Part shown: piece by piece, positions 1-64,000 of the stretch
Numbering within the stretch: position 1 is the stretch's first letter
Layout: every line of letters begins with the position of its first letter
Assembly: GCA_903884815.1 (NCBI GenBank)
Contig: CAISGE010000004.1
Coordinates: 5,136 to 69,135, forward strand
Length of the DNA: 64,000 nucleotides
Direction: 5' to 3'
DNA from: Candidatus Omnitrophota bacterium
GTDB lineage: Bacteria > Omnitrophota > Omnitrophia > Omnitrophales > Aquincolibacteriaceae
Made by a program: the position numbers and the translations under genes
The notes under the pieces: model-generated
What the model saw: the letters and a program-made list of their open reading frames with translations, nothing else
The model's database searches: none
What the model was told of the DNA's origin: nothing

Positions 1-833
1 ATCCTCGCCAGGGGTTCAAGACCGAGGGACTCCGCCCGATCACGGGTCGCGACGATGACGGCAGAACCTCCATCGGACACCGCGCAGGAATTCCCGGCCG
101 TCACTGTCCCACCTTCTTTAAACACCGCGGGCAATTGAGCGAGGGCCTTGCTATCAGTATTGGGATTAGGCCCCTCGTCAAAATCCAAGAAGTTCGCCAA
201 TCCTCCTTTTTGTGACCGACCGGAAAGCGCGATCGGAACGATCTCCGCTTTAAATCTGCCTTCTTTGACGGCACTGCAGGCCTTCTTGTGAGATTCCAGA
301 GCCCAGGCATCCTGGTCGATCCTGTTAATTCCAAATTCCACAGCCAGAGCTTCCGCCGTCTCTCCCATCATCATGCCGGACGATGGATCACGAAGTCCCT
401 CCCATAGAGTATCGATCATCTTGGAGTCACGGAGTTTCTTGCCGAACCGGAGATCCCGGTTCACGAAGGGTAAAGCCGACATCGCTTCCACACCCCCCGC
501 CAAAACCAATTCGGCATCCTCGCACAAGACCCTATGGGCTGCGCTCACAATCGACTGTAATCCTGAAGCGCAGTTCCGATTGACCGTGAATGCCGGAACC
601 CGCTGAGGGATTCCCGCCGCTAAGGCGCTTACCCGGGCCACATTATTCGCATCGGACTGTTGCGCCACACAGCCCAGGATCACTTCGTCAATGGCCTGAG
701 GGTCAAGGTGCGTTCGCTCTATAAGACCTCGAAGGACGACTTCCCCAAGCTTCTGGTTTGTAAAATCCCTGAGAGCCCCCCCCAATTTCCCTTGAGGCGT
801 GCGGACGGCTCCTGCGATGACAAGCTCTTTCAT
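1..833 (-). CDS. acetyl-CoA C-acetyltransferase (thiolase), N-terminal part only; the gene runs off the window start
   Basis: The reverse complement from 833 reads MKELVIAGAVRTPQGKLGGALRDFTNQKLGEVVLRGLIE..., a typical thiolase N-terminus. There is no stop in the window, so it is absent from the ORF track. The plus-strand ORFs at 373-857 are its shadows. Confidence 0.8.
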   Translation of the reverse strand, partial: MKELVIAGAVRTPQGKLGGALRDFTNQKLGEVVLRGLIERTHLDPQAIDEVILGCVAQQSDANNVARVSALAAGIPQRVPAFTVNRNCASGLQSIVSAAHRVLCEDAELVLAGGVEAMSALPFVNRDLRFGKKLRDSKMIDTLWEGLRDPSSGMMMGETAEALAVEFGINRIDQDAWALESHKKACSAVKEGRFKAEIVPIALSGRSQKGGLANFLDFDEGPNPNTDSKALAQLPAVFKEGGTVTAGNSCAVSDGGSAVIVATRDRAESLGLEPLAR

Positions 834-869
834 TGGGTGCTTCTCCCTATGAGATAAAAGATGACGTGT

Positions 870-2900
870 TTATTCTAGCAGAAGCTGACGCATATCCGCC
901 AGCTGTTCGCGGGCCTTTTTCATACCTTCATCGATGAATTTGCCTGGAGAGAAAAACTCGATCCAATGGGCGTTTGGCGCCGCGGCATGAATAAAAATAT
1001 CCGCCTCACTGCCTTCCATTCTCGCGATCTCAAACTCGGTAAACATGATAGAATTCATCAAGACATTAAAGATATTCGCGGTATAACGGCGCTGAACACG
1101 ATCCAAAGTCTTAGTCATCATACGCTGCCAGTACCCTTGCTTTTGAAAAGCTTGATGAAACAACTTGCGCCGGAATTCATTACGCTCGATCAGGTCCTTC
1201 GGCGCGGGCAAGACATTCACAGCAATGATCTTCCGCACACCCATATTCGACAGGATCTTCACAGGCAACGGATCCACGACCCCGCCATCGATCAAATAAC
1301 TCCCCTTGTAGGGATAAGGACGAAAAAAACCGGGGATCGAGATCGAGGCACGAACAGCGTTGATCACATTCCCGGAATCCAGAACCACTTCCTCCGAGGT
1401 CAGAAGATCCGTCGCCACCATTTTCACAGGGATCCGGAGGTCCTGAAATGTCATGTCTTTCAAATACGCGGAAAGAAAACGTGCGATCTGATTCCCTTTG
1501 AAAAACCCATGGTGGAGAGCGGAGATATCCCCGAACCCCAGGATCTTGAAGAAAGCATTCTTCTTGTCGAGCGATTTTGTAATCTTTTCGATCTCGTGAG
1601 AATCATAACCGGCGGCCCACAGAGCCGCGATAAGCGCCCCGATGCTGGACCCGGCAATAATATCGACCGGGATTTTTTCCTGTTCCAGAACGCGCAACAC
1701 GCCGATATGCGAAAGACCATATGCGGCCCCGCTTCCCAAGACAAGCCCCACCAACCTTTCCGACCATTCCTTGGCCAAAAAAGTCAGCGTTTTTTCATAC
1801 TGGTATCGCTGATACTGCAGCGACGGCAACGTGGAAAAAAGCTGTATGTCCGATGTGGAGCCGACCCCCGAGGGGCTCGAGAACTTTCCTTCTTGGGACG
1901 GCATGATGATCTTGACCTCATTACGGCCAAACCCGAAGTCCTGGCAAAGCTCCTCAACTTTTTGGGCCGCGAACGCAAAGACATCCGAACGTTTCTCGGC
2001 CCAGAGATAAACCCGGTCGGAGTAATTCAGGGCCTTGACAGCCACAGGCGTATTGCGATCAGGCAGACACACCACGAGATAATCATAGCGGTAGGTCAAG
2101 TAGGTGAGAAGCGTCGCGAACTTCTTCTCCTCCGCATTCAACGCTTCATTCACAGTAAAAGTCAATAGATCGAAGCTGTCCTCCCGAGCCTGGATCGCCT
2201 TATGGATCACGGACTCGCTGGTAGGGTCCATAGTCCCCAGATCGAAACCCGAGAAGTCTCCCCCCCGAAACACCGCGGGCAATAGGCCCATTATTTTCCC
2301 CGAGAGATCCATTAAAAGAACTTTGCTCTGCGTTTCACGCCGGAGGGTTTTAATAAAATCATCCAGAAAGGACGCCATTCCCTGGGTCGAGGCCGCGAAA
2401 TAAAAAGCCGCGATGCGAACCTCGCGACGATGATGGCTGTAGCCCAATTCTTCACGGGTCAGATGACGCCCGAGTGAACGACTCAGGTGGAGGGCGAGCG
2501 CCGGTATCTCATGAAGGAGTTTCTGGAAACTCTCAGCGCTGATTTTGAGAGCAACGGCATCCGTCTTGGCCTCAACGGAAGCGCTATGAACATTTCCAGT
2601 GAGAAGAGACGTCTCGCCAAAATGCTCCCCCCGGTAGAAAAAAAGAAGCGTGGTTTCGCTATCCCGACCCCGGCCCCGTTTAAAAAGTCGGAAACGTCCG
2701 GAGATAATGATGTAGAAAGCGTCCGGCTTCGTTCCCTCTTCATAAATGATATCGCCGCGCTTGAACCCCACAAGGCGTGAATGTTGTTCGATCAGTGCCT
2801 GTTCGTCCGCGGTGAGAGAGGAGAATAGCGTGATGGGATCCAAAAGATAGCCCTCTTTGAACTCGGGCTTATTTTTTTTGCCAAAGGAAAAGAAATTCAT
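870..2900 (-). CDS. cyclic-nucleotide-binding domain plus patatin-like phospholipase (NTE-like)
   Basis: The N-terminus has a cNMP-binding fold (FKRGDIIYEEGTKPDAFYIIISGRF...GETSLLTG). The C-terminus has the patatin GxGxxG (LGSGAAYG), a GSSIG nucleophile motif and a DGG motif (LIDGGVVDPLP). Confidence 0.8.
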   Translation of the reverse strand: MNFFSFGKKNKPEFKEGYLLDPITLFSSLTADEQALIEQHSRLVGFKRGDIIYEEGTKPDAFYIIISGRFRLFKRGRGRDSETTLLFFYRGEHFGETSLLTGNVHSASVEAKTDAVALKISAESFQKLLHEIPALALHLSRSLGRHLTREELGYSHHRREVRIAAFYFAASTQGMASFLDDFIKTLRRETQSKVLLMDLSGKIMGLLPAVFRGGDFSGFDLGTMDPTSESVIHKAIQAREDSFDLLTFTVNEALNAEEKKFATLLTYLTYRYDYLVVCLPDRNTPVAVKALNYSDRVYLWAEKRSDVFAFAAQKVEELCQDFGFGRNEVKIIMPSQEGKFSSPSGVGSTSDIQLFSTLPSLQYQRYQYEKTLTFLAKEWSERLVGLVLGSGAAYGLSHIGVLRVLEQEKIPVDIIAGSSIGALIAALWAAGYDSHEIEKITKSLDKKNAFFKILGFGDISALHHGFFKGNQIARFLSAYLKDMTFQDLRIPVKMVATDLLTSEEVVLDSGNVINAVRASISIPGFFRPYPYKGSYLIDGGVVDPLPVKILSNMGVRKIIAVNVLPAPKDLIERNEFRRKLFHQAFQKQGYWQRMMTKTLDRVQRRYTANIFNVLMNSIMFTEFEIARMEGSEADIFIHAAAPNAHWIEFFSPGKFIDEGMKKAREQLADMRQLLLE

Positions 2901-3051
2901 GATATTTATGTATCGGCAGGAAAGTCTATCCCCTTATAGGGACCATACCAAGAAAGGGCCACGCCTTATTAAGGCTATTAAGTGCGGGGGAGAACGTTCT
3001 GATCTTAATCGGCAGAGCGAAAACGGAAGCCTAACTCAGGCGATCAAACGA

Positions 3052-3441
3052 CTACCACTCCTGAACGCTTTCAGGATCTGCATAATCATTGACCTTGGTT
3101 TCCAGCCAATGGTTATAGGCATAATCCAGAACGCGGAATTTATCCACGGGATCCATATTCTGCAGTTGAACCCCTTGGTCAAACCCCTGGTCCGTGCCAT
3201 CGGAAGGTCGCGACCACATGACAAGTCCCGTGCTAAAAATAGGCTTAGGATCGTCAGGAATCGTGATCTCAAGGTCCAAGCGGGTCCCCTCAGGCAGGGA
3301 TTTTTCCAAATTGATCTTTAATCCTTCGCGGCAAAGGTCCCGGCTCAAGCCGACCCCTTTGATGGATGTTGATTCGGTTCCAGTGTACTTCACACTCATG
3401 TAAGCGTCGAAGCGCTTGAACCTTCGTTTATCACTTTCCAT
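3052..3441 (-). CDS. PilZ-domain protein (c-di-GMP receptor-like)
   Basis: N-terminal RRFKR (RxxxR) motif; size and a beta-barrel-like sequence pattern consistent with PilZ. The second DxSxxG motif is imperfect. Confidence 0.55.
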   Translation of the reverse strand: MESDKRRFKRFDAYMSVKYTGTESTSIKGVGLSRDLCREGLKINLEKSLPEGTRLDLEITIPDDPKPIFSTGLVMWSRPSDGTDQGFDQGVQLQNMDPVDKFRVLDYAYNHWLETKVNDYADPESVQEW

Positions 3442-3691
3442 GTCCCGCTCCTTTACTTTTTATACTTTCGCATTTAGAGGAAATAATTCTATTCTCTTCG
3501 AATTGATTATCGGCTTGTTCTGTGATTAATTAATGCATTACCGCATCATCCAACGAAAAATTAACACATGGCTGTGAAATTAGCAAGGCCCTGAGGTGTT
3601 ATTTATTGCAAAAAGTCTGCTCGGAATAAAAGCCTCCGAACGACCCAAACAAGCGACCAAAAAGCGCCGCAACTCTTTATAATTAAAAGGG

Positions 3692-4189
3692 TTATCGAAA
3701 GTTTGTAAACTGAATTGGGAGGGTTAAAGGAGCTGTCCTCAAATGTTGCATGACAGACTGGAGGTCGTCTTTATTCTTAGAGGTCACTCGAATCTCATCT
3801 CCCTGGATGGCGGCCTGAACTTTCACGGGAAGATCCTTTATAATCTTCACGATCTCTTTAGCTTTCTCTTGCGAGATTCCTTGCGTCAGAGCCACTTCCT
3901 GGCGGAGACAGCCATCAAAAGCTTTCTCGGCGGTCATAAACTCCAGAGACTTCTGGGAAATCTTCCGGCTAGCAAACCTTGTCCTGAGAATGTCCTGGAG
4001 ATTCCTCAATTTCATATCATCATCCGCGATGATCTGGATCTTCTTTTCATCCTTCAGGAATTCCAACGTGCTTTTGCTCCCCTTGAAATCAAAACGGGTC
4101 GCGAGCTCTTTTTTGGCCTGGTTCACAGCATTGTCGACTTCCTGGAGATCGATCTGTGAAACAATATCAAAAGAGGGCTGCTGCGCCAT
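3692..4189 (-). CDS. yajQ: YajQ-family nucleotide-binding protein (UPF0234)
   Basis: MAQQPSFDIVSQIDLQEVDNAVNQAKKELATRFDFKGSKS... matches the YajQ family over its full length of about 165 aa. Confidence 0.85.
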   Translation of the reverse strand: MAQQPSFDIVSQIDLQEVDNAVNQAKKELATRFDFKGSKSTLEFLKDEKKIQIIADDDMKLRNLQDILRTRFASRKISQKSLEFMTAEKAFDGCLRQEVALTQGISQEKAKEIVKIIKDLPVKVQAAIQGDEIRVTSKNKDDLQSVMQHLRTAPLTLPIQFTNFR

Positions 4190-4201
4190 GGGGTAGAGCC
4201 G

Positions 4202-4570
4202 TCAGGAGTTTTTTGTGGGAGGCGTGATAAAAGCATGCAAACGTTTGCGGGAGAATTCATCCATATCCAAAAACTCAAACCCTGTATCAAAATTCTTTTT
4301 TGAAGTCTTGCGTTCCTGACTCGGGATCACCCAAACACAACGACCTGTGCACTGAACCGGCGTCTCCCCGTCCTTCAGTTCAAGGCTGATTTTGCAGCGA
4401 TCAAACCGCTCCAGAGGTTCGGGAAGCATGAGCGAAACTCCCCCCATCCCGACATCCTCCGTACTTGCAGAAAAAGTCTTCTGCTTTCCAACGGGCTGGA
4501 TCTGAACCTCGCAGGTGAGATGAAGCCTTGGAAATTTACGTTTATTAAATCCATCCCACAAAGAATTCAT
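4202..4570 (-). CDS. PilZ-domain protein
   Basis: RKFPR (RxxxR) near the N-terminus and a DVGMGG (DxSxxG-like) motif. It lies 12 nt upstream of yajQ. Confidence 0.6.
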   Translation of the reverse strand: MNSLWDGFNKRKFPRLHLTCEVQIQPVGKQKTFSASTEDVGMGGVSLMLPEPLERFDRCKISLELKDGETPVQCTGRCVWVIPSQERKTSKKNFDTGFEFLDMDEFSRKRLHAFITPPTKNS

Positions 4571-5541
4571 GTCTTAGTCGCCTTCACAAAAGCATCCTGA
4601 AAAGGCCGCGCCACATCTTTTGTTTTGAATTTTGAAAGATGCGCCTGTGCTTCGGCCTCCGTGCGAAAACTCCCGATCAGCACCAGGTAAAACAGACGGC
4701 CGCTCGGCCTCGAGTTCTCCTTTACGAAAGCGGGAACTCCCGCCTTCTTGAAAGAAGCCACGATCTGTTCCGCATCGGATCGCGTCGGGTAGGTGACCAC
4801 TTGAATAACATAGGAGTTCTTGACCGGCGCCGGCGTCACCGTGACATCTGCGGGGCCAGAAGTGCGCGGCGCAAAAGCAACTTTTGGCTTCACCGAAGCC
4901 GCAGTGTTAACGACAGAAGACACAGAAGACGGAATTACTGCCTGAGCCGGAGCCGGGGCATGTTCTCGGGGCATGTTGTAACGCACGCGCAGGGCCACTT
5001 CCCGCTGAGAATTGAGCGCATTAACACCGAAGAAAAGAAGGAAGACAACAAGGATAGCCCCTCCCCACACAAGTCCACGCCTCAGCATGGAATGCTTCGG
5101 ACTTAGAAGGTTTTTGCAAATCGCAACAACAGAATTCATCAGTTGCTGCTGGGGGCGATTCGAAGCCGTGCGGGCCGAAGCATCCGCAAAAGAGGAGGCA
5201 TTCAATTGCGAAGTGGTCCGACTTTCAAAATCATGAAGCGGCACATAGCGGGGCGCATTGTCAGACGACCGCTTCTCAGCAACCGACGCAGGGGGTTCTA
5301 CCTCGGGAGTGGTCAGAGACCCTTTCGATTGAAAAAAAAGGTCCTCGACAGGGTCTTTATCGGAGATCGCTTTTCGCGAAGGCGTCGGTGTAACCACGGG
5401 ATCGCTGAAACGCTCCCGCTCCCCAATCGCAACGTGGGGAACCTGAGAAAGAATGTCTCCGTATAGTTTTTTCTGGATCTCAGATTCTGTCAACACGGAA
5501 TCCGAACCTGCATTGGCTCTCTTTTTCTGAAAAAACCCCAT
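4567..5541 (-). CDS. SPOR-domain membrane protein
   Basis: A single TM segment (LVWGGAILVVFLLFFGV) and a C-terminal SPOR fold (YVIQVVTYPTRSDAEQIVASFKKAGVPAFV...LVLIGSFRTEAEA). The start is moved to the internal ATG at 5539-5541 to avoid overlapping the GNAT gene. Confidence 0.7.
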   Translation of the reverse strand: MGFFQKKRANAGSDSVLTESEIQKKLYGDILSQVPHVAIGERERFSDPVVTPTPSRKAISDKDPVEDLFFQSKGSLTTPEVEPPASVAEKRSSDNAPRYVPLHDFESRTTSQLNASSFADASARTASNRPQQQLMNSVVAICKNLLSPKHSMLRRGLVWGGAILVVFLLFFGVNALNSQREVALRVRYNMPREHAPAPAQAVIPSSVSSVVNTAASVKPKVAFAPRTSGPADVTVTPAPVKNSYVIQVVTYPTRSDAEQIVASFKKAGVPAFVKENSRPSGRLFYLVLIGSFRTEAEAQAHLSKFKTKDVARPFQDAFVKATKT

Positions 5542-5542
5542 G

Positions 5543-6040
5543 CTAGTCTTTCCCTTTCCCGGCATGAGCCGCCTCACGAAGCGACAGCGACAACTTGATC
5601 AGCTCGACAGGTCCCAAAACGATGTGGGCACGCTGCGCAAAACCGTTCTTGCGACAAAGCTCGATCGCCCCCGACATCCGGGAGGTCGTTTTAAAGACGA
5701 CCTCTTCATACCCGACTTCCCGGCAAAACTCCAGGGCCCGATCGATCAAACGCTTGCCGATTTTCAGATTACGATGCGTCGGAGCGACAAAGAGCCTGCG
5801 CAACAACGCGACGCGCCCATCCTCTTTCTTGATCGCGACTGTCCCGACAATTTTATGAGACTGATTTTCCACCGCGACAAAGAATGCCTCGCCGATCCCC
5901 CCGTAGGCTTTCTCAATACACTCAACGTCCTCGGTAGGATACGCGTGTTTCGCATCATGGAATTCCCGGTCCATTATTCCGCAGATAAGTTCCACAACAG
6001 CGGAGTCATCGTCTTTAACCGACCTTCGGATCGTGATCAT
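5543..6040 (-). CDS. GNAT family N-acetyltransferase
   Basis: Acetyl-CoA binding motif A: VAPTHRNLKIGKRLIDRALEF. Typical GNAT length. Confidence 0.8.
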   Translation of the reverse strand: MITIRRSVKDDDSAVVELICGIMDREFHDAKHAYPTEDVECIEKAYGGIGEAFFVAVENQSHKIVGTVAIKKEDGRVALLRRLFVAPTHRNLKIGKRLIDRALEFCREVGYEEVVFKTTSRMSGAIELCRKNGFAQRAHIVLGPVELIKLSLSLREAAHAGKGKD

Positions 6041-6059
6041 AAGACTCAGTTAAACTCCA

Positions 6060-6347
6060 TTAGGATTTCTTAGCGGGGGCCGCCGTCTTCCCGGCTGCGG
6101 GTTTTGCGCCAGCGGCGGGAGCTGCTGCCGCGCCAGGAGCCGCAACTCCGTCAGCCGCCGCAACTTTGGCTTCCTTGACCTTCTTCATCTTGACTTTCAT
6201 CGACTTGACCTTCGGAAGATTGTAGGCTGTGTCGCGCGTGCTCCACTTGCCCATCTCCTGAAGTTTTTTGACGCGCTCGAGGCGCTTGAACACATTGCGA
6301 TGCTTGGCTCCGACGCTGTCAGAACGCAGGCTGGGATGTTGAGACAT
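6060..6347 (-). CDS. small basic protein with K/A/P-rich histone-H1-like C-terminal tail
   Basis: A GGAG sits about 11 nt upstream of the internal ATG. The C-terminal tail is KVKMKKVKEAKVAAADGVAAPGAAAAPAAGAKPAAGKTAAPAKKS. The annotated 128-aa ORF has a non-coding-looking N-extension. Confidence 0.5.
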   Translation of the reverse strand: MSQHPSLRSDSVGAKHRNVFKRLERVKKLQEMGKWSTRDTAYNLPKVKSMKVKMKKVKEAKVAAADGVAAPGAAAAPAAGAKPAAGKTAAPAKKS

Positions 6348-6579
6348 AAGACAATGAACTCCTTTGTTTTTTATTGGATCGTTCCGAGCAGCAATTCTGC
6401 TAGAGGACCGTATTATACTGATGCTCCGTAAAATGGCTAGTCCCAATTCTAATCAATTTCAGTTCATCTGACCTGAGCAAACCTTGTCCACGATTTATCA
6501 GGGGAAGAGAAGACACGAAACTCTGGAAAGATCCCGCGAAAGTTATTTATCGAGATTTCCCAGAAATAAAAAAGGACGC

Positions 6580-7185
6580 TCAGCGAACCATCGGCCGGAC
6601 GTACGCATCCCCCGACACGAGATTCTGTGTGCGCAACTGCTTGAGGATCTTGTTGGCATCCTGGCGAGACTGGAAAGCGGCAATACAAACCTGAAGATGC
6701 TTCCCGCTCGGGATGATAAAGGAGTTATACCCCCTTTGAGCAAGCTTCTGGATCTCACGATCCGCGGCCGATTGGGTGATGTAAGTCACATGCTGGATCG
6801 TGAATTTTCCGTCGGGCCGGGTCACTGTCGCAACAGGTCTGGGTAACTCCGCCACAGTGATAGGAACTTCTTTAGGCACGGATTCATCACGCAAAACAAC
6901 AGCGCTCGTTTTAACAGCAGGAACAACCACGGGTGCAGAAACAGCGGGCAACACATCCGACTGAGCGATCGGGGTGATCACCTGGCTTTCGTGAGTAAGT
7001 CTCTTCCCCTTTTCAACCCCCCAGGAAAAAGCAAGCACATAGAAAACAAGCAGCGCCAGCGTCAGCCCGATCGTCTGGTCCAAACGCAAAGTCAGGAATT
7101 TAATTTCAAGAAAAGAACTTCGAGAAACCACCGGCTCGTCCGAAAGCGTCCGTGGGGTGGGTAGATCAAACAATTCAGTTTGCAT
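6580..7185 (-). CDS. SPOR-domain membrane protein
   Basis: A GGAGG sits 8 nt upstream of ATG at 7183-7185 (MQTELFDL...). One TM segment; C-terminal SPOR fold (KFTIQHVTYITQSAADREIQKLAQRGYNSFII...). Confidence 0.7.
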   Translation of the reverse strand: MQTELFDLPTPRTLSDEPVVSRSSFLEIKFLTLRLDQTIGLTLALLVFYVLAFSWGVEKGKRLTHESQVITPIAQSDVLPAVSAPVVVPAVKTSAVVLRDESVPKEVPITVAELPRPVATVTRPDGKFTIQHVTYITQSAADREIQKLAQRGYNSFIIPSGKHLQVCIAAFQSRQDANKILKQLRTQNLVSGDAYVRPMVR

Positions 7186-7294
7186 TTTAGTTTCCTCCGC
7201 ACATTCATTTACGGCAAAGCGCACGGAAAGATTTAGCAAAAACTAGCGGAAAGATGAAGAAAAAAGACGAGAAAAAATGCTACGGAGTAACGCT

Positions 7295-7339
7295 CGATGG
7301 CGGATGAAGAAAACTGTTCACTTCCTTCATCCGCCATCG
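7295..7339 (-). terminator. candidate intrinsic terminator after lepB
   Basis: Perfect 15-bp inverted repeat CGATGGCGGATGAAG / CTTCATCCGCCATCG with a 15-nt loop. On the minus-sense RNA a T-rich run (CATTTTTTCTCGTCTTTTTTCTTC) begins 16 nt after the stem. Confidence 0.35.
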
Positions 7340-7350
7340 AAGGTTCAGTT

Positions 7351-8007
7351 TTATTTGGCGAGTTTGATCCTCTGTGGAGGCCACCAGATCATAAAGGCTT
7401 TTCCGACAAGATTTTTCTTGGGAACAAATCCCCACTGACGGCTGTCGGCCGAATGCGCCGAATTGTCGCCCAATGCGAAGTATTGTCCTTCGGGCACGCG
7501 AATCACAAGACCGGATTTTCCATATTGCCAGTCTTCGAAGTTGTAGTAGTGATTCTTGGAAAACGGCGGCTCAGTAATCGGTTTTCCGTTCACGATCAAA
7601 ACTCCATTGCGAATCTCCAGCGCGTCCCCGGGGAGTCCTGCCAGACGTTTCACAAAATCTTTTTTCGGGTCCACCGGATACTTGAAGACAATGATGTCAC
7701 CGCGCTCCGGCGAGTGGAAACGATAGCTCAACTTATCGACAAATATCTTGTCTTCTTCCATGAACGTGGGCTTCATGGAACCGGTCGGAATTTTGTAAGG
7801 CCCAAAGATGAACGTGCGGATAATAATGGCCAGCACCGCGGCCACAAGAAGGGGTTCCCCCCATTCCTTCCAAAACATAAAAAGTCCGCGCTTCGAATAA
7901 CGGATCAAGTAATAGGCGATCATGACCCCAAGGGCCACAACCCCGAGCATCAGCATGTGTATCGTTTGAGCATCCATATTTTCTAGCATATAAATACTGT
8001 TCTCCAT
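7351..8007 (-). CDS. lepB: signal peptidase I
   Basis: GSMKPTF (catalytic Ser), GDIIVF, RLAGLPGD and GDNSAHSADSR boxes. Confidence 0.9.
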   Translation of the reverse strand: MENSIYMLENMDAQTIHMLMLGVVALGVMIAYYLIRYSKRGLFMFWKEWGEPLLVAAVLAIIIRTFIFGPYKIPTGSMKPTFMEEDKIFVDKLSYRFHSPERGDIIVFKYPVDPKKDFVKRLAGLPGDALEIRNGVLIVNGKPITEPPFSKNHYYNFEDWQYGKSGLVIRVPEGQYFALGDNSAHSADSRQWGFVPKKNLVGKAFMIWWPPQRIKLAK

Positions 8008-8068
8008 TTGATATTAAGGGTTAACAGTACCATCCCGCCTTCCCCTTAAATTGAACTGTCAGGCGGTA

Positions 8069-9853
8069 TCAGTCCACCTTCAAAATACTGATAAAAGCTT
8101 CTTGCGGGAGCTCCACTGTTCCGATCTGTTTCATGCGCTTCTTCCCTTCTTTCTGCTTTTCCCAAAGCTTGCGCTTACGTGTGATATCGCCGCCATAACA
8201 TTTGGCGGTCACATTTTTCTTGATCGCCGCGATCGAATCGCGAGCGATGATCTTCGCACCGATCGCCGCCTGGATCACAACCTCGAACATTTGCCGTGGG
8301 ATCACTTCCTTGAGTTTCTCCACGAGGGCCTTCCCCCGAGGGTAGGCCTTTTCCTTCCAGGTGATGATCGCGAGTGAGTCGATCGGTTCGCCATTGATCA
8401 AAATGTCCATTTTGACAAGGTCGGAGGGTTTATGCCCGATAAAATCATAATTAAGCGACCCATACCCGGCGGTAAACGACTTGATCTTGTCATAAAAATC
8501 CATCACGATCTCAGCGAACGGAATGTCATAGGTGACCACCGCGCGTTTCGTATCGAGATATTCCGTACTCTTGTACGTCCCCCGACGGTCCTGGCAAAGT
8601 TGCATGATCACCCCGAGCGCCGTGGTCGGGATCATCACGTGAGCCCGGATGTAGGGCTCCTCGATAATCTCGATCTGCTGGACCGGAGGCAGGTTGGTCG
8701 GATTCTCGATCTCGAGGATCTCGCCTTTTGTTGTCAGCACTTTGTAGACCACGCTCGGCGCTGTGATGATCAATGCGAGATTAAACTCCCGCTCGAGCCG
8801 CTCTTTGATAATGTCCATATGAAGAAGCCCGAGAAATCCGCAGCGGTATCCGTGCCCGAGCGACGCCGAAGATTCCGGCTCATAGACGAAGGAAGAATCA
8901 TTGAGACGCAGCTTCGCGAGAGCGTCCCTCAAGAGCGCAAAGTCATTGGCCTGAATGGGATAAAGGCCGCAAAAAACCATGGGTTTTACTTCCTGATACC
9001 CCGGCAAAGGCTCCGTGGCAGGATTGAGGGCGAGCGTCATCGTATCCCCGATCTTGACCTCCGAAATATCCTTAATGTTCGCGTTCATGTAGCCGACCGC
9101 GCCGACCCCCAACTCGTCGACCACTTCGGGATTGGGATTAAAAATACCGACCTGATCCACTTCGTGCTGGTTGTGGGTCTGCATCATCAAAACCTGGTCA
9201 TGCGTGCGGAGTTTTCCGTCAATAATACGGAAATAGGCCACGACCCCCTGATAACTGTCGAACTTGGAATCGAATATAAGGGCACGGAGCGGCTTTTCCA
9301 TATCGCCCTGGGGCGGAGGGATCTTCTCAAGGATCGCCGTCAGGATCTCCTCGGTGCCTTCCCCCGTCTTCGCGCTTGAGAGAATAATTTCACTTCCATC
9401 GACTCCCAGAAAGTCGACGATCTCTTTTCGCACACGCTCCGGTTCGGCGGTCGGAAGATCGATCTTCGTGATAATAGGAATGATCTTGAGATTCCGTTCC
9501 ATCGCCAGATAAAGATTCGTCACGGTCTGAGCCTGGATCCCCTGCCCGGCATCCACGAGAAGCAGTACGCCTTCACAGGACGCGAGACTTTTGGAAACCT
9601 CATAGGTGAAATCAATATGTCCCGGCGTGTCGATCAGGTTCAGCCAGTGGTCCTTGTAATGGATACGCACAGCACGGGCCTTGATCGTGATACCGCGCTC
9701 ACGCTCCAGCTCCATGTCATCCAGGATCTGAGCTCTAAATTCACGCTGGGAGATAGCCCCGGTATGGAGTAGCAGACGGTCAGCGAGCGTAGACTTCCCG
9801 TGGTCAATATGGGCAATAATGGAAAAGTTGCGGATCTGGGCGGGATTTATCAT
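8069..9853 (-). CDS. lepA: elongation factor 4 (LepA)
   Basis: [23 protein letters not shown]-domain; full-length LepA architecture. Lies upstream of lepB. Confidence 0.95.
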
Positions 9854-9855
9854 GA

Positions 9856-10506
9856 TCAGGAATTCTGGGCGGCGTCCCTGAGTTCGCGCATCGCCGCGCC
9901 GCGGTCCGGCTTTCCAAAAACCGAGCTCCCAGCGACAAGCAGGTCCGCTCCAGCGAGAACCACCTGAGAAGCGTTTCCGGCAGTGATGCCGCCGTCCACG
10001 GAAATAAGACCTTCAAACTTCGAGCGCAGAACCTTGACCTTCTCCATCATGTCCGGCATAAACTTCTGCCCGCCGAATCCCGGCTCCACGGACATCACGA
10101 GAACCATATCAAGCTCCGGGAGATAAGGAAGTACGGTCTCAACCGGCGTTTTCGGTCGAAGCGAAAGCCCGGTCTTGGCTCCTGACTCACGGATCATGCG
10201 GAGTACGCCGTGAATATCTTTTTCTGCCTCCACGTGGACCGTGATCCAGTCCGCGCCCGCCTTACGGAATTCCGCGACATAACGGGACGGCGTATCGATC
10301 ATCAGATGCACATCAAGCGGCAATTCCGTGACCCGGTGGACCGCGGCAACCACAAGGGGCCCGATCGTGATATTCGGCACAAAGCTACCGTCCATCACAT
10401 CGATATGAAGCGCGTCACATCCGGCGTTCTCGACATCGCGGACTTCTTCGGCCAAACGGCTAAAATCCGCCGAAAGCAAACTGGGGGCGATCAGGATCTT
10501 TTTCAC
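9856..10506 (-). CDS. rpe: ribulose-phosphate 3-epimerase
   Basis: [17 protein letters not shown]...[22 protein letters not shown]. Confidence 0.9.
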
Positions 10507-10515
10507 GCAGACACC

Positions 10516-11796
10516 TCATGAACCTTTAATAAATAGGATTTTAGTGATCTCGCGCTGCATTTTTTCAGGCACAGGACCGATCAGCGAAAGATTCAAGTTC
10601 CCGGTCCGAAAGATCTTCTGCGAAAGCTGCTGAATATCCTCGAGCGTCGCGGCCTCAATCTCGCGACGAATTTCTGCCTTATCCGGAAGCTCTCCCCCGC
10701 AAAGAGCCTTCTCCCCGGCCCAAAGCAGATGGTCCAGAGTATCTTCCACGCCCATCGAGACCTGGCTCATAAAATAATCCTTCGCGCGACGGAGTTCCCC
10801 GGGTTTCACGAAACTTTCCCGGACCTTCGCTAGTTCTCTCAAGATGACTTCCACGGCGCGCACGGACTTTTTCGTCTCCACTCCCGCGGAAACCGTAAAG
10901 GCTCCCGCATCCTGATAGCCCGAGATCCCGGATTTGATCTCATAGGCGAGCCCCCTCTTTTCGCGTACTTCCTCGAAAAGGCGGCTGGACATATTGGCAC
11001 CGAGCATCACATGGAGAAGTCCCAGTTTGTAGCGATCCGGATGCATTCGCGGCAAGGCGTGAAGGCCGATCACCAGATGGGTCTGCTCGGTTGTCTTCTC
11101 ATAGTAATGAGTTCGCGGCTTCGTCTGCTCACTTTTCGCCGGCGTGAAACGGGAAGCCTTTTTCTGCGGCTTTGTTCCGTAGATCGCGGCAACTCGCTCC
11201 AAGACTTCATCGTGGACCACATCCCCTGACACCGAGACCAGGATATTGCTTGTGTGATAATAATCTCTCTTATAACCCACGATCTCCGAACGCGTCATCC
11301 GCGACACCGTCTCCGCCGTTCCGGCTATGGTGCGACCCAGCGACTGGTCGGGCCACAACAGCTCTCCCATCAGCTCATGCACATGATGCGACGGGAGATC
11401 ACGATACATCTTGATCTCTTCCAGGATCACGGTCCGCTCTTTCGCGAGTTCCGCGGGCGGCACCGTCGAGTGAAGCACAATATCGGAAAGGACCTCAAGA
11501 GCCCGGGGATAATACTGCTTCAGGAGCTTCGCGAAATAGCAGGTGGCTTCCTCTCCGGTAAAAGCATTCAGGATCCCGCCCACGCCCTCGATCTCTTCTT
11601 TGATCTGGCGCGTGTTCCGGGTGGGGGTTCCTTTGAACATCATATGTTCGAGAAAATGCGAGATCCCGGAGATCTTCTTGGGTTCATAACGCCCGCCGGC
11701 TTTGACCCAAATAGCCACTGCGGCAGACTCCCGGTTCACCATGGGAACCGTCAGTACTCGCAGCCCATTTTCTAAAGTTGTCAGTTGATAATTCAT
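10516..11796 (-). CDS. M16 family (insulinase-type) zinc peptidase
   Basis: Inverted zincin motif HFLEHMMFKGT (HxxEH). Length of about 426 aa. Confidence 0.85.
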   Translation of the reverse strand: MNYQLTTLENGLRVLTVPMVNRESAAVAIWVKAGGRYEPKKISGISHFLEHMMFKGTPTRNTRQIKEEIEGVGGILNAFTGEEATCYFAKLLKQYYPRALEVLSDIVLHSTVPPAELAKERTVILEEIKMYRDLPSHHVHELMGELLWPDQSLGRTIAGTAETVSRMTRSEIVGYKRDYYHTSNILVSVSGDVVHDEVLERVAAIYGTKPQKKASRFTPAKSEQTKPRTHYYEKTTEQTHLVIGLHALPRMHPDRYKLGLLHVMLGANMSSRLFEEVREKRGLAYEIKSGISGYQDAGAFTVSAGVETKKSVRAVEVILRELAKVRESFVKPGELRRAKDYFMSQVSMGVEDTLDHLLWAGEKALCGGELPDKAEIRREIEAATLEDIQQLSQKIFRTGNLNLSLIGPVPEKMQREITKILFIKGS

Positions 11797-11800
11797 GATT

Positions 11801-12223
11801 TCACCTTTGTGAGTTCGCGATCGTGCTGTCTAAATAATTCTGTAAGATCCGCTGCGCCGCGAGTTGGTCGATCATTTCTTTACGCCTCTCCCGGCGGACA
11901 TCGGCGTCGATCATCATCCGGTCCACTTCCTTGGACGAAAGCCTCTCATCCCACATCACCATCGGCACCGCAATGCGCGACTGGAACCACTCCACTTCCA
12001 GGACCCGCTTCTTCGCCGCGATCCCCATCTCCCCCTTGAGAGTGATGGGGAGTCCGACCACGACTTTCTCGGCCTTATGCTCCTGTATCAATTTCAGGAT
12101 CTGGGCCAAAACCTGCTCACGTCCCCGCACTTCGATCGTCTTCACCGGAAACGCGATGGTGGTACCCGCGGGAACGAACGCGACACCGATCCGCTTCTCC
12201 CCGAGGTCCAGGCCGAGCAGCGC
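11801..12223 (-). CDS. ruvX: Holliday junction resolvase-like RuvX/YqgF
   Basis: MSGALLGLDLGEKRIGVAFV...RVLEVEWFQ...DERLSS matches YqgF. The 262-aa track ORF carries a spurious GC-rich N-extension overlapping trpA. The true ATG is at 12221-12223. Confidence 0.8.
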   Translation of the reverse strand, partial: ALLGLDLGEKRIGVAFVPAGTTIAFPVKTIEVRGREQVLAQILKLIQEHKAEKVVVGLPITLKGEMGIAAKKRVLEVEWFQSRIAVPMVMWDERLSSKEVDRMMIDADVRRERRKEMIDQLAAQRILQNYLDSTIANSQR

Positions 12224-12228
12224 GCCGC

Positions 12229-13017
12229 TCATACGCCGTGCACGGCTTGCGACATCTTCTGAATGAACCGCTCCGCCGCGCTCACGCCACGCTTCAAATG
12301 CTCGATCACCGCGCTCCCGACGATCACCCCATCGGCCATACGGGAAATATCCCGCGCCTGTTCCGGGGTGGAGATCCCGAACCCGGCCAAAACGGGTTTT
12401 GTTGTCATACGCTTTAACTTCAAAAGATGCGCCTTTAGATCCGCGGGCAAAGCCTTGCGCGTGCCCGTCACCCCTCGAAGCGAGACATAATAGACGAAAC
12501 CTTGCGACTTCCCTACAAGCATCTTCGCCCTGGGATCCGCGGTCGTCGGCGCGACAAGCTGGACAAAATGAAGCTTCTGTTTCCGGCACTCGGACTGGAA
12601 CTCCGTTTCTTCTTCGGGCGGCAGATCCGGAATGATAAGACCGTCGAGACCCGCGCTTCTCGCGTCGCGGGCAAAGGCCTTAGTTCCATAAGAAAAGACA
12701 GGATTGATATAGCCGAAGAAAACGATCGGAAGCTTGCAACCCTTTTTCCGGAGGCGCGTTACAACGTCGAAGGCGTCCTTGATCGAGACGTTTTTCTTAA
12801 GCGCCTGCTGGGAAGAAAACTGTATCGTCGGTCCGTCGGCCAAGGGATCCGAAAAAGGAAATCCCAGTTCCAGGATATCCACTCCGGCTGCGGCCGACGA
12901 AAGGATCAACCGCTCCGTCGCGGCAATACTCGGGTAGCCCAAAGTCAGAAAGACACAGAAAAGCTTTCTTTTTTGACGCTTGGCCTGCTTTATTTTTTCA
13001 GACAGTAAATTTTTCAT
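12229..13017 (-). CDS. trpA: tryptophan synthase alpha chain
   Basis: LTLGYPSIAATERLILSSAAAGVDILELGFPFSDPLADGPTIQ. Confidence 0.9.
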   Translation of the reverse strand: MKNLLSEKIKQAKRQKRKLFCVFLTLGYPSIAATERLILSSAAAGVDILELGFPFSDPLADGPTIQFSSQQALKKNVSIKDAFDVVTRLRKKGCKLPIVFFGYINPVFSYGTKAFARDARSAGLDGLIIPDLPPEEETEFQSECRKQKLHFVQLVAPTTADPRAKMLVGKSQGFVYYVSLRGVTGTRKALPADLKAHLLKLKRMTTKPVLAGFGISTPEQARDISRMADGVIVGSAVIEHLKRGVSAAERFIQKMSQAVHGV

Positions 13018-13025
13018 TTGTCGTC

Positions 13026-14207
13026 TCAGAGATACTGCTGCACAGTGTGAATATCTTTATCGCCCCGGCCTGAAATACAAACGATGACAATATCGTTTTT
13101 CTTGGTCTTCGGCATGAGTTTTGGAAGATACCCAAGCGCGTGCGAAGGCTCAAGCGCCGGCATGATCCCCTCGAGCTTCGTCAACACCTCAAAACCTTTA
13201 AGCGCGTCGCCATCCGTCACGGCATAATAGGACACGCGCCCCGAGTCCTTCAGATAAGCGTGCTCCGGTCCCACCGAAGGATAGTCCAGGCCCGCGGAGA
13301 TCGAATGCGCGAGCAGGACCTGCCCATTCTTGTCCTGAAGCAAATAACTTTTCATCCCATGCAAGATGCCGGGCCGACCTTTTGTGATGGAAGCCGCGTG
13401 ATGCGGCGTCGAGACGCCCTCACCGGCGGCTTCGATCCCGACGATACGCACGCTCCGGTCTTTGAGAAAAGGATGAAAGAACCCCATCGAATTACTGCCG
13501 CCGCCGACGCAGGCGATCAGATAATTGGGAAGCCTCCCCGCTTGTTTCACGATCTGCCGGCGCGTCTCCTTGCCGATCACGGATTGGAATTCCCGGACCA
13601 TCTCCGGATAAGGATGCGGCCCCACGACTGAGCCCAAAAGATAATGCGTATCCTCCACGTTCGTGACCCAGTCGCGAATGGCTTCATTGGTCGCGTCCTT
13701 TAGGGTCTTCGAACCCGAATGGACCGGCCGCACTTCCGCGCCAAGCAGTTTCATCTTGTACACATTCAGTGCCTGGCGCTCGATATCAACCGCGCCCATA
13801 TACACCACGCACTTGAGCCCGAACACGCAGGCGGCGGTAGCAGTTGCGACGCCATGCTGCCCCGCGCCGGTCTCCGCAACGAGTCGCGTTTTCCCGAGCC
13901 GCTTGGCCAAAAGTCCCTGAGCGAGCGTGCTATTGATCTTATGCGCCCCGGTATGAAGAAGATCTTCGCGCTTGAGAAAGATCCTTCCCCTGCCGAATTT
14001 CGCCGAAAGGTTCTTGGCCTCATAAAGAGCCGTCGGACGCCCCGCGTAAGATTCGAGGTAATAACGGAGCTCCTCATGAAACTTCTTATCGCGTTTGATC
14101 TTCCGATAGGCTGCAGTCAATTCCTCGCACGCCTTGACCAAGGTCTCAGGGACATAACGCCCCCCATAAGGGCCGAAATGCCCTTTCACGTCAGGAAGCT
14201 GACTCAT
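13026..14207 (-). CDS. trpB: tryptophan synthase beta chain
   Basis: [30 protein letters not shown] (PLP-lysine region), GGGSNSMG. The start is set at MSQLP, with a GGAGG 7 nt upstream of ATG at 14205-14207. Confidence 0.9.
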
Positions 14208-14959
14208 ACCTTCACCTCCGCAATATCGGACTCCCGAACCCATCCGCTCTCCCCGTTCGTCAGAAGCACCCGGCTCCAATCCTCACGCCGGTCCACCACA
14301 AACACCTTGATGCCTTCGCCCATTTTAAACGCAACCTGGTCATGTTCTGAGGGACCGAAACGCGCTTCGCATTCTTTCTGCATCACGATCGCATCCCGGA
14401 TCACATTACTCTGCACCTGTTTCCCGACGCCCACAAGCACGACGAGAAGGAGAACGAAAAAAACAAACCGCTGCCAGGGATTCCAGAAAACACCGCGCCC
14501 TCTCAGAAAATAAAGGATCCCTCCCAAGAGAAAAACAAAAAGAACTGACAGCACTCCCACATAGATCTCACGCTCCGTCGCATACTTCAGAACCGCCTCG
14601 GTCGCCTTCAGATACCAATTGCGCGAATCTTCCACGCGATACTCGAGAAGCCCTTGCGTGTGGCGGAGATTTTCCCGGATATCCGCGTTCCGCGGGTCCA
14701 GTCTCAACGCCTTTTCATAGCTCAGGATCGCCTGACTATATTTCCCGAGCCGCACGTAAGCGTTGGCCAGATCATAATGGAATGCCGCAACACGCGGGGT
14801 CTTTTCGATCAGCGATTCATAAAGTCCGGCCGCTTTCGCGTAATCCCCGGTCCGGTAACTGGTGTTCGCGTCTTCAAAAAGTTTCGCCGCGTCCGCCGCC
14901 GTGCAGAACGAGGGCACCAAACACAACGCGATCAGTAAAAACCCGGCGATCCGTTTCAT
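14204..14959 (-). CDS. TPR-repeat membrane protein with C-terminal SH3b-like domain (BatE-like)
   Basis: Signal peptide, TPR repeats ([14 protein letters not shown]...), TM helices, and a C-terminal [19 protein letters not shown] (SH3b-like). A 4-nt overlap with the upstream BatD-like gene. Confidence 0.6.
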
Positions 14960-16857
14960 CTCCGCATCCTTTCGATCCGGTTCACGGTATCCTGGAAGAT
15001 CTTGAGCCCGATCTTCTTCGAAGCTTGGGGGATCGAGCCCTTTCCAAAACGGGATTCGTCACACAAGCGATACAGTTCGAACACGTCCTTGAGATGCGCG
15101 TCACCGGCACCGAAATGCGCGGTAAGCGTGCTTTCCAGATCCTGGCGCGTCACGCCGTAGGCCGAAAGATCCCATTTGTCCGCGACATAATGGGTCATGG
15201 CCTTCTCCAGTTCCACAAAAAAGGCCGCGACATCCTGATCCTTCGAGGAGCGCGCGAGCCTTTTAAGTTTATGCATGGAGGCCGAGGCGGCTGACCGCGC
15301 GGTCTTACGGCGGCGAAGGGCCGTGTCTTTTGAGAAAAGCCGATCCTGCCGGTCCTTCATCCACAAAATAAGGAGGAGGACCCCGAGGAGGAGATCCACT
15401 CCGGCAAGGATTTTGTAGATCTTATCCACGATCCCGGCCTGAAAAACCTCGGGAAGTCTTTCGTCAATATAGCGGATGTCTTGGCCTTCCGACTTGACCT
15501 TTTTCTGAAAGATCGAATTCCCCGACAACTCCTTCGGCATCTGAAAAGCTTGCTCCGAATGCTCCACTGTGATCGGGAAATTCGGAGTCTGCAGCGTCAC
15601 GTACTTTTCCTGACGCGGATCAAAGTAGCTGAACTCCAAAGGCGGGATAAAGGAACTGCCCTCCTCTTTAGGAATAAAAACCGTCTCAAAACTCTTCGTG
15701 CCCCCGACCACATTTTCGGTCTGGTAGAGTTTTGAATTGGTATCGGCGTCGTACGTCTTGAAGCCCGTCAGTGCCGGGATCTTGGGGCGAGTGATCGTTT
15801 CAATATTGCCTTCCCCTTCAATGACCATCTTGAGCGTTACCGGCTCATTCTGCTTGACCTTGTCTTTATCTACCGAAGCAGACAAACGAAAAGATCCCAC
15901 AGCTCCCTGAAAACCGGCAGGCTTCCCATTTTCGGGCAGGGGTTTCACGACCAACTGGATCGGCGGAGGGTTAAGCAACTTGTTCTGACGACGCGCGAAA
16001 AAAGAACCTCCCGTAAAAAAACTGTCACTAAAAAATTCATCGAAGGCGTTGTTGCCCTGCGGCTCTTCCCGGATCGAGACTTTGAGGCTTCCGGGCTGGA
16101 TCGTATAATTCCCGGGCGCGGTCGGAAAGAGCGCGAGTTTTTTCACGTCAGCCCGGATGTAACGCTTTCCGTTCATGCGGACATTTTCCCTTGGAACTTC
16201 CCGGTCCATCGGAAATTCCTCGATCCAGAACCCGCTTGTTTCCGGCTCCTTTTCAAAACCTTCGTAGCGCGTGTCATACCGGGTGTAGAGGGAGTAGGTC
16301 AGAAGCATCTGCTGGTTCTGATAAAGGGTCGTCCGGTCGACGGTGGCCTGCACGAAAATATTGTCATCTGTGCCCGGAGATACGGAAACCGTCTCATCCT
16401 GCGGCGCCTGAGGCGGCATTGGTGCGTTCACAGGAAGGGGTTGCGTCGGCACTTGGGGACTTGCCGGTTGCGCCTGACCGCCGGTGATGTCGAGCGTCAC
16501 CGCCTCGGTGCTAAGCATGCTTTGACCTACCGGGATCTCGAAAGGCCCAAGGACACAGTGCCCGGCCCTCTGAGGGATCAGGGTATAACTGAACTCAACA
16601 TTGGAAGAAGATACTCCGTTCACGAATGCGATGTGGGATGCGCGCCCGGTGTAATACGCATCAAAACCATCGAGTTTGGGAAGCCGCGGCGCCTGAAGAT
16701 TCATGGCCTGGCCGTTCACGCGGATATTGAGCCGGATCTCTTCCCCCACCTGGGCCGTATTCTTATTCACGGAAGCAGATACACGGACTTCCTCGGCCTG
16801 AAGGGTAGGGACAGAAATACCCAGAATGAGTGCTGCGATGATTAGGATTTTTTTCAT
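14956..16857 (-). CDS. BatD-like (oxygen-tolerance family) secreted and C-terminally membrane-anchored protein
   Basis: Signal peptide MKKILIIAALILGISVPTLQA, a long beta-rich ectodomain and a C-terminal TM (LLLGVLLLILWM). This is the typical BatD layout. The family assignment is from architecture only. Confidence 0.5.
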   Translation of the reverse strand: MKKILIIAALILGISVPTLQAEEVRVSASVNKNTAQVGEEIRLNIRVNGQAMNLQAPRLPKLDGFDAYYTGRASHIAFVNGVSSSNVEFSYTLIPQRAGHCVLGPFEIPVGQSMLSTEAVTLDITGGQAQPASPQVPTQPLPVNAPMPPQAPQDETVSVSPGTDDNIFVQATVDRTTLYQNQQMLLTYSLYTRYDTRYEGFEKEPETSGFWIEEFPMDREVPRENVRMNGKRYIRADVKKLALFPTAPGNYTIQPGSLKVSIREEPQGNNAFDEFFSDSFFTGGSFFARRQNKLLNPPPIQLVVKPLPENGKPAGFQGAVGSFRLSASVDKDKVKQNEPVTLKMVIEGEGNIETITRPKIPALTGFKTYDADTNSKLYQTENVVGGTKSFETVFIPKEEGSSFIPPLEFSYFDPRQEKYVTLQTPNFPITVEHSEQAFQMPKELSGNSIFQKKVKSEGQDIRYIDERLPEVFQAGIVDKIYKILAGVDLLLGVLLLILWMKDRQDRLFSKDTALRRRKTARSAASASMHKLKRLARSSKDQDVAAFFVELEKAMTHYVADKWDLSAYGVTRQDLESTLTAHFGAGDAHLKDVFELYRLCDESRFGKGSIPQASKKIGLKIFQDTVNRIERMRR

Positions 16858-16890
16858 AGTAGTGTCACAAGAGGCGGTATTGTATAGGAA

Positions 16891-17826
16891 TCACAACACA
16901 ATTTCAAACAACGAGTTAAGCGCGGAACGTTTGTCGGAAATCCTTTGAAGGAGACGGTCGAGTTCAGCGGTCGTCTTGACCCGGGCATGCAACTCAAAGC
17001 CCGGCTCTTCGAAGCCCTGAACGGGCTCCAGGCGAAGTTCCTTGGCATCCCGGAGAATATCGGCCCGGCGTTCCTCGAACGCCTCAAGGTATTGAGAGTA
17101 CCCGGGAAAACGAAGCCGCTTGATCGCGGCAAAAAGCCGGTCCGCCTTTGTCCTCGGATCCATGCCCCGCACGTCGAGAGCCTCCAAGACCTTGTTTTCC
17201 GCAAGAATCGTCTCAAGATTTTTCCCCGTGCCCCGGATAAGATCGGCCAGCCATTCCCCGGCCTGAAGTAGTTGGGAGCTGGTGAGCTTGGCCTTGCCGC
17301 AGATCTTTCGGGCGAAGCAGATCTGATCGGCCTTAGAGAACTTCAGGAGAAACGTCATCGCTCGAAGCGGCAAATGCCCATCGGCCACGAGATCCTTCAC
17401 CGGCGCCGGGCATTGATCGATCTTCTGATAAAATTCCAGCAAGTCCTTGTCACCCGGAAGCCCCAAGATCGGCATGATCACGCGAAGCGTGTCGGCCTCG
17501 GAAAAATGAAGCTCACGAACCGCCATTGCCAGCGCCAGCGCACGGTCGATCTCGGGAAAATTCTGTTTCCAATTCGTGGCAAGGCTCAGGAGAAAAGAAT
17601 CCCGCCGATCCATCGCTTTCACGGCGAACACCGGAACGGTCTTCATTTTCAGAGCTCTCGCCGCATGAAGACGCTTGTGTCCCGCGATCACGGTGGGACG
17701 GTCCCCCGCCGTTACCAAGATCGGCATCATCATTCCGGCGCGTTTGATCGACGCCTGAAGAAAATTATCCGCCAGGCGGTACCGGTAGCAAAACGCACCG
17801 TCTTTTCGTATCTTCTGAACCGCCAT
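16891..17826 (-). CDS. ParB/Srx-like N-terminal domain protein
   Basis: ILVTAGDRPTVIAGHKRLHAARALKMKTVPVFAV resembles the ParB N-domain box (GxxRxxAA). The start is uncertain. The track ORF start at 17895 would read through a perfect hairpin. Confidence 0.5.
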   Translation of the reverse strand: MAVQKIRKDGAFCYRYRLADNFLQASIKRAGMMMPILVTAGDRPTVIAGHKRLHAARALKMKTVPVFAVKAMDRRDSFLLSLATNWKQNFPEIDRALALAMAVRELHFSEADTLRVIMPILGLPGDKDLLEFYQKIDQCPAPVKDLVADGHLPLRAMTFLLKFSKADQICFARKICGKAKLTSSQLLQAGEWLADLIRGTGKNLETILAENKVLEALDVRGMDPRTKADRLFAAIKRLRFPGYSQYLEAFEERRADILRDAKELRLEPVQGFEEPGFELHARVKTTAELDRLLQRISDKRSALNSLFEIVL

Positions 17827-17827
17827 T

Positions 17828-17865
17828 CCACCTACGAGGTGTGACATATCACACCTCGTAGGTGG
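17828..17865. repeat. perfect 17-bp stem / 4-nt loop palindrome
   Basis: CCACCTACGAGGTGTGA-CATA-TCACACCTCGTAGGTGG, between the TPR-zincin gene stop (17874) and the likely ParB-like start. Confidence 0.7.
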
Positions 17866-17873
17866 GATCGGGT

Positions 17874-19067
17874 TTACTTGAGTGTGGCGAGCCATTCTTT
17901 CTCCAACTGAGCGGTCGAGATCAGGAGCACTTCCTCGATCGCCTGCTCGACGGGTTTCCCCTCTTTGATCTTGATGAGGATCTCTTTGATGCGGTACATC
18001 TGATATCGGTCGACCATGTAGCTGACCAGTTTAAAAACCTGCTGGTAAAAGAGCGCCACTTCAAGCGGGTCCATCTTTTCCACATCCAGATTTTCAGAAA
18101 GTAACCGGTTCATCGACATGAGGGTCTGCGTACGGATCGCCGCGTTAAATACCAGCAAGTCGACCGGCTTAATCTTGTTCTGCTCATACTGCGCCAGCCC
18201 TTCATGAAGCCAAGCAGGAGCCCGCCCGCCGCTCAGAGAAGCCACAAAGGCGTGTGTCATTTCGTGGGTCGCGGCCGAGCGCAAGTCCTGTTCCCGGAAT
18301 CCCTGTTTATAGGCCGGCAAACGGATCTTCCCGTCATACAGCCCTCCCACAAAGTCCTTCTGCCCCGTCACGTCATGGAACAGATCCCCCTCATAAAAAA
18401 GCACCGCCGTCTTGTGATTGAAGTATTGCCCGAAATCCTGAGAGATCTGGCGGTAGGTTTCCTGCAACATACTCTTCAACCAGGAACCCTCGTAGCCTTC
18501 CTCTCCCTTTTGGTATTTGATAATAAAATGCTCTTCGTCATAAGTGTCGAGGTTCTTTTCCACGGCGTTCTCTTTCTGGATCTTCTCGATCTTCTCACGA
18601 AGCCGCGTCGACGGGCTCACCAGATAGCTGCGTTTGTAATAATATTCCGCCTTCTCGAAATTCTGCTGAAGATTCTCGATCTCCCCAAGAAGTTCAAAAG
18701 CGAGAGCATTGCGCGGCTCAAGCGCGATCGACTCATTCAGTGCATCCCGCGCGAGCTCAAACTCATTCTTTTCAAAGAACTTCACGGCATCGTTATAAAG
18801 CTCGATCGCCATGGGGGTCATGGGGGCCTTGCCGTCCCGGGACGCGTAGAAGCGATCGATGTCGATCTTCTGCTGACGTTCCACGGACTCCTTGCCGTGA
18901 TCGTTATCGTTTGTTGCCGCGTGTGAGATAGCGCAAAGAGCAAAGCTCAAAGCGAAAAACGCAGGAACGCTCAGTAAAACGGGGAATGGGGAACGGGGAA
19001 CGAAAGAACATTTCCCCTGATCAATATTAGTCTGCATCTCGGGCACCATCTTTAGTCGTTGGTCCAT
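17874..19067 (-). CDS. secreted TPR protein with C-terminal MA-type zincin motif (HEMTH...EGLAQ)
   Basis: Signal peptide and TPR repeats (ALEPRNALAFELLGEI, EKAEYYYKRSY). The C-terminus has AATHEMTHAF...WLHEGLAQY, a HExxH plus E motif typical of the Peptidase_MA superfamily. The start is uncertain, at 19037-19067. Confidence 0.6.
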   Translation of the reverse strand: MDQRLKMVPEMQTNIDQGKCSFVPRSPFPVLLSVPAFFALSFALCAISHAATNDNDHGKESVERQQKIDIDRFYASRDGKAPMTPMAIELYNDAVKFFEKNEFELARDALNESIALEPRNALAFELLGEIENLQQNFEKAEYYYKRSYLVSPSTRLREKIEKIQKENAVEKNLDTYDEEHFIIKYQKGEEGYEGSWLKSMLQETYRQISQDFGQYFNHKTAVLFYEGDLFHDVTGQKDFVGGLYDGKIRLPAYKQGFREQDLRSAATHEMTHAFVASLSGGRAPAWLHEGLAQYEQNKIKPVDLLVFNAAIRTQTLMSMNRLLSENLDVEKMDPLEVALFYQQVFKLVSYMVDRYQMYRIKEILIKIKEGKPVEQAIEEVLLISTAQLEKEWLATLK

Positions 19068-20157
19068 CGTTCGGCCATCGCGACGCGCTTGCCGATCGAG
19101 GGATGATCGTAAAAAAACCATTCATACCACGCCGGGGGCTCCGGGTCCGCGAGATTCTGTTCACCGAGCTTTTTCATGCAAGTGATAAAAACATCCCGCG
19201 TCTCAAGGGCCCTCAGTGCGAAAAGATCCGCCGCCCGCTCACGCCTTCGCGAGTAACCGTTCATGAGCGGCGTCAGGATCAGATTCACGATATAAAAGAT
19301 AAGGAACAGGAGTGGCAAACCGGCAACATCGGACGCTGAAGCCAGCCCCACCTTCCCCGCCATGGCTCGAATCCCCCAAAAGCCCGCCGCGAACGCGACG
19401 AGCGAAGCCACAAGCCCGAACCCCAGCAGCCGCCAGACATCCTGGTGTTTGTAATGCCCCAATTCATGAGCCACCACCACCTCCACTTCCGGATGGGTGA
19501 AGTTCTGGATCAAGGTATCACTCAGAACGACACGCTTCGTCCGGCCAAGCCCCATAAACGCGGCATTCGCCTTCTTGGTCGTCTTGCTCAAATTAAGCGA
19601 ATAGACATTCCCGACCGGCATATCAAAGCGCGCGGCAAGAGCCAAAACCTTCGTCTCCAGGTCCTTGTCCTCAAGGCTACCATACTTGTAGAAAAGCGGA
19701 ACGATCAGAACCGGAAATACCTTGCCCAGAACATAGCTGACGAACGCGTAGGCCGCCCAGGCCCAAAGCCACCAATGGGACGGATCGGCGCGAATGATCC
19801 AATAAAGGCATTCCAGGAGAACGAGGGATAACCCGAATGAAAGAAGCGTCTTCTTCCCGAGATCCAAAAGCCACTGGCGGAAATTCTGATTCGAGAGACC
19901 GAACCGGTGCTCCAGCATGAAGCCGGAATAAAAAGAGAGCGGCAAGTCGAATATCAGAAAGAAAAGCGAGAACAGGACAAAATAGATCGCGACCACGCCC
20001 CAGTCGCCAGCACCCACGAGAGCAACGGCATTCTGCCGCATCCCGAACGTCCATCCGCTCGCGATCAATATTCCAAGCAGCGCCGGCGTCAGAACGAGCT
20101 GGAACAGGCTGAGCCTTCGATGGATGAGCTGGTATTCACGAGCTTTATTTTCCATAG
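19052..20157 (-). CDS. M48 family zinc metalloprotease (HtpX/Ste24-like), multi-TM
   Basis: VVAHELGHYKHQD HExxH in the context of several TM helices. The start is set at MENKAREY (ATG about 20155). The 407-aa track ORF has an N-extension. Confidence 0.85.
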
Positions 20158-20215
20158 ACGGCTCTTTCCATGTCACACCTATTTGAACAACCGAATGTAC
20201 GTAGCCGATCGTAAG

Positions 20216-20308
20216 TAATAGGTAGTATGTAGTAGGTAGAAAATCCGTCTTTCGTTTCCCGTTACAACCTACCATCTACTACCTATCACCTACCACATAC
20301 CACCTACC
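20216..20308. repeat. tacc/ggta-rich imperfect inverted repeat in the 285-bp region upstream of the M48 protease gene
   Basis: Left arm TAGGTAGTATGTAGTAGGTAG. The right arm CTACCATCTACTACCTATCACCTACCACATACCACCTACC is its imperfect complement. The mismatches become G-U pairs in the minus-sense RNA. Confidence 0.4.
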
Positions 20309-20442
20309 GTTTTTCGTCGAACTCCGTCATGACCCCAAAATGATCCGAGGGGAAAACACCCGCGGGAGACGGCTGATTAAAAACAACAGCGGACGACTTG
20401 ATCTTCTCAAGCGGCCCGGTCCGCTCCTTAATAAAAATGTAA

Positions 20443-21054
20443 TCAATCCGGCGCTCGGCCATTTTGTCCCGCTCTTTTTTCCGCGTACGGGTTCCGGTAA
20501 TCCCAGGTCAGGCCCAAATCGCCCGGATTCTTGACATAGAACGTATCGATCCACTTCCGGATCTCCCGCAAATACACCACCGGTGGCGTGCTCGCACCGC
20601 CGTTGAAGTCCCCCAAGACAACCGCGGGAAGATTGACGGATTTCTGATTCACGAACGCTTCAAGTTCCAGTGTCTGTTTCATGCGAAACTCGTTCTCGTC
20701 GGCCCGCCAGGAAAGATGCGTGTTGAAAAGCGCAACATCCTGAGTTCCCGTATCAACGCGGAGATAAAAGGCGTAACGAAGGTAATCCTCGGAAGGCGAC
20801 CGGGTCTTCATGACAAGACATTCCTGCTCGACTGGTTTGAACTTGGAAAGGAAAACAAGTCCGGAATGTTCCCCGCTCACAGCCAAATAGGGATACCCGC
20901 TGCGCTCCCGGGCCTCTTCCGCCCATTCCATGTTGAATACTTCCTGAAGTCCGACAATGTCCGCCTGATATTCCTTAAGGCCCCGGAAGATCAGCTCCCA
21001 CCGCTCGCGCCACGGCCCGCGCTCTTGCCAGGTATTTAACGTGAGTATCTTCAT
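20443..21054 (-). CDS. endonuclease/exonuclease/phosphatase (EEP) family protein
   Basis: MKILTLNTWQ..., ADIVGLQEV and a C-terminal GDFN, all EEP hallmarks. Confidence 0.75.
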   Translation of the reverse strand: MKILTLNTWQERGPWRERWELIFRGLKEYQADIVGLQEVFNMEWAEEARERSGYPYLAVSGEHSGLVFLSKFKPVEQECLVMKTRSPSEDYLRYAFYLRVDTGTQDVALFNTHLSWRADENEFRMKQTLELEAFVNQKSVNLPAVVLGDFNGGASTPPVVYLREIRKWIDTFYVKNPGDLGLTWDYRNPYAEKRAGQNGRAPD

Positions 21055-21126
21055 GCTCGGCTTGCCTCGCACAAAAAGTTAGGCGTCGTGAGTTCAGAGT
21101 TCGGTGAACTGCTTACGCGATTTTTT

Positions 21127-21948
21127 CTACTCATGGCTCTGAACTCCAGGCTCATGACTGCGGCTGTGGCGCAGCCGCTCCAGCCGCCCGATCATCTCAT
21201 GCCGGATCTTTTCTTTCGCTTCGTCCATGGAGGCATCCGCGAAATCATCGAGCGACACGGGTCTACCGATCGAAACGACGAACGTACTCCGCTTTCTGAT
21301 AAACCAGGACTTTTTGGGGAGTGCCTGCCCCGTCCCATCGATAACAATCGGAAGGATCTCCACTTTATTGTCCCGCGCCAATTTGAAGGCTCCCATCTTG
21401 TAGGCATGAATCTTCCCGTCCGGGCTGCGCGTCCCCTCGGGAAAAAGGAGCACACTGACATTTCGCTGAAGAACTAGTTTGATCCGCCTTGCCGCTTCGC
21501 GGCCGCTCTTATGGCTCGCCCGATCGACCGGCACATAACCCGCGGAAGCCATGGCCCAGCCCATAAAGGGGATCTGGAAGAGTTCCCGCTTGGCCAGGAA
21601 TTTAAAATTCAGCGGGAGCGCCGCGCAAACGGCCAGGATGTCCAGCATGCTCTGGTGGTTCGCGACGACGATATAGTGTTTCCCTTTCTGGAGATGCTCT
21701 TTCCCTGTCACTTCAAGCTTCCAGATGGAGCTCAAGGCAATGATCGTCCGGGACCAACGGATAGAGTTTTGGTGAACGATCCTCCGCGTCCCCGGGTCAA
21801 AGAGAAGGGATAAGGGGAAAAAGATCAGAAGGTCTGTGATCGCCGCAAGAAAAGTCAAGACGATTGTCACCCCCCAAAGAACACAGGAGTAAAAGAGGCT
21901 TTCCCAAAATCCGAATGGCTTTTCTCGGGCGGTTTTCATAAGCCGCAT
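21127..21948 (-). CDS. plsC: 1-acyl-sn-glycerol-3-phosphate acyltransferase
   Basis: VVANHQSMLDI (HxxxxD box) and FPEGTRS box. N-terminal TM. Confidence 0.85.
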   Translation of the reverse strand: MRLMKTAREKPFGFWESLFYSCVLWGVTIVLTFLAAITDLLIFFPLSLLFDPGTRRIVHQNSIRWSRTIIALSSIWKLEVTGKEHLQKGKHYIVVANHQSMLDILAVCAALPLNFKFLAKRELFQIPFMGWAMASAGYVPVDRASHKSGREAARRIKLVLQRNVSVLLFPEGTRSPDGKIHAYKMGAFKLARDNKVEILPIVIDGTGQALPKKSWFIRKRSTFVVSIGRPVSLDDFADASMDEAKEKIRHEMIGRLERLRHSRSHEPGVQSHE

Positions 21949-22044
21949 TTTAGCGGCAGGTGCGCCAAATAGAAACAGCTTTTTACCCCCATCTCGCAGG
22001 TTCCCGGTATCAGAGTTGGTTTGCGAAAACGCTTCAACAATTGG

Positions 22045-25000
22045 CTAGGCGGCCTGAAGTACCTGAAGGAACGCGTGGATCGCGTCCCCGATCTGGTTCA
22101 AACGGCTCTGCAAGCTTTCGTCGGTAGCGGTAATACGTTTTCCGGGCTCAAACCCCATTTCCATGATCGTCAATTCGCTGAGTTCTTTGCCGGGGACAAG
22201 CGCCTGAGACAAGCCCACGGCTCCCAATCGAGACGCCATACGAAGGTCAGCATTCGTCGCATCATAAGCCTCCTCCACCACGACGCCTTTGGCTGTATTC
22301 AAATTATCCGTCAGCTTTCGCATGATGGCGCGTGCGCCCAACAAGACATAACTGCCCCCGCTGGCATCCGTGTTTAATTTATCGTTCAGCTTTTGCGTGG
22401 TCGTCAGGAAGACGGAAAATCTCTTTTCAACATCCTTCCTGAGCATCCCGCGCTTTTCAGCCGCCGCGATAACCCTGTTCTTCAAAGCCCGAACCTGGGC
22501 CGGCGAGGGACCTTGTTTGCCAAGATCGGTGACCACCGGCAACTTGTAACGCATCTCCGGATTCGGGTTTAACATAAAGATCGCAACGATCGTTCCCACC
22601 CACGCATCCAGTTCCTTTTCGTCCGTAGGCAACGCGTCCACCAATTCAAAGACCCGACCGGCCCCCTGGCCCGCCAGGTGGCTGAAAGCCTTAGGATTGG
22701 ATCTTTTGAAAGCGCTCACGATATCAGGCGCCTCTTCCCCACCTGCGGCAGCAAGCAATGACTCCAGCTTTCGGGCGGCTTCTTCTGGCGAATCCTGACT
22801 CAACGCCATGATCCCGCCCACCAGGAACGCCACCAACACGATGGCCTCCGGCATCTTCGCGTCCACACTCAGAGCCGCACGGACCTCGCTCATTTTTTTC
22901 TTCCCCAACAGCGCCCGCAGCTCGGGCGGCAAGGCCTTCAAGATATTCGCTCCGGCATCCACGGTCTTAGTACCGCGAGCCTCAGGTTCTTTCTGATATT
23001 GCTCCGCAAAACCCGTCACCTTCAGGGCCGCCGCGATCGCCTTCACCGTAGGCCTCGCCTCCGACCGCATCTCCCCTTCTTTTGCCTCTGTCCGGACTGC
23101 GGGAGCCGTTGGGGATTGCCCCATGACCGGCAGCACGGCCGCCTCCACCGCCGCACCCCTCGCTTGGTCAAGAGCCGCTTCCATAGCATCAACCGCGTTA
23201 GCTACAGAAGACTCCTCCCTCGCCGCACGGAAGCTTCCAGCAACCAGGGCTTTGGCATCCGCGCTGGGATTCTGGGTCAATTCCTTGACCATTTTCGAAA
23301 CCGCCAGAGACGCAATGCCGAGTCCCACATTCGCGTATTCTTTTCCAGTTTCTGCCTTAAGAAACTCACAAACCGCCTGACCCGCCTCCAGGGTCATTTC
23401 AAACCTTTCCGGCTGTTCCAGCGCCTCTATGGCGAATGTGAGCGCCACAACATAAACACTATCAGGATCATAGATCCTTCTGGCGAAATCGTTAATGAAA
23501 CCGTTCAATCTCTCAAGCCTCTCCTTCCCCAACCCAAGAGCGTCCGCATTGCCGCTACGCAGATACCGCTCAATGGCGTTTTCCCCTCCTGGGATATGAG
23601 CAGTCAGGGCTGAAAGAAAGCGCCTTTCACGAGGGTGAGTTTGCGTCCCATCCTGCGCTTTCCATTCAGCATACTCGGCAGATTTGAGAGGATCCGTCTT
23701 TTCGATCTTTTCACCTATTTCGGCCGTTTTTTGGATAGCCTCCCCGCTGACCCTGGCCTCCTCCACGACAAGAGAAAGAGACCGCTGGTTCTCCGGAATT
23801 TCCGACGTCCTCGCGGAACGATAATCTTTGTGGGTCAATTCGTGGATCACCGTTTCCAGATCCTCGAACTGATGGAACTTCGTCCGGACCAGGATCACAC
23901 TCTTGCCTCCCCCAAGATCGATATGCGAGCCTTCATGCGTCGCATCCGAATACAGGGAGTGAGATAGTTCTGAATCATCCGCGACAAAAATAATCTCGTC
24001 GGCATCCACCGAAATACCGGCATCAGCCAGCAGAGCAAATATTTTCTTGGAATGTTCCTGAACAAGGCTCCCCCAACGCCCGTTTTTTACGATATCGCGT
24101 ATCACTTCACGAACGGAAGCCGCGTTATTTTCCGACAAACCTTTCATCACCATTCCGGCACTCCCTTGAGTAGAACGCTCATCCTCCAGGGCCTGTTCAT
24201 AACTGCGGACCGCCCCTTCCAAACGTGCCAAGGCGGCCCCGGGTAGCGCAGCCTCAGCCTCCTGCCCAGAGTTCGACCCAACGATATCCCTGAGGACACT
24301 CAACAAACCCTCTGTCGCCCTCGATGAATCGGCCTCTCGCCGGCTTAGATTCGTCGCAAAGATCTTCCAAAAAACTTCTCTGTCGATATTCTCTCTCTCC
24401 GGCAGAGCCGCGTTTCTTTCCAATAGCTCCGAAACAGAAGGCCGCTCCAAACGCGCCCGGATCGCTCCCATATCCGGCGAATACAGGGCCACCGATCCCG
24501 GCGACATATGCAAAACCGAATCCTCCCAAGCGTTCGTGACAACCGCCTCGCTTGGCCGCTCTCCCGTTAATATTGCTAGCGCGGCGGCCGACTGCGATTG
24601 AATAGGAGTAGAATCCTTCTTCGCCCCCGCTTTTTGCTGATTCACCCAACGGATCAAAAGTGCAACATGAGACAGGCCCATCTTTAAGCTGCGGATGTAA
24701 TTGCTGATGATCCTGATACACTCATCCCGGTGATTTACAAAAAAATCGAGCGCTTCCTTTTGAGAAAGAGACAAGTCTCTCCATTGAGAAGATTTCTCAT
24801 GAAGTACGGCATCGATCGCTTTTCCAATATTGAGGTCCCGCGCATTCCATTCCTCGAGGTCGGTCGCGACATTGAGCTTGGCAGGGTCCACATCCCGGAG
24901 CCTAAACGCCATATCCAGAAGAAAGCGATCCGCCATGGCTGAGATCATTGTCTTTGTGAAGGTAGACAATCTCACTTCAGAACGATCCGACACGCTGCTG

Positions 25001-28000
25001 GACCGCACCTCCGCCACCGGCTTCGCTCCCGCCCGCAGATCGCCGCGGGTACTCACTGGCGAAATAACCGGCATTGTGGACGTCTGTCCGACTACCCCAG
25101 CCAGCAACTCCCGCGTCTCGGAGCGGTCGGGCTCGTTGGGAATCCCGAGAAATGTTGCGCTTTCATCAAACGCAGACTGAACCTGATCAAATGGAATTTT
25201 TAGAAAGCCGGCCAGCTTCTCCATTTTTTCGGCATCGAATCCGGGCCGGAGGGACATCAGCCGGATCAATTCCCACTTCGAACTTGGGGTAAGAAATTCA
25301 AGAGGAATGGCTTTGCATTTTTCCTTTTCAAAGATCAGATCGCGAGATGCCACACCATACCGCCGGAAGCCGCGCTCGCTCGTTTGCTTCTCCGGGTCGA
25401 TTTTGACGCTTTCAAAATCCTTGATATACAGCTTTGCCGTTTCCATATCTGGAAAATTAAAGATCAGCAGGCCTTCTTCCTGCCAGGAAAGCGCTTCCTC
25501 GATCGCAATCGTAACCATCCCGCGGCTCATTTCTCCGGTTGCCGCCAGATCCCCCAGCGGATCACGATCGTATTTTTTCACGCCATGAAACCAGATCCTT
25601 TTAAGTCTCGCGTCGCTGAACTCATATCCCGTCTTCACTCGGCTGATATCGCCATTTTTGAGCCCCGCTTCCAATTCGCTCGGCAAAAGAGGGACACCAT
25701 CAACATTCACCAATGCAGCTCCGTCTTTCATCTTCAGGTCGGGATAAGTTCTCGTCTCGGAACGGATTTGATCGGTGGTTTCAAGCGTGCGGCGTTCTTG
25801 CCGCTTACCCTCGGCGGGTTGGACGGGCGCCTCATGACCTGCGCCCTCTGGCGTAACACCAGACTTTTCCACGAACTTCTTCGTCTCAGCCTTGATCGTT
25901 TCTGTCATCACTTTCGCCACATCCGCACCTCTCCCGATAAAATTTGGCGACAAGGCCGCATCCACGAGCGTCGGAACGACATCCTTCTCGGCGAAAGCTT
26001 TAAATACCCTCTCCACCTCTGCTTTCAACCCCGCCGCATTAAACGGATCTTTTCCGTCTTTGTTCTTCATGGAAAAACCGTCCATATCGAAATCAAGGAT
26101 CAAGGGTTTTCCAGGATCGGCTTGCGGCAATTCTTTCAAGTACACAATGTGAACTTTGATCGGCCTGAGGTGGCTCAGCGTATATTTCTCTAAGATTCCT
26201 GGATAGCGCTTCCCCGGATCCTCCTCCGGATGCATATAGACCTGCTTATCGCTGGGATCGGTTTTTGACGTAAGAAGCCCAACATAATAGGTACCCCCTT
26301 TCAACACAGCGGGAGCAGCTCCGGGATACTCCGGAAGGATCCAATATATCTCGCTGATCATATGCTGAAGTACCGCAGGAGCGATAAACCCCTCGATGCT
26401 AAAGCTTGGCTTGGACATATCCGGCTTATCCGGATCCTTCACATTTTCAAGGTCCCCCAGATCAAAGTGAGAGTCCCAGTGATAAAGCACCGCTTCGTGA
26501 ATCCCAGCTGCCGCCCATGCAAGGTAAGCGCTATTATGATTCTGCATCATATACACGGGAGCTTTCCCCATATACCCCGTCAGGTGGATACCATCTTTTT
26601 CATGTTTTGTGACGCTGGGAACATAATCTGGCTCGAGTTGTTGGCCATGCAGTGAAATGGAGGCCGCTAACGATAATCCCGCAAGCCCCGCTCGCCGGAG
26701 CAACGCTTTCCGCACCTCGGAGCGATCGGTAGCCGCGGTGGAGTTATTTGACCGGGACTCGGAACGGCCTCCGGGCGCAACAAAATCGTGAAAATATCTA
26801 TCTTTCGGCTCGTTAAAAAAGAATCCCGATCGGGCGGCAAACAGATAGTGACGTTTTACAAAATCCTTGAGCGCCGCGGAAGCATTATCATCTCCTTGTA
26901 TTTCCCCGAAGAATTCCTCGCCGTTGTCTTCTTCATGGACCCTCATGACAACATCCATGAACTCATCGGCGGAAAGGCTCCAATTTTTCTCGTTTATAGG
27001 TTTTAGCTCAGAATTTTGCGGCAGCCTCGCTGTTGACCTGCTCGGCCCGCTCCCCAACATCTGTCCTCCGGCAACAAAGGGTGTTCTACGAGGTATGCCA
27101 TCGAGCTGTCCCCCTCCTACAGGAGTAAACGACTCCATGATCTCCCAGGCCGCCCGCGCCACGGGAAGATCGCCGTTATCGGCAAGCCGGAGCACCAATT
27201 CGTTATCCACAACCCGCATCACGACATTACTCCTCCGTGGATTTCCGTACATCCTGCCGGTCCCTTTAAACGAGCTGATCATGAAGGCAATAGCACGCGC
27301 ATCTAGATATTTCAGTAGTCCGGATAATTCTTCCCTCAAGCGGGATCGCTGGTCCAACATTCCATCATCGATCTGAGGGCCGCCATTGAGAGACAAGAGT
27401 CCCATCGCCCTCAGACCATCCATGTGCTCCATCAACGCATCCTCGGATAAAGCCTCAATGTCCGTTCCATCCCACTTTGACCGGGTTAATTCTTCGAGGA
27501 TCTTCACAGGCTCATCCATAGGGATATCGCGCTCAAGCATCTTCACGGCGGGCCTCTCCTTTTTAGCAGGAACCGGCGGTAACACAACCGGCTGCTCCGA
27601 TGTTCCCACGAGAGGTCCTGGCTGATCGATCCCGGCATGAGACGCAAATGATTCCGACAATGCTTGGGCTCGATCTGCGGGTTGCAGGGATAATTCGTCG
27701 AGAAAATCCACTAAGTGGAATCCCAATGGGGGATGCCCTGCGTTATCCGCCATATAGCTGTCTCTATAACGCACGGCATATTGATTCATGAGGTTTTCAT
27801 GATGCTGCCCCGTAAAAAACAAGGCCAACTCACTTTTGATCCTGTCCGGCGATTTCAATATCCCGTAATCCACAAGAGCCATAATAAAATCAAACCGCTC
27901 CTGCGGGGACATCGAAAGCCCCCTATAACCCGGAAACCATCCTTCCATATATTCCCGCATGTCTTCATTCTGGGTGAGAGTCCCCGTCGTGACGCCGTCG

Positions 28001-31000
28001 CCCGCCGAAGCCTTGTTCAGCGCAACAAGGCTTCGCGCCAGAACACCCCGTTGCTGCATGAGGCCGTCTGACGCCCTGCAGCTTTTATCAACTTCCAGTA
28101 AGAGCGCGATCCTGGAGGGCAGTCCTTGCGTCTTATCTTCCCTCATGAGTAGATCGACCACAGCCTGAAAGATCTCGGGATCCGAAGCACCTTCTTTGAG
28201 AAATTGCGTAAGACGCTCATCGCGCAGCGGATTCCCTTCGCGCTGAGTTTCAACCCAAAACCTGAGTTTGCGTATACCCTCCCGCCGCACATCCGCCTCT
28301 GCCGATCGCAGCTCATGAAGAATATTCCCCATAAGATCAAATCCCAACGGATTTTTCTGTTGAGGGATGGGCGGAAACATATCCTCCCGTGACTGGCCGG
28401 GGTTGGCGGCATCCATGACCTTACGGACCTTCTCCGCATGCGCCGAGTTCCCCCGATCATCATTAAATCTCTTATTCGTATCATTAAACAAAGCCTCATC
28501 CGCACGGATCAATGCCAACGCCTGATTCGCCACATAAGAAGCTCTTGCAAGACCCTTCCGAACTTCCTCGCTTGGATGAGCGCCATATTGGTCCGCGCTG
28601 AGCTTCATAAAACGTTCGATATGTTTTTTAATTTCAAGCAAGGAGTGAAAGTTCTTAAGGTCCGGATCATAATAATCGTGAAGGGCTCGAAGCGCCCCGA
28701 TCTCACCTTTCAGATAATAATTAAAAACGCGGTGAACGAGCTCTTCGAGCTTTTCGAGCGGCATGGCGGCGGGAGAATCGTAGAGGATATGATGTTCCCG
28801 CGCAAAGTTCGCGAACGCCCGCTGATTATTAAGGTCTTCCCCGTCAAGGTCGTACCAGCCACCGCGGGGGGCTTTATACGTTTCGAAGCCATCGTCCTTA
28901 GCATCCGCACCAGCCGCCTTTATCTTCGGAGCAAAATCCATCGGCATCACACCTTTATCAAGAAGTGTGGCTGCCACCGCGTCGCTCACGGTTTGAGTCG
29001 GATCCTCCGAAAGCCTCCGCACCTCGATCCCGCTCGATGCGGGAAGAGCGGCCTCCGGCAGGAAAGTTTCGTTACCGAGGATCACGGATCCGGGAGGAAG
29101 CTTCAATGAACCGATGATTACCGTATCCATCGGATCGATCACGGCCAATTGGTCTAAAACAGCCGCTAGAGGAATCAAAACGACATATTTCGCACGGTAA
29201 AAAGGTGAGCGCTCGGGAAGAAGGGAACTTGTCACTGTTGAATTAAGACTGAAATGCAACGTCTCCCAGGCATGTGGCTGCAGAAAGTCCCCGTTGGGAG
29301 TCAGGACCTCTTCGGAAAAGAAACTTCTGGGATGGATAAATCCATCTTCTTCCGGATTTGCATCCGTCATGTGTACGAGATAGATCTGGGCGATATTCAG
29401 GGTTTCTCCGTCCCTTGAAATAGGAAACCCCTTTTCTTTCAGACTCGCCTTGGCGCGCTTCCACTTTTCCATAACAGCGCGAGACCACCCATGACTGAAC
29501 CGATTAGCGCCCTTGGACCGTGTCGAAGGCGCGCGTGCGGGCTTGGATGGGGCGGGCTTTGCGACAAAAGAGGAAGATGCCTCCGCAGGCATGCCCTTCC
29601 TGCGCCCATTCGTCACCAGTTTTTTCAGCTCTTCATAATCAGGTGATTTGAAATTCATCTGCTCGTCGAACGCGTGCTCCCGCAGCCCGGCGTAACTCCC
29701 CGCGTCAACCCTGTAGAACTCGGTCAGGATTTGAAAGAACTGCGCGATCGGAAGCTGCGCTTCCCTGGCAGCGGTCCTGACCTCCACAAAAGCATCCTCC
29801 AAGGCTTGGGCAATTTCAGCATCATCCCCCCGGATTCTGGCAGAATACGTCCGTTCAAGCATCCTTCCCAGAGGATCAAATGCGATGAGTGCGTTAGCAA
29901 GTTTCCGTTCTTCGGGAGTAAATTCAAAGAGATCATAGAGCTTGTTGTCTTGGATCAGCTGGAGCGACCTTTTATGCTGGAGGCTCTTATCTCCATCATC
30001 CTCCACCGCCGTCGGCTTCCCGACGTCGTGAATAGCAATCAATAAGCGGTAAAATCGCGGTGAAAAGTTATTGGGGAAGAACTCTTTTCGTTGCTCGAAT
30101 TCGTGAAGCACCTGGGCATCATGCTTTCGCAAACTCAGTTTCTGCACGACTCCTACGCTTCTCGGAAATTCATTTCGCAGCACCGGAACGCTTCGTGCCA
30201 AATATTCAAGAAATCGATCAATGCTGTCGCCATCCATCTTTGCCGAATTCGCCAAGTTCAAAGCATCTCTGACCCGCGTCTCAGAACGGCCGGCACCCGG
30301 CTCGGCGGGGCGAACTTCTGCGGCATTGGGCGGATTCAAGGATGGCCCCCGGCCCACCAAAAGCTCTCCGATCTTTAACAGTCCTGCAAAAAAGGCCGAC
30401 TTCAAGAATCTATTCACTTTTGCGCGGGCTGTGGTCAATCTCCCGGGCTGATCCCACTTGAAGATCAACTTTGCCGCGTCAAAAAGGAAGAAGATCGCAA
30501 CAGCAGTCATCCCACCCAAAAGGAAGAACGCGCCAGCATATTTGAGGGCCAGCGCAAAGCCCGCAAGGGTCCGCTCCTCCTTGGTAACGCCGCCCTTGAT
30601 CACCTGCTCAAACCAGGGCGTCTGCCAGGGTAACTCCAGCACATCCCAGAGCAACAAATAAGCGATGATCGCGACTTGACCGAGAGGCGAGGTCTCGACA
30701 GGGGCCTGACGCAGGACAGACGCGATAAGCTTCGCCACGTAAGGAAACGTGCTCAGATAAACGACCAGGTATTCAACCGCATAAAGAAATCCGGGATGCT
30801 TTAAAATCTCTCGAGCCCTCATCGACGCGATGTATCTCACTACCTGGATCATAATCAGTCCGGGAAGAAGTACTCTTTGAAATTGCTTCCAAAGGTTCGC
30901 CGGTGAAACCCATCGTGAACCAGACCGACTCAAACCAGCCTCCGCCGGCGTGGCGGAAGTTTCAGCTCCCTCTGTTTCGGGAGAGGAGGCGACCGAAGCC

Positions 31001-34000
31001 GATTTTTTGGGCGAATACTTTGCGGCAATCTTTATTGCAAGCTCCCCGATCTCACCAAGCGGTTTTTCATATAAGGGACCGGCCAATCTTGCCTGAGCCA
31101 AGGCCCACTGCTCCATTTTGGCAACTTCTTTCCGACTCGGATTTCTGTCTGCTCCAAGTTCGGAAAACTTTTTGATCGGCGGTAAGATCCGCTCAAGAAT
31201 ATCGCCGGCCAGGATCATTTGTCCGAGATCCAAGGACTCATGGCTCTCCATATACAGCCTCGCCACGAAATCCGCGGGATAAGAGGTGGCATACCTTTCT
31301 AAAAGCCATTTCCCGAAATCTTCCCCTTCAGAGTAGGTGCTGTAATGGGCCCCTCTCTCACGGTTAAAGTTTGCGTTAAAAGTTCCGTCGATAAGATCAA
31401 GATCTCCCGTCCAAGATTCCCCTCCCCCGGTTCCATAGAGAAAAGGCCTCCAAGACGCATGCAATTCCTTCGGAGTTTTCACAACGCTCTGCCCCGCGAC
31501 TTTTCCGGTCGGGGTGCCAGTCGCAAGCGTTTTAAATAACGCAGCCCCCAGGAACCTTCTGTCCCGAAAGGGTCCTTCTGTCGAACTCGCGCCGATCTGC
31601 AGGTCACTCAACAAATGCGTGTACTCATGCCAAAAGACAGAAGCCCATGAATCAAAAGTCATCCCGTCCGTTTGGGACTGTATTTTCACTTCAAAACCCT
31701 CTGGACCTGGGAATTCAAACCCGTTCGGATGACGGATGAACACCCTTGCAAATGTCGTGGTAAGATCATCCGTCTGAAAAAGGATCGAAGTCGACCGCTT
31801 GAGGATTGTCGATGCCTCTGCGTTGTCCTTGCCGTCAATACCCGCCGCCTCGAGGTATTTCTTAATAAGGTAATCTGTCATGGCGGCCCAATAGCGCATG
31901 AGCAAAGGAAAATCCGCCGGAATATCCATTCCCCGTTCTCGTTTCAATTCCCTGAAACGCTTTTCCTCGCTCACGTAATGCGGGTATTTCGAAGCCTCGG
32001 CTTTCAATATCGGTAATGCCTCGTGATAGGGAATCCCCTTCTCCATCAACTGCCGTATTGTTTCGTTTATTCCGGCCATAAATCTTGCGTCTTCTAGAGA
32101 TAATCCGGTCGACCCCTTCTCGATTTCCATGGCGACATTTAACTCTCCCGCGCCCTTCAGCGGAGTCACCACCACACGCTCGATAATAGCCCTCACGGAC
32201 CAGAGCTGATCGGATTCCACCATCCAGCGATAAACCCGGTTTGACTTCATTGCTGAAAAGCACAGCACCCCTGCCAACGCGGGGGGAACGAGTATTCGGA
32301 CGAGCGGGGACCGCCGTAATCTTCGCCAAATATTTCGCCGCTGCTCCGCACGCGACTCTGAGGAGCGTGCAGGTTGGGCAACGTCAGTCGGGGTGCGGGT
32401 TTCGGAGCGGACATTTGGAATATTAATTTTCGCCGCATCAGCACCGCTCAGGTCCTCCACAGACAGCCAATCAGCCGATTTGATGGAACGGACCATTTTG
32501 AGCAATTCCAGAGAAGTCATGCCCGAAAAATTGAAGAGTTGCCCGCAGGAAGCCAGCAAATTAAAAACATCCATCACGTCATCTTTAACAGGAATACCCG
32601 CACGCTCCAGCTCGGCGATCACACCCAAAAATTTTCCGATCATCGACTTACCAGACGCAAGAACATTGCTAATCTTCACCTCGACATCCGGGTTCATCGA
32701 TGCCTGGCCTACAAGGAGAGCTCTAAGTTCTTTAACAGCCATTTTCCGGGCAATTCCCTTGCCAACCGGCAATTTCTGACCGATCAATAAGGCCTGCATC
32801 AGTGCCCACAGACTCTTACGGCTATCGATGCTAAGAGTCGACGCAGCGCCGAGATCGATAATGGAGATGCGGATCTTTCCCTCGGCCGTGCGAGACACAA
32901 AGATATTTCCCCTGTGCGGATCCGCATGATAAAACCCGCAAATAAACATCATCCGGAAGAACAAATGTCCAAGAATATGTTCAACCGCAACGGGATCAAT
33001 TCCCAGAGCGGCAACACCCGCGTCGTCGGTAAGTGGCACTCCCGGCGCTGTCCTTTCCCTCATGACTGAATTTTGGGCTATTTCGTGAGCGATCGGCACG
33101 TCAAATTCATAGCCCCGGAAAGCGTTCTCCGCGCCCGCCTGCACAACGCGGATCGCTTTGGCGAGTCTTTTTTGATTCTCACCCTCCAGATCAAAATCCA
33201 TCTCCTTCCGGATCCGGTCCTCCACTCGGTCCAGCATCTGCTTCGGGACATTGATCTTCAACTTGTCCCCCAGCATTGCCGCCACGCGCCGCATAAATGC
33301 AATCTCCTCCTCTATGCGCTGTTCCCCGTCCGGGCGTTTGATCTTCACGATTTCTCTGCTTCCGTCCTGAGTGAGCGCCTCGTCTACTGCCTTAACCGAC
33401 GCGTTCCTTTTTTTATTATGCAGCTCCTGAAAGACATCCGTAAAACTGCCGAAGACCCTGTCGGTCATTTCAAACTTATCCTCGATCGGCATTGGATTCG
33501 CGCCATCCTTTAATCTCTCGAGGCGCGCCCGGATCTCGGGCGTGATGTCCTTGTCATCGATAAGAGGGGAAGAGGAAAGAATCTGCCCGAGCTTGACCAT
33601 GGTGATCCCGAACGATTCGAAGACAAGCCCAACGACTTCAGCCTCTCTCTCTTCCCGGGAAAGTCCTGGATCAGCAATGCGTGACAGTCCCGCGCAAAGA
33701 GATAAAAGCACCTGCTCTTTTCTGTAAGGGTCGCCTGCCTCTATAAGAATATCGTATATCCCCTTATAGAGGTCCCGGCGTTCCTTTTCAGTGCCGGCTT
33801 CCCCCTTGGGGTAGGCGTAGTTGAAGATAGCGTCGAAAAGATCCGCCGCTGCGTGATTGGGATATTCCCGCACGTAGGGAAGTCCGTGCTTCGTGGACAT
33901 ATCACGTCGCGTCACCTTCGCGGTTTCAGCCAAGACGCCGTTCTTACCGTACAACAGTAGATCCAGCATGTCTTGCCGCAGGCTGGTTCCGATGCCTTTA

Positions 34001-37000
34001 TAGTGGCCTTCTTCTCCTCCACGGAAGAGTTCGCGTAGAAAATCGTAATTAACCTCAAAATCATGCTCAATCCTCAAGAGAAAGGCGGGCTTATTTTCCG
34101 TGACGCCCACCAACCACAAGATAAGATCTTTTTTAGATTCCGGAGCAAGCTCGGAAACGACCTGGAGCAGTATCTTTTCTTTGCCAAAAAGATTATCCCG
34201 AACCCCTTCTTTCCTGGTATTCCCTCGGAATTGAAGAAGATAAGACTGCACAATCTCCAGCATGCGGGGCGTTACAACCCTTTCATTCTGGATCGAGCGA
34301 AGCACATCGTCCCGAGTGTAGCTGAATTCCTTAAAATAGTTTTCGACGACGATCCTGACCTCCTCTGAAAAATCGCTAAAAAGATCCGGACGCATTTCAC
34401 GGTCAACTTCCAGTGCCAGGAGAGCCGATCGCTCGCGAACGCTAGAACTCTTGAAGTCGTTATCCAGCATCGCCCTCATATGAGTGATGAGACTGTCTTG
34501 TTGCTCGCGGGTCAATTTGTTCGCACGCATCGCGTCACGGATACCCCGGAACAGCTGTTCCATGAAGTAGTCTTTCGGTTCCGAGTTTTCGGCAAAAAAG
34601 GAACGGACCAAATCCCTCCGAGACTGCATGACCTCAACAATATCCTTAACCTCTGTCTCCGGCACTTCCGCCGACAAGTGAGAAGCAAGTATGTCCCGGA
34701 GGAGCATCGGAACTGCATACACGATCTGGGTGGCATGCCCGCCCGTATTCGTGAACTCAGCGGGAGTGTAGCGTTCCGTCACGCTGGAAGGAGCGAACTG
34801 ACCTGCATTATTTATATTGATCGCGCAATTTTCACTCTTGGAAATCCGAATGCGTTCATTGGCCTCCTCCATGGCAACGTCAAGCTGAAGCGACGGCATG
34901 ATAAGCGCCGCGGAACGGAGAATGGCTTGTTGCTGCCCCGCTGGAAGCGCACCTATTTTCTGGCGCACCCCCGCGATGTCAAAATAGTCGGCCATCGTGT
35001 CGTCCACGACCACTCCGTTTTTCCTGAGAACCATCTCCACAAACACAAGATAAAGAGCCATGTTCTTCATCATGCCGTCCGGAAGAACGGCGTTCAGCTC
35101 CGCCACCACCTCTTCGAAAGTGCGCCCAGCGGCTGAAATCGGAAGGCCATAATCGAGCAGGCGATTGAATATCTGACTCGGCAGTAAATTCTGCACAGTG
35201 CCGGGAGAAACATTTCTGATCAAATCTGAAGGAAGATACAGAAGCCACCTGTTTTGCCAATCGTGAGTTGAAAACGGGCCCAGATATGCCTGATCCGAAA
35301 TCTCAACATCAGGAGTATCCGAAAAGAATAGCCGGTCCACCCGGTATGGAACCTCCCCGATACGCCGGGACCGTCCGTGAGTATCAAATATTCCGTTGTC
35401 TCTGTATTTCCCTAGACGAAGGGCCAAAGCAATTCTCACCATGAATCCGTTCCATGTCCTTATGCGCCCGATAGCGCTTGGCTTCCAATCACCGGGCAAA
35501 TTTCTAATCATCCTGGAAAATGTCCCCCGCTTCGTCTGGACATCCCTCTGCGACAAAAGGTAGTTGTACAAAGCGGTCCGCTCGACAAGCGAAAACGGAA
35601 CATTGTGAACCGGGTCTGTTTTCTTAAATGAGCCGGAAGCCGCGGGATCTCCGTCGTCGATCAGTTTTATCTTCTTGAAATACTCGATGATCCCCTCATA
35701 GTCATTCGCGCCGAAGACGCCGCCCATTTCGTAGAAGAAGATAATTTTTCTGATCGGTAAGGCCAACTCTCCGGCATTTTCCACACCCGCGGCGGCTAGA
35801 GCGGAATCTATCCGATCGGATAATAATTCCTCGCTCAGACCATTCTCGCCAAGGATCATTTCATAGAGACGGCTATTCATGAGCAAAAGGTCCTCCTGTT
35901 GGAGGCTTCTCGCGTAGAGCCCCCTATCAAAGGCCCGGACGTCATAATTCCTGTCTGGATCCTGTTCATCTTCAAGCTTCCAACGCTCATTCAAGTCAGC
36001 GGCGTGGGTTGTAAGGGCATAGCGTAAAAGGTCTATTTCGCCCTCCGGCCCAAGGTGGTAATATTCCATGATCGTAGAAATGTAATCCCCGTATTTACCT
36101 TTAAACATCTCGAGAGCAAGCTGAACCGCTTCCACGGCGGTCGGCGCATTGATCGCCTTGAGCCACCTCAGCACAAATTCTCTATTTTCAATGACGGGGT
36201 TCGCCCCCCCATTAAAGCAAGTAGCATGAATAGGCAGATTTCTTTGTTCTTCCGCGCTTAACAGGCCCGTGGCAAGAAGAGCTAATAGATCCTCAACGGA
36301 GTCAATGGGGTGATCGGTTAAAAGCCTCAGGAACTGTTTACGGTCAGCATCGTTCAGCGTTGCGCCAGCGCTAAGCTTCTTTACCATGGCGCTCTCAACC
36401 AATCTCAAAATATCCCTGAATAAGAGCTCCCCGCCCAGAGGCTTCGCCTCATACTGGGCACGAACCTCAAGTTCCCGTTTTCTCTGATCGATCCGTCTGT
36501 AAAGATCCATCAACTGTTCGGGAGTGAGACTGTCCTGATTGCGTGCCAGATATTCCCGGACAACTGATTCGATGAATCTTATGTGGGAATCAAAAATCAC
36601 ACTTTTCAATTCCAGAAAACTCTTCTCCATATCCTCCCGTCCATGATCCTGGGCGGTCTTCTGCCGCGCAGCTCTGGACAAAGAAGGAACAGATTGGCTT
36701 TCAAAATTCAATATGTCCGGAGGCTGCGCTTCTAGCAGCCCGAGCAATGATTCGCCATTGACAGCACTCCCGGACTTTGTCAAAAATTCAGTGATTCTCG
36801 AAGCGAACTCTTCTGCGGAGGAATTCGAAGATAAAAATTTATCGACGGCATCTTCCAAGACGAATTTGCGTTGAACCTCATACGCAGAAACTTCATCGGG
36901 TGATAGCTTGGAACATAAAGTGCTCGCGCGACTTTTGTAGACGGCTTCGCTATCATCCACCCCGTTTTTCCTCTTCAGAATGTAGGCGAGAGCATAGAGT

Positions 37001-40000
37001 GTTTGAAGTTCTTCCATGGTTTCGGCACTGCTCATCAAATCGAGAATCATTTTGAGCGATGCCTTATCCCCGTAGTTGACAAAGCTCCCAGTTATGCGCT
37101 TCGACACAGCTTCCTCTTTAAGACCGCTTTCGCGCGTTCTCCTCCGTGATTGACCACCTAACTCCTTGGTAGCCAGCGTCGAAATATCACCTCGGGTGTC
37201 ATTAAAATGACGCCAATATCTCTTTTTCTGATTCTCCATATTCTTGAGGCGTCTCTCCACCGTATTGTGTTCCCCAAGCCACGAGTCTTTAAGATTATTC
37301 GCTTTCATATATTCCCGGATACACCTCATCGCCATGATCGCGCCCTGCATTGAATAACCAGCCGATTCCATAAAATCCAGCGCGTTATTGTCCGCATCCT
37401 CTTCGTCTGTAAACCGTACGGCACGACGCTTGAGGATCGAATTCAGCGGAGGATTCACCCCCAACCGTTGCTCTTCCTCATAGTCCGCCCAGCCCTGTTT
37501 GATATGCCCGGTCTCATGCGAAAGGATATAGGCAATCATCGCCCGCGACCCTGCAAGTTTTTGATCAGGCGGCAACTGAGCAACATAAGCTTCGATCAGC
37601 TTCAAAAACCCAAGCGAAATATAAACGCGATGATCACCGGGATAAACAAACGCGTCGGGTTCATTCTTGTCCATGAGATGAAGTTCAAATTGATCCGGAA
37701 CAAGTCCCACTTTTTGAGACCCGAGGATGTCCCTGAAAACAGTCTCGACTTCATTATAAATCCCTGAAAACTCTCCCGAATTTCTTCCGATCAACCCATC
37801 TTTCGCTAAAATCGCGCGCATTGCCGCGTTATTTTCTCCCTCGATCGCCGCGTCGATTGGAATCCGCCCTTTAACAGGCAAGGTCCGTGTCTCAGCACGG
37901 CCATTCAAATAATTCTCAATCGCTAGATCAAAATCAGCAGGTTCGGCTTCCAGAAAACGCACGACATTCCGGACAAAATCCCTTTTGATTTTATCCGTTG
38001 CATCCATTCCTCTCAAATGCTGAAAAACAGGCTTAGAACTCTCCCCAAGAACACCGCCCAGAAATCCCAGTAATTCCGCAGCATCTTTAAAGAACCTCCG
38101 TACGAGTTGCAGCTGCCCCAAAACCGTTGTGAAAGCTGAAATCAAGACTTCGTTAGAGTCGGTCGGCAGGTCGAACGCTTTAACCGGATCGATAAACACA
38201 AGATCAGGTGTGGCCCCTTTGGCCACCTCTTCTGGATTCCGAAGTAATACATCGTCGATGCCGTAATCATAAACGACGCCTACCGGAAATCCGGACTGGA
38301 ATTCAAACTGAACCTGAGACCATAACAGGTGAGCATCCGAAAGCAACTGTTCAAAGATCCTCTTCCGGATCCCGGGATCCTTATTCGATTTAATGAACGA
38401 TTCTAGAGTGACGCCGCTCTCCCATTCTGAAAGCTGCATATAAACTAGATCGGTGTCTACAAAATGCACTTGGGAATCGACCGATATCTCGCGGGCAACT
38501 TTGCGGGCAACTCTCGGATTGGAGACGATCTTCAGGTTCAATGCCTTATCCCGCTTAGCGGACTGCAAATTCAAATGACGCTCATCAGAAAATTTTATCG
38601 CAAGATCCCGGGATACCCCGCCGGCTTGAAAGGTCATACGATGAACGTGTCGACCGGAGCCTGAAAGAACGCCTGCGTGAACTGATATATGGATCACCTC
38701 GTTCACAGGAATACCCACATCGGCCAAATAATGATTTAATTCGGATTCATGCTCATGAAGGAAAGGAAATAGCCTTTGTTCGAACAGCTGATGACCATCC
38801 TGAAATCCAGCTTGATTTCCGGCCGCGCTCCACTCAAAAATCAATCCACCTTTCGTCAGCTTCTCACCCTTCTGCCCTGACGCGAGATCTTTGGTACTTA
38901 CAGGCTCCGTAGTAGCAATGGGCTCTTCAGTCGGCCGGACTTTGGAGCGTGGTTTTTGGCGGCCTTCGGAGCGGGCGAGTGAGACGGTGACGGAATATTT
39001 GGATCCGTCTCCGATGGGCGTGAAATGAACGGCATAGAACTTTCCGTTCTTCGTGAAGGCATCGCTTGTCATAACATACCCGTTCTCACCTTCGGGTTCG
39101 ACATTCAACGGGTGTTCGAATTCCTTGGCGACAAAATCGTTATAGAATTTTATCGTTGCTTCAAGATTTTTGGGATCGCCTCCTAGTAGCTTTAAAAACC
39201 AGCTCTCGAGATGTCTTTCCAGCGCCTCGATATCGACCCCTTGATCAGACAAGACTCCTGACCGCTGCAGCACGCTTGGTAATTCCAGGGTCGCGAGGTC
39301 GAACAAGCTGGACTGCGTCTGGAGCATATTCTGCCGGTACATCTTGTCGTTGCTTTTCTCGGTAAGACGCGGGGTGAGAATACCGTAACTGGTCTGATGT
39401 TCCCGGAGGAGGTCCGTGATCCCGTCCGTGTGAAAACCGCCGGTGACGAGAATGGCTTTGGACACCGCTCCCTTGGTCATGACGTCGTTGATCTTTTCGT
39501 AAAACACATTTTCACGTTTATGCGCGGCTTCGTAAAAACTGTAGGCCGCCGCTTGGGCGCCTGTCACTTCCGAGCGGAATTTGTCATTCACTTTCTTGGT
39601 CTCGAAATTCGAAAGCGGCAGCCCGTACTCTTTGCTGAGCGCCGTGCCGATCACTTTAAGTCGCGCCACCATCGCGTCCATGGACAGTGAGTCTGCATTT
39701 TCCGTCATTCTGAAGCCTGCGGCCGAAGAATCTCCGCCAAGATCCTTCGCTTCGTTCAGGGTGGCAGGGGTTTTGACTAATCCTCGTTTCTGCTCCACCT
39801 CCTGCCATTCCTTGCGCGGAAGCTCGAGGTTGAGGAGCTTGCGAATGAGCTCTTCATCACGGAACAGCTGCACGAGTTCCTTCTGCCGCGGCGACACAGC
39901 CTGGGTGTCGAGAATGCGCGTGAAAACGGCCTTGATCTCCTCAAATAGGCCTTTCGGATCAAGTTCGTTTTTTAAGATGAGATAACCGGCATAAGTGCTG

Positions 40001-44592: not shown

Positions 44593-46088
44593 GCTACGGC
44601 TTCAGCCAACAGTACTTTTTCCCGGACTTGATCACGGTAGGACAAAATAGGTTTCCGGGCGGCAAGAACATCATCCGGGCGGCGAACGGGAAGCGTGTGC
44701 GGCGCGGTTTTGATCATCTCAGGATCGGCGACGATCTCCTTGGCGATAAGCTTCATGGTGTCGATAAACCGGTCGAGCGTCTCAATCGCCTCGGTTTCGG
44801 TAGGCTCGATCATGAGCGCTTCGGAGACGACAAGCGGAAAATGGACCGTCGGCGCGTGGAATCCGAAATCCAGAAGACGTTTGCCCACATCCCCGGCATG
44901 GACGCCGTAGGCCCCAAAGGATTTGAGTGAGAGAACAAACTCGTGCATGCAAGGTCCGACGGTCGCGACAGTAAATGTGTCTTTGAGTTTTTCTTTCATG
45001 TAATTGGCGTTCAGGATCGCTGCCTCGCTTACTTTGCGGAGCCCCTCTTTCCCAAGCGTCTTCAGATAAGCATAAGCCCGGAGGATCACGCCGATATTTC
45101 CGTGGAACAGCTTCACCCTGCCGATCGATCGCGGGCCGGGAGACACCCACCGGTACCCCTCCTTCGTTTTCGATACAAGCGGGCCAGGAAGGAACGGCAT
45201 GAGATGTTTTTTGACGCCCACGGGTCCGGCCCCGGGACCGCCGCCGCCGTGAGGCGTTGAGAAAGTCTTGTGCAAATTAATGTGAATGATATCAAAGCCC
45301 ATGTCCCCTGGGCGGGCGATCCCGAGCAGCGGATTTAAATTGGCGCCGTCATAATAAAGCAGTCCGCCCTTCTCATGAACCAGCCTCGTGATCTCAAGAA
45401 TATTCTTTTCAAAAAGACCGAGTGTGTTCGGGTTCGTGAGCATGAGACAGGCCACATGCTCATCCAGATGAGATTTAAGATCTTCCATGTCCACGCAGCC
45501 GAGGCTGTTGGACTTGATCTCCACAACATGATAACCAAAAAGAGCCGCGCTCGCGGGATTGGTCCCATGGCTGGAATCCGGTACTAACACCTTCGTACGG
45601 TGGGTTTCCCTGCGCGACGCATGATAGGCGCGCACCAACATCATCCCGGTGAGTTCACCGTGTGCTCCAGCAGCGGGTTGCAATGTAAAGGCATCCATCC
45701 CCGAGATCTCCTTGAGTCCTTCCTCAAGTTCGGAGAGAACCTCCATCGTCCCCTGGGCGGTGGATTCCACTTGAAGCGGATGTAAAGCGGCAAACTTCGC
45801 CTGACGCGCCGCCCACTCATTGATCTTGGGATTGTATTTCATGGTGCAACTGCCGAGCGGATAGAAATGGGTATCAACTGAAAAATTCTTCCGTGAAAGA
45901 TTGATAAAGTGGCGCACAATGTCCGGCTCACTCAGCTCGGGAAATCCAATCGATGTTTGCCGCAATAGGCATTGAGGAATCGTTTCAAGCGGCTTTGCCT
46001 CAGAAAAACGGGACGCGGGCAGACGGACCGCTCTGCGACCGCGTTTACTCTTTTCAAAACTGAGACGGTCATCGAGAGAGATCAGCAT
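44589..46088 (-). CDS. gcvPB: glycine dehydrogenase (decarboxylating) subunit 2
   Basis: PLP-dependent fold with the NLHKTFSTPHGGGGPGAGPVGV box. Confidence 0.9.
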   Translation of the reverse strand: MLISLDDRLSFEKSKRGRRAVRLPASRFSEAKPLETIPQCLLRQTSIGFPELSEPDIVRHFINLSRKNFSVDTHFYPLGSCTMKYNPKINEWAARQAKFAALHPLQVESTAQGTMEVLSELEEGLKEISGMDAFTLQPAAGAHGELTGMMLVRAYHASRRETHRTKVLVPDSSHGTNPASAALFGYHVVEIKSNSLGCVDMEDLKSHLDEHVACLMLTNPNTLGLFEKNILEITRLVHEKGGLLYYDGANLNPLLGIARPGDMGFDIIHINLHKTFSTPHGGGGPGAGPVGVKKHLMPFLPGPLVSKTKEGYRWVSPGPRSIGRVKLFHGNIGVILRAYAYLKTLGKEGLRKVSEAAILNANYMKEKLKDTFTVATVGPCMHEFVLSLKSFGAYGVHAGDVGKRLLDFGFHAPTVHFPLVVSEALMIEPTETEAIETLDRFIDTMKLIAKEIVADPEMIKTAPHTLPVRRPDDVLAARKPILSYRDQVREKVLLAEAVA

Positions 46089-47419
46089 TGGGAAAGAACC
46101 TCCACGAACCGGTCCAGGTCCTCTTTAGACTTCGTTTCAGTAGCGCAGACGAGGAATTGGTCCTTCATCTCGGGATAGAATTTCTCAAGAGAAACGCCGG
46201 GAAAAATTCCCTGCTTCATGCACTTCTCTTCGATTTTCTGAAAAGACTTCTTCGACTTCACCCTAAATTCGTTAAAGACCGTCTGGGCCGTATCGACTTC
46301 GAAATTTTTAATTTTTGAGATTTGAGATCGGAGATACGTCGCCCTGTCCCAGTTGATCTCAGCGATCTCGCGGATACCGGCCTTCCCTAACAATGTCATG
46401 TAGGCGCACGCGGCCAATGCGCAGAGCGCCTGATTGCTGCAAATATTCGAGCCCGCGCGTTCGCGGCGGATATGCTGCTCACGAGCCTGAAGCGTCAGAC
46501 AAAAAGCACGTTTCCCATCGGCATCAGTGGTAAGCCCGGCTAAACGTCCCGGAATACGCCGCATCAGAGCCTTGGAGGCTACAAAATAACCGAGATACGG
46601 CCCGCCAAACTGCATTGCAAGGCCCAAGGGCTGTCCTTCCCCCGCGGCGATATCCGCGCCCCACTCCCCGGGAGACTTAAAAAGTCCAAGCGACAAGGGA
46701 TTGGCTGTCAGGATCATAAGCGAACCATTCGCGTGGATCTGCTCGCTGACACCCTCGAGGTCTTCCACATTGCCAAAGAAGTTAGGCGTCTGAAAGATCA
46801 CACCTGCGACAGTTGCGTCAAGCTTCGCGGCCAGCGCACTCCGGTCAAAATTCCCCTTCACGTCAAAGCCGAGTTCCTCCACCTTGTAAGGTGTCCCCGC
46901 GAGATACGTGCGGATCGTCTCCAAATAATGAGGATGCACAGAACGGCTGATAAGGATCGTCGGGCGATCCGTCTGTTTCAAGGCGACCAGCGCGGCCTCC
47001 GCCAAAGCGGTAGCACCGTCATAATGCGAGGCGTTGGAAACATCAAGGCCTGTAAGCTCGGTCATAAGACTCTGGTACTCATAGATCGCCTGCAGGGTCC
47101 CCTGAGAAGCCTCGGGCTGATAAGGCGTGTAAGCGGTCATAAATTCCTGACGACCGACGATCTCCATCGCGGCGGCGGGGATAAAATGCTCATAGCTTCC
47201 GGCGCCCAGAAAAGAAAGGGCGTCCTGCGTGGTGGTATTCTTGCGGCCCAACTTTGTGATGAGGTCTTGGACTTCGGGTTCGCTTAACGCTGCCGGTAGC
47301 ACTATCTTGGGATCACGCAACGAAAGAGGGATATCCTTGATAAGATCGTCGAAGGAACGGACACCGATCTCCCCGAGTATGGCTTTTCTTTCTTCTTCCG
47401 TGAGCGAGAGGTAAGGCAT
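46082..47419 (-). CDS. gcvPA: glycine dehydrogenase (decarboxylating) subunit 1
   Basis: N-terminal MPYLSLTEEERKAILGEIGV... is typical of GcvPA. Gene order fits. Confidence 0.9.
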   Translation of the reverse strand: MPYLSLTEEERKAILGEIGVRSFDDLIKDIPLSLRDPKIVLPAALSEPEVQDLITKLGRKNTTTQDALSFLGAGSYEHFIPAAAMEIVGRQEFMTAYTPYQPEASQGTLQAIYEYQSLMTELTGLDVSNASHYDGATALAEAALVALKQTDRPTILISRSVHPHYLETIRTYLAGTPYKVEELGFDVKGNFDRSALAAKLDATVAGVIFQTPNFFGNVEDLEGVSEQIHANGSLMILTANPLSLGLFKSPGEWGADIAAGEGQPLGLAMQFGGPYLGYFVASKALMRRIPGRLAGLTTDADGKRAFCLTLQAREQHIRRERAGSNICSNQALCALAACAYMTLLGKAGIREIAEINWDRATYLRSQISKIKNFEVDTAQTVFNEFRVKSKKSFQKIEEKCMKQGIFPGVSLEKFYPEMKDQFLVCATETKSKEDLDRFVEVLSQC

Positions 47420-47431
47420 GAGTTATTTCGC

Positions 47432-47824
47432 TTAGTGTTTCGGGGCTTGCTCAACAGCCTCGAGATACTGGGCGGCCGTCAAAAGACTATTCAACTCAGA
47501 GGCATTGGAAACTTCCAGCTCAAAAAGCCAGCCGTCCGCGTAAGGGCTTTGATTGATCAGCCCGGGATTGGATTCAAGGGCTTTGTTCGCATCCGTGATC
47601 TTCCCCGAAACCGGAGCATAGATATCAAATGCCGCCTTCACGGATTCGACGACTGCGGCGGTCTTGGCCTGCTGGACCGCGGTGCCGAGTTTCGGCAGCT
47701 CCACGAACACAACATCCGAGATCTCCTTTTGAGCATATTCTGTCACGCCAACCTTGGCCTTGGCCCCCTGGACAGAGATCCATTCGTGGGTTTTAGTGTA
47801 ACGCAAATTTTCAGGAAAATTCAT
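47432..47824 (-). CDS. gcvH: glycine cleavage system H protein
   Basis: Lipoyl-lysine box ESVKAAFDIYAPVSG. 130 aa. Confidence 0.9.
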   Translation of the reverse strand: MNFPENLRYTKTHEWISVQGAKAKVGVTEYAQKEISDVVFVELPKLGTAVQQAKTAAVVESVKAAFDIYAPVSGKITDANKALESNPGLINQSPYADGWLFELEVSNASELNSLLTAAQYLEAVEQAPKH

Positions 47825-47954
47825 GATTGCCTCCGTTGAGAATGTCTTAAATTCAAGGAAGAGTGGCGGGCATTTTACTCTTTCCGCCCAAACTTTTCAT
47901 TCTTTTTCATAATGGCAATTTGGGAGGTCCCAATAACCGCTTTGTGACAACAGA

Positions 47955-49055
47955 TCAAGATTGGGATCGTTTATAAAAAGGGAGCGAAACCACGATGGCT
48001 TTCACGGGTTTTTCACGTATCATAACATCGATCGTGTTCCCTGCAATTGCCTCAGCCGTTTTGACATAAGCCATACCAATATTTTTGCCCGTAGTCGGAA
48101 TAAAACTTCCGCTTGTGACTGACCCGATCGTCTTTCCGTTCTTCTGTATCTCGAAACTCTGGCGAGGAATACCGCGCTCGGTCATTTCCAGGCCGATCCG
48201 TTTTTTTTGAACACCCTTCAACTTCTGGTTTTTCAGGATCGTGCTTCCCGGAAATTCATGCTTGGTAAGGTCGATCGCCCATTCGAGAGCCGCCTCAAGG
48301 GGCGTGATCTCATCATTCAATTCGTGACCGTACAGAGGCATCGCCGCTTCAAGTCTCAAGGTATCCCGTGCCCCAAATCCGATCGGAAGAAGTCCATGCT
48401 TCTCCCCTACCCGAAAAAGGATATCCCAAACTTGTTTCAGCTTGGTCTTGGGGATCATGATCTCATAGCCGTCTTCGCCGGTATAACCTGTCCGCGCAAT
48501 GACACCGCCCTCAAAATCCTTGTAATGGAAACGCCGGAGGTCCTTATAAAACGCCCCGAAGCATTCCAGCAGGATCGTCTGACTGAGCGGACCTTGAAGC
48601 GCGAGAAGCCCCATATCCTCACTCATATCCGTTACGGTGACATCCCTTGGAACGCGGGCGTTAAACCAAGCAAAGTCTTTGGCAATATTCCCGGCATTCA
48701 CGATGATCAGAAATTTCTGCTCAGCCATGCGATAGACAATGATGTCATCCACCATTCCACCCTGATCGTTCACAAGGGGCATATAGATGGCCTGGCTGAA
48801 CTTCACGGGGGTGATCCTGCGGGGAAGATTCTTCTCCAGATAGCTCAATGCTCCGGGGCCTTCAACAAGAAACTCGCCCATATGGGAGATGTCGAAGAGG
48901 CCGGCCTTGGTGCGGACCGCGGTATGTTCTTCCATGATGCTCGTGTAGAAAAGAGGGACGAGCCATCCCCCGAAATCACCCATGCGGGCGCCTTTCAGAA
49001 GATGCTCTTCATGAAGAGGAAGTTTAGAAGGTTCGGTCTCTAAGGTCATGGTCAT
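47955..49055 (-). CDS. gcvT: glycine cleavage system T protein (aminomethyltransferase)
   Basis: GARMGDFGGWLVPLFY N-terminus and the overall GcvT pattern. Confidence 0.9.
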   Translation of the reverse strand: MTMTLETEPSKLPLHEEHLLKGARMGDFGGWLVPLFYTSIMEEHTAVRTKAGLFDISHMGEFLVEGPGALSYLEKNLPRRITPVKFSQAIYMPLVNDQGGMVDDIIVYRMAEQKFLIIVNAGNIAKDFAWFNARVPRDVTVTDMSEDMGLLALQGPLSQTILLECFGAFYKDLRRFHYKDFEGGVIARTGYTGEDGYEIMIPKTKLKQVWDILFRVGEKHGLLPIGFGARDTLRLEAAMPLYGHELNDEITPLEAALEWAIDLTKHEFPGSTILKNQKLKGVQKKRIGLEMTERGIPRQSFEIQKNGKTIGSVTSGSFIPTTGKNIGMAYVKTAEAIAGNTIDVMIREKPVKAIVVSLPFYKRSQS

Positions 49056-49212
49056 GGCTTGAAGTTCGGATTGTTGAAAAGGAGGGTGGATTATACCGCA
49101 AAAAAATTGGCGCGCTACTTATTTATGGCCTAAAAAACGCCAAACGGGAAGCGAAAATTCTTCGACGATTAGGCTCGGGAGTAGACTCCACCCGTTTCCC
49201 GTCCCCCGACGC

Positions 49213-50463
49213 CTAGAAGTAATTCGTAAACCAGGCGCGGAGAGAAGCCATGGACTTAGCCACAAGGCCACGTGGGGTGAAGAGAGCCTCCTGGGCCCGC
49301 TTGTAGGTCATGATCCAGCGGAACATCCCGAGCGCGGGCGCCATGGCGGGATCGCGGACCAGCTCCTGCGGAGCTTCAACCTGACGCGAGGTGCCAAGTT
49401 TTCCATCACGCGAAAATTCCTTCTGAACCCACTCTAAAAAACCGTCCGTCGTGACCGCTCCTCCAGTGAAAAGCACATGCGGGTACCGGACCTTCTCGTC
49501 CTGCATAAAAGAGTCCGCGGATTCGAGAATCTTCGTCATCCAGACATGCGAATGTTTGAAGAACTTCTCAAGAAATTCCTTGCGGGGGATCGACTGCTGG
49601 ACCTTGTCATTGCGGGTCACGAGCGGCACCAATTCCTCGCTCTGTTGTTCCCGCACATCAAGCGTCGCGAAGGATTCCTTCACTTTCTCGGCATCCCGTT
49701 CTTCGATATTCCAGTCCTTCGCCAAGCATTGTGTCAGGTAGTGCCCCCCCATCGGAAGCGTCCGCACCCCAGCCAAAAGACCATTCTTCCAGAGAACAAG
49801 TTGCGTCGCGTCGTCGGCAATATCAAGGATCATGACCCCTTCCTGCTTCTCCGCATCACCGAGCACTGCCTCCGACAAAGGAAGGACCTTCGGGAAGTAT
49901 CCTTCCACTTCCAGATCCAGAGTTTCAAAAACCTTGGCAATATTACGGAAGGACTGGAACTCCATCGTGTAAATTTGGAGCGTGACTCCGAGGCGTTCCG
50001 CTTCCAAACCCACGGGATTGCGCACAGCTGGCATGTCATTCACGAGGAACGATTCCGGAATGGCCTGGAGGATGGATTCAGTCAGCGGGAGGGTCGCCAC
50101 ATTGCGCGTCTGCTGGACCACGGACTGTACCTCATGCGAGGTGATCGTCCGCCGCTCCGGCGTATAATATTCGCAACTGGAGAACCGGTACATCTTGAAA
50201 CGGCTATTCCCGAGCACGACATAGACCGGCACCTGTTCCCAGGCTTCCGGAGGAAGAATTTCTTTGAGTAATTTCTCCAGAGAAGAGCTCGCGTTCTGAA
50301 GATTACAAACCAGACCTCTTTCAAAGCCTTCGGGGAAAAGAACTTCTTCATGACGAAGCACCTTGGGATTACTGCTCCCCGTATCCCCCAAGATCACCAT
50401 CAGTTTCCGAGTTCCAAGATAAACCACTACGCATTTATTTTTCAGATCCAACGGAAGGCTCAT
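49213..50463 (-). CDS. ftsA: cell division protein FtsA
   Basis: Actin-like ATPase; VVVYLGTRKLMVILG phosphate-1 region; C-terminal HVLFTGGAVTTDG. Confidence 0.8.
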   Translation of the reverse strand: MSLPLDLKNKCVVVYLGTRKLMVILGDTGSSNPKVLRHEEVLFPEGFERGLVCNLQNASSSLEKLLKEILPPEAWEQVPVYVVLGNSRFKMYRFSSCEYYTPERRTITSHEVQSVVQQTRNVATLPLTESILQAIPESFLVNDMPAVRNPVGLEAERLGVTLQIYTMEFQSFRNIAKVFETLDLEVEGYFPKVLPLSEAVLGDAEKQEGVMILDIADDATQLVLWKNGLLAGVRTLPMGGHYLTQCLAKDWNIEERDAEKVKESFATLDVREQQSEELVPLVTRNDKVQQSIPRKEFLEKFFKHSHVWMTKILESADSFMQDEKVRYPHVLFTGGAVTTDGFLEWVQKEFSRDGKLGTSRQVEAPQELVRDPAMAPALGMFRWIMTYKRAQEALFTPRGLVAKSMASLRAWFTNYF

Positions 50464-51275
50464 GATTTCCTTTTGACCGCAACGCGGTCGTATTGAAGAT
50501 CCATATATTCGATATTCTCACGGGGTTCGGTCTTAAAAAGATAGACCGCCTTGGTCAAAAAAGAAATACGCTCCGAGGCCTTGCGTCCTAATTGAAAATC
50601 GGGCCCCTCCCCCAAGCGAACCGTCACGTTTCCATACGGATCCAGGCTGATGCGCGTCACGGTTTCGTGGCGAGCGAGTTCGTGCCGGCGGAACGCCTTC
50701 ATAAAACGAAGCGCCTCCTCGAAACCTTTGTTTTGAAGCCGGCTCCCGATCCGGGGCTCCTTGAAAGGCTCGCTAAAATCCTCGATTAGGATCCACGCGG
50801 GATCACTCGCGGGACGGCCTTCAATAATAAATCCGTCATCCGCCGTGATGGCGTAAGCACCCCCCGGGCGTAATTGAACATTGGCGATGGGTTTCCGTTT
50901 TCGTATCTCAACACGCACCGTCCCGGGCATCTCGCGGACAACACGAACACTTTGCGCTCCTGGACCCAATTCGATGGTAGAAGCGATCCGATTCAGATCA
51001 AGCGTCAGAATGTTTTTCCCAAGGATCTTTTCCTCAAGCATCCGTATGCTCTGGGGTGAAAGGACGTCAGGAGGGATCACCCGGATCTCCTGGACCTTCA
51101 GCCAGCGATCCTCGCACAACGTTTTCTTAACGACTATCGCGCCATAGCCCAAAAGGCCCAGCACGATCACGACCGGAAGAAGTCTCCAGAGGAACCAAAG
51201 GATCCCGCGATATAAAGATCCGACCCAAGAAAAAATCCCGCCCTTTCTTCCTTTTTTGATCTTCTTTTTACCCAT
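50460..51275 (-). CDS. ftsQ: cell division protein FtsQ (POTRA)
   Basis: N-terminal TM, then POTRA-like beta region. Positioned between ddl and ftsA. Confidence 0.7.
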   Translation of the reverse strand: MGKKKIKKGRKGGIFSWVGSLYRGILWFLWRLLPVVIVLGLLGYGAIVVKKTLCEDRWLKVQEIRVIPPDVLSPQSIRMLEEKILGKNILTLDLNRIASTIELGPGAQSVRVVREMPGTVRVEIRKRKPIANVQLRPGGAYAITADDGFIIEGRPASDPAWILIEDFSEPFKEPRIGSRLQNKGFEEALRFMKAFRRHELARHETVTRISLDPYGNVTVRLGEGPDFQLGRKASERISFLTKAVYLFKTEPRENIEYMDLQYDRVAVKRKS

Positions 51276-51284
51276 AATGTATTA

Positions 51285-52244
51285 TTACATTCCCTTTCGT
51301 TCAAAAGCTTCCTTGAGCACGCGAAGACAGAGCTCCTCGAAACCAATACCCCTGGCTCGTGCCGCTTTGGGTAACAAACTAAATTCTGTAAGCCCGGGAA
51401 TGCTGTTTACTTCCAAGACATACGGCTGATTCTTTGAATCCAGCATCACATCGACCCGGGAAAATCCCTTAAGGCCCAACCCCCGATAAACCCGGTAGGC
51501 GATGGCCTGGATATTCTTGGCAACCTTGGCCGGGATCTTGGCCGGCACTTCATAGGTCGTCATGCCCTTAGTATATTTCGCTTTATAATCGTAAAAAGGC
51601 CGTGACGGTTTCACTTCCACGACGGGAAGTTTGAGATCCCCGAGCAAGCCTGCGGTAAGTTCCCGCCCGACGATACGTCTTTCGATCAAAAGACGCCCGA
51701 ACCGCTGAATCGAGCGCCTTAGTTTTTCGGCCGATCCTTGAAAATCTTCAACTAAGAAAACGCCCTGGCTCGAACCACCGTCAAGTGGCTTGGCAAAATA
51801 GGGCGTTGGAAATGCCGCGCCGGCTTTGCGCCAATTCTTCTTATCGATCACCGCATACTCAGGCGTCGGAATCCCCAGTTTTTCAAAGTAGTGCTTGCTA
51901 ATCGATTTATCAAAACTTTTCCGGCAAGCCACCGCCGGAGACCCCGTAAACCGTATCCTCTGGCGTTCCAGAATTTGCTGGATTGAACCGTCTTCTCCGC
52001 CATTCCCATGGAGCGCGATAAAAAGAATGTCCGCAGCGCGGCACTTCTTAGAAAAAGTCCTACGATCTGCGGGATCGATCGGGAAAGCCCGAACGCCGAC
52101 GCGTTTTAAAGCACGCGTCACGGCACGACCTGAACGAAGGGAAATCCGCCGTTCCGCAGAGAGGCCGCCACGAACAACTCCGACCTTGAGCCTCTCGAGA
52201 AAGGCAAATTCCTTCTTCTTCAAAAGAGATAATGACATAAGCAA
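51285..52244 (-). CDS. ddl: D-alanine--D-alanine ligase
   Basis: VVRGGLSAERRISLRSGRAV N-terminus and an ATP-grasp C-terminus. Confidence 0.9.
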   Translation of the reverse strand: MLMSLSLLKKKEFAFLERLKVGVVRGGLSAERRISLRSGRAVTRALKRVGVRAFPIDPADRRTFSKKCRAADILFIALHGNGGEDGSIQQILERQRIRFTGSPAVACRKSFDKSISKHYFEKLGIPTPEYAVIDKKNWRKAGAAFPTPYFAKPLDGGSSQGVFLVEDFQGSAEKLRRSIQRFGRLLIERRIVGRELTAGLLGDLKLPVVEVKPSRPFYDYKAKYTKGMTTYEVPAKIPAKVAKNIQAIAYRVYRGLGLKGFSRVDVMLDSKNQPYVLEVNSIPGLTEFSLLPKAARARGIGFEELCLRVLKEAFERKGM

Positions 52245-52310
52245 CGTTTCAAAAGTTTCTCATTGAATAAGACAACGTCGTAAGACCGCTGCCCGGATTA
52301 ATAAAAGATG

Positions 52311-53711
52311 CTAAGCCTGAGGACAGGCCTCAAGATGATGGACAAATTCGCCTGCGATGTCGCTGATATCCCCCGCACCCATGAAGATCATGACGCCATC
52401 CTTCAACGGATGCTCCGAAAGATATGGGAGAATCTGATCCTTATGCACGACCGAAACATGCGGATGACCCGTTTTTAGAATTTCCTGATAGACCAGGTCG
52501 ACATTGACACCTTCGGGATTGGCTTCCCCAGCACTGTAAATATCCGTCAACACGACTTCCTCGGCATCATCAAAGGCATGGGCGAAATCCCGGTAAAGAT
52601 TCTTGGTGCGGCTGTAGCGATGGGGCTGAAATATCACACGAACGTATTTTCCGGCTTCATGAAGCGCTGCCAAGACCGCCTTCACTTCGGTGGGATGATG
52701 CGCGTAATCATCCAAAACCAAAAATTGCGGGGTCTTCCCCTTGAGCTCCATGCGGCGACGCGTCCCCCTGAACGTGGCGAGCGCTTCGCGAACCAGATCC
52801 AGATCGAACCCCATATGGAGCAAGATGGATAAGGTTGCGAGGGCGTTTGCGATATTATGACGTCCAGGCACCGCGAGTTTCATGTGAGCGCTGTAGAAGC
52901 CCGATTCATAAAGATCGAACTCCGTGCCAAAAGCCTCAAGGCGGATATTCTGAGCCGAGTAAAAGCATTCTTCGGAGAATCCAAAATTGACGCTGGGGCG
53001 ACCGCTCTCACGCACGAGAAGACTTAGCGCGGGATCATCGCCGTAATAGGCAACAAGCCCTGGATCCTCGACTTGCTCGAGAAACCGTCGAAAAGAATCC
53101 GTCAAATTCTCCCAAGTTCCGTAATGATCGAGATGCTCGGCCTCGAGATTGGTGATAATCGAATAGTTAGGCGCGTAAAGTTCGTGTGAGCTGTCGCTTT
53201 CATCAACCTCGCTGACCCAATAATCGCTGCTGCCGGCCACGATATTCGTATTGTAATTGAGCATGTCACTTCCCACAAAGCAAGTGGGATTGGCCCCGAG
53301 CTGCGAGAGCACGTGAGAAACCATCGCCGAGGTCGTGGTCTTGCCATGGGTTCCCAACACGCCGATGGATGTTTCCGCATGATTTAAAAGCGAAGCCAGC
53401 ACCTCCGCGCGATGATGGACCTTGCGGCCAAGCTTCCGTGCTTCCTTGAGCTCCAGATGCTCTTTGCTGATCGCCGTGGAATAGATAATGAGATCCGCAT
53501 CCCCAAAAGCGACGTTTTTTTGTCCAATATGAACGGGAATCCCCGAACGGCGCAGAGTCACCGTGATAGCAGTCTCTTTATGATCCGAGCCTGAGACAGA
53601 AAGGCCCAGATGCTTCAAGATCCTGGCCAAACCGCTCATGCCGGAACCGCCGATCCCGATCAGATAGGCCGAGCGGCAACCCCGTATCAAATTATCGCTT
53701 ATGATTTTCAT
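52311..53711 (-). CDS. murC: UDP-N-acetylmuramate--L-alanine ligase
   Basis: YLIGIGGSGMSGLARIL Rossmann N-terminus and GTHGKTTTS P-loop. Confidence 0.9.
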   Translation of the reverse strand: MKIISDNLIRGCRSAYLIGIGGSGMSGLARILKHLGLSVSGSDHKETAITVTLRRSGIPVHIGQKNVAFGDADLIIYSTAISKEHLELKEARKLGRKVHHRAEVLASLLNHAETSIGVLGTHGKTTTSAMVSHVLSQLGANPTCFVGSDMLNYNTNIVAGSSDYWVSEVDESDSSHELYAPNYSIITNLEAEHLDHYGTWENLTDSFRRFLEQVEDPGLVAYYGDDPALSLLVRESGRPSVNFGFSEECFYSAQNIRLEAFGTEFDLYESGFYSAHMKLAVPGRHNIANALATLSILLHMGFDLDLVREALATFRGTRRRMELKGKTPQFLVLDDYAHHPTEVKAVLAALHEAGKYVRVIFQPHRYSRTKNLYRDFAHAFDDAEEVVLTDIYSAGEANPEGVNVDLVYQEILKTGHPHVSVVHKDQILPYLSEHPLKDGVMIFMGAGDISDIAGEFVHHLEACPQA

Positions 53712-54858
53712 AGGTCTCGACCAACTTTCTAGCTATTTCAACCAGTTCATCCGTGGCCTTGGGTCTCGCGAGAGTCTTGATCGTCCGCGCAACCCCCTTC
53801 AAGGAATCCGTATTCCGCATATATTCCCGCAAGTGCTCGACGAGCCAATCCTTCGCCGCAGCGTTTTCGTCATGAAAGTGCAACCCGCCCTTCTCCGCAA
53901 AGCTTTCCGCGTTGAATTTTTGATGCCCGCCCGCGTGCGGATAAGGAATCACCAGCGCCGGAACTCCGAACGCGGCCAACTCAAAAAGGGTGTTCGCCCC
54001 CGCCCGGGTAATGGCAAGATCGGTGTTCCGGAAAAGCTCATCCATGGCGTTACAAAAAGGATAAACCGCATTGCGGAACGAGAACTTCTGATACCGCTTA
54101 GACACCCAAATTTCATCCCGCTGCCCCGCAATATGTATTACGGCAATTTTGGATCTTTCTTCATCCGACAATGCACTGATCGCGTCCACCACGATTGAAT
54201 TCAAACCCTGAGCCCCTTGCGACCCGCCAACGACTAAGATCGTAAATAAGCGGCTATGCTTTTCTTCCCGAGACGCTTTCAACGGTTGCAGCATAAAAGA
54301 TCGCAAAGGTAGACCGACCGTGTGGAGCACTTTGGGCTTTTGAAGAAATCGGGTCCCCTCGAAACTTTCGGCCACGACATCCATGTGCGGTAAAAGCCAA
54401 TGCGTCGCTTTCCCTGGAACTTTATTCTGCTCATGAATGAGCGTCGGAATCTTCATCCAATGCGCGGTCATCATCCCCGGATACGACACAAAACTGCCGA
54501 AGCCCACACAAAGGTCCGGCTTGAGCCCTTTCAAAAAAAAGAAGGTCCTCACCACAAGATAAGGAAAAAGAAAGAAAGGCTTTAATGTCTTCCATGAGAA
54601 CCCCGAGGGAAAACCAAATTCCGGGAGGTAGGTGACCGAACCGAAGATCCCCTTCGGCATTTTTTCGACGAGAACTTTAGCCCGAAGACACGTCACAAGA
54701 TCGACTCGGGAATCCGGGAATCGTTTTCGAAATCCCTCACTAAACGACTGCGCGGGGAAAACATGCCCTCCGGTAGGACCGGCATAGACCACAAGACCCA
54801 TGGCCTTCGCCGTATTTTTGCAGCCATTCGTCCGACTCAGATCAGGGGTGTCGTCCAT
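53692..54858 (-). CDS. murG: undecaprenyldiphospho-muramoylpentapeptide beta-N-acetylglucosaminyltransferase
   Basis: AGPTGGHVFPA N-terminal box; GT28 architecture. Confidence 0.9.
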   Translation of the reverse strand: MDDTPDLSRTNGCKNTAKAMGLVVYAGPTGGHVFPAQSFSEGFRKRFPDSRVDLVTCLRAKVLVEKMPKGIFGSVTYLPEFGFPSGFSWKTLKPFFLFPYLVVRTFFFLKGLKPDLCVGFGSFVSYPGMMTAHWMKIPTLIHEQNKVPGKATHWLLPHMDVVAESFEGTRFLQKPKVLHTVGLPLRSFMLQPLKASREEKHSRLFTILVVGGSQGAQGLNSIVVDAISALSDEERSKIAVIHIAGQRDEIWVSKRYQKFSFRNAVYPFCNAMDELFRNTDLAITRAGANTLFELAAFGVPALVIPYPHAGGHQKFNAESFAEKGGLHFHDENAAAKDWLVEHLREYMRNTDSLKGVARTIKTLARPKATDELVEIARKLVETYENHKR

Positions 54859-54859
54859 A

Positions 54860-64000: not shown

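Follow-up and report, generated by a model that had tools for sequence, protein, structure and literature searches.

A short recurring motif at the module junctions of giant Omnitrophota proteins, a candidate site of cleavage and module exchange

What might be the role of a pentapeptide, RSE[TV]R, that recurs through the C-terminal part of a giant protein of 6,349 residues encoded in the 64-kb window (the whole stretch of DNA analysed)? The initial annotation of this DNA had listed six copies, and translation recovered all of them at the coordinates claimed, on the minus strand and in the frame of the giant ORF, as residues 2896, 3603, 4791, 5111, 5324 and 5371 (Table 1); the six codon strings given for them were also correct. 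An aspartate precedes only three of the copies (4791, 5324 and 5371), not four as had been claimed. Five further copies had been missed, namely, RSEGR (708), RSESR (4777), RSEAR (6010), and the alanine variants RAETR (1066) and RAEQR (2915), and there are degenerate copies as well (SSESR at 2911, MSEVR at 6068, and RSGSR at 3390). In total, the giant protein has 11 R[SA]ExR, nine of which are RSExR. Neither RSExR nor the alanine form is present in the other real ORFs of the window, and self-BLAST found no internal protein repeats in the giant protein. A TM-like segment lies near residue 2940, downstream of the copy at 2896. The same DNA, identical, is present in independent ENA assemblies.

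Table 1. Features of the giant ORF and the motif copies within it (positions in the window)
Feature	Residues	Coordinates	Strand	Remark
Giant ORF, 6,349 aa		22045..41094	(-)	Signal-peptide-like start, then TIKI-like N-domain, shared core, C-terminal extension
N-terminal domain, folded core	~45-590	39325..40962	(-)	EreA/ChaN/TraB/TIKI/RRSP-like hydrolase fold
RSEGR	708	38959..38973	(-)	First junction copy, immediately past N-domain
RAETR	1066	37885..37899	(-)	Ala variant, slightly upstream of M48-like module
Peptidase_M48-like zincin module	1115-1209	37468..37752	(-)	HETGH at 1193
ABC1 atypical kinase-like domain	2527-2772	32779..33516	(-)	Within core common to other giants
RSETR	2896	32395..32409	(-)	First C-terminal-extension copy, ~40 aa beyond end of shared homology
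SSESR overlapping RAEQR	2911, 2915	32338..32364	(-)	Degenerate copy and Ala variant, clustered with 2896 copy
RSETR	3603	30274..30288	(-)	At start of module 3590-3801, which matches part of P0009
RSESR	4777	26752..26766	(-)	Next copy 14 aa later
RSEVR	4791	26710..26724	(-)	Followed by signal-peptide-like hydrophobic stretch, then UPF0489 module
RSETR	5111	25750..25764	(-)	From translation
RSETR	5324	25111..25125	(-)	From translation
RSEVR	5371	24970..24984	(-)	From translation
RSEAR	6010	23053..23067	(-)	Last full copy, ahead of C-terminal module
MSEVR	6068	22879..22893	(-)	Degenerate; TM-like segment follows near residue 6090

The rarity by chance that had been estimated for RSE[TV]R was borne out, since the composition of the protein predicts 0.017 copies compared to the 6 observed. 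In 20,000 global shuffles, the mean was 0.017 and the maximum 2; block shuffles (20 to 100 residues), which keep the local composition, gave means of 0.02 to 0.03 and again a maximum of 2. The post hoc choice of the motif was corrected for by considering all 5-mers with one free position in 1,000 shuffles. The best such pattern in the real protein is RSExR, with nine copies, whereas the best pattern of the shuffles had at most 6; the top exact 5-mer, RSETR, occurs four times (shuffle maximum, 3).

The motif is also abundant in relatives. In 66 family ORFs (168 kaa, from Omnitrophota-like metagenomes), we counted 310 R[SA]ExR compared to ~9.5 expected, with up to 18 per gene in independent related giants, and the count in ordinary neighbouring ORFs was at expectation after exclusion of other large ORFs. 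The only part common to the 66 ORFs is an N-terminal domain of ~600 aa. The first copy follows at a median of 148 aa downstream of the conserved GGFH of this domain, and the RSExR at residue 708 occupies a single alignment column in 16/16 relatives. Past this first junction, copy positions are not conserved: at residue 2896, the closest homolog of the region reads YRGRTS at the aligned position, and for the other five of the six reported copies, no homologous region was found in any relative compared. Hence, the presence of the motif in homologs holds for the family and for the 708 column and fails at the aligned position 2896. In the homology map, the core homology to other giants stops near residue 2855, and the C-terminal extension of ~3,500 aa has almost no homologs among the proteins compared.

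The family consensus is [small]-R-[S/A]-E-[V/A/L/I/M/T]-R. Alanine replaces serine at position 2 in 22% of the copies, and RAExR is the dominant form in some genes (L106, L134, and L097). Position 4 is V in 32%, A in 21%, and Thr in only 7% of the copies; copies of the same gene tend to share their residue there (p<2e-4), and the preferred residue flips between close relatives. One clade is devoid of R[SA]ExR and has 5 to 8 copies of [GA]xSLG in linkers instead, the first likewise just past the N-domain, and the two classes are mutually exclusive. Several of the giants P0003-P0026 have the N-domain and neither motif class. Two mutually exclusive classes, together with a position 4 that is homogeneous within genes and flips between relatives, imply a specific reader.

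The linker-like placement between modules that had been proposed for several copies stood up well. All nine RSExR sites are at or above the 75th percentile on a disorder-propensity scale; around the family copies, disorder propensity is elevated from -30 to +12, and small residues are preferred at -3 to -1. In three motif-rich relatives (L147, L163, and L152), every Pfam domain falls between motif copies, as exemplified by Aldose_epim (689-917), flanked by copies at 592 and 928, and GGDEF (1586-1758), flanked by copies at 1413 and 1768. The AF2 structure model of the first junction has a pLDDT of <50 at residues 693-720. The motif occupies the C-terminal end of flexible linkers, right before the next module.

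Taken together, RSE[TV]R may be the local variant, in this gene, of a junction motif shared across the family that separates modules and is a candidate point of both cleavage and module exchange, a reading to which we give an even chance. The junction motif itself is probably a proteolytic processing site. According to our model, each giant consists of a signal-peptide-like segment, a TIKI/RRSP/erythromycin-esterase-like N-domain, and a string of unrelated enzyme-like modules; the motif would be recognized by a sequence-specific endopeptidase, which would release the modules from the polyprotein, and the cutter would most likely be the N-terminal TIKI-like domain, encoded in cis. Some copies in P0071, L109, and L089 are only 3 to 13 residues short of the stop codon; a cut there would free nothing useful, which counts against processing, as do the giants that have the N-domain and neither motif class. 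A cut by the protein's own zincin modules had been envisaged, but the idea is unsupported: as judged from Pfam, the motif-rich L147, L163, and L152 are free of zincins and of other known peptidase domains, and the element common to the relatives is the N-terminal TIKI/RRSP-like domain.

The best fold matches of the N-domain are in the TIKI superfamily (EreA/ChaN/TraB/TIKI/RRSP-like), including the RRSP structure 5w6l. RRSP and Tiki are site-specific endopeptidases. Invariant residues of the N-domain are H76, E104, H555 (in GGFH), and R564, and the spacing of H76 and E104, 28 residues, is the same as in the catalytic His-Glu pairs of Bcr135 (H85/E113) and RRSP (H3902/E3930) (PMC6254334). The N-domain sequence is matched by neither of the Pfam profiles TraB and Erythro_esterase. 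The domain shares the fold of the superfamily (Tiki, RRSP, TraB/PrgY, erythromycin esterases, and ChaN) and keeps the His...Glu pair and a second His in G-G-x-H but is larger (~550 to 600 aa) and has long helical insertions. We infer that the N-domain is the most likely candidate for a cis-encoded protease acting on the motif.

The different codons of the copies had been taken to place conservation at the protein level and not at the DNA level. The first part is right: codon positions 1 and 2 of the motif hold ~1.8 to 2.0 bits of information and position 3 holds 0.3 to 0.4 bits, and the motif is under protein-level selection. The second part calls for a qualification, since the motif codons are biased and rearrangements cross over within the 15 nt. 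Serine is encoded by TCC in 52% of the copies (22% in the background) and the first arginine by CGY in 79% (40% in the background), and purine-ending codons are favoured at position 4 and the last arginine; this bias at synonymous sites is not predicted by a purely protein-level role. Furthermore, the copies of a given gene are alike: genes tend to use one Glu codon throughout their copies (p=1e-4), all 7 copies of L003 read CGC TC[CT] GAA, and TCC GAA is found in 13/15 xSExR copies of L084.

Related genes differ by whole modules, with the breakpoints on motif copies. Comparison of related giants gave 59 internal HSP ends, whose median distance to a motif copy is 19 aa, compared to 120 aa for random positions, and 54% of them (15% of random positions) are within 25 aa of a copy. 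In the L142/L147 crossover, nucleotide identity changes partner inside the 15-mer CG[CT]TCGGAAGT[GC]AGG. One module with ~90% nucleotide identity between two genes has motif 15-mers at both borders and unrelated flanks, and modules are wholly different between relatives with 40 to 80% N-domain identity. In our model, short-homology recombination between copies would delete, insert, or exchange modules with frame and junction intact, because a nearly identical in-frame 15-mer is present at every junction; this would explain the fast module turnover.

The crossover within the 15-mer, the module with 15-mers on both sides, the clustered breakpoints, the complete difference in modules, the synonymous bias, and the codons common to the copies of one gene would also be expected if the primary function were at the DNA level. 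The in-frame 15-mer (consensus CGY TCC GAR NYR MGR) would then be a junction of cassettes or a site of recombination by which modules enter, leave, or are swapped, like an integron array or the VENN/DPxGL junctions of polymorphic toxins in protein-coding form, and the peptide mainly a translated footprint; copies just ahead of stop codons would suit a terminal attachment site. We consider this unlikely. Three-periodic conservation is the signature of selection on a peptide and not on a DNA site, and the copies in the giant gene vary freely at synonymous sites but keep R, S/A, E, and R. Moreover, neither in the window nor in the syntenic locus L083 does a recombinase gene adjoin the giant gene, and a 15-base direct repeat suffices for passive short-homology recombination, making a dedicated site function unnecessary.

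Less probable again is a docking motif that is not cleaved but bound by a chaperone, a secretion factor, a domain of the protein itself, or a membrane-insertion factor, thereby organizing or targeting the modules. A linear motif in flexible linkers with lineage-specific variants is consistent with binding, and copies near the C terminus fit binding and not useful cleavage. TM-like segments are found 5 to 60 residues downstream of 9.7% of the copies, compared to 4.5% for random positions, and are three times rarer upstream. However, only ~10% of the copies are near such a segment, and the same small share of copies followed by one speaks against the export or sorting signal suggested in the initial annotation. 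Apart from the hydrolase-like N-domain, no candidate binding domain common to all motif-bearing proteins was found, and the swap to [GA]xSLG at matching places in the architecture is what protease/site pairs typically show, although it is also compatible with a binding pair.

A recurrent phosphoacceptor or other Ser/Thr modification site in an R-S-x-T context, with the embedded ABC1 domain as a possible kinase, is very improbable. It is true that serine is invariant in the nine RSExR of the giant protein (RAETR 1066 and RAEQR 2915 have alanine), that threonine is common there at position 4, and that the ABC1 domain is part of the same protein. The claim is contradicted by the family-wide alanine variants, dominant in some genes, and by the rarity of threonine at position 4; in addition, the motif-rich L003 giant, L147, L163, and L152 do not have an ABC1 domain. 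The motif does sit in composition-biased linkers, but an artefact of Arg/Ser/Glu-rich low-complexity sequence is refuted by the global and block shuffles (for RSExR, a maximum of 3 compared to 9 observed), by the correction over all patterns, and by the ~30-fold excess in independent relatives, and has next to no probability left.

The junction copies provide the first concrete set of possible cut sites in such giant Omnitrophota proteins, and the motif marks the sites of module gain, loss, and swap across the family. Like MARTX and large clostridial toxins, the giants are single, very large secreted proteins in which a short site recurs in the flexible linkers between several effector-type modules of unrelated kinds and the cutter is presumed to be within the same polypeptide; a TIKI-fold module (RRSP, 5w6l) is even found in MARTX toxins. 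The cysteine protease domain (CPD) of these toxins cuts after Leu in unstructured linkers between effectors. Presumably, [GA]xSL-G of the one clade would fit such a Leu/small-residue site, but no C80 CPD domain was detected in the giants. The motif R-[S/A]-E-x-R is also different and longer, the candidate for the protease is an N-terminal, TIKI-like domain, and the hosts are Omnitrophota.

With VENN of CdiA and DPxGL of Rhs proteins, the motif has in common that a short conserved peptide and its coding DNA are found at a border of conserved and variable regions, that everything downstream is replaced between close relatives, and that homology breaks at the motif. Unlike there, a protein has up to 18 motifs and a series of modules, not a single C-terminal toxin; the modules resemble ordinary enzymes (GGDEF, aldose epimerase, PGM, GNAT, ABC1, and zincins), neither immunity genes nor orphan modules turned up here, and the motif sequence is different. 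Viral and bacterial surface polyproteins, such as gingipain/HagA (Arg/Lys) and those of Mycoplasma hyopneumoniae (S/T-X-F|X-D/E), have other motifs and other proteases, and their cleavage was mapped experimentally, whereas that of the giants, also in comparison with the toxins, is a prediction. As in the giants, their recurrent short sites are in disordered regions between domains and vary between lineages, consistent with coevolution with the protease.

The recurring pentapeptide R[SA]ExR (position 4, x, is variable; RSE[TV]R is the form spotted in the initial annotation) marks the junctions in a family of modular giant proteins that carry a TIKI-like domain at their N-terminus, and is specific to them. 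Selection acts on it at the protein level, and its copies coincide with module boundaries and with the places where modules have been gained or lost. The window has a single such giant of 6,349 aa (the window protein), whose ORF spans 19 kb of the minus strand (22045..41094). All six RSE[TV]R pentapeptides described for it are present at the coordinates given and in the frame of this ORF, and their codons had been read correctly; aspartate precedes three of them, not four as had been stated. The translation also contains copies that had been missed and some degenerate ones (see the table). Since the motif had been chosen post hoc, all one-wildcard 5-mers of the real protein were compared with those of 1,000 shuffles: RSExR came out on top with 9 copies (best value in shuffles, ≤6), and RSETR was the top exact 5-mer with four (shuffle maximum, 3). 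RSExR was absent from every other real ORF of the 64-kb window. A motif riding on internal domain repeats was dismissed, since self-BLAST of the window protein and nine relatives revealed no such repeats.

Coordinates of motif copies and associated features (residue numbers refer to the window protein; L-numbers are metagenome or genome loci with relatives)
Feature	Position	Strand	Basis
RSE[TV]R copies (six)	residues 2896, 3603, 4791, 5111, 5324, 5371	minus	translation in giant-ORF frame
Copies missed initially	RSEGR 708, RSESR 4777, RSEAR 6010, RAETR 1066, RAEQR 2915	minus	translation
Degenerate copies	SSESR 2911, RSGSR 3390, MSEVR 6068	minus	translation
N-terminal domain	39325-40962 (residues ~45-590)	minus	
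HExxH motifs (four)	HETGH 1193, HEYTH 3156, HEGSH 5720, HELTH 5751		
M48 and Peptidase_MA_2/TPR proteins	17874-20275	minus	
Large neighbour ORF with motif, L086	~3578 (2,810 aa)	minus	
Large neighbour ORF with motif, L119	from 2 (3,164 aa)	plus	
Large neighbour ORFs with motif, L120	from 3 / 14851 / 18524	plus	
Large neighbour ORF with motif, L091	from 1	plus	
L142/L147 crossover region	L142 2913-3095 vs L147 7824-8006 and 9612-9794		nucleotide alignment
Module shared by L142 and L147	L142 4950-5423 vs L147 14577-15050		nucleotide alignment

The motif recurs across the family; the initial annotation had suggested looking for it in homologous giants. A search of metagenome contigs with an alignment of the N-terminal domain gave 79 loci, and most ORFs with this domain densely carry R[SA]ExR: 18 copies in L147 (3,820 aa), 16 in L163 (3,366 aa; two Q-initial variants included), 14 in L101 (3,766 aa), 13 in L117 (3,985 aa) and 13 in L152 (2,691 aa; one Q-initial variant included), with an expectation of ~0.3 per ORF. 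Together, 66 nonredundant family ORFs (168 kaa) hold 310 copies versus ~9.5 expected. Most relatives are metagenome ORFs that run off contig ends, and their residue numbers start at the tblastn match, not at a verified start codon. The giant of the L003 metagenome-assembled genome (MAG) carries seven RSE[AT]R copies over 3,275 residues, although its similarity to the window protein (40% identity) is confined to the first ~700. In the loci of the family ORFs, the remaining ORFs of ≥200 aa contain 39 copies versus 11.8 expected; ordinary neighbour genes are at expectation, because 28 of these copies fall in ten other large ORFs. Such ORFs beside family genes hold two to five copies each (examples are in the table), and therefore the motif may reach further giant genes of the same genomes.

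Homology of the window protein to other giants covers the N-terminal domain, an M48-like module (~1090-1330) and a block at ~1980-2855 that includes ABC1, and ends ~40 residues before the RSETR copy at 2896. The C-terminal 3,500 residues, where the six initially described copies lie, have almost no homologs among the fetched related proteins (P-numbers); the exceptions are residues 2969-3388, which match P0135 (467 aa), and 3590-3801, which start at the copy at 3603 and match part of P0009. A word-indexed search with residues 4700-5500 (five copies) found no homologs, and a search of genome contigs with residues 2500-3699 gave no match. On the intermotif segments, Pfam at E ≤ 1 returned UPF0489 and nothing further; NCBIfam had no match in the protein and Rfam none anywhere along the gene. 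The C-terminal module of the window protein shows no homology to the one conserved at the C-terminus of the L092 group. Four HExxH motifs are present, of which only the first lies inside a Pfam-recognised zincin (M48); HEYTH falls in the P0135-matching module, and the module at 3590-3801 contains an HD-like "HDVGK."

The copies occupy a defined place relative to the modules. In family copies, mean disorder propensity is raised between positions of about −30 and +12 relative to the motif and is back at baseline by +18; the motif therefore sits at the C-terminal end of linkers, just ahead of the next module. Every Pfam domain of L147, L163 and L152 falls between motif copies: in this set, Aldose_epim (689-917) is flanked by copies at 592 and 928 and GGDEF (1586-1758) by copies at 1413 and 1768, and PHP, WD40, GNAT and PGM are likewise located between copies. 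In L003, an N-terminus "MLVVEDDE," which from our own reading of the sequence we take to be receiver-domain-like, begins five residues past a copy. The median copy-to-copy spacing is 215 aa. Such recurrence of a short motif, in accessible linkers that separate independently folding modules, is typical of polyprotein processing sites. In AF2, pLDDT at the first copy of the window protein is <50 (residues 693-720); a single-sequence model of residues 4760-5420 was uninformative (mean pLDDT, 34). A TM-like segment lies 5-60 residues downstream of 9.7% of copies (4.5% at random positions) and upstream of 1.6% (4.8% at random), a real asymmetry but a minority feature. A role as the n-region of a Tat or Sec signal, in line with the earlier idea of an export signal, was dropped, as only ~10% of copies have a TM-like segment after them. 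Some proteins stop just 3-13 residues past a copy (P0071, 3825/3832; L109, 1603/1612; L089, 1875/1888). This is an odd place for an intermodule cleavage site; it fits either a junction at the terminus or a gene recently truncated at a junction.

Module boundaries at the motif are also the places where related giants diverge. Among 14 pairs of related giants, 59 internal homology ends lie at a median of 19 residues from a copy (120 for random positions), and 54% of them are ≤25 residues away (15% at random). The giants of L142 and L147, whose N-terminal domains are 81% identical, have several modules in the same order with different inserted blocks between them, and their HSPs start or stop on motif copies. 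Upstream of CG[CT]TCGGAAGT[GC]AGG, L142 matches L147 residues 562-596; downstream, it matches L147 from 1188 onward. The partner thus switches across one 15-mer (the 15 nt coding for one copy), which places an L142/L147 crossover inside the motif. Furthermore, L142 residues 1250-1347 correspond to L147 2843-2940, a module of ~90% DNA identity with 15-mers at both ends and unrelated flanks. Assembly chimerism was rejected as a source of these rearrangements: the 15-nt repeat is shorter than the k-mer sizes that the contig names suggest, and differences of several percent extend along the whole of the compared genes. Recurrence of the 15-mer in frame would provide short homology for frame-preserving module exchange.

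The first junction is the most constant one. The first copy follows the GGFH of the N-terminal domain by a median of 148 residues (≤200 in 41 of 57), and RSExR forms one MAFFT column in 16/16 giants of the R[SA]ExR class, RSEGR 708 of the window protein included. Positional conservation thus holds for this copy; among the six initially described sites, the fetched relatives have a homologous region only at 2896, and the nearest homolog there is without the motif. R[SA]ExR is absent from L131, L132, L137, L144, L160, L150, L140 and L126, in which the recurring linker motif is [GA]-[AQSH]-S-L-G; the first six of these represent a sister clade. Long ORFs among these members have 6-10 SLG copies (~2 expected), the first of them 66-183 residues past GGFH, again just after the N-terminal domain. 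The two classes are mutually exclusive and largely track the clades of the N-terminal domain. Within a gene of the R[SA]ExR class, position 4 is homogeneous (P < 2e-4), and the favoured variant differs among close relatives (RAEKR seven times in L106, RSEVR in L092, RAEAR/RSEAR in L097, at N-terminal domain distances of ~0.25). The two classes offer a natural experiment on the coevolution of a site and its reader.

Which protein could be the reader? The N-terminal domain heads dozens of metagenome giant ORFs. It gave no match to Pfam (in nine members at E ≤ 5, none to TraB, Erythro_esterase or Cofac_haem_bdg), to NCBIfam or to PDB sequences. An AF2 model from nine sequences, of medium confidence (mean pLDDT, 67; core, 70-90), has the alpha/beta fold with a parallel beta-sheet core of the TIKI/EreA/ChaN/TraB superfamily. 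Its structure matches are 2qgm/2rad (Ere-like, annotated "succinoglycan biosynthesis protein"; score, 9.0), 6xcq (EreC; 8.7), 2g5g (ChaN; 8.6), 5t09 (HopBA1; 8.6), 8bqs_DQ (TraB protein; 8.0) and 5w6l (RRSP, the MARTX Ras/Rap1 endopeptidase; 7.7). Tiki and RRSP are site-specific endopeptidases, which makes the N-terminal domain, by analogy, a reasonable candidate reader of the motif. H76, E104, H555 (in GGFHT) and R564, among others, are invariant in the family alignment. The catalytic His-Glu pairs of two TIKI-superfamily enzymes are H85/E113 in Bcr135 and H3902/E3930 in RRSP (PMC6254334), and the spacing of 28 residues between H76 and E104 is the same as in both. From the model, the domain seems to form a previously undescribed branch of the TIKI superfamily. 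Cleavage by one of the protein's own zincins had been suggested initially; the motif-rich relatives L147, L163 and L152 do not have these modules in common with the window protein. We give nearly even chances to the motif being the recognition site of a sequence-specific endopeptidase that would release the modules, with the N-terminal domain as the best candidate.

A DNA-level role has to be weighed against this reading. The initial annotation had taken the differing codons of the copies as a sign of protein-level conservation. In the window gene and 32 related genes, conservation is three-periodic: the codons for R, S, E and R carry 1.8-2.0 bits at each of their first two positions and 0.3-0.4 at the third; selection therefore acts on the peptide. 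The claim stands to this extent, but third positions are not free. Ser is encoded by TCC in 52% of motif copies (background, 22%) and by AGY in 5% (33%), and the first Arg by CGY in 79% (40%). At position 4, Val is GTG in 66% (30%), Ala GCG in 74% (35%) and Ile ATA in 57% (12%), and the last Arg codon is purine-ending in 80% (60%). The Glu codon has no overall bias but is homogeneous within genes (P = 1e-4). The window gene itself uses TCY for Ser in 8/9 copies and CGY for the first Arg in 10/11 (binomial, roughly P = 1e-3 and P = 2e-4). Copies of one gene also have codons in common, CGC TC[CT] GAA in 7/7 of L003 and TCC GAA in 13/15 xSExR copies of L084. TCN and GCN codons are one base apart, and the alternation of Ser and Ala can explain the absence of AGY; the remaining bias may reflect recent spread of copies by recombination or a constraint on RNA or DNA. 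A translated Shine-Dalgarno sequence or an internal start at position 4 was rejected: GCG is enriched along with GTG and ATA, Leu is without TTG/CTG bias, Glu is without an overall GAG preference, and no start-compatible spacing was found at the motif. An RNA hairpin across the 15-mer was rejected as well, since inspection revealed a stem of ≤3 bp in some copies only.

That the motif is primarily a DNA-level cassette junction would agree with modules flanked by 15-nt direct repeats and with codons that are homogeneous within a gene. However, the three-periodic conservation points to selection on the peptide, and no recombinase is found among the neighbours in the window, L083 or L084; we consider a primarily DNA-level role rather unlikely. 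Both functions might be combined. The giant genes would then be self-assembling cassette arrays in one reading frame, with the 15-nt element for R[SA]ExR (or [GA]xSLG) as both recombination junction and cut site of a cis-encoded TIKI-like protease. Recombination at the 15-nt junction would capture, shuffle and discard whole enzyme modules, the protease would cut the junction peptide and free each module, and site and reader would coevolve within each lineage. We regard this combination as a doubtful proposition; if true, bacteria would have a novel means of building and diversifying multieffector polyproteins.

Use of the motif for docking, with no cleavage, is somewhat less probable still. 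A phosphorylation site, another earlier suggestion, here of the basophilic-kinase or 14-3-3 type (R-S-x-S/T), is very improbable: across 300 copies the consensus is S/A/P/G at −3 to −1, R, S (78%) or A (22%), E, V>A>L/I/M/T, R and A/G/T/S, and the Ala variants contradict a phospho-acceptor, with Thr and Ser making up only 7% and 3% of position 4. Chance has a negligible probability, as composition predicts 0.017 RSE[TV]R copies in the window protein and not six; 20,000 global shuffles likewise averaged 0.017 and never exceeded 2, and shuffling restricted to blocks of 20-100 residues, which keeps local composition, averaged 0.02-0.03, again with a maximum of 2.

The closest known systems are the MARTX-type autoprocessing sites and the VENN/DPxGL junctions of polymorphic toxins. 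As in the latter, the motif marks where homology stops and variable modules begin. It differs from both in sequence, candidate protease, copies per protein and the serial arrangement of modules, and no VENN or DPxGL was noticed on reading the translations of the giants. Polymorphic toxins pair a toxin with an immunity gene, whereas the modules of the giants are GGDEF, aldose epimerase, PHP, PGM, GNAT, WD40, ABC1 and zincins, and the genes downstream are housekeeping-like and syntenic. An integron array has an adjacent site-specific recombinase, which is not found among the neighbours in the window, L083 or L084, and attC sites are far longer than the 15-nt repeats, which have no inverted-repeat structure by inspection. 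In the literature, the only hits to the pentapeptides were papers on PL7 alginate lyases, whose signature R(S/T/N)E(L/V)R is unrelated. This signature goes with Q(I/V)H and YFKAGxYxQ in a jelly-roll domain; a PL7 origin was rejected, as the window protein has no YFKAG and a single unrelated QVH, and the copies are located in linkers and not within a repeated domain.

Giant ORFs are characteristic of Omnitrophota. Seymour et al. do not mention cleavage or polyproteins. West-Roberts et al. suspect that giant Omnitrophota proteins are cut into smaller products, with information on the cleavage points lacking, and describe no such junction motif (bioRxiv 10.1101/2023.11.21.568195); nor does a 2026 preprint on 176 complete Omnitrophota genomes (bioRxiv 10.64898/2026.06.07.730766). 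The motif supplies explicit candidate cut sites and module boundaries, by which giants can be split for structure prediction or expression, together with a candidate protease, the TIKI-like N-terminal domain. It also offers a view of how giant genes evolve, by gain, loss and exchange of whole modules at a short in-frame repeat, and it allows direct experiments on whether giants are cut, at which points, and how they are put together.

The neighbours of the giant gene are ordinary bacterial genes: the mur/ftsA region, the glycine cleavage system, lplA and uvrD upstream, and an acyltransferase, an EEP phosphatase, M48 and MA_2 peptidases, BatD and TrpB downstream. An identical locus was found in several ENA metagenome assemblies; those of L001 and L002 are 100% identical to the window and hence carry no polymorphism information. 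The closest UvrD proteins in GTDB species genomes (62% identity) belong to the L003 MAG and to L004, a "Candidatus Omnitrophota" MAG, and in both a giant ORF comes after uvrD. The slot from uvrD (41311-43428) to the trpB-like gene (13026) is syntenic across Omnitrophota genomes, as compared with L083 and L084. In L083 the slot contains nothing but a protein of 1,125 aa; in L084 it contains one of 1,073 aa and, after it, a separate ORF of ≥3,318 aa; in the window it contains 6,349 aa. The separate ORF of L084 has 15 xSExR copies (the first residue is Q in seven, R in four, and F, H, L and N in one each). The slot between uvrD and the acyltransferase/EEP/M48/MA_2/BatD genes is a hot spot for giant-gene expansion. 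The M48 protein downstream of the giant gene is Ste24/HtpX-like, with a five-helix N-terminal domain, and is accompanied by the Peptidase_MA_2/TPR protein. The same peptidase pair lies downstream in L083 (conserved synteny), and both enzymes are possible candidates for a trans-acting protease.

What the first reader, a model, noticed from the sequence alone, without database searches (positions are those of the whole stretch)
30440..30900. Mid-protein cluster of hydrophobic helices divides the giant protein into two enzyme-bearing halves
After about 3,400 mostly hydrophilic residues there is a run of four to five 20-25-residue hydrophobic segments (for example FLYAVEYLVVYLSTFPYVAKLIASVL and LAGFALALKYAGAFFLLGGMTAVAIFFLF). 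Hydrophilic sequence then resumes and continues to the HD module and the third zincin. With an N-terminal signal peptide this predicts either a polytopic anchor or a membrane-insertion/translocation module. The latter would work like the hydrophobic translocation domains of large toxins, placing the C-terminal half across a membrane, perhaps of a host or prey cell.
Basis: inference. Interest (0 to 1): 0.55.

Follow-up and report, generated by a model that had tools for sequence, protein, structure and literature searches.

The report
Membrane-anchoring cassette inside giant Omnitrophota protein
The hydrophobic stretch is real and is most likely an ordinary membrane-embedded anchor, one of several in a 6,349-residue modular protein of an uncultured Omnitrophota bacterium, not a toxin-style translocation device; the more interesting result is that the protein's modules are separated by a strict Arg-Ser-Glu-x-Arg motif that may mark cutting sites.

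Summary
The hydrophobic cluster exists where stated: aa 3408-3581 of a 6,349-aa ORF (window 22045-41094, minus strand). It is the most hydrophobic 185-aa window of the protein. By scales calibrated on membrane and soluble genes of the same window, only H4 is an unambiguous membrane span. H2 is probable; H1, H3 and H5 are marginal.

It is not a unique divider. A signal peptide and three other membrane-type segments also occur (aa 8-25, 2931-2949, 4797-4817, 6084-6098). The module has no homolog in 1.84 billion representative proteins, Pfam or the PDB, and nothing links it to toxin translocation domains.

The host is Candidatus Omnitrophota, whose long proteins are already known to carry many transmembrane helices. 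The best reading is an orphan inner-membrane anchor cassette.

The ORF belongs to a family of about 80 proteins with a conserved N-terminal head, swappable cargo and a conserved C-terminal tail. The positional ortholog lacks this cluster.

Cargo modules are delimited by R-S-E-x-R: 347 observed against 4.2 expected. In relatives the motif is followed by Sec, Tat and lipoprotein-type signals. A polyprotein reading is therefore not excluded.

The parts
22045..41094 (-). Giant ORF, 6,349 aa, organised as head, cargo modules and tail
   Evidence: The same 6,349-aa product is called in five other assemblies.
30274..30927 (-). Hydrophobic cassette, aa 3390-3607, from RSGSR to the RSETR junction. It is all-helical and has no homolog.
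30820..30873 (-). H1, aa 3408-3425, VLLPGLIMIQVVRYIASM. Marginal span or signal-anchor-like segment, with an Arg inside.
30712..30792 (-). H2, aa 3435-3461. Probable transmembrane helix (KD19 1.71, Hessa 4.4) containing E and K.
30625..30684 (-). H3, aa 3471-3490. Marginal span or interfacial helix containing D and E, with a Trp-rich C-terminal end.
30481..30567 (-). H4, aa 3510-3538. Unambiguous transmembrane helix with 20 uncharged residues, followed by a K/R-rich flank.
30352..30408 (-). H5, aa 3563-3581. Amphipathic helix, marginal as a span.
30274..30288 (-). R-S-E-T-R junction motif (aa 3603-3607) closing the cassette. The HD-like module shared with P0001 and P0003 starts here.
32248..32304 (-). 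Upstream membrane-type segment, aa 2931-2949. Its N flank is Arg-rich and it lies 16 aa after RAEQR and 35 aa after RSETR(2896).
31615..31629 (-). HEYTH motif (aa 3156-3160) of the module between the aa 2931 segment and the cluster. This is a motif only, with no family match.
29605..30273 (-). HD-like module following the cluster. It is 48-50% identical to P0001 and 29% to P0003, and in both relatives it is not preceded by a hydrophobic cluster.
26644..26706 (-). Signal-peptide-like segment, aa 4797-4817, directly after RSEVR(4791). It precedes the UPF0489/peptide-arginase-like stretch.
22801..22845 (-). Tail transmembrane segment, aa 6084-6098, conserved in the tail module of relatives.
41020..41073 (-). 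N-terminal signal peptide or signal anchor, aa 8-25, conserved across the family.

Best explanation
Window 30274-30927 (-) encodes an orphan, all-helical, integral-membrane cassette (aa about 3395-3602) of a modular 6,349-aa protein from a Candidatus Omnitrophota bacterium.

H4 certainly, and H2 probably, cross the producer's own cytoplasmic membrane. H1, H3 and H5 are either weaker spans whose buried charges pair with each other (R3420, K3455 and K3518 against E3441, D3485 and E3488) or interfacial helices.

Its job is to tether neighbouring cargo to the inner membrane. That cargo is the HExxH-bearing module upstream and the HD-like module downstream. Insertion would be through the normal Sec/YidC route; this step is inferred.

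The cassette is one of at least five membrane-targeting segments in the protein. It is also one of many mutually unrelated hydrophobic cassettes found in a family of about 80 Omnitrophota proteins. Those proteins share a conserved N-terminal head and C-terminal tail and exchange the cargo in between, with cargo modules delimited by R-[S/A]-E-x-R.

The number of spans, and therefore whether the two flanks lie on the same side, is not settled. Taken alone, the charge distribution favours an even number with both ends cytoplasmic. Taken together with the segment at aa 2931-2949, an odd number would make the cluster the return leg of a loop that exposes the HExxH module to the periplasm.
For: Shown by tool results:
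- Hydropathy on four scales, calibrated on genes of the same window.
- All-helical secondary structure in the AlphaFold2 (AF2) model, although pLDDT is only 48.
- Trp enrichment in the module.
- K+R counts: 2-TM 20:4, 4-TM 17:6, 3-TM 8:15 or 11:13, 1-TM 13:12.
- The host is Omnitrophota: GcvPA is 82-87% identical to about 12 Omnitrophota MAGs (metagenome-assembled genomes).
- Family of 79 relatives sharing the head and the tail.
- 15 of 81 members have a 185-aa window with GRAVY >=0.5, at varied positions.
- The syntenic ortholog P0003 (uvrD-[giant]-acyltransferase) keeps head, HD-like and tail modules but lacks this cluster. P0001 likewise lacks it.
- GC3 of the cassette is 0.634, which equals the genome level of 0.627 +/- 0.038.

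From the literature: Omnitrophota long proteins are 94% TM- and/or SP-bearing, 39% of them SP+TM (10.64898/2026.06.07.730766). [quoted passage not shown]
Against: - No dedicated topology predictor could be run.
- Only one segment is unambiguous, and three of the five fall in a grey zone.
- A 19-mer as hydrophobic as H4 occurs in 5.4% of composition shuffles.
- There is no homolog and no sequence variation between assemblies, so conservation cannot be used.
- The AF2 model is of low confidence.
- An uncleaved chain with an N-terminal signal peptide and no span before aa 2931 would place the ATP-dependent ABC1 kinase (aa 2527-2772) outside the cell. A simple 'one chain threaded through the membrane' picture is therefore internally awkward.
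Confidence: 0.6

Rival explanations
1. Polyprotein reading. The ORF is translated as one chain and cut at R-[S/A]-E-x-R junctions on the cytoplasmic side. Each cassette then behaves as its own pre-protein. The hydrophobic cluster, alone or together with the HExxH module that starts with the aa 2931 anchor, would end up as a separate small polytopic membrane protein or membrane-anchored peptidase. This overlaps with the best explanation on 'it is membrane-embedded' but differs on mechanism.
For: - The motif is 82-fold enriched in the family (347 against 4.2 expected). Lys is not tolerated at either Arg, and Ala partly replaces Ser (93 against 6.2).
- There are 9 copies in this ORF against 0.16 expected, encoded with varied codons, and none in other ORFs of the window.
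- The first junction closes the head in 50 of 81 members.
- Tandem units carry one motif each.
- A hydrophobic stretch follows 12% of motifs within 35 aa but precedes only 2%.
- All 3 strict Tat consensus matches (RRxF[LIV]K) in 215,699 aa lie within 40 aa after a junction (p 5.6e-4).
- 2 of 3 internal lipoboxes follow a junction.
- P0031 has two identical consecutive units, each made of junction, cleavable-looking signal peptide and domain. An uncleaved chain cannot give both units the same topology.
- A module with a signal-peptide-like start carries PG_binding_1 at 9.9e-14.
- Cleavage would resolve the ABC1-kinase-outside paradox.
- West-Roberts et al. suspected cleavage but had 'no information about cleavage points'.
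Against: - There is no direct evidence of cleavage and no identified protease.
- The head has no recognisable fold or family.
- About 88% of junctions are not followed by any signal.
- The signals could be relics of gene fusion.
- The motif N-terminal to the cluster is RSGSR, which is not an enriched variant.
- The most distant family members lack the motif.
Confidence: 0.3
2. Toxin-type translocation or pore-forming module. The cluster would insert into a prey or host membrane and carry the C-terminal half across it, as in large clostridial toxins or the diphtheria toxin T domain.
For: - There is a superficial resemblance: a run of hydrophobic helices lies between enzyme-bearing regions.
- Omnitrophota are thought to be predatory or parasitic.
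- The cargo includes enzymes that need cytoplasmic cofactors, such as the ABC1 kinase.
Against: - No similarity to any toxin translocation family or solved toxin structure at E<=10.
- No autoprocessing cysteine protease, RTX repeats or receptor-binding repeats.
- A Sec-type signal peptide plus other membrane segments argue for retention in the producer.
- The module is absent from the positional ortholog and from the other HD-module relative. A translocator needed to deliver that cargo would not be expected to be missing there.
Confidence: 0.05
3. Not membrane-embedded. The helices would form the hydrophobic core of a soluble helical domain, or a peripheral membrane-binding domain.
For: - H1, H2 and H3 have uncharged runs of only 12-16 residues and contain R, E, K and D.
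- Their GES-trapezoid scores (below 0.6, 0.90 and 0.97) overlap the peaks seen in soluble controls, which range 0.6-1.2.
- The soluble ABC1 region of the same protein reaches GRAVY185 0.46.
Against: - H4 has 20 consecutive uncharged, uniformly hydrophobic residues (hydrophobic moment 0.13). It scores like the best spans of FtsW and MraY.
- The KD19 values of H1-H5 (1.39-2.17) all exceed the maximum seen in the four soluble controls (1.19).
- Module GRAVY is +0.61, compared with 0.70-0.93 for MraY and FtsW.
Confidence: 0.08

Closest known systems
Omnitrophota long/giant SP+TM multi-enzyme proteins (West-Roberts et al. 2023, bioRxiv 10.1101/2023.11.21.568195; 2026 preprint 10.64898/2026.06.07.730766; Seymour et al. 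2023, PMC10066038)
   Same: Same phylum. A single very long ORF with an N-terminal signal peptide and scattered internal transmembrane helices. Unrelated enzyme-type domains tile the chain, sequence conservation is poor, and cytoplasm-type enzymes are paradoxically predicted outside the cell.
   Different: It is shorter, at 6,349 aa against the >=10,000 or >=30,000 aa studied. No SecA-DEAD-like, dockerin or TSP3 content was detected. The head/tail conservation and the R-S-E-x-R junctions are not mentioned in those papers as far as full-text search shows.
Translocation (pore-forming) region of large clostridial toxins, and the diphtheria toxin T domain
   Same: A cluster of hydrophobic helices lies in the middle of a large multi-domain protein, between catalytic parts.
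   Different: There is no sequence similarity and no autoprocessing or receptor-binding domains. The protein has a Sec signal peptide and other membrane segments. The cluster is not conserved with its cargo.
MARTX multifunctional toxins
   Same: Several unrelated effector modules are concatenated in one giant polypeptide, with swapping of modules between relatives and processing at defined inter-module sites.
   Different: No RTX-type repeats and no C80 cysteine protease domain were found. The junction motif is different, and cleavage is unproven here.
Viral polyproteins of the flavivirus type
   Same: Enzyme modules alternate with internal signal or anchor sequences. A short basic junction motif recurs, and the topology only makes sense if the chain is cut.
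   Different: This is a chromosomal bacterial gene next to housekeeping genes. No protease has been assigned and cleavage has not been shown. This is an analogy of mechanism only.
Polymorphic toxin / Rhs / CDI-type architecture
   Same: A conserved N-terminal part is combined with highly variable downstream cargo, even between positional orthologs.
   Different: Many cargo modules occur in series, and the C-terminal tail is conserved rather than variable. No immunity gene is evident, and much of the cargo is housekeeping-type enzymes.

Membership tests
Omnitrophota long SP+TM multi-enzyme proteins | Encoded in an Omnitrophota genome | tested here: met
   GcvPA of the window is 82-87% identical to about 12 Candidatus Omnitrophota MAGs, and the next-best phyla are at <=48%. 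Named family hits are Omnitrophota.
Omnitrophota long SP+TM multi-enzyme proteins | Length threshold used in the literature (>=10,000 aa catalogue; >30,000 aa 'giant') | tested here: not met
   The ORF is 6,349 aa. It has the same architecture but falls below the published size cut-offs.
Omnitrophota long SP+TM multi-enzyme proteins | N-terminal signal peptide plus internal alpha-helical TM segments | tested here: met
   By hydropathy only: aa 7-27, 2931-2951, 3519-3539 and 6081-6101 are 'certain' by a TopPred-like scan calibrated on FtsW, MraY and M48. DeepTMHMM was not available.
Omnitrophota long SP+TM multi-enzyme proteins | Several unrelated enzyme domains tile one polypeptide | tested here: met
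   M48-like, ABC1/UbiB kinase and UPF0489/peptide-arginase-like matches, plus HExxH motifs and an HD-like block.
Omnitrophota long SP+TM multi-enzyme proteins | Divergent SecA DEAD-like domain (present in 'most' giant genes per West-Roberts et al.) | tested here: not met
   No SecA family in Pfam or NCBIfam scans of the whole protein at E<=0.01.
Large clostridial toxin translocation domain | Sequence membership of the TcdA/TcdB pore-forming family | tested here: not met
   Pfam scan of the module at E<=10 returned 0 families. PDB sequence search at E<=10 returned 0 hits.
Large clostridial toxin translocation domain | Adjacent autoprocessing cysteine protease and N-terminal glycosyltransferase; C-terminal receptor-binding repeats | tested here: not met
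   None detected by Pfam in either half of the protein.
Large clostridial toxin translocation domain | Insertion into a target-cell membrane and delivery of cargo | not testable with these tools
   This needs liposome insertion or prey-cell localisation experiments.
MARTX toxins | Glycine-rich RTX-type repeat regions and a C80 cysteine protease domain | tested here: not met
   No such Pfam families were found.
Diphtheria toxin T domain | Sequence or fold similarity to the T domain | tested here: not met
   No Pfam or PDB sequence match. Fold comparison is not meaningful because the model has pLDDT 48.
   79 relatives; 37-61% identity for the 57 closest. Invariant residues include E104 and G552-G553-F554-H555-T556.
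   9 copies against 0.16 expected in this ORF. 347 against 4.2 expected in the family.
   The giant ends in FLQVLQAA and most complete members end in AA or SA. Tail homology was found in 18 members by jackhmmer, and the tail is 35% identical to P0003 including the TM segment.
Proteolytically processed polyprotein | Cleavage at the junction motif | not testable with these tools
   This needs proteomics or N-terminomics.
Proteolytically processed polyprotein | Export or anchor signals placed directly after junctions | tested here: met
   In relatives: Tat consensus 3 of 3 after junctions, lipobox 2 of 3, and tandem signal-peptide units. In this ORF: aa 4797-4817 after RSEVR, and aa 2931-2949 after RAEQR.
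Proteolytically processed polyprotein | A dedicated processing protease | tested here: inconclusive
   The head has no recognisable family or fold. Three HExxH motifs in the cargo are unassigned.

The most novel reading that the evidence does not exclude
The ORF and its roughly 80 relatives would be bacterial polyproteins. R-[S/A]-E-x-R would be the processing site. Each cassette would be a pre-protein that stays in the cytoplasm or carries its own Sec, Tat or lipoprotein signal. The hydrophobic cluster would be released, alone or with the upstream HExxH module, as a separate membrane protein. This would supply the missing 'cleavage points' for Omnitrophota giant proteins. It would also explain why cytoplasm-type enzymes sit behind a signal peptide.
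Probability: 0.3. Interest if true: 0.85.

Novelty: new member of a known kind. Interest (0 to 1): 0.42.

Why it matters
Taken alone, the hydrophobic cluster adds little. Internal transmembrane helices are already the expected feature of long Omnitrophota proteins, and this one is an orphan with no assignable activity.

What matters is the context that the check uncovered. The protein belongs to a family with a fixed head and tail and rapidly exchanged cargo. The cargo boundaries are marked by a short, very strict motif, and in relatives that motif is followed by bona fide-looking Sec, Tat and lipoprotein signals.

That gives a concrete, testable answer to an open question raised in the giant-gene literature: are these proteins cut, and where? 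It also provides a rational way to split them into modules for structure prediction and topology analysis.

Tried and rejected
1. Homologs of the cassette. The word-index search of 5.8 billion proteins found none. Full phmmer against 1.84 billion representatives gave one hit, P0002, which is a spurious sum of weak matches to a 58-aa tandem-repeat translation. Pfam at E<=10 and the PDB at E<=10 gave nothing. A local phmmer against the 80 relatives gave only an insignificant linker match to P0007. The searches do not return the query's own cluster, so 'no homolog' means none outside it.

2. Related loci. HD-module patterns were absent from GTDB genomes. Cassette peptides were absent from JGI metagenome contigs.

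3. Selection analysis. Five assemblies are identical over the last 9.9 kb apart from one base in one of them, so dN/dS is impossible.

4. Structure. The single-sequence AF2 model of the cassette has pLDDT 48, so only its secondary structure was used and no fold search was made.

6. The 'every module has an even number of spans' rule was rejected. Single-span modules (50) outnumber two-span modules (19).

7. R-S-E-x-R as a DNA repeat or recombination scar was rejected, because the codons vary.

8. Internal duplication of helical hairpins within the cluster: no self-similarity was found.

9. Foreign origin of the cassette was rejected. Its GC3 of 0.634 matches the neighbouring genes.

10. Hydrophobic cassettes of ten relatives were scanned for known membrane families, with nothing significant.
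Full report
**What is at the coordinates**

The finding lies inside one uninterrupted ORF, window 22045-41094 on the minus strand, 6,349 aa. No ORF of 80 aa or more on either strand competes with it between 30440 and 30900.

Five hydrophobic, helix-forming segments can be delimited:
- H1: aa 3408-3425
- H2: aa 3435-3461
- H3: aa 3471-3490
- H4: aa 3510-3538

A single-sequence AlphaFold2 model calls the whole stretch helical.

**Is it more than chance?**

aa 3396-3580 is the most hydrophobic 185-residue window of the protein, with GRAVY +0.61 against -0.32 overall. The runner-up is 0.46, in the ABC1 kinase region. Maxima of 500 composition shuffles averaged 0.33 (sd 0.10), with one extreme at 0.73.

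I calibrated four simple scales on genes of the same window. A TopPred-like GES scan recovered 10 of 10 spans in FtsW, 10 of 10 in MraY and 7 in the neighbouring M48 protease, all at 1.1 or above. The soluble proteins UvrD, MurC, GcvT and GcvPA gave only peaks of 0.6-1.2, with KD19 <=1.19 and Hessa sums >=5.8.

Against that yardstick:

| Segment | Scores | Verdict |
|---|---|---|
| H4 | GES 2.28, KD19 2.17, Hessa -1.1, moment 0.13 | unambiguous |
| H2 | KD19 1.71, Hessa 4.4 | within the true-span range |
| H1, H3, H5 | KD19 about 1.4, Hessa 6.8-7.5 | grey zone |

H1-H3 each contain one or two charged residues. The charges are roughly balanced (R3420, K3455, K3518 against E3441, D3485, E3488). 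That fits a packed bundle but does not prove one. Trp is three-fold enriched in the module (6 of 218 residues, p 0.016).

One is certain, one probable and three possible.

**It is not a single divider**

The same scans find a signal peptide or anchor at aa 7-27 and a strong segment at aa 2931-2951. The latter has an Arg-rich N flank, with 6 K/R in 15 residues. They also find a signal-peptide-like stretch at aa 4797-4817 and a strong segment at aa 6081-6101. So the protein is not two hydrophilic halves joined by one hydrophobic hinge.

The enzyme labels need tempering:
- Pfam/NCBIfam support an M48-like stretch (aa 1115-1209, weak).
- They support an ABC1/UbiB kinase (aa 2527-2772, 4e-30).
- They support a UPF0489/peptide-arginase-like stretch (aa about 4845-5011, weak).
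- The other two 'zincins' are bare HExxH motifs.
- The 'HD module' has no Pfam match.

**Whose gene is it?**

The neighbours are housekeeping genes: uvrD, the glycine-cleavage genes, a dcw cell-wall cluster and an acyltransferase. GcvPA is 82-87% identical to about a dozen Candidatus Omnitrophota MAGs and at most 48% identical to anything else.

The same 6,349-aa product is called in independent ENA, Logan and NCBI assemblies. Five of these are identical to the window over the last 9.9 kb, apart from one base in one of them. The ORF is real, but there is no population variation to analyse.

**The cassette is an orphan**

No homolog was found in any search:
- the word-indexed 5.8-billion-protein search
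- an exhaustive phmmer of 1.84 billion representatives, where the lone hit P0002 is an artefact of a tandem-repeat translation
- Pfam at E<=10
- PDB sequences at E<=10
- JGI metagenome contigs

Because those searches cover the clostridial-toxin pore, diphtheria T-domain and MARTX entries, the toxin-translocation reading fails every membership test I could run. No autoprocessing protease, RTX repeats or receptor-binding repeats are present either.

**The family context**

Searching with the first 2,500 residues returned 79 proteins of 1,395-4,363 aa, and those carrying a source name are almost all labelled Omnitrophota. They share only the N-terminal ~600-720 residues (about 22-29% of the 2,500-aa query), at 37-61% identity for the closest 57 (alignments). 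Behind this 'head' the content differs completely from protein to protein. Precomputed Pfam hits include HATPase, receiver, NUDIX, Fic, CMP kinase, PRTase, HPr, methyltransferases, trypsin, PGM and PEP-utilising domains.

Most complete members end in ...[A/S]A-COOH. They share a tail module of about 300 aa containing one hydrophobic segment, which is homologous to aa 6043-6346 here.

P0003 (3,862 aa) sits at the same chromosomal position in a related genome, in the order gcvPB, lplA, small ORF, uvrD, [long ORF], acyltransferase, Exo_endo_phos, M48, MA_2. It shares the head (60%), the HD-like module (29%) and the tail (35%), but it has no counterpart of the hydrophobic cluster. P0001, whose HD-like module is 48-50% identical, has a soluble module in front of it.

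The cluster is therefore a dispensable, exchangeable cassette, not an obligate partner of its neighbours. Hydrophobic cassettes as such are common in the family. 15 of 81 members have a 185-aa window with GRAVY >=0.5, at varied positions. None resembles this one or any Pfam family.

**Module boundaries**

The pentapeptide R-S-E-x-R occurs nine times in this ORF against 0.16 expected. The copies use varied codons, and the motif is absent from every other ORF of the window.

Across the family it occurs 347 times against 4.2 expected. R-A-E-x-R occurs 93 times against 6.2. K at either Arg position is not enriched, and the flanks are unconserved. Some members use RAEKR or RxEAR instead, and the most distant members have no such motif.

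The first copy closes the head in 50 of 81 members. Tandem repeat units carry exactly one copy each.

The cluster is closed by RSETR (aa 3603-3607), where homology of the HD-like module to P0001 begins. On its N side there is only RSGSR, which is not an enriched variant. The last true junctions upstream are RSETR (2896) and RAEQR (2915), just before the aa 2931 segment. The functional unit may therefore be aa 2901/2920-3602: anchor, then HExxH domain, then hydrophobic cluster.

**Topology**

Counting K+R in the loops gives the following:

| Model | K+R, side of N flank : other side |
|---|---|
| 2 spans (H2, H4) | 20:4 |
| 4 spans (H1-H4) | 17:6 |
| 3 spans (H1, H2, H4) | 8:15 |
| 3 spans (H2-H4) | 11:13 |
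| 1 span (H4) | 13:12 |
| 5 spans (H1-H5) | 11:10 |

Taken alone, the cluster looks like a hairpin anchor with both ends cytoplasmic.

The aa 2931 segment, with its Arg-rich N flank, should run in-to-out. That places the HExxH domain outside and requires an odd number of return spans for the HD-like module to be cytoplasmic. 'Bracketed' cassettes of this kind exist in relatives, for example P0007 aa 2573-2864 and P0025 aa 837-1171. I cannot settle the parity with these tools.

I tested and rejected the simple rule that every inter-junction module has an even number of spans.

**Why a polyprotein reading stays open**

If the chain stays intact, the N-terminal signal peptide and the lack of any span before aa 2931 put an ATP-dependent kinase outside the cell. 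This is the same paradox noted for other Omnitrophota giants.

In relatives, junctions are followed by export signals far more often than chance:
- A hydrophobic stretch follows within 35 residues in 12% of cases, against 2% before the motif.
- All three strict Tat consensus matches in 215,699 residues follow a junction (p 5.6e-4).
- Two of three internal lipoboxes follow a junction.
- A signal-peptide-headed module carries a peptidoglycan-binding domain.
- P0031 has two identical consecutive units of junction, cleavable-looking signal peptide and domain. These cannot share a topology in an uncut chain.

In this ORF, RSEVR (4791) is followed by KALLRRAGLAGLSLAASISLHG. These are inferences. No cleavage has been shown and no protease is identified. 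The head's fold is unrecognised.

**Comparison with the literature**

Published work states three relevant things:
- 94% of 916 long proteins carry TM helices or a signal peptide, and 39% are SP+TM (10.64898/2026.06.07.730766).
- The V. archaeovorus giant has 42 predicted helices (PMC10066038).

No paper in the searchable library combines Omnitrophota with 'polyprotein'. The two giant-protein preprints contain no mention of linker or polyprotein, and the 2026 one none of motif or junction either.

**Verdict**

The hydrophobic cluster is a real, probably membrane-embedded, orphan cassette. It is an ordinary feature for this kind of protein, and the toxin-like reading is unsupported. The noteworthy result is the junction motif and the signals that follow it, which make the processing question testable.

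Noticed in passing
window 38959-38973, 32395-32409, 30274-30288, 26752-26766, 26710-26724, 25750-25764, 25111-25125, 24970-24984, 23053-23067 (all - strand): The pentapeptide R-S-E-x-R occurs nine times in the giant ORF against 0.16 expected. Codons vary between copies, and the motif is absent from all other ORFs of the window. In 81 family members it occurs 347 times against 4.2 expected. R-A-E-x-R is also enriched and K is not tolerated. It marks module boundaries and is a candidate processing or recognition site.
   Followed up: yes
window 39115-41094 (-), aa 1-660: This is a conserved 'head' shared by 79 Omnitrophota proteins at 37-61% identity for the closest 57. Its motifs are HIQNAHANY..AQ, FVEGA and TGGFHTDG. 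The AF2 model has pLDDT 75, but there is no Pfam, PDB-sequence or Foldseek-PDB match. My guess of a TraB/TIKI-like fold was not supported.
   Followed up: partly
window 22048-23052 (-), aa 6015-6349: This is a conserved C-terminal tail module with one hydrophobic segment. Nearly all complete family members end in ...[A/S]A-COOH (here FLQVLQAA), which is reminiscent of C-terminal recognition tags. Its meaning is unknown.
   Followed up: partly
relatives P0029 aa 2124, P0051 aa 804, P0065 aa 1468, P0036 aa 882, P0049 aa 1716, P0031 aa 676-893: Canonical Tat motifs (TRRGFLK, RRDFLK), lipoboxes and tandem cleavable-looking Sec signal peptides sit inside long polypeptides, directly after junction motifs.
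   Followed up: yes
window 26062-26562 (-), aa 4845-5011: There is a weak match to UPF0489 / the FlmR-OhkR peptide arginase family (27.6 bits, far below the cut-off). The module starts with a signal-peptide-like segment. It is curious in a protein whose junction motif has two invariant arginines.
   Followed up: no
window 32779-33516 (-), aa 2527-2772: An ABC1/UbiB-type kinase domain (4e-30) lies between the N-terminal signal peptide and the first internal membrane segment. An uncut chain would place this ATP-dependent domain outside the cytoplasm.
   Followed up: partly
window 37885-38958 (-), aa 713-1070: This cargo module has GC3 of 0.478, against 0.627 +/- 0.038 for neighbouring genes and 0.67 for the head and tail. 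Most other cargo modules are at about 0.56, and the hydrophobic cassette (0.634) is genome-like. This suggests a mosaic origin for the cargo.
   Followed up: partly
L045 (JGI 3300037067 contig Ga0378408_0000063) 5001-17369: The positional ortholog P0003 (3,862 aa) has a largely different cargo. It is followed by a small ORF with a weak Y1 transposase match that is absent from the window.
   Followed up: partly
window 47955-61310 (-): The dcw cluster (three successive Mur ligases, mraY, a MurD-like ligase, ftsW, murG, a further Mur ligase, ddl, ftsQ, ftsA; Mur-ligase identities inferred from gene order, and the ORF at 59820-61310 was not scanned) is followed directly by gcvT. No ftsZ lies next to ftsA in this window.
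   Followed up: no
whole giant ORF and family: Cysteine is very rare: 0.2% in the giant and 0.14% across the family.
   Followed up: no
window 17874-20275 (-): A seven-span M48 (Ste24/HtpX-like) protease and a TPR plus Peptidase_MA_2 protein lie three genes downstream. They are also present next to the ortholog P0003 but not next to P0007. No functional link was shown.
   Followed up: partly

Follow-up and report, generated by a model that had tools for sequence, protein, structure and literature searches.

A UbiB/ABC1-family module with conserved catalytic residues in a giant, signal-peptide-bearing protein of Omnitrophota

UbiB/ABC1 proteins are ancient and widespread but mechanistically poorly understood, and to our knowledge all studied members have about 400 to 750 residues and act on the quinone or lipid metabolism of their own cell. 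Omnitrophota are noted for their very small cells, their dependence on hosts, and their giant genes. In a 64,000-nucleotide stretch of a Candidatus Omnitrophota contig (GCA_903884815.1, CAISGE010000004.1, positions 5,136 to 69,135; hereafter, the window), a first-pass annotation had placed an ABC1/UbiB-type kinase domain inside an exported megaprotein and had suggested a lipid or small-molecule kinase activity directed at a target outside the producer. The locus raises the question of whether such a module is genuine and catalytically intact, and where a protein with a signal peptide could make use of an enzyme that binds ATP.

The giant reading frame and its UbiB/ABC1 module

The reading frame and the parts recognized in it are as follows.

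22045..41094 (-): giant ORF of 6,349 aa, ATG start, stop included (ORF translation)
41017..41094 (-): predicted Sec-type signal peptide, residues 1 to 26 (MTKTTQK-IISLVTLACFVM-TQSISA, then NP), with a hydropathy peak at residues 8 to 26
39292..40965 (-): conserved N-terminal domain, residues 44 to 601 (BLASTP to the 3,582-aa protein of L003 and 17 to 23 other relatives)
37492..37752 (-): M48-like metalloprotease segment, residues 1115 to 1201 (PF01435, E = 2e-6 to 2e-7)
33685..35127 (-): all-alpha solenoid, residues ~1990 to 2470 (AF2 model; conserved in 34 to 69 relatives)
32425..33657 (-): complete UbiB/ABC1 protein-kinase-like module, residues ~2480 to 2890 (PF03109, TIGR01982, AF2, Foldseek)
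32779-33516 (-): Pfam match inside the module, residues 2527 to 2772 (PF03109)
33583..33594 (-): KxGQ motif, K2501-L-G-Q2504 (alignment A3 and family modules)
33343..33345 (-): K2584, beta3 ATP-binding Lys (VKIKRP), counterpart of COQ8A K358 (alignments)
33175..33204 (-): EMDFDLEGEN with ExD (E2631, D2633), alphaC Glu E2637, and N2640 (family modules, Rv3197 alignment)
32905..32928 (-): catalytic loop, H2723-A-D2725-P-H-R-G-N2730 (A3 and family modules)
32848..32856 (-): DLG (DFG equivalent) with Mg-binding D2747 (family modules)
32395..32409 (-): RSETR, residues 2896 to 2900, which closes the conserved core and starts the series of eight RSExR motifs
32248..32304 (-): hydrophobic transmembrane (TM) helix, residues 2931 to 2949, with an Arg-rich N-flank (Kyte-Doolittle score, 1.89)
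22048..32394 (-): lineage-specific C-terminal extension, residues 2901 to 6349, covered by no relative

The identical 6,349-aa product was recorded from 15 public contigs in four repositories (NCBI, JGI, Logan, and ENA; longest contig, 184,866 bp), and thus the ORF is not an assembly artifact. It is scarcely credible that a chimeric assembly, or separate genes fused by a frameshift and miscalled as one ORF, underlies the giant protein. An Omnitrophota MAG (L004) does carry the core as two adjoining ORFs of 1,229 and 1,357 aa, and an 801-aa stand-alone version exists (P0001). However, the L004 pair is also known in fused form (P0129, 2,624 aa), the frame stays open over 19,050 nt, an independent gene call in ENA (ERZ27313089) has the same protein as a single gene, and the domain order is the same in dozens of relatives of 3,000 to 6,700 aa.

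The chromosomal context of the gene is housekeeping. Gene neighborhoods showed no conservation among relatives, and no secretion genes were adjacent. There were no ubi or men genes among the annotated ORFs of the 64-kb window, PADLOC defense models matched no part of the giant protein, and scans for promoters and terminators found nothing above chance at either end of the ORF. The window also encodes a signal peptidase I (LepB; 7351-8007) and a LepA that is 92% identical to proteins of named Omnitrophota MAGs, which places the window itself in Omnitrophota. A general link to phages, raised by a relative in a prophage-like region (P0096), was dropped because a scan of viral contigs with the ABC1 alignment yielded only six weak, generic ABC1 matches.

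The assignment to the ABC1/UbiB family made in the first-pass annotation was borne out by profile and structure searches. PF03109 matched residues 2527 to 2772 far beyond chance (E = 2.7e-30; 105.7 bits versus a cutoff of 22.9; profile positions 1 to 235 of 244). The AlphaFold (AF2) model of the module (pLDDT, 88.8; pTM, 0.88) has a UbiB-type fold, for which the best Foldseek match was COQ8A (5i35/4ped; E = 3.5e-12; TM, 0.61/0.68), followed by MSMEG_1954 and Rv3197, and significant matches were confined to these three; the top 12 matches in the PDB were all UbiB family members (E = 3.5e-12 to 2.5e-9), whereas ordinary kinases, which came after them, reached about 1e-4. Rv3197, MSMEG_1954, and COQ8A were also matched when the PDB was searched with the module sequence. 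The scores against TIGR01982 (124.5 bits versus an equivalog cutoff of 487.55) and PRK04750 (77.1 versus 667) were far under the equivalog cutoffs, and thus the module is not a UbiB orthologue; its identity to ordinary UbiBs is about 20 to 27%. The solenoid and the module together form a unit of about 920 residues that models confidently (residues 1980 to 2900; pLDDT, 80.7; pTM, 0.77). Foldseek against the PDB gave no significant fold match for the solenoid besides the kinase part, and the VPS34/PI3K matches of the 921-residue model had a low TM (0.11) and are meaningless; only the UbiB matches count.

The sequences from which the family had been recognized, namely, the catalytic loop FYHADPHRGNIFV (residues 2721 to 2733; window 32896-32934), IIDLGAAS (residues 2745 to 2752; 32839-32862), and the N-lobe-like ASVKAVDEALTQDGSREIVKIKRP (residues 2565 to 2588; 33331-33402), are all present in the minus-strand translation of the giant ORF, and the catalytic Lys and Asp (K2584 and D2725) are in place. 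The range originally given for the domain, 32600-33450 (residues ~2549 to 2832), covers the kinase-like core but cuts off the KxGQ helices and the last helices of the C-lobe. VKLGQILS (KxGQ; residues 2500 to 2507) and EMDFDLEGEN (residues 2631 to 2640) had not been mentioned there, nor had the Omnitrophota origin, the wider family, or a conserved core that is bounded by RSExR and has the module at its end.

Residue conservation was examined in an alignment of 41 diverse UbiB sequences (A3) and in one of 58 modules of the family. The ATP-binding and catalytic set is complete (KxGQ, K2584, E2637, D2725, N2730, and D2747). KxGQ is invariant in A3, with K in 57 and Q in all 58 family modules; K2584, which aligns to VAMKIQYP/VAVKIQYP of solved structures, as well as D2725 and N2730, is invariant in both alignments. 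D2747 of DLG occurs in 58/58 modules and its G in 57/58. In EMDFDLEGEN, which aligns to ELDYRLEAANQ of Rv3197, E2637 is found in 57, E2631 in 54, and N2640 in 50 of the 58 modules, and D2633 in 36, with N in its place in 16. Catalytic residues are 98 to 100% conserved across 58 members that share only ~25 to 30% overall identity, and this pattern in the sequences therefore shows purifying selection on the catalytic residues of the family.

Compared with ordinary UbiBs, the module lacks PF27536 (absent in a Pfam search of the giant protein and present in most ordinary UbiB matches) and has an insertion after the ExD region, DLG in place of DFG, and a variant Ala-rich loop, ASVKAVD instead of the canonical ASI[AG]QVH. 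In this loop, A2565 and S2566 are kept in 53 and 56 of the 58 family modules, whereas the next residues are K-A instead of the Q-V found in at least 90% of ordinary UbiBs (family consensus, SASIKVVY). The variant loop, DLG, and the insertion could be expected of a noncatalytic remnant, in which the kinase-like fold is retained purely as a structural or ligand-binding module, but that reading is very unlikely, with K2501, Q2504, K2584, E2637, D2725, N2730, and D2747 each in 57 or 58 of the 58 members. Sequence and predicted structure together confirm that window 32425-33657 (minus strand) is a genuine UbiB/ABC1-family module with all catalytic residues intact.

The family of very large proteins and the C-terminal extension

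The UbiB domain itself is ordinary and already autoannotated in GenBank; here it is part of a family of very large signal-peptide-bearing proteins. An exhaustive HMMER search gave 48 clusters at E <= 1e-30, mostly of 1,200 to 6,700 aa and with the module far from the N terminus. The members are mostly from Candidatus Omnitrophota, with Omnitrophota and Elusimicrobia as the sources named by NCBI. Judging by predicted layout, the combination of signal peptide and UbiB module sets these very large proteins apart as a family that has not been described. The conserved core, which is also found in L003 (3,582 aa) and L004, runs in the order of a cleavable-looking signal peptide, an N-domain of ~570 aa, an M48-like HExxH segment, an alpha-solenoid of ~480 aa, and the UbiB module; the blocks conserved among relatives are residues 1 to 600, 1100 to 1350, and 2000 to 2870, and the solenoid is a constant companion of the ABC1 module. 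The M48-like HExxH (SHETGH, residues 1193 to 1197) is conserved in ~40 relatives, and the PF01435 match does not reach beyond profile position ~79 of 186. Pfam and PDB searches gave no match for the N-domain (residues 44 to 601), and an initial impression of TraB/Tiki protease likeness found support in none of the searches.

Some of these proteins already bear NCBI labels, "AarF/UbiB family protein" for MCR4337325.1 (3,269 aa) and MDD5436029.1 (4,347 aa) and RfaY for MGB2661677.1 (5,599 aa). All three entries, from Omnitrophota MAGs, belong to the family of the giant protein, with signal peptides, M48-like segments, and 28 to 33% identity over solenoid and ABC1, but the labels are automatic, and neither its RSExR motifs nor its C-terminal extension is present in the entries. 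Our literature search found no paper on the members so labeled, nor any on RSExR peptides, ABC1/UbiB in Omnitrophota, or secreted UbiB.

The core (residues 1 to 2896) ends at RSETR and is followed by 3,450 residues without detectable relatives. The eight RSExR motifs (0.03 expected) have differing codons and are all in linkers, those after RSETR 2896 lying at residues 3603, 4777, 4791, 5111, 5324, 5371, and 6010. There are also four HExxH motifs in the giant protein (0.15 expected), of which those at residues 3156, 5720, and 5751 belong to the extension, together with a TM cluster (residues 3405 to 3581), a TM helix (residues 6081 to 6099), an HD-like motif (residue 3689), and a UPF0489/peptide-arginase-like segment (residues ~4845 to 5011), whose PDB match is weak (E = 0.0024). 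PDB sequence searches with three C-terminal stretches gave only this weak peptide-arginase match; residues 4770 to 5330 had no match in a homologue search, and a JGI metagenome scan with residues 4700 to 5400 found no relative. Eight subsegments searched against Pfam at a lenient threshold (E <= 10) returned only ABC1, M48-like, and UPF0489 matches, and BLASTP of the protein against itself detected no internal repeats.

RSExR recurs at a matching distance, 159 to 221 aa past the HxDxHxGN loop, in three relatives of ~25% identity (P0117, P0126, and P0153). From its sequence and placement, the linker motif is a candidate cleavage point of a polyprotein. RSExR follows the module in no more than 4 of 67 family members, and processing at this place is therefore not general to the family.

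Possible location and mode of action

At the N terminus, MTKTTQKIISLVTLACFVMTQSISA followed by NPG, inspection and hydropathy both reveal the n-, h-, and c-regions of a Sec signal peptide. Of 70 large relatives, 37 have a signal peptide with an AxA-like site, among them nearly all those of at least 3,000 aa; some relatives have none, and their gene calls are possibly truncated. A lipoprotein reading of Cys16 was rejected, as this Cys is absent in relatives and the closest N terminus (P0246) retains an SSA/NP cleavage context. The giant protein has about seven to nine hydrophobic helices in total by hydropathy, with none of a Kyte-Doolittle score of at least 1.5 in residues 27 to 2930, and in the relatives P0097 (3,269 aa), P0099 (3,582 aa), and P0113 (5,772 aa), the signal peptide is the sole hydrophobic helix. 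Besides, Cys makes up 0.20% of the giant protein versus 0.80% of 22 neighboring proteins, a 4-fold depletion, although this argument is soft because canonical UbiBs are Cys-poor as well (0.36% against 0.24%). The conserved signal peptide, the TM-less relatives, and the Cys depletion lead us to predict export of the giant protein; the LepB encoded in the window is in keeping with this.

The idea of an exported megaprotein, put forward in the first-pass annotation, has this sequence evidence in its favor, but two points speak against it. One is that none of the ATP-binding residues has been lost, even though the periplasm has no ATP. The other is the charge of the TM helix at residues 2931 to 2949, which starts ~35 aa after the module; it is flanked by 6 Arg on the ABC1 side and by 3 K/R at its opposite end, and under the positive-inside rule the ABC1 side would then be cytoplasmic. 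Such a helix is, however, not conserved across the family, and in the relatives that have one the bias was mixed, with six showing the opposite, so that positive-inside analysis cannot settle the topology.

Our preferred reading, which we hold tentatively and at a probability of about 0.42, is that the core is exported and that its UbiB module is a lipid-engaging ATPase acting where ATP is available outside the producer. Sec would export the precursor and the signal peptide would be removed, so that the core would come to lie outside the cytoplasm of the producer, tethered by TM 2931-2949 unless processing at RSETR 2896 frees it. Judging from the conserved residues, the module would bind ATP and Mg, and, as in its family, it may be an ATPase rather than a protein kinase, engaging a hydrophobic ligand, probably an isoprenoid or phospholipid, at a membrane surface. 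Since such a protein would be exported and yet need ATP, its site of action might, speculatively, be at or in a host or prey cell. A bolder version, which we consider unlikely, makes the core an effector that ultrasmall, host-dependent Omnitrophota secrete; it would be freed from a polyprotein by cleavage at RSExR and reach a host or prey cell, where the UbiB module would use the ATP of the victim to extract or displace isoprenoid quinones or other membrane lipids. If true, this would be the first UbiB-family enzyme to serve as a weapon, and RSExR would be the first processing site to be defined for the giant proteins of Omnitrophota.

The strict conservation of ATP-binding and catalytic residues, with ATP only in the cytoplasm, also fits a housekeeping role at the cytoplasmic face, a reading that we regard as possible but somewhat doubtful. 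The N-terminal segment would then be an anchor, or would not be fully translocated, and the UbiB module would stay inside, held by TM 2931-2949 and doing ordinary UbiB work on the cell's own lipids or quinones, the giant protein being an enzyme-collecting scaffold of the inner membrane. The N-flanks of TM 2931-2949 (6 versus 3) and TM 6081-6099 (Lys/Arg rich) would fit ABC1 and HD-like parts inside, and the order of a kinase-like domain and then a TM helix recalls canonical UbiB, since the aligned UbiBs have C-terminal hydrophobic segments. Cytoplasm-type modules in some relatives, such as Response_reg, and the housekeeping chromosomal context point the same way, and to West-Roberts et al. the extracellular locations predicted for many giant-protein domains "seem highly unlikely" (10.1101/2023.11.21.568195). 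On the other hand, the signal peptide, N-in and with AxA-like sites, is conserved across relatives of ~25 to 30% identity, many of which lack any further TM helix. The helix after the module is the nonconserved one with opposite bias in six relatives, the 4-fold Cys depletion would be unexpected, and scores far under the TIGR01982 and PRK04750 cutoffs speak against an orthologue of UbiB.

A true protein kinase, phosphorylating the Ser of RSExR linkers or proteins of a target cell, is highly improbable. The KxGQ motif, an element that in COQ8A reportedly occludes the peptide-substrate cleft (as Stefely et al. are said to have found in 2015), is fully conserved. RSExR does have an invariant Ser beside Arg, but it is confined to a small subset of the family, whereas the catalytic residues occur in all members. 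AtABC1K6 is reported as an Mn2+-dependent protein kinase (PMC8956952), but trans protein kinase activity has never been shown for UbiB, Coq8, or COQ8A (PMC7263595). The ATPase of E. coli UbiB, Coq8, and COQ8A is stimulated by analogues of Q intermediates, and stimulation by lipids and phenolic quinone intermediates is known (PMC7263595). By analogy, an ATPase handling lipids is more likely than a kinase for the module.

Comparison with known systems

The module resembles UbiB, Coq8, COQ8A (ADCK3), and plant ABC1K in its protein-kinase-like fold, KxGQ, beta3 Lys, ExD, alphaC Glu, HxDxHxGN, and DxG, and it has a variant form of their Ala/Ser loop. Unlike in ordinary UbiBs, it lies deep in a 6,349-aa protein, behind a signal peptide, an M48-like segment, and a dedicated alpha-solenoid. 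UbiB proper has ~550 aa, PF27536, and C-terminal TM helices, whereas the host protein has one nonconserved TM helix after the module. The best sequence matches among solved structures, Rv3197 (MABP-1) and MSMEG_1954 (PDB 5yjz and 7cy2/7cyr; E = 4.8e-10 and 4.3e-8), share the fold but are stand-alone soluble ABC1 ATPases of ~440 aa; against NF050082, the giant protein scores 37 bits versus a cutoff of 800. Their PDB entries are described as ATP, ADP, and erythromycin bound. The two proteins show that quinones need not be what a bacterial ABC1 protein acts on.

In yeast Cqd1, the UbiB domain lies at the outer surface of the inner mitochondrial membrane, facing the intermembrane space, and is preceded by a targeting signal at the N terminus and a single TM helix (PMC10214851); its function requires an ATP-binding residue and is tied to phospholipid and CoQ homeostasis (PMC10214851, PMC8346625). 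Cqd1 is a precedent for an outward-facing UbiB domain, although the intermembrane space has ATP and the bacterial periplasm none, and Cqd1 is a protein of ~76 kDa, not of several thousand residues.

Exported enzymes that need a cytoplasmic cofactor, and are active only inside a target cell, are found in MARTX, anthrax edema factor, and CyaA, and the effector modules of MARTX toxins are released by proteolysis. Their likeness to the giant protein is a functional analogy only, with no homology, repeats, cysteine protease, or translocation domain detected here.

The Omnitrophota giant proteins of West-Roberts et al. 2023 (Archaeovorins and dockerin type) have domains of normally cytoplasmic enzymes, evolve fast, and are suspected of posttranslational cleavage at unknown sites; ABC1/UbiB is unmentioned in that paper (10.1101/2023.11.21.568195). 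They share with the present protein the phylum, a large multidomain ORF, an N-terminal signal peptide, and protease-like domains, but they have at least 30,000 aa, many TM helices, and SecA-DEAD (Archaeovorins) or dockerin domains (10.1101/2023.11.21.568195), whereas the giant protein has 6,349 aa and no Pfam match to SecA or dockerin even at lenient thresholds. RSExR offers a concrete candidate for the cleavage points missing from that earlier work. In signal-peptide-bearing proteins that range from 1,200 to 6,700 residues, a UbiB module that is catalytically intact by its residues serves as a conserved end-piece, and this layout points to an extracytoplasmic, possibly intercellular, use of the UbiB fold or to an unrecognized membrane machine.

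The UbiB-family module of the giant protein

A first-pass annotation had recognized an ABC1/UbiB-type atypical kinase domain in the 6,349-residue giant protein from a catalytic loop, an IIDLGAAS motif, and an N-lobe-like stretch. All of these peptides were present in the translation of the minus-strand ORF, together with two further family hallmarks that the annotation had not listed.
aa 2500, minus strand: VKLGQILS, further hallmark
aa 2565-2588, minus strand: ASVKAVDEALTQDGSREIVKIKRP, N-lobe-like stretch
aa 2631, minus strand: EMDFDLEGEN, further hallmark
aa 2721-2733 (32896-32934), minus strand: FYHADPHRGNIFV, catalytic loop
aa 2745-2752, minus strand: IIDLGAAS

Membership in the ABC1/UbiB family was borne out by a Pfam match to PF03109 (ABC1) at aa 2527-2772, with an E value of 2.7e-30 and 105.7 bits against a cutoff of 22.9 bits, covering profile positions 1-235 of 244. 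A sequence search of the PDB returned UbiB-family structures only (Rv3197/MABP-1, E=4.8e-10; MSMEG_1954, E=4.3e-8; COQ8A, E of approximately 1e-5 to 1e-6). Besides, aa 2470-2900 were modeled in the UbiB fold by AlphaFold2 (mean pLDDT 88.8, pTM 0.88) from an alignment of 41 sequences that takes in bacterial, archaeal, and plant ABC1 proteins. When this model was compared with the PDB using Foldseek, all twelve UbiB-family chains took the top places (COQ8A 5i35, E=3.5e-12, TM 0.61/0.68), and ordinary protein kinases ranked after them (approximately 1e-4, TM of about 0.25).

The catalytic Lys and Asp residues are in place, since K2584, D2725, and D2747 are invariant in the 41-sequence alignment, as are K2501, G2503, and Q2504 (KxGQ), S2566, E2631, E2637, H2723, A2724, H2727, and N2730. 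By motif correspondence, we take the COQ8A counterparts to be K276/Q279 (K2501/Q2504), K358 (K2584), E405 (E2631), E411 (E2637), D488 (D2725), N493 (N2730), and D507 (D2747), in a numbering that is reportedly that of Stefely et al. 2015. In the ExD region, phmmer aligned COQ8A with a shift of four residues, whereas Rv3197 was aligned in register. Among 58 modules of the family, conservation of the catalytic residues is 98-100% at an overall identity of about 25-30%, which excludes decay of the domain. Both the assignment to the family and the completeness of the active site are solid.

The module nevertheless departs from canonical UbiB: it has ASVKAVD where the loop reads ASI[AG]QVH, DLG for DFG, and an insertion after the ExD region. 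In addition, PF27536, which most ordinary UbiBs pair with PF03109, was not detected in the giant protein, and the UbiB equivalog models scored far under their cutoffs (TIGR01982, 124.5 versus 487.55 bits; PRK04750, 77.1 versus 667). Accordingly, the module belongs to the UbiB family without being a UbiB orthologue.

The giant gene, its neighbors, and its relatives

The ORF (22045-41094, minus strand) is uninterrupted over 6,349 codons. An identical product is recorded in four repositories on a total of 15 contigs (up to 184,866 bp), and an independent ENA gene call places the same gene next to the same UvrD; hence, the ORF is not an assembly accident. The remainder of the window is ordinary chromosome, including a dcw cluster, LepA, LepB, glycine cleavage genes, UvrD, and tryptophan synthase. 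The LepA shares 92% identity with LepA proteins under the NCBI name Candidatus Omnitrophota; the nearest matches of all stand at 93-94%, and there are dozens of other matches from Omnitrophota. Two further loci of the window are as follows.
870-2900, minus strand: fusion of a patatin-like phospholipase and a cyclic-nucleotide-binding domain, 676 aa
17874-21948, minus strand (directly downstream of the giant ORF, same strand): PlsC-type acyltransferase, endonuclease/exonuclease/phosphatase-family protein, M48 protease (full Ste24-like, with a five-helix N-domain), and Peptidase_MA_2/TPR protein

The downstream set has a lipid and protease flavor, and its arrangement is not conserved beside relatives. 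Elsewhere in the window, the longest-ORF call for RuvX overlaps TrpA by about 360 nt (ORFs 11801-12589 and 12229-13017, minus strand); because the RuvX domain begins only at residue 124, its ORF probably starts further downstream, which would make the overlap an artefact of the mechanical listing of ORFs.

A word-indexed search with the module found only three close relatives (45%, 33%, and 29% identity), the rest being ordinary UbiBs of about 550 aa at about 27%. An exhaustive HMMER search with aa 1780-2900 as the query gave 48 clusters at E<=1e-30; almost all measure 1,200-6,700 aa and carry the module well away from the N terminus. Two of these relatives carry the source name [quoted passage not shown] (MCR4337325.1, 3,269 aa; MDD5436029.1, 4,347 aa), and other named ones are a 5,599-aa Omnitrophota protein labeled RfaY and an Elusimicrobia protein. 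A genome scan added a 3,582-aa relative in a MAG labeled Planctomycetia and a split pair (1,229 and 1,357 aa) in an Omnitrophota MAG. We delimited the conserved blocks by BLASTP against 73 large relatives.
aa 1-600: common to 16-23 relatives
aa 1100-1350: M48-like HExxH segment, about 40 relatives
aa 2000-2870: solenoid and ABC1, 34-70 relatives

In an AlphaFold2 model of aa 1980-2900 (pLDDT 80.7, pTM 0.77), an all-helical solenoid of about 480 residues is packed ahead of the UbiB fold; Foldseek found no significant PDB counterpart for the solenoid of this model. The split pair lies in adjacent ORFs on one contig (L004), with the signal peptide and M48-like segment at 4332-8021 (1,229 aa) and ABC1 at 8042-12115 (1,357 aa). 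A 2,624-aa relative (P0129) is the fused form of this pair with a near-identical N terminus, and the split is due either to true fission of the gene or to a frameshift in sequencing.

The closest relative of the module is P0001 (45-47% identity; contig L001, 127-2532), which is annotated as a separate gene of 801 aa that lacks a signal peptide. At the contig edge, its start adjoins a gene fragment of 41 aa, and P0001 may therefore belong to a longer ORF; an Xre-type HTH gene follows it. This identity of only 45-47% stands against the many relatives of LepA (8069-9853) at 92-94%, and the giant gene is either evolving very fast or restricted to this species. A 3,436-aa relative, P0096 (10001-20311 on ENA ERZ4903072 k141_3839159), whose cluster includes the Elusimicrobia protein, lies in a prophage- or mobile-element-like region (Amidase_2, HNH, Vsr, DNA methylase, SMODS and ThiF, integrase), whereas other relatives are surrounded by housekeeping contexts. 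A scan of viral contigs found no close relatives. Our literature search found no description of giant UbiB proteins; the architecture is a new variant of a known domain family, undescribed in the literature found, though auto-labeled in GenBank.

Repeated motifs and the C-terminal extension

The giant protein contains eight copies of the motif RSE[TVSA]R, against 0.03 predicted by shuffling (no more than 2 in any of 2,000 shuffles), and translation of the 64-kb window in all six frames gave no further copy. Four HExxH motifs are also present, against 0.15 expected from composition, and only that at aa 1193 falls in a recognizable segment (M48-like).
RSE[TVSA]R, minus strand: aa 2896 (32395-32409), 3603 (30274-30288), 4777 (26752-26766), 4791 (26710-26724), 5111 (25750-25764), 5324 (25111-25125), 5371 (24970-24984), and 6010 (23053-23067)
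Looser RSExR-like copies: aa 708, 1066, 2911, and 3591
HExxH, minus strand: aa 1193 (37504-37518), 3156 (31615-31629), 5720 (23923-23937), and 5751 (23830-23844)

All RSExR copies lie inside Pro/Ser/Ala/Gly-rich linkers between modules, and the first (aa 2896) marks the end of the conserved core. Codon usage varies from copy to copy (Arg CGC/CGT/CGG/AGA, Ser TCC/TCT/TCG, Glu GAA/GAG), which indicates selection on the peptide rather than a DNA repeat. In three relatives of about 25% identity, an RSE[ML]R stands in the corresponding position, 159-221 aa past the HxDxHxGN loop. These are P0117 with three RSExR copies in all (one at residue 9), P0126 with four, and P0153 with two; a fourth relative, P0130, has a single RSEMR away from the post-module position. 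Since only 4 of 67 family members have the post-module copy, the motif is a sublineage trait. Cleavage of Omnitrophota giant proteins has been suspected, without "information about cleavage points" (West-Roberts et al., 10.1101/2023.11.21.568195). The RSExR motif, on which we found no paper, may serve as a processing site or a short linear motif, but is no more than a candidate.

Past the core, aa 2901-6349 (22048-32394, minus strand; 3,450 residues) had no detectable homologues in any search, apart from a single BLASTP relative at aa ~3600-3800. This extension includes the following features.
aa 3405-3581, minus strand: cluster of 4-5 TM helices
aa 3689 (30016-30030), minus strand: HD-like motif IAIHDVGKP
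aa ~4845-5011 (26062-26562), minus strand: weak UPF0489/FlmR-OhkR peptide-arginase-like segment

The last segment is the sole family match after aa 2900 (Pfam E of about 3e-6; NCBIfam 28 bits against a cutoff of 350; PDB 8brp, E=0.0024), and it is preceded by an RSEVR motif and, at aa 4797-4815, by a hydrophobic stretch resembling a signal. The protein that holds this weak match to an arginine-acting enzyme fold is also rich in conserved motifs containing Arg.

Cellular location and probable activity

The annotation had described an exported megaprotein, a reading that is plausible and applies across the family, yet is partly contradicted. At the N terminus are a basic n-region, a hydrophobic core of 12 residues, and ISA|NP, and an equivalent N terminus occurs in 37 of the 70 large relatives, among them nearly all of at least 3,000 aa (AxA-like sites include AYA|AP, AWA|V, FA|QV, and SSA|NP). 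Several relatives (3,269, 3,582, 3,893, and 5,772 aa) lack any further hydrophobic helix, and hydropathy analysis gave no helix scoring >=1.5 between aa 27 and 2930 of the giant protein, a weak peak at aa 2012-2030 being a confidently modeled solenoid helix. Cysteine is scarce (13 in 6,349 residues, 0.20%, against 0.80% in 22 other window proteins; median 0.25% in large relatives), and signal peptidase I is encoded within the window.

Against this, the module keeps every ATP-binding residue and ATP is absent from the periplasm. The TM helix at aa 2931-2949 has six Arg on the ABC1 side and three K/R opposite, and the last helix (aa 6081-6099) likewise has its basic flank on the N side; where relatives have a helix behind the module, the charge bias is mixed. 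Cytoplasm-type modules, e.g., a receiver domain, also occur in relatives, and West-Roberts et al., facing the same difficulty, considered many predicted extracellular locations in Omnitrophota giant proteins "highly unlikely" (10.1101/2023.11.21.568195). One precedent for an outward-facing UbiB domain is yeast Cqd1, which is exposed to the intermembrane space and needs an ATP-binding residue for its function (PMC10214851), although its compartment, unlike the periplasm, contains ATP. Judging from these sequence features, we consider export of the core somewhat the more probable, with a module on the cytoplasmic face as a serious rival.

The KxGQ element, which in COQ8A covers the peptide-substrate cleft, is fully conserved in the module. 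Trans protein kinase activity has never been shown for UbiB, Coq8, or COQ8A; these proteins have an ATPase activity that quinone-intermediate analogues and phospholipids stimulate (PMC7263595), and UbiB proteins influence cellular CoQ distribution (PMC8346625) and phospholipid homeostasis (PMC10214851). On these grounds, the most economical reading is that the module may be an ATP-driven lipid handler at a membrane, with the dedicated solenoid and the M48-like segment as putative partner modules. If exported, it would work only where ATP is reachable, at or in another cell, and this would agree with the host dependence or predation proposed for small Omnitrophota (10.1101/2023.11.21.568195). 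The annotation's suggestion of a kinase acting on a target outside the producer is an inference. Edema factor and CyaA are exported toxins that use ATP, and an exported UbiB module would share their logic of an exported ATP-using enzyme by analogy, not by homology.
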